27,677 nucleotides of DNA, from IMG/VR virus record IMGVR_UViG_3300035696_000009. One strand, 5' to 3'. The stretch's first letter is position 1, and each line of letters starts with the position of its first letter. The notes beneath the pieces were generated by a model, which saw nothing but the letters and a program-made list of their open reading frames with translations, did no database searches and was not told where the DNA came from. Positions 1 through 27,677 of the stretch are shown in pieces. Both the position numbers and the translations under genes were made by a program. This stretch comes from an uncultured virus (IMG/VR IMGVR_UViG_3300035696_000009). Taxonomy: Duplodnaviria > Heunggongvirae > Uroviricota > Caudoviricetes.

Positions 1-151
1 TCCGGATGCACGCGTCGTCCGACTTGATCGCGGAGAGCGCGGCGCGCATCTCGCCATTGAGGCGTGCGATAACACCAGGTTTCATGAGCGTGCTCGTCCC
101 GCAGGGGATGAGCGCTGCCGTTTCGATCACCTCTGCGGCCTCGATTTTCAT
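1..151 (-). CDS. Hypothetical protein, 3'-truncated (MKIEAAEVIETAALIPCG...)
   Basis: ATG at 151 overlaps TGA of 148..357 (ATGA); frame open to window edge. Confidence 0.65.
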   Translation of the reverse strand, partial: MKIEAAEVIETAALIPCGTSTLMKPGVIARLNGEMRAALSAIKSDDACIR

Positions 152-357
152 GGCGCCGCCTTCGCGGCGACGTCCCATGACTCTTTCTTGTGCTTGGCCG
201 ACTCGAGCAAGCGCCACTCGAGCCCGCGCATCGTGGTGCGGTAAGCGGCCACGTCCTCCTCCGTCAACGTGTGACCGACGGGGAGCCTCTCGAGGTGGGC
301 GATGGCCTGGTCGAAGATCGCCGGGTCGAAGATCTCCCTCAGTTGATTCTCGCTCAT
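148..357 (-). CDS. Hypothetical protein (69 aa)
   Basis: Tightly packed between neighbours; GC3-biased codons. Confidence 0.75.
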   Translation of the reverse strand: MSENQLREIFDPAIFDQAIAHLERLPVGHTLTEEDVAAYRTTMRGLEWRLLESAKHKKESWDVAAKAAP

Positions 358-358
358 C

Positions 359-649
359 TCAGTGCTCCGTGAAGAGGTTCGGCGCGTGCCGATAATGCGG
401 GATCTCGTCCCGCGTGAACCGGCCTTCCTCGTCCACCGCCCTCACCCGGTAAGACGGGGGTCCTGGGATGCCGGCGTCCACGCACGCTGCCTCGGCCTCC
501 GCGAGGAGCTTCACGAATTTCTCCTGCCACGCGGGCGGCATCGACTGCAGCACCGCGCGCGGCATAACAAGATAGTTCGCGTAGCTCAGGCCGAACCACG
601 CATGGACCGGTTTGGCGTTCGCGGCAACCAGGACTTTTTTCTTGGTCAT
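359..649 (-). CDS. Conserved phage hypothetical protein
   Basis: Motif HAWFGLSYANYLVMPRAVLQSMPxxWQ recalled from phage proteins. Confidence 0.85.
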   Translation of the reverse strand: MTKKKVLVAANAKPVHAWFGLSYANYLVMPRAVLQSMPPAWQEKFVKLLAEAEAACVDAGIPGPPSYRVRAVDEEGRFTRDEIPHYRHAPNLFTEH

Positions 650-836
650 TCTTCTAGCGCCTCCCGCTCCACTGCTGTCTTGAGCTTGCTGATCAAATGG
701 TGGATCGCAGCCGTGTGGATCTTGATGGTGTCCGGTTCTTCCCGTGCGGCGTGAATGCCGTCAGCCGCCCAATCCTTGATGGCCGCTCGATCAGTTTGAG
801 CTTCGCGCGTTTCCCGTTCCCGTTCCCGTTCGTCAT
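646..836 (-). pseudogene. Frameshifted small gene (MTNGNGNGKRAKLKLIE / AAIKDWAADG...EALEE)
   Basis: Start (836) and stop (646) both form ATGA overlaps with neighbours but lie in different frames; one G inserted near 785 fuses them. Confidence 0.55.
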
Positions 837-1081
837 CGCTTGCCGAAGCCCCTCATGTCGACGCCGTTCATCTCGACCTTGAGCCCCTCGCGATCCATCG
901 CCCGCACGATGTCGCGGCAGTTGTCGCCGCCCTCGCAGATGACCGACTCGCCCTTCCTCGTGCGCTCGCCGCCGGAGAGATTCTCGTCCATCCACGCCTT
1001 GGCGGCGCGCGTGAGCGGCTCGATCTCGTAGAGGCCAAGCTCGCCGGTGATGATCACGTCGTACTTCTTGGTCCGCGCCAT
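833..1081 (-). CDS. Hypothetical protein (MARTKKYDVIITGELGLYEIEP...)
   Basis: GAGGAG RBS before ATG 1081; C-terminal part of track ORF 833..1432. Confidence 0.8.
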   Translation of the reverse strand: MARTKKYDVIITGELGLYEIEPLTRAAKAWMDENLSGGERTRKGESVICEGGDNCRDIVRAMDREGLKVEMNGVDMRGFGKR

Positions 1082-1482
1082 GTCGTCTCCTCGCTCTGGA
1101 GCCTCTCGACGAGCAGGCCGAGCATACCCCAGAGCGCCGCGTGCTCGAAATCCACGCACCCCGCGCCCGGTCGAGAGCACGCGTTGCCCGAGTAGTCCCA
1201 GGAGCACGCCCCGAGCGCGCGTCGGTCGATGACGCATCCGGCGTACTCGACGGCGGAGCCCACAGCGGCGTACGCGGCGGCGCGCGCGTACCACGGGAGA
1301 TCGCGCAAGCGCGGCGAGAGCGCGAGGAACGCGCCGCCGCCGAACGCGTAGACAGGCAGGAACGGCACGTGCGCCCCCTTGAAGAGCGCCGAATAGCGCG
1401 GCTCGTCCGAGGTGACGTTCTCGGCCGCCCACCCGGCGACGCCGAGGAGCATGCCCCCGAGGACGAGGTCACTCCTCCCCAT
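1054..1482 (-). CDS. Putative ABC-transporter type IV/CmpB-like (DUF1113) membrane protein
   Basis: Hydrophobic helices with ordered motifs GWxxE, PFLPVY, EY, WDYS, WGxL. Confidence 0.7.
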   Translation of the reverse strand: MGRSDLVLGGMLLGVAGWAAENVTSDEPRYSALFKGAHVPFLPVYAFGGGAFLALSPRLRDLPWYARAAAYAAVGSAVEYAGCVIDRRALGACSWDYSGNACSRPGAGCVDFEHAALWGMLGLLVERLQSEETTWRGPRSTT

Positions 1483-1654
1483 GCGCGCTCTCCCAGTAGT
1501 CGCGCGCGGCGGCGATCAGCTCCTCGTCCGTCATGGGCATGGCGGGACCGCGCGCGGCGGCGGGCGTCTTCGCGACCCACTTCGCGAACATCACGAGGTC
1601 CTTGATGTGCATCGGCACCTCACGCGTCACCGTCACCGTCTCCGTCAGCTTCAT
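1469..1654 (-). CDS. Hypothetical protein (MKLTETVTVTREVP...)
   Basis: GGAGG RBS; ATGA overlap at 1651-1654. Confidence 0.75.
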   Translation of the reverse strand: MKLTETVTVTREVPMHIKDLVMFAKWVAKTPAAARGPAMPMTDEELIAAARDYWESAHGEE

Positions 1655-2007
1655 TTCTTCCTCCACGACGAACCCTCGAGCATCGCGTTGAACGCCGGGT
1701 CGAGGCACCGGAGCGCCTCCTTCGGGAAACGCGGGTCGGCGTCGACGACGAGCGTGAGGTCGGGGTTCACATCGACGGACACGCGGGCGCCGCTCTCGCT
1801 ATGCGTGATGGCGTACGACGCGCGCTCGGTGCCGTACTTCGGGTCGCCCTGGAAGTACGGCCCCTCGAAGAAGAACTCCTCCTCTTGCTTGGGGCGCGCG
1901 CGGAACGACCCGCGCAGATGCATCACGCACTGGTCGAGGAGCCTCTCGGCGAGGGCCTTGTAGCTCTTTGGCCCGTAGTAGGCGGGGCCCACGCGACGGC
2001 GGGTCAT
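1651..2007 (-). CDS. Hypothetical protein
   Basis: ATGA overlaps at both ends; GC3 bias. Confidence 0.75.
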   Translation of the reverse strand: MTRRRVGPAYYGPKSYKALAERLLDQCVMHLRGSFRARPKQEEEFFFEGPYFQGDPKYGTERASYAITHSESGARVSVDVNPDLTLVVDADPRFPKEALRCLDPAFNAMLEGSSWRKK

Positions 2008-2258
2008 CGCAGTTCTTCTTCCCACGTGTCGAGCTGCGAGACCAGCTCCTCGGCGGCCTCCTCGGGCGTGTCACCGGCGCCGCTGATCGCCCTCGGCTTC
2101 TTCCTCGAGCCCCGGGCGCGGGCGTCCACGGTCACCGAGTACCGCGGCGCGTGCCGGGTGAAGACGAGGCTCGCGTGGCTCTCGCGCACGAGGCCGGCGT
2201 GCTGGTCGACGGCTTTCTCGACCGCAAAGAGCAGCGCCTCGACGAGGTCATGGGCCAC
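2004..2258 (-). CDS. Hypothetical protein with C-terminal GxGDTPEEA (HicB-N-like) segment
   Basis: Packing; SGAGDTPEEAAEEL motif. Confidence 0.7.
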   Translation of the reverse strand: MAHDLVEALLFAVEKAVDQHAGLVRESHASLVFTRHAPRYSVTVDARARGSRKKPRAISGAGDTPEEAAEELVSQLDTWEEELR

Positions 2259-2262
2259 GCCG

Positions 2263-2460
2263 TCATCCGTTCACGGTCACCCGCGGCAGGCCGCGGATGC
2301 CGAGCATCTTCCAGCCGCTCTTGATGATCGCGTTCTCGGGCCACGCGGCGACGACGTTGCTGGCCGCGTCGCGGAAGACGAGGAGCTGCTTGCTCGAGTC
2401 GAAGAACCAGATGAGCGCGGGGTCGGGGCTGAGGGGCGCGTGCGGCGTGTTCGGGTTCAT
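2263..2460 (-). CDS. Hypothetical protein (MNPNTPHAPLSPDP...)
   Basis: GAGGAG RBS; ATGA overlap with 2457..2795. Confidence 0.7.
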   Translation of the reverse strand: MNPNTPHAPLSPDPALIWFFDSSKQLLVFRDAASNVVAAWPENAIIKSGWKMLGIRGLPRVTVNG

Positions 2461-2795
2461 CGGCTCCTCACGTGGTAATCCTCGGCGCGGAGCGCGTCCA
2501 GTGCGCACGCGAGCGCCTCGGCGGGGACGGGCTCGGTGCTCCCCTCCAGCTCCTCGATCACGACATTGTGCTGCGGCGTCACGTGCACCCGCGCCGTCCA
2601 GATAATCTTGTGGCGCTCCCGCCCGCGGAACTCGAACTTCGAGTACCCATCGATGTCGAACGTGTAGTCGCTGCCGCGCGAGTAGCGTTTGCTGACGTCG
2701 CCCACGGCGATGCCGCCGCCGCTCCCGAACTGCCGCGCGCACCGGTCGCGGAGCGCGATCGCGTGGTTCTTGTGGCTCAGCGCCGAGACGGACAT
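2457..2795 (-). CDS. Hypothetical protein (112 aa)
   Basis: GAGG RBS; packing. Confidence 0.75.
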   Translation of the reverse strand: MSVSALSHKNHAIALRDRCARQFGSGGGIAVGDVSKRYSRGSDYTFDIDGYSKFEFRGRERHKIIWTARVHVTPQHNVVIEELEGSTEPVPAEALACALDALRAEDYHVRSR

Positions 2796-2802
2796 GGGAC
2801 CC

Positions 2803-3207
2803 TCAAGTGTAGATCTTCCCGTCGTCGCCGACGTAAAGGTTCACCGTCGGGAATTTCTGCGCGAGGTCGTGGAGCCTGTCGTCGATCTCGTCCGGCCAGT
2901 CGCCGTCGCCGAAACCCGCGCCGTACTCGTTGTGCGTGAGCCAGAAATCGTGGCCCGCCATCTCGAGGTACGGGTAGCCGTTGATCCGGCTGGGGGCTTG
3001 CTCGAGCAGCGGCCACGCCTTGTCGAGGAACTTCTTGGCGAGGACGACCAGCTCGTCCTCGGCGCTCTGGGCGAGGTCGTCGGGACCGTAGTTCCGGTCG
3101 AGCGGCTCGCCGCCCTGCTCGGTGCTTTCGTCGTTCGTGAAGGCGAGCGCGGCCTCGACGTACGCGTCGAAGAAGTCCTCCAGGTCTCGGTTCGAGTACT
3201 TAGCCAT
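2803..3207 (-). CDS. Acidic conserved phage protein (AGHDFWLT family)
   Basis: Motifs YVEAAL, AGHDFWLTxNxxGAGF and YVGDDG recalled from phage proteins; 29 D/E vs 10 K/R in 134 aa. Confidence 0.85.
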   Translation of the reverse strand: MAKYSNRDLEDFFDAYVEAALAFTNDESTEQGGEPLDRNYGPDDLAQSAEDELVVLAKKFLDKAWPLLEQAPSRINGYPYLEMAGHDFWLTHNEYGAGFGDGDWPDEIDDRLHDLAQKFPTVNLYVGDDGKIYT

Positions 3208-3212
3208 GGCGG

Positions 3213-3695
3213 TCACCCGATGTGGAAGATGTAGTGCCCGATGAGCAGCACGATGACGCCGGTGACGATGACCCCGAACACCGAGATCGCGCCGTTCTTC
3301 CACCAGTTGTACTTGCGTTTGTACGCCCGTAGGTCTCGCGCGGCCGTGTCCTCGAGTTCCTCCTCGATCTCGACAGCCTTTTTCTCGATCTCGCCGGCCT
3401 TCTTCTCGATCTGGACGGCCTTTTTCTCCACCGTCCGGATGCGCTTGCGGATCACGCCGAGCTGTTCGAAATTCGCGTGCGTCTCCTTCTGGAACTCAGT
3501 GAAGCGCGCGTCGAGCGCATCGACCTTGCCGCCCGTGGTCGATACCTCGCGAAGGAGCTTGCCCATCGAGTACTCCATGGTGACCACGGCCTTCGCCGCG
3601 ATCCTGGCGTACTCCCGCGCGTCGAGCCCCTCGGGGAAATCGCCGTTGAAGGCACCCTCCCTCGGTTCTTCGCGCGGGTCGCGGGTGCCGCTCAC
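3213..3695 (-). CDS. Coiled-coil protein with C-terminal membrane anchor
   Basis: Heptad repeats EKKAxxI; terminal TM helix AISVFGVIVTGVIVLLI. Confidence 0.8.
   Translation of the reverse strand: MSGTRDPREEPREGAFNGDFPEGLDAREYARIAAKAVVTMEYSMGKLLREVSTTGGKVDALDARFTEFQKETHANFEQLGVIRKRIRTVEKKAVQIEKKAGEIEKKAVEIEEELEDTAARDLRAYKRKYNWWKNGAISVFGVIVTGVIVLLIGHYIFHIG
3363..3428. repeat. Imperfect 21-bp tandem repeat x3 encoding heptads
   Basis: Units beginning ctcgatct at 3363, 3384 and 3405. Confidence 0.8.
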
Positions 3696-3985
3696 GGGCT
3701 CGCCCTGAAGAACTCATCGCTCACCGTCATCTGCCCGGTCGCGCGCGTCCTCGGGTAACAATGGTCGCACGGGCAGCCGCCGGCGTCGCCGAGCGGCGTG
3801 CCGTCCTTCGTCGGGCACGGGCCGCCCTCGTGGGCGCAGCGCTTCCCCGCGAAGATCTCCTGGCATGCTTGGCATAGCGGCGGGGGTTCGGCCGCAGAGG
3901 TCGTGGCGGTGTTGATGCACGAATGCGAAAGCATTCGGGCCGGGCCCCGCTGAACGGAGTGAGGAGGGCAGGTGTGGAGCATCAT
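3692..3985 (-). CDS. Cys-rich hypothetical protein
   Basis: 9 Cys including CQAC and CPCDHC; overlaps at both ends. Confidence 0.65.
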   Translation of the reverse strand: MMLHTCPPHSVQRGPARMLSHSCINTATTSAAEPPPLCQACQEIFAGKRCAHEGGPCPTKDGTPLGDAGGCPCDHCYPRTRATGQMTVSDEFFRASP

Positions 3986-4296
3986 GATTGGACCCGTGAA
4001 ATCGTGATCCCTTCGGTGTTCCGGAAGATGCACTCGAGGAGTTCGTCGGGGAAGTATTGGTCGTGCTCCACGAGCACGTCGAGCATCGGTTGGACCATGA
4101 CGTAGGCGCGGCTCTGGATCGAGCCGCTGCCGGGTTCCCTCGGTCGGAGGCTGTCGCCCCAGATCATGAACTGGAAGACCCCGGAGCCGGGGAGCGGCTC
4201 AGTCACGTCGCCGATGCTCCTGAAGGCCGGGTAAGCCTTGAGCGACCTGCGGCACTCCTTCGCGAGCCGCGTGGCGAGCGTCTTGGAGCGGATCAC
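3982..4296 (-). CDS. Hypothetical protein
   Basis: GTGA and ATGA overlaps. Confidence 0.75.
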   Translation of the reverse strand: MIRSKTLATRLAKECRRSLKAYPAFRSIGDVTEPLPGSGVFQFMIWGDSLRPREPGSGSIQSRAYVMVQPMLDVLVEHDQYFPDELLECIFRNTEGITISRVQS

Positions 4297-4505
4297 CGAG
4301 TCTTCTCCCCGGTCTTCGAGAGCGCTATCGAGATCATCCCGATCGCGAACCCAAAGACGATGAGCGACCCAGACGCCTCGTCGATGTACTTACCCATCGG
4401 GTCCTCCTTCGGGGCGGCCCCGGGTAGCCGGCCGGTGATTCGCCCGACCGCGCCGAGCGTCATCATCCCGAGCCCGGCGTACGTGCCCGCTTTCGCGAGG
4501 TTCAT
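4293..4505 (-). CDS. Small two-TM membrane protein
   Basis: Two hydrophobic Gly-rich helices; overlaps with neighbours. Confidence 0.75.
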   Translation of the reverse strand: MNLAKAGTYAGLGMMTLGAVGRITGRLPGAAPKEDPMGKYIDEASGSLIVFGFAIGMISIALSKTGEKTR

Positions 4506-4732
4506 CGCGTGCGTCCGTGGTGCGCGGTCCGCTTCATCGCGCGCCGCCGCGCCGCCGCGATCTGGTGCGCGGTCGCCGTCGTCGAGACGCGGCGGCCCTT
4601 GCGCTTCGAGAGCGCGCCCATCTTGTCCAGCTCGTGGCGGAGCGCGTGCGCCCGCTCGTGGCTCGGGCAGATGACCGTGACGCTCCCGCGCTTGACGTTC
4701 GGGGAGTGAGTGCGGTGATGGGTTCTCCTCAT
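4502..4732 (-). CDS. Small Arg/His-rich basic protein
   Basis: GAGG RBS; MRRTHHRTHS...AAARRRAMKRTAHHGRTR. Confidence 0.7.
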   Translation of the reverse strand: MRRTHHRTHSPNVKRGSVTVICPSHERAHALRHELDKMGALSKRKGRRVSTTATAHQIAAARRRAMKRTAHHGRTR

Positions 4733-4744
4733 AATGTTCCTCGT

Positions 4745-4927
4745 TCAGCGATCATGATCCCAGCGCTTCGGTAGAAACCCGCCCTTCGAGAGCCATTCGT
4801 CGAGCGCCTCGACGCGTTCGGCGAGCCTGATTGCGACATCACGATCAATGCGCGTCTCGTTGTCCCAAGCATCGAGTAGCTTCTTCGCGAGCCGAAGTTG
4901 TTGGCGGAGATTCTCATCGGGATCCAT
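4745..4927 (-). CDS. Conserved phage protein (MDP...ALDEWLSKGGFLPxxW)
   Basis: AAGGA RBS; motif recalled from phage proteins. Confidence 0.8.
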   Translation of the reverse strand: MDPDENLRQQLRLAKKLLDAWDNETRIDRDVAIRLAERVEALDEWLSKGGFLPKRWDHDR

Positions 4928-4937
4928 GTGAGTCCTT

Positions 4938-5177
4938 TCACCTCGCGACGTAGCGTCGGAGCATCGACCGGAACTGATGGGTCTCCTGCGATGCCTCCGT
5001 GACCGCATCGATCGTCTTCATCGTTTGCTTGTAGAGTTTGTGCAACTCGGCGTCCGGCAGCTCCTCCATGAGGTCGAGGCTCTCCTTGAACGCGATGAGC
5101 GCGAGGTAGCCCTCCGCGAGCGCGTCGTCAGCGACCTGGGGCTTGTGCAGCGAGGCTCGGAAGCGCGGGACGGACAT
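4938..5177 (-). CDS. Hypothetical helical protein
   Basis: TGATG overlap with upstream gene. Confidence 0.75.
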   Translation of the reverse strand: MSVPRFRASLHKPQVADDALAEGYLALIAFKESLDLMEELPDAELHKLYKQTMKTIDAVTEASQETHQFRSMLRRYVAR

Positions 5178-5434
5178 CAATCGCCCTTCATCTCGTTGAA
5201 CGCGTCCGCGATCTCGCGCCAGCTCACGATGCTGTAGGCCGTGTGGAGCTTGCCGGGCGAGAGGTCCTTCATGTCGGGCGTGCCCTCCGGGAGCGTCTCG
5301 AGGACGAAGTCCTTCGCCTTCGCGGAGTTGAACTTGCCCCGGTAGTCAAGCACGGTGCGGTAGAGGCCCTCGTCGTTGCCGAACCATAAGGCGATGTTCC
5401 AGGTCTCCCAGTTCTTCCAACCCTGATAGGCCAT
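5177..5434 (-). CDS. Conserved phage protein (YxGWxNWETWNxALWxxNDEGLY family)
   Basis: Distinctive N-terminal motif; GGAGG RBS. Confidence 0.85.
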   Translation of the reverse strand: MAYQGWKNWETWNIALWFGNDEGLYRTVLDYRGKFNSAKAKDFVLETLPEGTPDMKDLSPGKLHTAYSIVSWREIADAFNEMKGD

Positions 5435-5447
5435 GACGGTTCCTCCG

Positions 5448-5476
5448 AGTCTACCGCCGCGGGGCCGGCCGGCCAA
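5448..5476 (-). promoter_or_regulatory. Sigma70-type promoter
   Basis: TTGGCC-17nt-TAGACT in intergenic gap. Confidence 0.6.
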
Positions 5477-5494
5477 ACTGCACGAATTTTCCCG

Positions 5495-6190
5495 TCAGTC
5501 GTGAACGGCCGTCATCGTCACGGTGTTCGCGCTGAGCACGACGGGGTCGGGGATCGCGTCCGTGAACGGGTGCTGCGCGAGGTAAGTCCTCGCGCGCTCG
5601 AACCTCACGCTCGCCTTCGGGTGCGCGCCCTCGTCGCAGCTCTCGCCGGAGTATGCGCAGAGGGAATTATGCTGCTTGAGCGAGTCGCGCATGATGCGCT
5701 GGGCGACGCGGATGGCCGTCTTCCTGTCCGCGAGAAGCTCGGGGCCGCGGATGACAGTGCCCTTGTCCTGGGCCGACTTCACGATCGCGGCGGGCGAGTA
5801 GAAGACCGAGCCGAGCGTGCCGTCCTCGAGCAGGATGTAGCCGTTGCCGGCGACGTGGAGCTGCCAGAACGTGAAGGCGTGGCCGCCGTCGCAGTCGCCG
5901 CGCCGGTCCGCCCGGTAACCGCGCCGGTTGCACGATCCGTCGTCCACGAACTTCTGGAAGCCCGTCTCCATGCTCGCGACCGCAGCGTCGAGGAGCGCTG
6001 TCTTCACGCGCCCGTCGGCGCGCCCGAAGACCGGCGGTTCATTCGCGTCGAGGGCCACCATGCAGATGTCCTCGGCCACGGAGCGGAGGCGCGCCGTCGC
6101 CTCGGCTTCGGTCTCGCCGTACGGCGTGAGGTTGCGCACCGGGATCCAGGTGAGCATCGCGGTCAGGATGTAGGTGACGAGTTGTTGCAT
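5495..6190 (-). CDS. Lysozyme/lytic-transglycosylase-like protein with N-terminal hydrophobic segment
   Basis: Helix ending ASMETGF (candidate catalytic Glu) followed by DGGxAxxxWQLH; resembles a family I associate with Polyangiaceae. Confidence 0.6.
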   Translation of the reverse strand: MQQLVTYILTAMLTWIPVRNLTPYGETEAEATARLRSVAEDICMVALDANEPPVFGRADGRVKTALLDAAVASMETGFQKFVDDGSCNRRGYRADRRGDCDGGHAFTFWQLHVAGNGYILLEDGTLGSVFYSPAAIVKSAQDKGTVIRGPELLADRKTAIRVAQRIMRDSLKQHNSLCAYSGESCDEGAHPKASVRFERARTYLAQHPFTDAIPDPVVLSANTVTMTAVHD

Positions 6191-6197
6191 CCGAACG

Positions 6198-6226
6198 GCC
6201 GTACTTCATGGTTGCGCGGATCACAA
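6198..6226 (-). promoter_or_regulatory. Candidate promoter, leaderless geometry
   Basis: TTGTGA-17-TACGGC-7-ATG; imperfect -10; no SD sequence. Confidence 0.4.
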
Positions 6227-6393
6227 GGACGATCGCCGCGGCGCCCGCGACCACAAGCAAGGATCTTGCCCGGCGCGGTCGTGTCTCGCTTTCTGAGAGA
6301 TGTTCGCCCCTTCCGCGTTCCTCTTGAAGCGATACCTTCGTCTTCGCTCGTAAATCTGTCGCAAGATTTTCCTGCCTTGGTTAGGATGTGCCT

Positions 6394-6609
6394 ATGGCGA
6401 GCGGAGACATGTCACTCGTGCGGATCGAACGGAACATCGGGCAGATCGAGCGCCAGGCGAGGGAGATGCGGCACTCGCTCAGCCTGTACGAGTCGAACCC
6501 GCGCAAGTACGAGCCCCAGCTCGACAACCTCGCGCAGGCGGCGCTCGACGCCAAGAGGGCGGCCGAGATCATCCTCCGCACCATCGGGGCCTCCGACGAG
6601 GAGGACTGA
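6394..6609 (+). CDS. Hypothetical helical protein (plus-strand singleton)
   Basis: Strong GC3 bias; TAGGAT (6382-6387) 6 nt before ATG. Confidence 0.75.
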   Translation: MASGDMSLVRIERNIGQIERQAREMRHSLSLYESNPRKYEPQLDNLAQAALDAKRAAEIILRTIGASDEED

Positions 6610-6613
6610 CGCC

Positions 6614-6829
6614 TCAGCGCGTCCGCGCGTGCCGCGCGCGCCGGTGCGCGTGCTTGCGCTTCTTCTTCCTGTACGCGAGCCACAAGGGCCGCTTGCCTGC
6701 CTCGCGCGCCGAGACGCGCGCGGTGTTCAGGGCGATGGCGATCGCCTGCTTGCGCGGCCGGCCCTCGTGCCGGAGCAGGCGGATGTTCTTCGAGATCGAT
6801 TTCCGACTGTAGCCCTTGAAAAGCGGCAC
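6614..6829 (-). CDS. Small basic phage protein (MPLxKGxSRKxISxNIxxLxxEGRPxKQAIAIAL family) with Arg/His tail
   Basis: GGAGGT RBS before GTG 6829; motif recalled from many phages. Confidence 0.85.
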   Translation of the reverse strand: MPLFKGYSRKSISKNIRLLRHEGRPRKQAIAIALNTARVSAREAGKRPLWLAYRKKKRKHAHRRARHARTR

Positions 6830-6874
6830 GGCACACCTCCGAGACGCATGCAAAACCGCGAGAAACCCTGAGGG

Positions 6875-6914
6875 CGAGCGACCTCCCGGTCAGTGAAGAA
6901 CGGGAGGTCGCTCG
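6875..6914. terminator. 14-bp perfect hairpin downstream of the 39-aa basic peptide
   Basis: cgagcgacctcccg / cgggaggtcgctcg with 12-nt loop; no immediate U-tract. Confidence 0.55.
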
Positions 6915-6919
6915 TCGCG

Positions 6920-7039
6920 TCAGCGGTGACTGCGGTGATGCGCACGGCGGCGGTGGTGACCGCGACGAGCGGCTGCCGACGCCCTCTGCGCCCTCTTGAG
7001 TGCCGCGCGACGAGCCCGGGTAAATACGTATCGTGCCAT
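6920..7039 (-). CDS. Protamine-like peptide MARYVFTRARRAALKRAQRASAAARRGHHRRRAHHRSHR (39 aa)
   Basis: Purine-rich RBS AAAGGAAAAGG; fills an otherwise empty gap; hairpin after stop; not in ORF track. Confidence 0.75.
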   Translation of the reverse strand: MARYVFTRARRAALKRAQRASAAARRGHHRRRAHHRSHR

Positions 7040-7089
7040 GATGGTACCTTTTCCTTTCTTTCGGTTCGATGTGGTTGACGGAGCTGTTC

Positions 7090-7353
7090 TTACTGGCAGA
7101 AGCGCCTACGGTCCTTCGAGCGCTGGCCGATCCCCCAAGTCTTGATCGGCGCGGGTGCAAAATCAGCGAGCGTGAGCTTCTCCCAGCGCGCCTTGATCGC
7201 TCGCGCGTGATCCAGATCGTCCTTCGAGGCGCCGACCGCGCGCTCGCGCCCGATCTCGTCGTCCATGAAGAGGACCACGTGCCAGAGCGAGCGTGTCCCG
7301 CACGGCTCGGTGCGGTGCTCGGAGACGATGCGGCCTTTGCCGACGAAGCCCAC
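7090..7353 (-). CDS. Hypothetical protein
   Basis: GGAG then GTG 7353, just after the upstream stop. Confidence 0.6.
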   Translation of the reverse strand: MGFVGKGRIVSEHRTEPCGTRSLWHVVLFMDDEIGRERAVGASKDDLDHARAIKARWEKLTLADFAPAPIKTWGIGQRSKDRRRFCQ

Positions 7354-7364
7354 GCTGACTCCGA

Positions 7365-7832
7365 TCAGCGGCGCCAGCCGTGACCCCAGCCGCCATGACC
7401 CCAGCCGCCGTGCCCATAACCGCGGCCGTAGCCGCGACCCCAACCGCGCTCGCGGCGGCGCCAGCGATCCCAATCACCGCCGCCTTCGGGGATGTACTCT
7501 GGGATGACCTCTTCGATGATCTCTTGCCCCGCGGGCTGCACGGGTTGCTGTTGAAGCTGGTACCCGCCGTACGGCTGGGCATATCCCTGCTGGTAGGTGG
7601 GGAACTGCGTCACGGAATCGCCCACGTATTCGCCCGAGACGGCGGTGAAGGGGAACGCGCCCTTCGCCTTCGAGAGCATGACACCGTAGCCGGCGACGGC
7701 GCCGACCAGCGCGCCAGTCGTCGCGTCGCCCTTCAACATGAACTTCGCGGCGAGTGCGCCGAGGCCCGCGCCGACGACGATCTCAGTGAAGGGCTCTGCG
7801 AACTTGGGGAGCATCTGGCGGACTGTTGACAT
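7365..7832 (-). CDS. Glycine-zipper membrane protein with Q/Y/G-rich and GHGGW-repeat tail
   Basis: AGGAG RBS; GAGLGALA and GALVGAVAG helices; tail GRGYGRGYGHGGWGHGGWGHGWRR. Confidence 0.8.
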   Translation of the reverse strand: MSTVRQMLPKFAEPFTEIVVGAGLGALAAKFMLKGDATTGALVGAVAGYGVMLSKAKGAFPFTAVSGEYVGDSVTQFPTYQQGYAQPYGGYQLQQQPVQPAGQEIIEEVIPEYIPEGGGDWDRWRRRERGWGRGYGRGYGHGGWGHGGWGHGWRR

Positions 7833-7862
7833 CGTCGTCTCCTATCGGGGACCGGCGACGGC

Positions 7863-8288
7863 TCAACGCGCCGGATTGCAAACGGGACAGGGCACTTCGT
7901 GCCCAGGCCTCCCAAGCCTACCAGCGCCCCCGCACGTCTCACAAATTGGCGAATTGTTCGGCGCGCCGGGGCGCTCCTCGATGATCTCGGCGTCGAGGAT
8001 GACCGGGGGGTCAGCCGACGGCGGCGGGCCGTGGCCGGGTTCCCGCACTTGCCGGATGACGAGTCCCTGCGATGCGGGCAGGCGCACGGCCTTGGGCTTG
8101 CTCGGGATCGCGGGCCCGTTCTGGGCGCGCGGCGCGGGCGGTGGCGGGGGCGGTTCCGGCCTCGGCCAGTTCTCGAAGAGGAGCTTGCCGAGCAAGTTGA
8201 TGGTCGGCTTCACGTCGCGCTCGACTGCCTTGCCCGCCTCCTTGATGACGAACGGCACCTCGCCCTCTTTCCCGGCGCGACGGGTCAT
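7863..8288 (-). CDS. Pro-rich protein with DnaJ-type Zn finger
   Basis: CETCGGAG...CPVC at C-terminus. Confidence 0.75.
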   Translation of the reverse strand: MTRRAGKEGEVPFVIKEAGKAVERDVKPTINLLGKLLFENWPRPEPPPPPPAPRAQNGPAIPSKPKAVRLPASQGLVIRQVREPGHGPPPSADPPVILDAEIIEERPGAPNNSPICETCGGAGRLGRPGHEVPCPVCNPAR

Positions 8289-8294
8289 GGGCCT

Positions 8295-8324
8295 AGCGTA
8301 CCACGGCGGGTTTTGGCGCGGTAA
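8295..8324 (-). promoter_or_regulatory. Extended -10 promoter, leaderless geometry
   Basis: TTACCG-18-TACGCT with TG extension; 6 nt to ATG 8288. Confidence 0.55.
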
Positions 8325-8345
8325 CGGCGGCCAGTCCTCGTCTCC

Positions 8346-8699
8346 TTATTTGTGGGTGGCAAGCTCGTCCAGGTGATCCGAGACGCAGTAGTAACTCTCG
8401 CCGGTCTCGGCCATGTGCTTGTCGGCCGCGCGGCGCGCGCGCCGGAGCCACACTTCCTTCCGGAGCACCTTGGCGACCTCGGCCCACTCGGGCATCGGGA
8501 AGTTCTTGCTGGACCCGGCATCGAACGGACTCTCGCCGGGCTCGCTCTCCTTGTCGCACGCCTCCGCGAGGCGGAGGACTTCCTCGTCCGGGAGGTCCTT
8601 CACGCGCTCCGCGATCTTGGCGTGCAGCTCGATGAGCAGGCCCGCCATCTCCTGGAAGACCAAGTGGAGCGGATCCTCGGCTGGCGAATTCTCAATCAA
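8346..8699 (-). CDS. Hypothetical protein (start uncertain)
   Basis: GC3-biased body; TTG start lies inside an inverted repeat. Confidence 0.7.
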   Translation of the reverse strand: MIENSPAEDPLHLVFQEMAGLLIELHAKIAERVKDLPDEEVLRLAEACDKESEPGESPFDAGSSKNFPMPEWAEVAKVLRKEVWLRRARRAADKHMAETGESYYCVSDHLDELATHK

Positions 8700-8712
8700 T
8701 GAGAATTGCGCC
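8683..8712. promoter_or_regulatory. AT-rich inverted repeat (operator or hairpin)
   Basis: AATTCTCA-N5-TGAGAATT flanked by ggcg/cgcc. Confidence 0.45.
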
Positions 8713-9150
8713 TTAGAGGCCCTGGATCTTCGTGACGTTGTTCGTCGGGAAGTGGGCGACCATCTGGCCCTGGAGCCCGCGGCCGTTCGTGTTCGCGAGC
8801 GGGGGCGACCCGTCCTCGAGCTGGGCGCTCGGCGGCGCCGGCTGCGGGCGCGCCACCGCCACGTGCGGCGACGGCTGCGACGGCAGCCCGAGGGCCTGGC
8901 CGTCCGCGCACACCGTCTCGAGCCTGCAGATGCCGAAGCCCGCGAGCCTACCGGTCTCCTCGCGCGCGAGCTGCACCGCGAGGTCCTTGATGGTCTTGGC
9001 GTCGTTGTACTGGGTCGTGAAGCTCCCCGCGAGCCCCGGCAGGAGCCGGAAGAAGACGGCTTTGTCGGAGGCGTCTCGGGCAGCGGCGGGGACCGCTTCC
9101 GGCGGGGACGCTGTATTGGCCGAGGCCGCTTCTTTTTTGGTGTCGTCCAT
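8713..9150 (-). CDS. Hypothetical protein (MDDTKKEAAS...)
   Basis: AGGAG RBS before ATG 9150. Confidence 0.75.
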   Translation of the reverse strand: MDDTKKEAASANTASPPEAVPAAARDASDKAVFFRLLPGLAGSFTTQYNDAKTIKDLAVQLAREETGRLAGFGICRLETVCADGQALGLPSQPSPHVAVARPQPAPPSAQLEDGSPPLANTNGRGLQGQMVAHFPTNNVTKIQGL

Positions 9151-9224
9151 GGATCTTGCTCCTGCGCATCTCGGCTCCGCCGAGGATCTCACTCAACCGG
9201 CGTCCTAGTCCAATTCGTGAGAAA

Positions 9225-10022
9225 TCACGACGGCGACGGGCCGTCGTTCTTCTCGCTCTCCGCGCTCTCCGGCGGCGCGGTGGGCGCGGCCGGTCCGTTC
9301 GCCTTCGCCTTCTCGGCGGGGGCAGCCGGGCGCTTCGCGGCTGGCCGCGCGAACGCGGAGAAGGCCGCCGCGGGCGGCAGCGTGACGCCCTCGGGCTTCG
9401 GCTCGGGTCTCGGCGCCGGGGCGCGCGCCGGCATCGGGGGCGGCGATCCCTGGATGACCCGCGGCTGGGCTGGGGCGCGGCGTGGGGCGGCTTGCGGGCG
9501 CGCCTCGGGCGGCGGCCCGAACATCTCGCGGCCGAAGCGCGGGTCTCGCGGGTCGACCATCGCCGGCGGTGGGGCGATCGGCTCCTGAGAGATGATCATC
9601 GGCAGGCCGTAGTCGAGCAGGCGCCTGTACGACGCCTGGAGGTTCTTCTCGAGCTGCGCCGCCTCCTCGAGCAGGTTCTTCCGGATCGCCTCCGCCTCGC
9701 CGTGGATGGCGTTCAGGTACTCGCCGAAGAGCTGCGCGCGCTGCGGGTCGACGCGCATCGCGGTGAGCGTCGCGTGGCACTCCGCGCGGAGGTCCTGCAG
9801 GCCGTGCCCGAACTTCTCGATCTGCTCGAAGTGCGCGAGGGAACGCCGCTCGCTCTGCCCGACGAGCGCGTGCGTGACCGACGCGACCGCGGCCACGGTC
9901 CCGGACGGCGGGAGCTGCGGCGGGGGCGGCGGGTACTGGCCGGGCGGGCCGTACGGCTGCGGCTGCTGGGGGTATGGCTGCGGCGGGTACGGCGGCGGTT
10001 GCCTGTAGGGCGGACGGTTCAT
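9225..10022 (-). CDS. Pro/Gln/Tyr-rich disordered protein with central coiled coil
   Basis: N-terminal PPYPPQPYPQQ low-complexity; helical core; Pro/Ala tail. Confidence 0.8.
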   Translation of the reverse strand: MNRPPYRQPPPYPPQPYPQQPQPYGPPGQYPPPPPQLPPSGTVAAVASVTHALVGQSERRSLAHFEQIEKFGHGLQDLRAECHATLTAMRVDPQRAQLFGEYLNAIHGEAEAIRKNLLEEAAQLEKNLQASYRRLLDYGLPMIISQEPIAPPPAMVDPRDPRFGREMFGPPPEARPQAAPRRAPAQPRVIQGSPPPMPARAPAPRPEPKPEGVTLPPAAAFSAFARPAAKRPAAPAEKAKANGPAAPTAPPESAESEKNDGPSPS

Positions 10023-10029
10023 CGCGCTG

Positions 10030-10058
10030 AGAGTAGACACTGCCCGGGGTGCCGTCAA
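10030..10058 (-). promoter_or_regulatory. Near-consensus sigma70 promoter, leaderless geometry
   Basis: TTGACG-17-TACTCT-7-ATG. Confidence 0.7.
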
Positions 10059-10076
10059 TTCACCGTTATTCTCTCG

Positions 10077-10325
10077 TCACGCTTCGCCGTCGTCCCGCGG
10101 CGGTTTGGTAGCGGGGAACTCCTCGGGCGTGTCGTGGTACTCGGGGTGCGAGCTGAGGAACGCGGCGGCCTTGAACCGGCTGACGACGCGCGTCTCGGGC
10201 GTCGTCCCATTGCAGAGGTCGCACGGGATGTCTCGTCCCCTGCACTTGGGGCAGACGCGCGGCGGGAACTGCGAGCTTTGGTTGCCGCTCCCGCTGCTCG
10301 GCGGATCGTCGTCGCCGTTCGCCAT
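10077..10325 (-). CDS. Small Zn-ribbon protein
   Basis: CPKC...CDLC. Confidence 0.7.
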   Translation of the reverse strand: MANGDDDPPSSGSGNQSSQFPPRVCPKCRGRDIPCDLCNGTTPETRVVSRFKAAAFLSSHPEYHDTPEEFPATKPPRDDGEA

Positions 10326-10349
10326 GCGGCGATCATCGTATCATCGCGT

Positions 10350-10553
10350 TCAGGTTTTCCTGCCACCGTCGGAAATCCCGAGACCACCCGGAAGCTCGAA
10401 GCTGAAGATGGACGGCTGCCTATGGTTCCGGTCGAACCTCCGGTGGCAGATCTCTCTCTTGTGCAGCGCGAGGTCGCCGGCGGTCGCGGTGCGCGCGCCG
10501 CATTCGCAGGAGAACGGGAGGAAACTCAGCTCGGGCTCGACGATCGGGGTCAT
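10350..10553 (-). CDS. Small Zn-finger-like protein
   Basis: AGAGG RBS; FSCECG...LALHKREIC. Confidence 0.6.
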   Translation of the reverse strand: MTPIVEPELSFLPFSCECGARTATAGDLALHKREICHRRFDRNHRQPSIFSFELPGGLGISDGGRKT

Positions 10554-10575
10554 GGGAAGCGGTCCTCTTATCACA

Positions 10576-10917
10576 TCAAAGCTCGACGTCGTCGCGCTCG
10601 ACGCCTGACCGGATCATTTTCACCCACGCCGCCGCGAGCTGCTTGCCCTCGATGCGAGCCACGACCGTCGGGTGATAGCCGCGCTCGCTCCCCGACAGGT
10701 GGCAGAGCGAGCCCGCGAGCTTCGGGGAACCACCACGCACATGCTTCCTACACGAGCAGCCGAGGGATTTCTTCTTCGCGAACCACCACGTTGAGCGCTC
10801 ACAGACGCAATCGATCGCGCCGTCTGGGTGGACTACGCGCAGGTGCTCGGCGCGGGCGCGGCCCCCGTAGCGGATGGTGCGCTCGCGTCGCTCGCCGCGT
10901 TTCTTTTCCTTCTCCAT
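10576..10917 (-). CDS. Basic Cys-containing hypothetical protein
   Basis: GGAGGT RBS; CVC and CSC motifs. Confidence 0.7.
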   Translation of the reverse strand: MEKEKKRGERRERTIRYGGRARAEHLRVVHPDGAIDCVCERSTWWFAKKKSLGCSCRKHVRGGSPKLAGSLCHLSGSERGYHPTVVARIEGKQLAAAWVKMIRSGVERDDVEL

Positions 10918-11025
10918 GTGGACCTCCAGCTCGCGCCCATCAGGCGCGCGAGGGTGGAGTTCCGGGATTTTCTGGCCACGGGGAGCACGTGGTAGCTTTA
11001 GCAGACCGAGGCTAGCGGAGCGACC

Positions 11026-11484
11026 ATGTCAAGATCGACCGACAAGGACATCGAGAAGTACGTCCACGACCTCATGCCCAAGAGGGTGAAGAAGGCGCTC
11101 GCCGACGCGAAGTTCAGCCTGTACCACGGGCCCGGGTCCGGCGGCGGGATGGGCTACGGCAAGGCGTCCGAGATCGTCGAGGATTGGTGGTCCGAGAACA
11201 TGGGCGACGACCTCGTCGTCGACGACGGCGGCAACGTCTCGACCAAGCACGACTTCGACCGGTACCTGAACCAGATCTCCGACGAGCGCTACAACGAGGC
11301 CCTCCAGGAGGCGATCGACGAAGGGATCGGCGACGAGGAGGAGTACGAGTCCGACGCCGACGAGGCGAAGATCAAGTACGCCAAAGGCGAGGCGCAGAAC
11401 TACGTCGACGGCACGCTCGAGACGTCCACGATCTACGACTCGCGCGACGTGAGGCGGCTCGTGCTCGGAAAGGACTGGGCGTGA
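11026..11484 (+). CDS. Acidic hypothetical protein
   Basis: GGAG RBS; upstream TGnTAGCTT; 35 D/E vs 19 K/R. Confidence 0.85.
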   Translation: MSRSTDKDIEKYVHDLMPKRVKKALADAKFSLYHGPGSGGGMGYGKASEIVEDWWSENMGDDLVVDDGGNVSTKHDFDRYLNQISDERYNEALQEAIDEGIGDEEEYESDADEAKIKYAKGEAQNYVDGTLETSTIYDSRDVRRLVLGKDWA

Positions 11485-11927
11485 CCCTCTTCGAGCGGTC
11501 GTCCACGACCCTCGCCACCATCGTCGTGCTCAGCATGTGGGTAGGCTGCCCGCCGCCTCCGCCGCCCCCGCCGCCGAAGGACGCGTGCGCGAGCATCTCG
11601 ATCCCAGCCGTCAACGGCCCCGCGTCGGGCTCGCAGGTCGTCTGCACGCTGCCCTCGGACTGCCGCGAGGACTCGGTCGCGGTGCCGATCGACACTTTAC
11701 TCTGCAACGACAAGTCCGGCGGCTCCTGCCCCGCGGGCAATAGCGCCTGCCAGAACAAATGCGGCGGCACCGTGCTCAGCTCGGGGCTCACCATCGTGCC
11801 CAGCTCGTGCACGTGGGACAGGAACTCCGAGTGCAAGACCGCGGGCGGCGTCGCGGGATCGAGCTGCACGTGCAAATGGACCATCCCCGCGGGCTCGTCG
11901 CTCGCGTGCGGGTGCTCGTGCCAATGA
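11481..11927 (+). CDS. Cys-rich lipoprotein (148 aa)
   Basis: GTGA overlap; signal peptide ending WVG-C; poly-Pro linker; 14 further Cys. Confidence 0.75.
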   Translation: MTLFERSSTTLATIVVLSMWVGCPPPPPPPPPKDACASISIPAVNGPASGSQVVCTLPSDCREDSVAVPIDTLLCNDKSGGSCPAGNSACQNKCGGTVLSSGLTIVPSSCTWDRNSECKTAGGVAGSSCTCKWTIPAGSSLACGCSCQ

Positions 11928-12187
11928 AGTTCGGGCCCATGACCCTCTGCGACCTCGAGAAGGCGCTCCGGCGGCGCGGCGTCATCGTCTTCTTCCGTGC
12001 GAAGAAGTCTGCCCTCGATCGTATGCCGAAGCTGCCCGAGAACGTCCGGTTCCCCGGCAAGAGGGTTCCCCTCGACCTCGCGGCGGTGGTGGGCGTGAGG
12101 GGGGCCGAGGTCAAAATCCAGGACGACCACGGCTTCAGCGCGTGGGTGGCGATCGATGACGGCCTCTACGCGGTGGACGAGCTTTAG
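11924..12187 (+). CDS. Hypothetical protein
   Basis: ATGA overlap; converges on minus-strand stop at 12184. Confidence 0.75.
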   Translation: MKFGPMTLCDLEKALRRRGVIVFFRAKKSALDRMPKLPENVRFPGKRVPLDLAAVVGVRGAEVKIQDDHGFSAWVAIDDGLYAVDEL

Positions 12188-12441
12188 CAGGTCGGTTCGC
12201 CCAGGGCCTCTGCCATCGCGATGCGCGTCTCGTAATTGAGCACGAGGCGCTCGTACTCCGTGAGCTGCTCGTGCCAAACGCGGTCGAGCGCCCTCGAGAC
12301 GCGATCCCACGCGTCCTCGTCGTCGCCGTCGTCGCGGATGTTGAATGCGCCGCCGAGCATCAGGTACGCGAGCACGGCGCCGCGCATCCCGGCCGGCTTC
12401 GCGACGACCCGCTTGAGCGCGCGGCTCGAGAGCTTGCTCAC
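12184..12441 (-). CDS. Hypothetical protein
   Basis: GTG 2 nt after upstream stop; GC3 bias. Confidence 0.7.
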   Translation of the reverse strand: MSKLSSRALKRVVAKPAGMRGAVLAYLMLGGAFNIRDDGDDEDAWDRVSRALDRVWHEQLTEYERLVLNYETRIAMAEALGEPTC

Positions 12442-12443
12442 GC

Positions 12444-13025
12444 TCAGTCCGTGAGGTGGGCGACGTCGCCCGCGAGCTTGTGCGCCCAGTCCGCGATGGC
12501 GCGCTCGCGATCCTCCGGCGCCATGGCGGCGAGCAGGACCTCGCGCTCCGCGCTCGACGCCGCGGCCTGCGCCGCGAGTGCGCGCCTCTCCGCGCTCATG
12601 TCCTTGGCGTCCTCGACGAGCTTCGAAAGCTCCGGGCCCGGCGCCGCGCCGGGCAGGTTCTGGCGGTTCCTCTCGAAGACCTCGGCAATCACGGCCACGA
12701 CCTTCGACGACTCGAACTTCCCTCCCACGATCATCGTCTGGACGCCGGCCTTGCCGCTCCTCGTCATGCCCCGCAGCTCGAAGCGGACCTTCCACCGGTT
12801 CGGTTTGCCCGAGACGACGACGCGGAAGTCGGGCGTGAACCAGAAGACAAAATTCTCGCCGCGCGCGAGCAGCGCTTCGACGGCGTCGGCCTCCGGCCTG
12901 CCGAGCGCCACGGGGAAGAGCACGGGCCCCTCGGACCGCATGAAGCTGCCCTGGAGCTGCCATCTCGCGAGATCTTTGTCGTCGATGCGCGTCAAGCCGT
13001 CGGGGGAGAGGAGGTAGTTCTTCAT
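12444..13025 (-). CDS. Hypothetical protein (MKNYLLSPDG..., 193 aa)
   Basis: GGAG RBS; ATGA overlap with MTase stop. Confidence 0.8.
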   Translation of the reverse strand: MKNYLLSPDGLTRIDDKDLARWQLQGSFMRSEGPVLFPVALGRPEADAVEALLARGENFVFWFTPDFRVVVSGKPNRWKVRFELRGMTRSGKAGVQTMIVGGKFESSKVVAVIAEVFERNRQNLPGAAPGPELSKLVEDAKDMSAERRALAAQAAASSAEREVLLAAMAPEDRERAIADWAHKLAGDVAHLTD

Positions 13026-13735
13026 CCGGTCTCCGAAGATACATCGAGCGCGTGCATCGCGCAGCCGCTCTTCTCGACGAGCAGGCACCTCCGCTGCCCG
13101 ACCGCGAGGGCCGCGACCCCCGTCGAGCCGGAGCCCGCGAAGAGGTCGACGACGAGGTCGCCGGGTCTGCTCGAGGTCCTGATCATGATCTCGGCGAGCT
13201 TGGCCGGCTTCTCGGCCTTGTGGATCTTGCCCCGCAGAAGCTCGGTCACGTCGGTCCAGACGTTCGTGCGGCGCTTGTACGCGCTCTTGGCCGGGTACTT
13301 CTTGTTGTAGCCGGCGTAGCCGCGAAGCTCGTCTAGGAGCGGCACGTTGAACGTCTTGGGCTTGTCCCCTTTCACGAGCATCGCGACCTCCTCGCGCGTG
13401 AAGAGGTAGTTCGTCTGCACGCCGTACGCGCGCTTCTTGCCCCACGTGATGAGGTTGTGGAGGCGGAGGTCCGTCTGGTCTTCGACGGCCGCGAGCCACT
13501 TGAAGAACGGACGGTTCTTGTGCGTGCCGACGCCGCCCCACACGTACGCCGTGCCGCCGGCGGCGAGTAGGCCCTCCGCGAGGTGGCCGAGCCCGGCGTA
13601 GCACTCGTGGTCCCATTCCTCGTCGAGGATCTCGCCGTACGGCGGGTCGCAAATGAGGAGGTCGACCTTGCCGATGTGCTCCCGGAGGTCGACGTGGAAG
13701 CAGTCGCCGCGGATGACCTCGATGCTCGCCGTCAT
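13022..13735 (-). CDS. Orphan DNA N6-adenine/N4-cytosine methyltransferase, beta class
   Basis: GDC and DPPY (motif IV) precede HxxEKP and DLFAGSGST (motif I). Confidence 0.92.
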   Translation of the reverse strand: MTASIEVIRGDCFHVDLREHIGKVDLLICDPPYGEILDEEWDHECYAGLGHLAEGLLAAGGTAYVWGGVGTHKNRPFFKWLAAVEDQTDLRLHNLITWGKKRAYGVQTNYLFTREEVAMLVKGDKPKTFNVPLLDELRGYAGYNKKYPAKSAYKRRTNVWTDVTELLRGKIHKAEKPAKLAEIMIRTSSRPGDLVVDLFAGSGSTGVAALAVGQRRCLLVEKSGCAMHALDVSSETG

Positions 13736-13754
13736 GTCGCCGTCAGCGACTCTG

Positions 13755-14030
13755 TCACCGACGGTCGCGCTCGTCCAGCTCCCTCGTGAGATCATTCGTG
13801 CTCCTCTCGAGGTTCGCCTTGGCGCGCTTGCCGAAGAATCCCTTCGTGATCGCCCAGCCGGCGATCCCAACGGGCCAGAGCAGCATCCCGAAGACGAACT
13901 GGATGCCCACGTAGGCCGACTTCCTCGCTGGGCCGCGCAAGCTCCCCCAGGTTTCCCGATGCTCCGCGAAATCGATCATGCCGAGCCACCAGAAGACGCC
14001 GCAGAGGAAGTAGGAGGCGAGCCAGAACAC
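13755..14030 (-). CDS. Small membrane protein
   Basis: Two hydrophobic segments; LLWPV motif. Confidence 0.7.
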   Translation of the reverse strand: MFWLASYFLCGVFWWLGMIDFAEHRETWGSLRGPARKSAYVGIQFVFGMLLWPVGIAGWAITKGFFGKRAKANLERSTNDLTRELDERDRR

Positions 14031-14033
14031 GGG

Positions 14034-14399
14034 CTACACGAGCCCGCGCCGCTCGAGTGCGCGGTAGAGGAGCCCTTCCGCGGACCCCGGCAAGTCCGGG
14101 TGGTTGTACACGTCCACCGGATCAGTCCAGTCCGGCTCGCGGCGCCAATCGAAGTACGAGGGATGCTCGGGGATGCGGCTCCTCTTCACGATGGTGGCTA
14201 TCACGCGGTCGCGGCCCTCGAAGAGCGCCTTCATGATCCGGTGGTAACCGTCCGCGACGTGGAGCGCGCCGCCCGACTCGATCAGCTCGACCGGGTCACG
14301 CTCGTGGCCGGGCGCGGGCCTCGTCCCGCGTAGCACGTCCGCGTAGGCCCCGAAGACGCCCGACCTGTCCATGGCGAGGTCGCGGATGCGGACCATCAT
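14034..14399 (-). CDS. ParB/Srx-like domain protein
   Basis: PVEL...HVADGYHR motif. Confidence 0.65.
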   Translation of the reverse strand: MMVRIRDLAMDRSGVFGAYADVLRGTRPAPGHERDPVELIESGGALHVADGYHRIMKALFEGRDRVIATIVKRSRIPEHPSYFDWRREPDWTDPVDVYNHPDLPGSAEGLLYRALERRGLV

Positions 14400-15016
14400 G
14401 TCCCGGCGCCCTCCCTCACTCGGCGGACGAGGTCGACGAGCGCGCGGAGGTGCGCCTTGGCGCGAAGCTCGTCGCCCGCGACGATGGCCTCCTCCATGTG
14501 CGAGGCGTGGAGGCCGATCTGCACGAACGCGAGGTCGTGCGGACTGAGCGAGCTGCGGAACCGCGCGATGTCGTCGAGCACCCGCTCGGCGTTCGCGCGG
14601 AAGGACTCGAAGTCCGAGCCCACGAACTCCGGCGCTCGGAGGGCGAGGAGGATGACGCCGTCCACCCGCGCGAGGCCCGTGCGGCTCGGGTGCGGGTCGT
14701 GGACGATCTCGCCGTCCATGGCGACGACCGCATGCTCATGCCCTTTCACCGACAGACCGTGAAAGATGCAGTGGTGATCCGGCGGTAAGGCGGCCACAGC
14801 GTGCGCGGGCAGGCAGATGGCCCGCAGGCCCATCGGTCCGAGCCACGCGTCGAGCCTCTCGGCCCAGAGCCCGTCCCGGTCGTCGCGCATGTCGACGAAG
14901 CCCGGCACCTCCTGGATGGGGATCTCGAGGATGCTTGCGATGCACGCCGAAAGGCAGTCGCCAGGCTCGAACGGCCAGCGGTTCACGCCGAACTTGGTCT
15001 GGAAGACGGGGGTCAC
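14396..15016 (-). CDS. Papain-like (C39-like) peptidase-domain phage protein with C-terminal helical extension
   Basis: Q...GDCLSACIASIL, HAVV, HDPHP giving a Cys-His-Asp triad in order. Confidence 0.65.
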   Translation of the reverse strand: MTPVFQTKFGVNRWPFEPGDCLSACIASILEIPIQEVPGFVDMRDDRDGLWAERLDAWLGPMGLRAICLPAHAVAALPPDHHCIFHGLSVKGHEHAVVAMDGEIVHDPHPSRTGLARVDGVILLALRAPEFVGSDFESFRANAERVLDDIARFRSSLSPHDLAFVQIGLHASHMEEAIVAGDELRAKAHLRALVDLVRRVREGAGT

Positions 15017-15195
15017 GATCCTCGGATGATGAGATAACCCGACGCGGCCCTGCGGTGGTAGTCCTCCGGGACGCAGCCGGTCTCGGCGAACACGCGAGCG
15101 GCCTCGTCGCGCTCGGCCTGCGTCACGCGCGGCGTGAAGCTCTCGGACGTCTCCGTCTCGACGAGCACGCCCTCGTCCGTGGTCGTGATCTTCAT
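15013..15195 (-). CDS. Hypothetical protein
   Basis: ATGA and GTGA overlaps. Confidence 0.7.
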   Translation of the reverse strand: MKITTTDEGVLVETETSESFTPRVTQAERDEAARVFAETGCVPEDYHRRAASGYLIIRGS

Positions 15196-15482
15196 TTCTT
15201 GTCGCTCTCCTTCTCGGTGTCCGGGGCTGGCGGCGGGTTCGACTGCCGGACCGCGACGAGCGTCTTCTGGGAGATGGCGGTGAGCCTCCGGAGCGCCTGG
15301 TCGACGCTCTCCTCGATGGGGGCGAAGTCGGTGTTCACGAGGATCGCCGCCCCGCCCGCGATGACCATCACGGCCCACTCGTCGGGGTTCTGGTCGGAGG
15401 GCTTGAGGTGGATCTCGAAGCTCGGCCCGATCGCGCGCACGCCTTTGCAGAGCTTCTGGAGCTTCTCGGGCTTGTCGCTCAT
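15192..15482 (-). CDS. Hypothetical protein
   Basis: Packing; GC3 bias. Confidence 0.75.
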   Translation of the reverse strand: MSDKPEKLQKLCKGVRAIGPSFEIHLKPSDQNPDEWAVMVIAGGAAILVNTDFAPIEESVDQALRRLTAISQKTLVAVRQSNPPPAPDTEKESDKK

Positions 15483-15486
15483 GGCG

Positions 15487-15651
15487 CTAGCGGCGCGCGC
15501 GCGGCTTGCCGATGGCAGCCTCGATGAAGCGGTCCACGTCGAACCGCGGGTTGTCGGCCACGAAGAACTCGACGAACGCCTCGACCATCTTGTCCGGCGA
15601 GCCGTGGCTGCGGATGATCTCCGCGGCCTTGATGTAGTCCTTCTTCGTCAT
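15487..15651 (-). CDS. Small phage protein MTKKDYIKAAEII...DNPRFDVDRFIEAA (54 aa)
   Basis: GGAGG RBS; MTxKDY...NPRFD motif recalled from phage proteins; below ORF-track cutoff. Confidence 0.8.
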   Translation of the reverse strand: MTKKDYIKAAEIIRSHGSPDKMVEAFVEFFVADNPRFDVDRFIEAAIGKPRARR

Positions 15652-15666
15652 GTCCTCCGTCCTTCC

Positions 15667-16059
15667 TCAGCGAATCCTGTAGAGAAACTGAACCCACGGC
15701 GCGCGGGCCGCGTAGTGCCCGACGTTCAGGAACCTAGCACCGGAAGCGTCGACCGCCGCCGCGACAGCTTCCGCGCTCGGGCTCGGCTGGTAGTTCGGCT
15801 GCGTGGGCTTCCACCCTTCGGGCGGCACGACGCTCGCGATGCCGCGGCTGATGTCCCTCACGTCCCAGCCCTGGTCGACCCAGTCGATCCATTCGCACCA
15901 GCCTTCCCAGCTCTCGTTCCAGCGCCGGAGCTGCTGGGTTTTGTTCGCGGGCAGCGACTCGATCACGAGTGCGATGGCGTCGCCCACGTACATGTCCTTC
16001 GCGAGCTTGAGCGCCTCCCTCGCGGCCTCAGTCTTCGAGGTGCGCAGGCGCGTCTCCAT
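15667..16059 (-). CDS. Trp-rich hypothetical protein
   Basis: GAGGAGG before ATG 16059. Confidence 0.7.
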   Translation of the reverse strand: METRLRTSKTEAAREALKLAKDMYVGDAIALVIESLPANKTQQLRRWNESWEGWCEWIDWVDQGWDVRDISRGIASVVPPEGWKPTQPNYQPSPSAEAVAAAVDASGARFLNVGHYAARAPWVQFLYRIR

Positions 16060-16096
16060 CGCCTCCTCGAACGTGCATGCCACGAAAAACCCCGCG

Positions 16097-16567
16097 TCAA
16101 CCGGAGGTGAGCGCCTGCATCGTCCGGATGTCCATCTCACCGGTCGTCTGGAGGCCGTTCTGGGCCTGGAAAGCGTGGATCGCGACCGAGGTAGAGCCTC
16201 CGGGGATGCCGTCGCCGGCGACCCCGAGCTGCCTCTGGATCTGGGCGATGATCCGGCGGTCGCCGTTCTGCCAGTGCGCGAGGAGCCACGCCGGGTAGAG
16301 GCTCCGGCGCGAGACGGGATCGAGACGCGGGTCGGTTCGCGGGTCGAGGTTGTAGGTCATCTGGCCCGGGAGCGCGGGCTCGAGTTGCGACGGGAGCTGG
16401 CCGGTCCAGTGGCCCGGGACGTACTTGTGACCGAGGAGCAGGGCGACGGCCAAGGCGCTCCCGCCGCCCCAGAGCACGCCCTCCCAGACGCTCTTCTTCT
16501 TCGCGTGCGTGATGAGCCCGCCGACGGCGGCTGCCAGGACCACGGGTGTTGGGTTCATCCTCTCCAT
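16097..16567 (-). CDS. Membrane-anchored peptidoglycan-binding (PG_binding_1-like) protein
   Basis: Two N-terminal TM helices; IQRQLGVAGDGIPGGSTSVAIHAFQAQNGLQTTG. Confidence 0.85.
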   Translation of the reverse strand: MERMNPTPVVLAAAVGGLITHAKKKSVWEGVLWGGGSALAVALLLGHKYVPGHWTGQLPSQLEPALPGQMTYNLDPRTDPRLDPVSRRSLYPAWLLAHWQNGDRRIIAQIQRQLGVAGDGIPGGSTSVAIHAFQAQNGLQTTGEMDIRTMQALTSG

Positions 16568-16637
16568 CTCGTCCACCTCTCGTTTGGAACAGTCTAGCGC
16601 AGCTCGGGCCGCGGCCTCGAATCCGCAGAATTCTTCC

Positions 16638-18086
16638 TCAGCCCCACCAGGGCAAATACGATTCTTCCGCGGCCCAATAGCCGCTCGACGCGTGCGCAGA
16701 AGCAGACCGATGGATCGGAGCCGCTGCCTTGCGCGACGTCGGCGCCGCGGCGCCCTGGCGGACCGCGAGCTGCCCGAGCCCGGCGCCGAGCATCCACACG
16801 TTCGCGTTGCCCTGGTTGTTGAACATCTTCGAGATGGCGTCGATCGTCGGCAGGTCCGTGAGCTTGCCCGCCTGGTATCCCTTGATGAACATCCCGCCCG
16901 CGGAGTTCTCGCCGAGGACCTTCTCGATCACGTGGGCTTCCTGGTCCCCGATCTTGTGGAACTTCTGCGCCTTCTTCAGGATGTTCGTCCAGATCCCCGT
17001 GTAGTCGAGGTGCTCCTTCTGGCCGGCCGCGATCTGCTGGCCGAGCGTGTCGACGCCCTGGCCGAGCGCCTGCATCGCCACCGGCGGAAGCTCCGTCCCG
17101 ATGGCCTCGCCGAGCCCCTTGTTCGCGACCGTGAGGATCATCTTCGCGATCGCGGCCACGGCCTTGCTGTTGTCGTTGCCCTGGAACGCGTCGTCCGCCA
17201 TCCCGGCGAGCGTGCCGAGGTACGGGGAGGCCTGCGAGAGCGCGGAGCCCACGGCCGCCGCGTAGCCGGTGAGCTGCATCGCGAAGCCGACGAGCTGCAG
17301 CGTCGACTGGAGGATCGACCCGAACTGGCCCGCGACGTCCTTGTCCCAGCTAAAACCTTCGCCGCCCCACCCCGGGTGCTCCCCCGCCTTGACGGGGCCC
17401 TTCCTCTCCCGCTCGATCGCCGCCGGGTCCTGCGTCTCCCACGTGTGCACGGACGGGTCGCGGAAATAGTAGTGGTTGTTCGGGTTGAGCAGGTTCTGCA
17501 GGTTCGCGCGATCGTACTCGACCATCTTCATCCGGTCGTGGTCGTAGTAGTAGATCCGGATCGGGTTCTTGTCGTAGCTCGGCTTCGGCAAGGCCCCGAG
17601 CTTCATGCGCCTGCCGATCGCCCCCTGCACGGCCTTGTCCATCTCGGCCCACGTCATGCGACCGCCGCCCTTCCTCCAGACGGGCGCGTTCTTGTTCTCG
17701 TAGGCCGCGATGAGCTGCGTCGGGTCGTAGTCCTCTTTCTGTTTGACCCCGAACGCGCTCTTGACCGCACCGTCGTCGACCCACGAGCGCGTGGCGTCGT
17801 CGTGGTAGTAGTCCGTCAGCACGGCGCGCGCCTGGGCGGCGGGGCTCGCGTTCGGGTTGAACGACGCCATGACCTCGATGGGGTGCGGCGGCGGGACCCA
17901 GCCCGCGAGCATCCGGCCTGCGCCGCCGCGCGAGTGGAGCCACGCGCCGCCGAGCGCCCCGAGGAGCGCGCCCGCCGCGACGGGTATGCCGTATTTCTCG
18001 CGCCGCGAGTGCGCGAGCGCGAGCGCGATGGCCGCGCCCACGATGCTCCCCCTCGCTGCGCTGTTCAGGACCGCGCCCCGCGCCAT
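16638..18086 (-). CDS. Large hypothetical protein with N-terminal glycine-zipper TM pair (482 aa)
   Basis: Long GC3-biased ORF; GALLGALGG helix; TAGACT 6 nt before ATG. Confidence 0.85.
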   Translation of the reverse strand: MARGAVLNSAARGSIVGAAIALALAHSRREKYGIPVAAGALLGALGGAWLHSRGGAGRMLAGWVPPPHPIEVMASFNPNASPAAQARAVLTDYYHDDATRSWVDDGAVKSAFGVKQKEDYDPTQLIAAYENKNAPVWRKGGGRMTWAEMDKAVQGAIGRRMKLGALPKPSYDKNPIRIYYYDHDRMKMVEYDRANLQNLLNPNNHYYFRDPSVHTWETQDPAAIERERKGPVKAGEHPGWGGEGFSWDKDVAGQFGSILQSTLQLVGFAMQLTGYAAAVGSALSQASPYLGTLAGMADDAFQGNDNSKAVAAIAKMILTVANKGLGEAIGTELPPVAMQALGQGVDTLGQQIAAGQKEHLDYTGIWTNILKKAQKFHKIGDQEAHVIEKVLGENSAGGMFIKGYQAGKLTDLPTIDAISKMFNNQGNANVWMLGAGLGQLAVRQGAAAPTSRKAAAPIHRSASAHASSGYWAAEESYLPWWG

Positions 18087-18146
18087 GGGGCCAGTCTATC
18101 GCATCTCGGCCGGGCACCCCTCATCGCCGAAAATCCGCGCGCCCGA

Positions 18147-18503
18147 TCATCTCCCCGCGTCCGGCGGCACCTTGATGGCTTCCGCGATCACATTCGCGAG
18201 GAGCTTGCGGTCTTCGGGCGAGAGGCGGACCTCGATCGGCTTCGGGCACCACTCGAGGCACTCGCGGTTGCCGTGGGCGAAGAGGTGATCTTCCTCGCGC
18301 CGCACGCACTCGCCCGGCTCACACTCGCGCGGGGGCGGGAGTTTGCACCAACCGAGCTGCACGAGCGCGAAGCACAAGATCGGGATGCCGACGAGGAGCC
18401 GCATCCCCGCGCAGTTCGGACACGAGATGGGGTCCGAGAACATGTCGTTGTGCTCGTGCTCGGGCTCGGGCTCGCGGCGCGTGTTTCTCCGGTACGGGCC
18501 CAT
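18147..18503 (-). CDS. Membrane-anchored Cys-rich protein
   Basis: TGATG overlap; PYR N-terminus; CPNC; TM helix. Confidence 0.7.
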   Translation of the reverse strand: MGPYRRNTRREPEPEHEHNDMFSDPISCPNCAGMRLLVGIPILCFALVQLGWCKLPPPRECEPGECVRREEDHLFAHGNRECLEWCPKPIEVRLSPEDRKLLANVIAEAIKVPPDAGR

Positions 18504-18697
18504 CACTCGCCCGGGAACTTGCACAAGTCGCGGTCGAGTCTCCGCCGCGCGCGCCGTAACCCCTTCTTCCGGCCCCACCGCCACATCGCGTGCCGCGCCT
18601 TGTCCCGGTAGCAGGGGATCATCCCGGCGTGCAGGCCGCGCCAGAGCGACATGCTCTCATGGTGCTTGGCCTGGTTGTAGCAGTGGCCGGCGCTCAT
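18503..18697 (-). CDS. Small basic hypothetical protein
   Basis: Immediately downstream of tmRNA; RRARRR motif. Confidence 0.6.
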   Translation of the reverse strand: MSAGHCYNQAKHHESMSLWRGLHAGMIPCYRDKARHAMWRWGRKKGLRRARRRLDRDLCKFPGE

Positions 18698-18725
18698 GCT
18701 CTGCTCTTTCCGCCGCTCTTCTTCA

Positions 18726-19103
18726 TGGTGGACCTGCCCGGTACTGCCCCGGGGTCCGCCGAGCCTTGTTCCCAGTCTTCTACGTGCGTAGTCGGATGAT
18801 CGGCTGCACCGACACAGGGGGATGCCGGGTTGCCTCGGCTACCTCCACCAGCGCAGTTTAGGGAGAGCGCGCTCCTGCCCGCTTGATCTCGCCATGGGTC
18901 GCGAGCGCTCCCCGTGGCCAAGCTCCCGTCGGGTTCACACCGGCCGAGGTACTGGAACACCTACTCGGCACGGCGGCTCAGGCTGCTTGCGCGGCCGGGG
19001 CGATTGCGTTGTCGTTCGCAATTACGGTTGCCCGCTTGGGTGGGGCGGGCGCCACTGCACGCTGACCAGGATCTCCTCTCGCCGTCGAATCTATTTCAGG
19101 CCC
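18726..19103 (-). ncRNA. ssrA: tmRNA (one-piece, 378 nt)
   Basis: 5' GGGCCTGAAATAGATTCGAC; 3' CAGGTCCACCA; 7-bp acceptor stem with G3.U70; T-arm CCCGG-GGCAGTA-CCGGG; pk1 GTGG/CCAC plus GCCCGC/GCGGGC; tag frame present. Confidence 0.97.
18978..19019 (-). other. tmRNA tag reading frame (A)ANDNAIAPAAQAA*
   Basis: GTAATT then GCG AAC GAC AAC...GCA GCC TGA. Confidence 0.92.
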
Positions 19104-19107
19104 GTGG

Positions 19108-19130
19108 GACGAGGGGAGAATCCCCTCGTC
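19108..19130. other. 10-bp perfect hairpin between tRNA and tmRNA
   Basis: GACGAGGGGA-gaa-TCCCCTCGTC. Confidence 0.8.
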
Positions 19131-19206
19131 GGTTGCGGACACCCGGAGTCGAACCGAGCCTTCACAAGCTTATGAGGCTTGTATGGAACCGCGCCACTCG
19201 TCCGCA
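19131..19206 (-). tRNA. Atypical tRNA with CAU anticodon (Met/fMet/Ile2 identity unresolved)
   Basis: TGCGGAC...GTCCGCA-A-CC; anticodon arm ACAAGC-CTCATAA-GCTTGT; T-arm CTCGG-TTCGACT-CCGGG; short D-arm. Confidence 0.85.
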
Positions 19207-19221
19207 TCAACGAGGGGAAGC

Positions 19222-19563
19222 CTAGCTCGGCTCGCCCTTGTCATCAACAGCGGCAGCCTCGGCCCGTCTCAACCGATCGGCTTTCCAGGCGTGCCCGATG
19301 CGCCTGTCGGGCGGCCTGTCCTTGAGCGCGTTCCTCAACCGGATCGCGACGTCCGAGGCCGTGACGGGCGTGCCGTTCTCACTCCTCGCGAGGCCGCGAT
19401 CGATCCCCGTGACGGTCACCGTTTGCCACTTGCCGTAGGCGTGCCTCGCGTGGATGTGCACCACGCCCGGCGACGCCCAGAAAGCCGCGACTTCGAGGTC
19501 CTTGAGCACGGTGCACCGGAGCACGCGGTGGACGAAGTCGAGGGCCTCGGCGCGCGCCGCCAT
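19222..19563 (-). CDS. Hypothetical protein
   Basis: Preceded by TGGACT-17-TAGTCG-7-ATG; stop 15 nt before tRNA. Confidence 0.7.
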   Translation of the reverse strand: MAARAEALDFVHRVLRCTVLKDLEVAAFWASPGVVHIHARHAYGKWQTVTVTGIDRGLARSENGTPVTASDVAIRLRNALKDRPPDRRIGHAWKADRLRRAEAAAVDDKGEPS

Positions 19564-19602
19564 CGTTCTTCGACTAGCTGCTCGCGCGCCGGGAGTCCAG
19601 CC

Positions 19603-19875
19603 TCAACGGCGTCTCTTTTTCTCCGGCCCGAGGATCGCGAAGCGGTGCCTGCCGCCGGCGAGGCGCGTGCCGCAACCGTCGCACGTCGTACGCGAGAACT
19701 CCTCCATGCCCTCGCCCGTCTCCGAGTCAAAGTCGGGCACGAGGTGCGGTCCGAGCGCGTTCACGCCCTTGACGACCCTCTTCTCGTCCTCGTCGGGGAT
19801 GCCCGACGTGTCGCCGTTGACCGCGTAGATCGTGCAGTCGTCGCAGAGCCAGAGGTCGTCCTGTACCACTCTCAT
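19603..19875 (-). CDS. Conserved phage Zn-binding protein
   Basis: GAGGAG RBS; CDDC...NG...FSxxxCDGCGxxLAGxR. Confidence 0.8.
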   Translation of the reverse strand: MRVVQDDLWLCDDCTIYAVNGDTSGIPDEDEKRVVKGVNALGPHLVPDFDSETGEGMEEFSRTTCDGCGTRLAGGRHRFAILGPEKKRRR

Positions 19876-19885
19876 CGTGATCTCC

Positions 19886-20140
19886 TCACGCGAAGCTGTC
19901 GCGCCGCACTTCCCGCTCACGCTCGCGCGTCGCCCACAAGAGGCCGGCCGCAGCGAGCCCCGCCACGAGGCCGATCGTCGCGTCCCGCTTGTGCCGCTCC
20001 CACGCCGCAAGCGCCTGGAGGTCGCGCTCGAGGAGGTGGTCCCGCGGGACGTCGGGCTTCCTGAGGACCGTGACCGCGAAGTAGCCGGTCCCCACGCCCG
20101 CGAAGAGCAGCGGGAGCATCGCGTCCTTCGGTAGCGTCAT
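19886..20140 (-). CDS. Small two-TM membrane protein
   Basis: Two hydrophobic helices; TTGCGG-17-GATGAT-6-ATG. Confidence 0.75.
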   Translation of the reverse strand: MTLPKDAMLPLLFAGVGTGYFAVTVLRKPDVPRDHLLERDLQALAAWERHKRDATIGLVAGLAAAGLLWATREREREVRRDSFA

Positions 20141-20187
20141 GGGCCCATCATCGCCCGGCCGCGGGGCGCCCGCAACTTCCGCAGAAC

Positions 20188-20679
20188 CTACCCGCCGTCG
20201 GGCGGCGGCGTGACGATGGGCTGGCCGCCGGGCTGCATCGCGCAGAGATCCTTGTACTCCTCGATCTGCCTCGTCGACACGTTGATCTTGTGCAGCTCGT
20301 CGATGTAGCGCTTGGCCACCATGAGCGAAAAGTCCACCGTCTGCGCGATGTCGAGCTTGGGCGCCGCGGAGAACTCGCTCTCCTTGATGGATTTGAGCGC
20401 GTCCTTCGTCAGTATCGAGACGAGCACGTTGATGGCGACCGAATTTATCTCTTGTTGATATTTGATACGGGCGCCGTGCGCGAGCAGGCGCTCCGTGTGG
20501 GCCTCCATCTCGCGGCGCTGCTGCTCCATCTCGCGGTTGTGCTTTTCGAGCGCCGCGGTCTCCGCCTTGAGCCTTTCGGCCTCGTCCTCGAAGGCGGCCC
20601 CGCGCTCGCGGATCGCCTCGGTCGTCTTCCTGTACGCCTCGAGCTGCTCCGGCGTCATGGGGCCCTCGTGCTGTTCCAT
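20188..20679 (-). CDS. Coiled-coil hypothetical protein
   Basis: E/R/K-rich heptads in N-terminal half. Confidence 0.8.
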   Translation of the reverse strand: MEQHEGPMTPEQLEAYRKTTEAIRERGAAFEDEAERLKAETAALEKHNREMEQQRREMEAHTERLLAHGARIKYQQEINSVAINVLVSILTKDALKSIKESEFSAAPKLDIAQTVDFSLMVAKRYIDELHKINVSTRQIEEYKDLCAMQPGGQPIVTPPPDGG

Positions 20680-20694
20680 CGCGCCGAGCTTACC

Positions 20695-21279
20695 TCAATT
20701 CGGCCCGCGGCGGTCCTCGGCCGGCGGCATCCCGAGCGGCATGGGCGGGTCCTCGAACCAGATCCAGTAGTGCACGTCGTTCGGGGGCGTCGTCTCGAAG
20801 GGCGTCTTGAGGGAGTCCGGCGGCGCGCCGACGGCGTACGCCATCTGCCCGAGGAAGCGCCAGTCCGCCTCCGTCGAGCTTCGCCCGCGCGGGTGGAGCG
20901 ACGCGGAGAAGATCCACTCGCGGCTGAGGAGCTGGTCGGCGCCGTGGGCCTTCGCCTCCTCGAGCATCCGGAGGAACTCGTCGTACGACGAGGGTTTGTT
21001 CTTGAACCCGAACTTGTCCATGACGGAGTCGCCGAGGCGCTCCCACACCTCGCGGGTGGGCGTCGGGACCGGCCCGTGCGACAGGCCGAACTTCCAGCCG
21101 CTCGCCACCCGGAAAGCTGGCGGGCCGCCGCCCTTCTTGCGGGTCAGCTCGGCCTCTTTCCGCATCGAGCTGGCGACGAGGTCCAGCGTCCGTGCGCTCG
21201 CATCCGCCGGGGCGAGCCCTCCCGGCTTCGTGTTTCCCGCCTTGCGCTCACGCTTCGTTTTGCGCTTCTCGCGCTTCAT
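20695..21279 (-). CDS. Hypothetical protein (194 aa)
   Basis: GC3 bias; packing. Confidence 0.75.
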   Translation of the reverse strand: MKREKRKTKRERKAGNTKPGGLAPADASARTLDLVASSMRKEAELTRKKGGGPPAFRVASGWKFGLSHGPVPTPTREVWERLGDSVMDKFGFKNKPSSYDEFLRMLEEAKAHGADQLLSREWIFSASLHPRGRSSTEADWRFLGQMAYAVGAPPDSLKTPFETTPPNDVHYWIWFEDPPMPLGMPPAEDRRGPN

Positions 21280-21286
21280 GCGTAGC

Positions 21287-21490
21287 TCACTCCCTCACGA
21301 GCCTGTACCGGTGGAGCTTGTAGTCGAACCGGTCGTAGTCGCCGCTCTTGAACATGGGGAACTCGGGCTCGCCCGTCCCATTGGGATCTGCGAACCAGAT
21401 GCGCCACTCTTTGCGCTCGCGGTCCCAGTAGAGGTAGACGTGGTCGCCCGGCGGCGCGTCGTCCTCGAATTTCGTCAAGCTGTTCGACAT
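21287..21490 (-). CDS. Hypothetical protein
   Basis: GC3 bias; packing. Confidence 0.7.
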   Translation of the reverse strand: MSNSLTKFEDDAPPGDHVYLYWDRERKEWRIWFADPNGTGEPEFPMFKSGDYDRFDYKLHRYRLVRE

Positions 21491-21499
21491 TCTTAGGCC

Positions 21500-21721
21500 T
21501 CAAGACTCGTAGAACTCAGCCACGGTCTCGAGGAGGGACTGCTCGACGGTCTCGCGCGGCGCGCCGTGCTTCGCCGCGAGCTTGATGCCCGTCTTCATGA
21601 GGAAGCCCGCGATGGTCCCGGCGCGCAGGACCTCGTCCATCCCCGGCGTGAGCTTCTTGGCGTTCTCGATCACACGCGCGAAGTTCGCGTCGAGGTACTC
21701 GTGGAGATCGAATTCCGGCAT
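21500..21721 (-). CDS. Hypothetical protein
   Basis: GAGG RBS. Confidence 0.75.
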   Translation of the reverse strand: MPEFDLHEYLDANFARVIENAKKLTPGMDEVLRAGTIAGFLMKTGIKLAAKHGAPRETVEQSLLETVAEFYES

Positions 21722-21728
21722 GCCGTCC

Positions 21729-22016
21729 TCACTTCTTCTTGGTGCACCGGCAGACGAGGTACCCGTCCTTCAGCTCTCCCGTCTGCTCTCCGTGCGAGCA
21801 TGACACGGCGCCGTGAGCGCCGTCGACGCTAATCACCTCCTCGCGGCAGGGCCTCCCGGCCTCGGCGCTCGCGTAGAAGGCGTGCCCGAACCAGCCCGCC
21901 GCGCACCCGATGAACGCGGCCGTCGCCATGATCGCCCAGAATCGCTTCATCGGTCCCATCCTCCTCGCCTTGTCGAGCAGCGCCCCCAAGCACGCGTTCC
22001 AGAGCAGCTCATTCAT
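21729..22016 (-). CDS. Membrane-anchored small Cys-containing protein
   Basis: TM helix followed by C..C..CxC. Confidence 0.7.
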   Translation of the reverse strand: MNELLWNACLGALLDKARRMGPMKRFWAIMATAAFIGCAAGWFGHAFYASAEAGRPCREEVISVDGAHGAVSCSHGEQTGELKDGYLVCRCTKKK

Positions 22017-22530
22017 CGCCCTTTCCCTCGTGGCGCTCGATGATGAACTCGGGCGCGCTCGGGCCTCGCCACCGCATGAGGGCGATCGCGACGTCTAGGT
22101 TCGACGGGAACCGGTCGTGGCGCCACGCGGTGCCGGCGAAGACCGGGCGGGGCGTGTGGTCGTTCATGTAGACCTGGACGACGTGCGCCCCGCCCGTCTG
22201 CTCGGGCTCGCACTCGTAGATCTTGCACCGCACGATCCTGGCCTTGCAGATCTCGTCCTGCGCGGCCCCGAGGTCCTCCTCGCCCTCGTCGAGGCCGAAG
22301 CCGATGTGGAGCCGGTCGTCGGGCTCCCCCGTCTCCTGGGCGCGCAGCTCCGCGAGCTGCTCGTCCGTGACCGGGAACCACCGGACGACCGGGCCGAGGT
22401 CCTTCGTCCCAGACCGGATGTAGACCCCGCACCGCGCGCACCTCGTGTCCGGGTGCTCGAGGAACCCGATGCTCTTGATCTCCGTCCGGAGCCTGGACGC
22501 GCACTCGTGGCAGACGAGGCGGAAGTTCAT
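22009..22530 (-). CDS. Hypothetical protein with N-terminal Zn finger
   Basis: CHEC...CARC; GGAG RBS. Confidence 0.75.
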   Translation of the reverse strand: MNFRLVCHECASRLRTEIKSIGFLEHPDTRCARCGVYIRSGTKDLGPVVRWFPVTDEQLAELRAQETGEPDDRLHIGFGLDEGEEDLGAAQDEICKARIVRCKIYECEPEQTGGAHVVQVYMNDHTPRPVFAGTAWRHDRFPSNLDVAIALMRWRGPSAPEFIIERHEGKGDE

Positions 22531-22691
22531 CGCGCTCCCCTGGGGAAAGGGAGCGCGAGCTGCGGGTCCGGCTCGCGGAGCAGGCGCTCGAACTCCAGGC
22601 GCTTCGCCCGGATCTCGTCCTCGATCTGGGAGATGCGCCGCGCGAGCTGGAGGAGCCGCTTCGCGCGCGACCGCCGCGGGTAGCGCTTCAT
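22527..22691 (-). CDS. 54-aa coiled-coil peptide ending QLALPF-PRGAR
   Basis: ATGA overlaps at both ends; below ORF-track cutoff. Confidence 0.75.
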   Translation of the reverse strand: MKRYPRRSRAKRLLQLARRISQIEDEIRAKRLEFERLLREPDPQLALPFPRGAR

Positions 22692-22981
22692 TTCTTCCCG
22701 CCCATGCCAGGGAGCACTTCGCTCTTGTGCCTGGCGACGAAGTCGCGCCCGAAGCGCGTCTTGCCGATCACGTAGTCGGCCTCAGGGTTTCCGGGGGCGG
22801 GCGTGACGCTCACCGGGTTTCCCTGGTTCCAGTCCTCGAGCGTCTCGCCCTTCCAGTACATCTCGGGGTCGAGGTCGTCGCCCAACTCCTCGAGCACGTC
22901 GTTCACCTCGTCCTCGCTCTCGGCCTCCACCGTGAGCGTGACCGTCTTGTGCAGGCGCATCTCGATCTTGAACGTCGGCAT
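22688..22981 (-). CDS. Hypothetical protein (TVEAESEDE motif)
   Basis: GAGG RBS; acidic. Confidence 0.75.
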   Translation of the reverse strand: MPTFKIEMRLHKTVTLTVEAESEDEVNDVLEELGDDLDPEMYWKGETLEDWNQGNPVSVTPAPGNPEADYVIGKTRFGRDFVARHKSEVLPGMGGKK

Positions 22982-22992
22982 CGCGGGTCCCC

Positions 22993-23175
22993 TCAGTCGT
23001 CGTCGGGCAGCGAGCTGATGAGGGACTCGCGCTCCCTCGCCAGCCAGTCGATGTGTTTCTGGATCAGCTTGGCCTCGCCCGGGCTGAGGGTCACGCTCTT
23101 GTGCTTCTTCGCGGCCTTCGCGAGCTTGTCGAGCGCCCTGCACTCGTCTTCGATGTCGTCGAGCAGCGTCGTCAT
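22993..23175 (-). CDS. Hypothetical protein
   Basis: GGAG RBS; ATGA overlap. Confidence 0.75.
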   Translation of the reverse strand: MTTLLDDIEDECRALDKLAKAAKKHKSVTLSPGEAKLIQKHIDWLARERESLISSLPDDD

Positions 23176-23483
23176 GATCGGCTCCGCTGCTCCTCGTTCT
23201 TCTTGGCGGCCTCGCACTTCTTGTCCTCGCGCTCGCGCGCTTTCTTGTCGAGCGCGGCGACGAGGCACGCAATGCCGCAGAAGTCCGAGGCGCGGTCGAT
23301 GTAGTCGGACACAAAGCCCGAGCACTCCCCGGGCCCCTGCGCGAACACGCCCGTCGCGCGCGAGATGTGGACGCGCTCGAGGATGTGCTCGGTGCCGCCG
23401 AGGCTGATCCAGCCCCGGTGCTCGTTGGGGTTCTCGACTTTCCTCCCGCAGTGGTCGCACGTCGTCATCGTGATCTGTCCCAT
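23172..23483 (-). CDS. Treble-clef-like Zn-finger protein
   Basis: AGGAGG RBS; CDHC...DFCGIAC. Confidence 0.75.
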   Translation of the reverse strand: MGQITMTTCDHCGRKVENPNEHRGWISLGGTEHILERVHISRATGVFAQGPGECSGFVSDYIDRASDFCGIACLVAALDKKAREREDKKCEAAKKNEEQRSRS

Positions 23484-23491
23484 GGGTCCTC

Positions 23492-23731
23492 CTAGTCTAC
23501 GACTCTCCGGCGCCTCGTCCGGCGCCTCTCGCGCTTGCGCATGAACGGCTCGATCTCCGCGTCGCCGGGGAAGAACTGCTTGCCGGCGTTCCTGCACTGG
23601 CTCGGCGTGCCGTCCGCGTGTTTCCTCTTGTGCCAGAACTCCGCGGCGCCCATCGGCTCGCAGTCGTCCATCACCATGCCGCAGCGGCGGCACACGGCCC
23701 TCTCTCCGCGGTCGGGGAGCCGCATCGTCAT
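23492..23731 (-). CDS. Small Zn-binding protein with Arg tail
   Basis: CRRC..H..C; ATGA overlap. Confidence 0.7.
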   Translation of the reverse strand: MTMRLPDRGERAVCRRCGMVMDDCEPMGAAEFWHKRKHADGTPSQCRNAGKQFFPGDAEIEPFMRKRERRRTRRRRVVD

Positions 23732-24561
23732 GGCGGGAACTTCCCGGGATCGGGATCGCCGTCGTCTGCGAAGGGATCGTCCTCGGCGTCCAGCACCATC
23801 TCCGCGTGCACGACGACCTTCTTCTCGGACTTCCGCGGCTTCGGTCGCGGTCTGCGCACGTAGCGCTTGCTCTCGACCTCGACGACCCATTCGAGCGGGG
23901 GCGCGAGCCAGCATTTCCGGTCGAGGAGGGCCGCGTGCCGCGCCGCTTTGAGCAGCGCCCGCATGAGCGCGAGCCCGGCCTCCGTGGGGTCCCTCCGGAC
24001 GGCGTCCTTGGCCCTCGCGACAATGATCCACGGGAGGCTCTCGGCCTCCTTCCATTCTCTCGCCGTGATCCCGACGAGGAGCGTCGAGACGATCCGCTTC
24101 TTCGACGAGGCGTGGACGTCCGACGTGATGTGGTGGACCGGGGCGCTGGCTGGGACGACGGGCTTGTCGGGATCCATGTAGCCCGCGCGGCGGAGGAGCG
24201 TCTCGATCGAGTCGATCTTCATAGCCTGCTCGCTGAGCTGGCGCTCCTTGCCGGATTTCTTCCCGCGGACGCGGAATTTCCGGCCCGTGTACTCCCACGC
24301 GGACCACGAGCGCTGCCCCATGCAGAGCTGCCGCTGGAACCGGCCGCGCGCGAGGCTGTAGAGCCAGCGCCACGCGGCCTTGTCGAAGATGAGCATGTAG
24401 GACGAGAGCTGAAGCTCGCGGACGCGCGACAGGCGCATCTCGAGCTGGTTGCACTCGCGGAGCGCCTTGTGGAACTCCGCTGCCGGGAGCGGCGTGCTCG
24501 CGGGCCCGACGGCGACCTTGGGCGGCGACGCGAACGCGTCGAGCACGATCGCGGTGCTCAT
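23728..24561 (-). CDS. Basic hypothetical protein (277 aa)
   Basis: ATGA overlaps; GC3 bias. Confidence 0.75.
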   Translation of the reverse strand: MSTAIVLDAFASPPKVAVGPASTPLPAAEFHKALRECNQLEMRLSRVRELQLSSYMLIFDKAAWRWLYSLARGRFQRQLCMGQRSWSAWEYTGRKFRVRGKKSGKERQLSEQAMKIDSIETLLRRAGYMDPDKPVVPASAPVHHITSDVHASSKKRIVSTLLVGITAREWKEAESLPWIIVARAKDAVRRDPTEAGLALMRALLKAARHAALLDRKCWLAPPLEWVVEVESKRYVRRPRPKPRKSEKKVVVHAEMVLDAEDDPFADDGDPDPGKFPP

Positions 24562-24761
24562 GGCTTTGGCCGCCTTGGTTCCTCCGCCTGATCTCCGACC
24601 GCCCGCCCGAGGAGCACTGCGAGTTCCGCGGGCGTGCACCCTGCGTCCATGGGTTCGCCCCTGACGAGCACCACGAGCTTGACCTCGTGGATCTCCGCGA
24701 GCGTGGCGAAAGCTTGCATCGCTCCGAGGATCTTGCGCGCGCGATCGGCGTTCACGCTCAT
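24558..24761 (-). CDS. Hypothetical protein
   Basis: ATGA overlaps at both ends. Confidence 0.65.
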   Translation of the reverse strand: MSVNADRARKILGAMQAFATLAEIHEVKLVVLVRGEPMDAGCTPAELAVLLGRAVGDQAEEPRRPKP

Positions 24762-25321
24762 CGGTCCGCCGAGAAGATGAGGTCGTGCGAGACGATCTCC
24801 GTGCGCTCCTCGACGAGCCTGCACCCGAGGAGCTTCGGCCTATGGTCCCACGGTTTGATCGGCGGCAGGGCCGTGAACCTCTTGCTGCGCTCGACAAGCG
24901 TGCGCAGCTCCGCGTCCGTGGGTTTGCGCGAGAGGAAGATGGCGACCGAGTTGTACGCGGCGTGCTTCGGCTCCTTGCCGGGCTTGAGCTTGCTCACGTT
25001 GCCCATCCCGTCGTTCGAGTAGCCCGGCGTCGGGGCCAGCCCCATCGGCGCGCGGCAGACCGCGTCGTCGCCGTGGTCGTCGACGCGCGTCGTGACGAGG
25101 TCCTCGAACGGGTCCTCCCTCTCGAAGTGCCCGCGGACGCCACGGCCGCGGACCTCCTTCTCGAACATCTCCCTGTACGGCCCCCCGCGGTGGTCGCCGT
25201 GCTCGTCGCAGCGCCCGACGACGAAGCTCGAAAGCTCGCGCTCGAAGTTGCCGGCGTAGGAGTCCATATCGACAACGAACGCCCACCGCGGCCCGCGGTC
25301 CGCCCACTCCCAGAGCGCCAT
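24758..25321 (-). CDS. Conserved phage protein (DxDSYAGNFERE family)
   Basis: Motifs FVVDMDSYAGNFERE and YNSVAIF; TGATG overlap. Confidence 0.8.
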   Translation of the reverse strand: MALWEWADRGPRWAFVVDMDSYAGNFERELSSFVVGRCDEHGDHRGGPYREMFEKEVRGRGVRGHFEREDPFEDLVTTRVDDHGDDAVCRAPMGLAPTPGYSNDGMGNVSKLKPGKEPKHAAYNSVAIFLSRKPTDAELRTLVERSKRFTALPPIKPWDHRPKLLGCRLVEERTEIVSHDLIFSADR

Positions 25322-25521
25322 CAGAGCCTCTGCCTCTCCTCGTCCCAGGACTTCATGACGCGCTCGACCTGGTCCCTGAAGGAGTCGCGCGCGGCGACGA
25401 GCGCGAGAACGACCCGCGCGTCGAGCTGCACGGTCCCGAAGTGCATGTCCGTGTGGTCTCGGATCCAGTCCTTCCACTCGGGGAGCGTGGAGTCTTCGGT
25501 CGGGGCTTTGGTGGTCGTCAT
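25321..25521 (-). CDS. Hypothetical protein
   Basis: Overlaps at both ends. Confidence 0.7.
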   Translation of the reverse strand: MTTTKAPTEDSTLPEWKDWIRDHTDMHFGTVQLDARVVLALVAARDSFRDQVERVMKSWDEERQRL

Positions 25522-25736
25522 GGGCTGCCGTCCTTCGCCGCTCCGGGCAGGCACCGGAGCGGCACGTCGCGCATCGGGTACGAGGCGAAGCTCGCGCATG
25601 GCCACGTTCTCTGGTGCTCGTCGCGCGCCTCGGCCATCACCCAGTGCATCCAATACCAGAGCACCATCGCCCCGATCCCGCCCATCACCGAGAGCGTGAG
25701 CCAGACCTTCCTCCGGAACTCGGCGTCGAGCTTCAT
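25518..25736 (-). CDS. Single-TM small protein
   Basis: TM helix; WPC...VPLRC; ATGA overlaps. Confidence 0.7.
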   Translation of the reverse strand: MKLDAEFRRKVWLTLSVMGGIGAMVLWYWMHWVMAEARDEHQRTWPCASFASYPMRDVPLRCLPGAAKDGSP

Positions 25737-26407
25737 CGCGTCTCGGGCGAGCTGTGGTGCGTGCAGCCCTCTTTGGCCGGCGGCCAGTCGAGCCCGAAAT
25801 CCTTCCGGCGTATCTTCGCGCGCGGCGCGCCATCCAGCCAGAACACGATCCCCTCGATCGGCGCGGCCGAGAGGTACGCGCGCATGCCCTCGAACGTCCG
25901 CTCGAACTTGCCCGGCTCGATCACGACGGAGCCGTGCTTGATGAACTCGTCCTCCGCGAGGGCCTGGGGGTTTCCCTGGAGGTGCGGGCCGCAGAGTTCG
26001 TACGTCCCGGGTTCGAGCGGCTGCTTGAGGCGCAGGTACGCCTCGCGCGCCCATTTGTCCTCGGGCCCGTCCATGACGAGGACCCAGTGCGGCCAATGCC
26101 CGGTCGTCTTGTCCGGCTCGTCGCACGGGATGCCGCCGGCCGGCGGGGGCTTGCCCCCCTTCGCGTCGTAGCGCTTGTAGAGGAAATTGTTCGAGCGGAG
26201 GAGCAGCGGGACCCAGGCCATGTGGATGCCGTTGCCCGGGCCCGCGATGACGGCGCACGCGGTCCCGTCGAACTTCACGGTCGCGATGCCCTCGGCCATC
26301 ACGCGCTCAACGCCGGGGGTGAAGTCCGGTTTGAGTATGGCCTCGTTGCCGCGGCCCTTTTTACGCGGGACGAAATCCCGCTGGAACACGCACTGTATCT
26401 TCTTCAT
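25733..26407 (-). CDS. ATP-dependent RNA ligase, DUF5565/RLIG1(C12orf29)-like
   Basis: MKKIxCVF start; nucleotidyltransferase motifs I (ATVKFDGTAC), III (GTYELCGP), IV (IEGIVFW), V (AKIRR); GHWPHWV and QGNP; GAGGAG RBS. Confidence 0.8.
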   Translation of the reverse strand: MKKIQCVFQRDFVPRKKGRGNEAILKPDFTPGVERVMAEGIATVKFDGTACAVIAGPGNGIHMAWVPLLLRSNNFLYKRYDAKGGKPPPAGGIPCDEPDKTTGHWPHWVLVMDGPEDKWAREAYLRLKQPLEPGTYELCGPHLQGNPQALAEDEFIKHGSVVIEPGKFERTFEGMRAYLSAAPIEGIVFWLDGAPRAKIRRKDFGLDWPPAKEGCTHHSSPETR

Positions 26408-26628
26408 GTGATCTCCTCGGGAATACCGTTCGGGTACGCGACCGTCCGGCCGTGCTCCGGGTCGAACTCCCAGACGCCGCCCTCGTAGACGGGCTCCCAG
26501 TCGCCGGCCATCGACTCGGGCACCGCCATCCACCACCAGCGCCGGTGGTCTCCGCGCTCGCGGATCGCGTCCCGCCTGACCTCGCGCATCTCGCGCCTGA
26601 ACGCGTGCTTCTCCCTGCGGCGCTTCAT
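26404..26628 (-). CDS. Hypothetical protein
   Basis: GGAG RBS; ATGA overlap. Confidence 0.65.
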   Translation of the reverse strand: MKRRREKHAFRREMREVRRDAIRERGDHRRWWWMAVPESMAGDWEPVYEGGVWEFDPEHGRTVAYPNGIPEEIT

Positions 26629-26768
26629 GGCTTCTCCGTCCTCGCGCGCTCGCGCTTCTTCGTCTGCCTGTCGAGGTGCCCGACCCAGGCCCACGCCGCG
26701 CCGCCGCCGAGGACGAGCAGGACGAGGGCTACGCCCGCGACGACGTCGCCGATCGTGTAGACGAGCAT
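26625..26768 (-). CDS. Small single-TM protein (47 aa)
   Basis: GAGG RBS; TGATG overlap; hydrophobic helix plus basic tail. Confidence 0.7.
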   Translation of the reverse strand: MLVYTIGDVVAGVALVLLVLGGGAAWAWVGHLDRQTKKRERARTEKP

Positions 26769-26965
26769 CAAGTCCTCGGTTCCTTTGGCGGCACGCTCGT
26801 GATGGTCACGGTGTTGCGCACCTTCAGCTCGGGGATCGTCTTGCACCCCTCGTCGTGCTCGGTCCCCCACGAGCCGCCCGTGAAGAACCTCTCGGCGCAC
26901 GCGCCGCACGTGAGGTCGTAGCCGATGTTCCCGCACGCGATGATGGCGTCCTCGTCGCTCAACAT
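26768..26965 (-). CDS. Small Cys-containing protein (MLSDEDAIIAC...CGAC)
   Basis: ATG 2 nt after upstream stop. Confidence 0.7.
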   Translation of the reverse strand: MLSDEDAIIACGNIGYDLTCGACAERFFTGGSWGTEHDEGCKTIPELKVRNTVTITSVPPKEPRT

Positions 26966-26967
26966 GC

Positions 26968-27144
26968 TCAGTCCCTCGGGTCCGGCGAGCAGCTCAAGCA
27001 GTAGTTGCGACCCGACCAGTCGGGCTCGTCGATCGGGACATGGCAAGCGCGGCAGAAGCTCTCGAGCACTTCCTCGCGCTCGTCTTCCGTCAATGAGCGG
27101 AGCAGCTCGACCGCTTTTTTCGCTCTGTCCGTCGACATCATCAT
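26968..27144 (-). CDS. 58-aa Zn-finger protein (FCRAC...YCLSC)
   Basis: ATGA overlap; below ORF-track cutoff. Confidence 0.7.
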   Translation of the reverse strand: MMMSTDRAKKAVELLRSLTEDEREEVLESFCRACHVPIDEPDWSGRNYCLSCSPDPRD

Positions 27145-27677
27145 TTCTCGTACTCCATGCCGAACTTACGCTGCATCTCGAACCACTCGTCGTCGCCGAG
27201 GATCTCGTCCTCGCCTTCCCCCTCGCGGTGGTGGGACACGAGGCTCGACGGGTAGCGTCCCTTGGGCTCGGGGCCGAGGATCCTGCTCGAGTCCGCGTAC
27301 GGCAGGACCATCCGATCCATGCGCGCCGTCTCGTGGCGCACGACGTGGAGGCGGTAACCCTCGCCGTCAGCGGCCATGACGAGGGCGCTGCCGCGGCCCG
27401 ACGCGAGCGCCGTCTCGATCGCGTCCCGGAGCTGCGCGAGCGCGCGGGCGTCGCCGACGATGAACGCCTCGTCGTGCCACTGCTCTTGCGCGTAGACGTG
27501 CACGACCCCGAAGGGGTCGGGCTGGGCCCCGTGGAGCGAAGGCGACTTGGGCACGACCCCGAAGGGGTCGGGCTGGGCCCCGTGGAGCGAAGGCGACTTG
27601 GGCACGACCCCGAAGGGGTCGGGCTGGGCCCCGTGGAGCGAAGGCGACTTGGGCACGACCCCGAAGGGGTCGGGCTG
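27141..27677 (-). CDS. Conserved phage hypothetical protein with N-terminal 17-aa repeats, 5'-truncated
   Basis: HVYAQxxWHDEAFIVG...LRDAI...DGEGY motif; frame open to window edge. Confidence 0.75.
   Translation of the reverse strand, partial: QPDPFGVVPKSPSLHGAQPDPFGVVPKSPSLHGAQPDPFGVVPKSPSLHGAQPDPFGVVHVYAQEQWHDEAFIVGDARALAQLRDAIETALASGRGSALVMAADGEGYRLHVVRHETARMDRMVLPYADSSRILGPEPKGRYPSSLVSHHREGEGEDEILGDDEWFEMQRKFGMEYEK
27500..27677. repeat. Perfect 51-bp tandem repeat, about 3.5 copies, running off the window
   Basis: Identical units start at 27500, 27551, 27602 and 27653; each contains hairpin CGACCCC-GAA-GGGGTCG. Confidence 0.97.

Follow-up and report, generated by a model that had tools for sequence, protein, structure and literature searches.

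What might a small RNA ligase gene do in a phage-like genome that also carries, on the same strand, genes for an atypical tRNA and a tmRNA? The original prediction for this stretch of DNA (27,677 nt, analysed whole and hereafter called the window) was that the three belong to a single translation-rescue system, with the ligase repairing RNA, the tRNA replacing tRNA or acting as its decoy, and the tmRNA freeing stalled ribosomes. We suggest a narrower reading, in which the window encodes a minimal RLIG1-type ligase within a five-gene operon (Table 1), and we think it reasonably likely that this ligase reseals RNAs cut during infection. The RNA-repair part of the prediction is supported by the gene neighbourhoods of the family in other lineages; the three-part system is not supported.

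The contig is at least 219 kb long and appears phage-like from its PHROG matches and gene layout, and the ligase lies in its one-strand accessory arm; no structural hallmark gene was found in the window or in the 8.7 kb past its right end. A megablast search of window positions 18000-27677 against 50,697 phage records returned no near-identical match. The best protein match to the ligase in an isolated phage is 45.8% identical, and relatives are present in 108 species genomes, none of them closer than 52%. The compact frame originally proposed for the ligase is real, and its ATG at 26407 is confirmed. The MKK(I) opening that matches this start begins all 46 of the 46 aligned homologs, a ribosome-binding GAGGAG stands 5 nt ahead of it, and an ATGA joins the start codon to the stop of the preceding ORF; a longer frame could begin at an alternative GTG at 26536. 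The GC3 of the frame is 0.80, in a window of 67.7% G+C.

Table 1. Features of the ligase locus and of the RNA genes in the window, by feature, position, strand and basis
Predicted RLIG1/C12orf29-family minimal ATP-dependent RNA ligase (P0001), 224 aa	25733..26407	(-)	phrog_14301, PF17720, 9c6l profile, AF2, Foldseek, invariant residues
Upstream ORF, 96 aa, no family	26404..26694	(-)	stop overlaps ligase ATG (ATGA)
Putative small ORF, 72 aa, one hydrophobic helix (VWLTLSVMGGIGAMVLWYWMHWVMA)	25518..25737	(-)	read from sequence
Small ORF P0122, 66 aa, no family	25321..25521	(-)	ATGA overlaps with both neighbours
Conserved partner P0121, phrog_23621, 187 aa	24758..25321	(-)	phrog_23621, E 8.9e-22
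Atypical tRNA-Met(CAU)	19131-19206	(-)	ARAGORN
One-piece tmRNA	18726-19103	(-)	Rfam RF00023, 66.6 bits (cut-off 47), E 4e-24, full model 1-374

Membership of the RLIG1/DUF5565 family, the first element of the prediction, is borne out by profile, motifs and fold, with both HMM and Foldseek comparisons run. The four expected ligase motifs are all present and are invariant in 46/46 aligned homologs, namely motif I (K45-F-D47-G48, 'KFDG'), motif III (E137), motif IV (E185-G186) and motif V (K198), and the further catalytic positions R79 (Ia) and H158 (IIIa) are likewise unchanged in all 46. KFDG aligns with the TAKTDGT of PDB 9c6l, which contains K73 of Yasminevirus RLIG1, and R79, E137, H158, E185 and K198 align with R89, E174, H195, E240 and K253 of that enzyme; these six residues are reported as required for RLIG1 activity (PMC11494293). 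In PHROGs the protein matches phrog_14301 'RNA ligase' at E 5.4e-46. Scanned against PF17720 as a single sequence it scores 24.5 bits for a cut-off of 25, over residues 131-212 only; PF17720.8 is assigned to it in a precomputed table, and a profile of the 46 homologs matches 9c6l at E 7e-20 across motifs I-V. More broadly, 894 of 1004 candidate clusters match the ligase at E<=1e-3, and many of them bear PF17720.

The AF2 model (pLDDT 92.9, pTM 0.86) consists of one domain, with pLDDT below 50 restricted to residues 218-224, and it has neither an OB domain, in agreement with the prediction, nor any other C-terminal domain. Its best Foldseek match is 9c6m_A (E 1.9e-9, TM 0.65, about 21% identity); the best 10 matches are Yasminevirus RLIG1 chains throughout (9c6l/9c6m, E 1.9e-9 to 2.9e-8, TM 0.62-0.66), and the next family among the matches listed is the Naegleria RNA ligase. 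An insertion of about 20 aa after motif I, at residues ~56-75, is specific to the clade of the window in the 46-homolog alignment. Sequence and predicted structure thus agree in confirming that the frame encodes a minimal, single-domain RLIG1/C12orf29 ligase of the ~190-220-aa bacterial and viral form. It might be asked whether the protein seals nicks in DNA or hybrid duplexes as the phage genome is replicated or repaired. The covalent nucleotidyltransferase core is common to DNA ligases, and DNA ligase III does turn up among the low-ranking Foldseek matches (E 1.5-1.8), but the top structure and profile matches are exclusively RNA ligases, the model has no OB or DNA-binding domain, and the family is reported to need RNA 5'-P/3'-OH substrates (PMC11494293), so that we hold such a function to be extremely improbable.

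By the chemistry shown for the family, the window ligase would act in three steps: ATP would adenylylate K45, the AMP would be handed to the 5'-phosphate end of an RNA, and attack by the 3'-OH end would seal the break. We posit that the RNAs resealed would be those of host or phage, above all tRNA anticodon loops, cut by host RNase-based defences or toxins. Because its activity would be sealing only, the ligase would act directly on 5'-P/3'-OH ends, and the ends left by metal-dependent nucleases would be direct substrates; general enzymology suggests that such nucleases may be the relevant attackers. Breaks bearing 2',3'-cyclic-P and 5'-OH would need another enzyme, for which relatives of the ligase have a candidate supply in a next-door RtcB or metallophosphoesterase gene, none being identified in the window.

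The tRNA and tmRNA on which the wider prediction was built are also real. Both are on the strand of the ligase, whose stop lies 6,527 nt upstream of the tRNA (originally put at about 6.5 kb), and the three genes fit within 7.7 kb. The tRNA lies 27 nt upstream of the tmRNA and is unmatched by Rfam, at the gathering cut-off and at E<=1, and the tmRNA tag frame, read manually from the alignment, is ANDNAIAPAAQAA. The order ligase, tRNA, tmRNA is repeated only in the closest relative (L083, 83% identical), where the counterpart of the tRNA at 8807-8879 has an identical anticodon loop, about 330 nt of the tmRNA are conserved, and the tag frame differs by two silent changes. This shared arrangement reflects common ancestry. 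Its conservation is a point in favour of one co-evolved system, as are the placement of the three genes on one strand, the embedding of the ligase in tRNA arrays of two genomes, and the precedent of phage Lacusarx, for which a 'translation takeover' region with tRNAs, a tmRNA and the RNA ligase RtcB is described (PMC5648845). Against it, at least 17 co-directional, unrelated ORFs without known function separate the ligase from the RNA genes, and the next relative (L084, 77%) has no tRNA in the 6.7 kb downstream.

Co-occurrence, on which the prediction was made to depend, is absent for the tmRNA, which was found in none of the 22 ligase loci outside the window clade and in none of the five whole phage records carrying the ligase. 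These counts were made with Rfam, since ARAGORN missed the genuine tmRNA of the window; one ARAGORN tmRNA call, in L041, was disregarded as overlapping ordinary tRNAs. For the tRNA the outcome was divided: tRNAs are encoded in all five whole records, yet a tRNA lies within 5 kb in only 8/33 ligase lineages, as against 3/25 for an accessory family taken as control (Fisher p=0.32), and tRNA arrays show the same (4/33 versus 2/25, p=0.69). Co-location with tRNA as a trait of the family therefore has no statistical support relative to the control, and the raw count of 54 among 80 viral loci is dominated by one 54-locus clade. Nor was a SmpB-like or Pnk-like gene found among the 58 ORFs of the window (PHROGs, Pfam), in line with the original remark that no end-healing Pnk was visible; the 15 ORFs of the 8.7 kb past the right end include no Pnk-like kinase or phosphatase, with a HD_4 phosphohydrolase as the exception among them, and neither RtcB nor RlaP was detected in the window or in that flank. 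In the five whole phage records RtcB was found in none and an AAA_33 kinase above cut-off in none, and we therefore conclude that many phages carry the ligase alone. A single co-evolved system is accordingly unlikely, and what the ligase shares with the tRNA and tmRNA genes is a theme, translation support, and not a demonstrated functional link.

The two genomes with embedded ligases bear on a different proposal, in which the ligase, instead of repairing RNA, processes the phage's own by joining the exons of split or intron-bearing RNAs, circularising RNA or 5'-adenylylating (AppN-capping) 5'-P RNAs such as tRNAs. In L231 the ligase ORF sits within a tRNA array, separated by 22 nt from the tRNA before it and by 16 nt from the one after, with RtcR nearby, and in L221 it has 17 tRNAs upstream and 8 downstream. 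The ligase ORF thus lies inside the tRNA operons of both, so it is probably co-transcribed with the tRNAs. Human RLIG1 is moreover reported to make Ap2N-capped RNA in vitro, with full-length tRNAs among the capped species, but the same source puts it behind only about 20% of such caps in human cells (PMC13598233). The tmRNA of the window is a complete one-piece gene and the tRNA requires no joining, and the neighbours of the ligase elsewhere are of the repair type (RtcB, phosphoesterases, RlaP, exonucleases). We consider a role in processing the phage's own RNA doubtful.

It is these neighbours that point to repair. Genes recurrently found beside the ligase in other lineages are those for RtcB, metallophosphoesterase, Rnl1/Rnl2, RlaP, cREC and TROVE; family members also sit with Band_7 and RtcR. 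RtcB is separated from the ligase by 205-620 nt in 11/161 loci, which represent three ligase clusters and include L084. Seven viral or metagenome loci have a metallophosphoesterase within 64-713 nt, and such an enzyme is matched in 19 of 80 genome loci, in eight of which it is 17-700 nt away. RlaP abuts the ligase in L159, RLIG1-like, Rnl1-type and RtcB genes are consecutive in L238, and a Chryseobacterium island (L275) assembles a tRNA array, cREC, Rnl2, RLIG1-like ligase, Metallophos_2, RNase_T and TROVE. None of these repair partners adjoins the ligase in the window itself. The pattern across lineages fits a likely role in RNA repair, and we suggest that the window ligase probably rejoins broken RNAs in the course of infection. 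As a separate observation, the ORF that follows the ligase in L221 looks sirtuin-like by eye.

In the window the ligase belongs to a run of five genes with tight overlaps, coming after orf96 and before the 72-aa membrane ORF, orf66 and the gene of the phrog_23621 protein; their ATGA overlaps and a ribosome-binding site indicate that the five form an operon. The 96-aa ORF has no Pfam or PHROG match and is confined, among the loci compared, to the window's own contig. The 72-aa ORF, whose ATG overlaps the ligase stop (ATGA) in a frame listed as 25518..26258, is inferred to be coding, and P0122 has no Pfam match at E<=1. The conserved member is P0121, the phrog_23621 partner, which is found immediately downstream of the ligase in L082 (the contig of the window), in L083 (79% identity) and in L084 (72%), and which has relatives in 65 clusters. 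Its AF2 model (pLDDT 91.0) has a ferredoxin-like alpha/beta core, and structure comparison gave no Foldseek match at E<=1e-3 and a best VIA Z of 5.5 (ACT, MgtC-C and RAMP-like ferredoxin folds), which falls short of the 7-8 given as the noise level of the tool. A PDB profile search returned no match at E<=10, the ESM Atlas yielded no usable feature match and structure matches of TM<=0.44, and P0121 and six relatives have no Pfam match at E<=1; P0121 belongs to no recognisable catalytic family. Two assignments were tried and set aside. P0121 is not a cREC (PF20274), with no Pfam match at E<=1 and an hhalign probability of 0.2% when its 45-sequence profile was compared with a genuine cREC (L275:3551-3922, PF20274 E 1.7e-23), and a Macro-type Adpp phosphatase lacks Pfam support as well as any Foldseek match at E<=1e-3.

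Relatives of the partner lie between PRPP-synthetase-like and NAMPT-like genes in NARP1-type operons of phages GAP31 and 4MG (L167) and of L195, and others have OGFr_N, NAD kinase and NUDIX genes close by. One could imagine from this that ligase and partner act in NAD- or ADP-ribose-linked chemistry, for instance in clearing products of 2'-phosphate removal or of NAD depletion, the ligase then adenylylating something that is not RNA, and the L084 phosphoribosyltransferase 1.3 kb downstream and the sirtuin-like ORF of L221 would fit. However, of the viral loci that carry a relative of the partner, 0/35 have an RLIG1-like gene within 4 kb. The additional NARP1 gene in the literature codes for a Macro-domain phosphatase (10.64898/2026.01.28.702374), and the partner matches neither Macro nor cREC; all RLIG1 homologs assayed are reported to ligate RNA (PMC11494293). 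We rate this reading as very improbable. The same count of 0/35 rules out that the partner accompanies RLIG1-like ligases in general and therefore confines the pairing of ligase and phrog_23621 to the window clade. More speculatively, the operon could be a Pnk-independent RNA-protection module, in which the sealer would work with the phrog_23621 protein as an end-healing enzyme or RNA-presenting cofactor, and would favour as substrates the phage's atypical tRNA(CAU) and the tRNA-like domain of its tmRNA, both offered as decoys to host tRNA nucleases and then resealed ('decoy and repair'); we regard such a module as improbable.

Much of the setting is already known: phage members of the family already bear the annotation 'RNA ligase', and one of them has been tested on tRNA halves by authors who predicted a role in counter-defence. 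RLIG1 has been known as an RNA ligase only since 2023-2024, and which RNAs are its natural substrates is still a matter of debate. Its phage and bacterial homologs are small, easily purified and set in informative gene contexts, and those contexts (RtcB, Rnl1/Rnl2, phosphoesterases, RlaP, cREC, TROVE, tRNA operons) argue that the family ancestrally served to mend broken tRNA-like RNAs in conflicts between hosts and viruses; these homologs are bench-ready systems for testing that idea. For the window, the outcome is a corrected annotation, in which a genuine ligase gene belongs to an operon of five, together with a conserved partner that is also found in phage NAD-reconstitution operons.

Among known systems, the T4 pair of Rnl1 and Pnk, which answers the PrrC anticodon nuclease, has the same sealing step as the family of the window ligase (ATP, lysyl-AMP, 5'-P/3'-OH), and both are phage-borne. 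T4 Rnl1 has a C-terminal tRNA-binding domain, which the one-domain AF2 model of the window ligase lacks, and T4 pairs its ligase with Pnk, whereas no Pnk is found in the window or the 8.7 kb beyond. Assignment of the window ligase to the Rnl1 family itself was rejected, with no PF09511 match at E<=1. A published superposition of RLIG1 with T4 Rnl1 gave an RMSD of 4.83 A over 136 residues (PMC11494293). A second comparison is with RNA-repair islands and tRNA arrays, settings that RLIG1-like family members share and in which the window ligase differs by having no adjacent partners. A 'syntax' of RNA repair was reportedly set out by Burroughs and Aravind in NAR in 2016. The ligase described within long tRNA arrays is RtcB, in cyanobacterial L-arrays, and not an RLIG1-like enzyme (PMC8421152).

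Closer in sequence are the phage 'RNA ligase' homologs of PHROG 14301, which are 34-46% identical to the window ligase over 85-100% of its length and include gp78 of Mycobacterium phage Gengar and other Kratiovirus members, gp057 of Cellulophaga phage phi10:1, and the Ralstonia jumbo phages RP12 and RP31. Like the window ligase, they stand among small accessory genes and are already annotated as RNA ligases; the Gengar and phi10:1 records, unlike the window, have no tmRNA, and the window clade has in addition its insertion and the phrog_23621 partner. Closest in structure are Yasminevirus sp. GU-2018 RLIG1 (9C6L/9C6M) and human RLIG1/C12orf29 (PF17720), which have in common with the window ligase all six catalytic positions and a single nucleotidyltransferase domain free of RNA-binding or OB domains. 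The window ligase differs from them in being encoded by a bacterial virus, in its own-clade insertion of ~20 aa, and in length, with 224 aa to the 277 aa of the Yasminevirus enzyme; human RLIG1 has about 325 aa. Autoadenylation and 5'-P/3'-OH RNA ligation are reported for human, tunicate, acorn-worm, bacterial, phage and Yasminevirus homologs, and the human, bacterial, phage and Yasminevirus enzymes join 5'-P/3'-OH tRNA-Lys halves (PMC11494293). The phage enzyme in those assays appears as 'C. phage RLIG1', with the phage unnamed in the text and supplement text of that paper, and its Discussion already predicts that viral RLIG1 counters tRNA-cutting defences (PMC11494293), the kind of role in which we would place the ligase of the window.

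By family, catalytic residues and predicted fold, P0001, the 224-aa protein translated from the window's minus strand, is a genuine RLIG1-family RNA ligase. It matches PHROG 14301 ("RNA ligase") at E 5.4e-46 and the Pfam RLIG1 model (PF17720) at 24.5 bits, a score 0.5 below the cut-off that covers residues 131-212 only. A search of 5.8 billion proteins with P0001 gave 894 clusters at E<=1e-3 from 1004 candidates, most of them of 185-220 aa and many carrying PF17720. In an alignment of 46 homologs drawn from the matching clusters, K45, D47, G48, R79, D81, A82, K83, H104, P106, H107 and W108 are invariant, as are E137, G140, H158, G159, E185, G186, V188, K198, R201 and D203; an insertion of about 20 aa after motif I sets the window's clade (P0001-P0014) apart from the other aligned sequences. 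The 46-homolog profile reaches the sequence of the Yasminevirus RLIG1 crystal structure at E 7e-20 through motifs I to V, and P0001 K45/D47, R79, E137, H158, E185 and K198 align to Yasminevirus K73/D75, R89, E174, H195, E240 and K253, residues whose mutants have reduced adenylation and ligation according to Hu et al. (2024; PMC11494293). The AF2 model of P0001 (pLDDT 92.9, pTM 0.86) forms a single domain that ends in a disordered tail (218-224). In Foldseek, chains of the Yasminevirus entries 9C6L and 9C6M fill the first 10 rows (E 1.9e-9 to 2.9e-8, TM 0.62-0.66), and the next family in the list, a Naegleria RNA ligase, stands at E 0.17. The original prediction of an RLIG1-type ligase with motifs I, III, IV and V is therefore upheld by profile, alignment and fold matches, including the HMM and Foldseek comparisons that it had proposed, and it was also right that the protein has no OB domain.

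Translation starts at the ATG at 26407, judging by the alignment, in which all 46 homologs open with the same MKK(I); GAGGAG lies 5 nt 5' of it, and it overlaps the stop of the preceding 96-aa ORF as ATGA. As read from the sequence, such an overlap occurs at every junction of the five-gene operon orf96/ligase/72-aa ORF/orf66/P0121, which suggests that the five genes are translationally coupled. The G+C content of the window is 67.7% and the GC3 of the ligase frame 0.80; the minus strand carries nearly all plausible genes, and 10 of the 58 window ORFs have a PHROG match and 4 a Pfam match (both at E<=1e-3). The methyltransferase, PG_binding_1 and DUF7249 ORFs are among the few others with a family. 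We also note a 210-aa ORF (window 27141-27677, minus strand, continuing to L082:8635 in the window's own record) that has no family match and carries, in its N-terminal part, tandem copies of a 17-aa unit, PKSPSLHGAQPDPFGVV, at least three of them inside the window, and a PadR regulator at L082:6816-7130.

Features of the window, with strand and basis of the call
Feature	Position	Strand	Basis
orf96	26694-26404	-	sequence reading
ligase P0001	26407-25733	-	sequence reading
72-aa single-helix ORF	25737-25518	-	sequence reading
orf66	25521-25321	-	sequence reading
P0121	25321-24758	-	sequence reading
tRNA-Met(CAT)	19131-19206	-	ARAGORN
tmRNA, complete, one-piece	18726-19103	-	Rfam, 66.6 bits
protein with C-terminal PG_binding_1 domain	16097-16576	-	E 6.9e-8
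N6_N4 DNA methyltransferase	13022-13870	-	PF01555, E 1.6e-25
DUF7249 protein	5177-5476	-	

The distance from the ligase stop down to the tRNA is 6,527 nt, in agreement with the spacing of about 6.5 kb first noticed, and the tmRNA, which ARAGORN missed, begins 27 nt after the tRNA-Met(CAU). The impression that this tRNA is odd also holds: it is atypical, since the Rfam tRNA model does not match it at the gathering threshold, nor at E<=1. Inspection by eye shows that its acceptor end is U1-A72, that its anticodon loop reads CUCAUAA and that one nucleotide is added where the T-arm meets the acceptor strand. A metagenome scan recovered, besides the window's own record (L082, 218,816 bp), two contigs of about 9 kb, L083 (83%) and L084 (77%). 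In L083 a tRNA(CAT) lies 5.3 kb downstream of the ligase (L083:8807-8879), with the CTCATAA anticodon loop kept and the body diverged, followed by a tmRNA copy (L083:8907-9221, about 330 nt, truncated by the contig end) that is about 90% identical to the window's; the tag frame, ANDNAIAPAAQAA in the window, differs there by two changes, both silent. No tRNA was found in L084 across 6.7 kb downstream of the ligase.

It had been proposed that ligase, tRNA and tmRNA form one translation-rescue system. We collected 161 ligase loci (one from an isolate phage, L001, 80 viral and 80 from metagenomes), to which 80 species-genome loci were added later, and five whole ligase-bearing records, namely Gengar, phi10:1 and three viral contigs between 101 and 299 kb long, of which two have a completeness rating of 100%. 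By Rfam, no tmRNA was found in 22 ligase loci outside the clade, nor in any of the five whole records. Each of these records encodes tRNAs (1, 4, 9, 12 and 3), mostly distant from the ligase. A tRNA lies within 5 kb of the ligase in 54 of the 80 viral loci, and 50 tRNA-bearing viral loci fall in one clade of 54 loci. When loci flanked by 4 kb or more on each side were grouped into lineages (single linkage, 70% identity), a tRNA within 5 kb was found in 8/33 ligase lineages and two or more tRNAs in 4/33, against 3/25 and 2/25 for P0121 as a control accessory family (Fisher p 0.32 and 0.69). Co-location with tRNA thus recurs, with no demonstrable excess over background, and the three-part system is not supported. 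Two array cases are striking but qualitative: in Albitalea terrae (L231; 2864-5639) an intact ligase ORF occupies the gap between the 17th and 18th tRNAs of an array, leaving 22 nt before its start and 16 nt behind its end, and RtcR is found at a distance of 0.8 kb; in a contig of a Clostridiales MAG (L221; 694-7439) an intact ligase ORF lies between 17 and 8 tRNAs, 25 in all. The ORF next downstream of the latter ligase resembles a sirtuin by eye.

The neighbours of the ligase point to RNA repair. RtcB lies 205-620 nt from it in 11 of the 161 loci, nine of them in a large gut-type clade and the other two being L015 and L084. A single metallophosphoesterase family is found at distances of 64-713 nt in seven viral or metagenome loci and has matches in 19 of the 80 genome loci, at 17 nt in four. 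In L159 the ligase directly adjoins RlaP (PF10127), a PIN-domain gene follows 0.3 kb downstream in a Moraxella locus, and in a Chloroflexota MAG (L238:5001-8309) RNA ligases of three kinds follow one another, RLIG1-like, Rnl1-type and RtcB. Islands in Chryseobacterium bring together a tRNA array, RNaseH-like, RNase_T, cREC_REC, Rnl2, RLIG1-like and Metallophos_2 genes with TROVE or Band_7; the one at L275:82-10113, with TROVE, also has an R2K ATP-grasp. Burroughs and Aravind are said to have described, in 2016, an RNA-repair composition like these neighbourhoods. The RNA-repair literature contains a similar composition (PMC7824862), and RtcB has been reported with tRNA L-arrays (PMC8421152); this match supports RNA repair as the role of the family. 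Neither RtcB nor an AAA_33 kinase above cut-off is present in the five whole phage records, which argues against a fixed partner.

In L084, the ligase is preceded at 205 nt by RtcB (L084:1-1404, plus strand; PF01139, E 2.9e-85), whose 5' end is cut off by the contig boundary, so that ligases for both RNA-end chemistries are adjacent. Directly upstream in L083 is an 885-aa major-vault-protein-like gene (L083:34-2691, plus strand; MVP_shoulder E 1.9e-26, Vault_3 E 4.2e-9), with no counterpart among the other collected loci; in the window this position holds small ORFs only. L082 also encodes an HD_4 phosphohydrolase (L082:3205-3957, plus strand; PF13328 E 4.5e-15, phrog_990 E 2.8e-37), which falls outside the window, about 6 kb from the ligase on its upstream side. 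Since the HD_4 family is chiefly associated with (p)ppGpp hydrolases, this protein may be an alarmone hydrolase, and we do not count it as an end-healing enzyme.

Common to the window, L083 (79% identity) and L084 (72%) is P0121, the gene downstream of the ligase, a member of phrog_23621. Its relatives form 65 clusters, many from contigs of 200-280 kb, and none of the 35 viral loci of these relatives has an RLIG1-like gene within 4 kb. P0121 has no Pfam match at E<=1 and no PDB match in a profile search; its AF2 model (pLDDT 91.0) has a ferredoxin-like core with no structural match above noise (Foldseek E>=0.12, best VIA Z 5.5). In Cronobacter phage GAP31 (L162:5983-6516) and phage 4MG (L167), and also in L195, a homolog sits inside NARP1-type NAD-reconstitution operons between PRPP-synthetase-like and NAMPT-like genes, where other phages are described with a Macro-domain phosphatase; the P0121 family has no Macro match. 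The "cRec" phosphoesterase tied to RNA ligases and NAD systems by Iyer et al. (PMC7824862) was considered for P0121 and rejected, there being no detectable similarity.

P0001 is shown to belong to the family, to have its catalytic residues and fold, and to lie in an operon. Its best-supported role is RNA repair in host-virus conflict. By analogy with the published enzymology of homologs, it would undergo ATP-dependent lysine adenylylation and seal 5'-P/3'-OH RNA, including tRNA anticodon loops. The phage probably uses it to reseal RNAs cut in infection; a sealing-only enzyme would suit the 5'-P/3'-OH ends left by metal-dependent nucleases, and breaks of other kinds would call for RtcB or a healing enzyme, supplied by the host or encoded elsewhere.

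An RLIG1-like ligase in phages is not new as such, because homologs have been assayed, phage genes are already annotated as RNA ligases and jumbo phages are known to carry RNA-repair ligases. By tblastn, homologs occur in 24 phage records (14 Mycobacterium, 5 Ralstonia, 2 Cellulophaga, 1 Burkholderia, 1 "Bacteriophage sp." and 1 uncultured phage), most annotated "RNA ligase", including Gengar gp78 and phi10:1 gp057. Hu et al. (2024; PMC11494293) report that bacterial and viral RLIG1 homologs, including one from a "C. phage", ligate tRNA-Lys halves that carry 5'-P/3'-OH ends, and give the structure of the minimal Yasminevirus RLIG1; Iyer et al. (2021; PMC7824862) report that jumbo phages couple tRNA provisioning with RNA-repair ligases. 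P0001 is a divergent new addition to this phage and bacterial group, already described and partly assayed.
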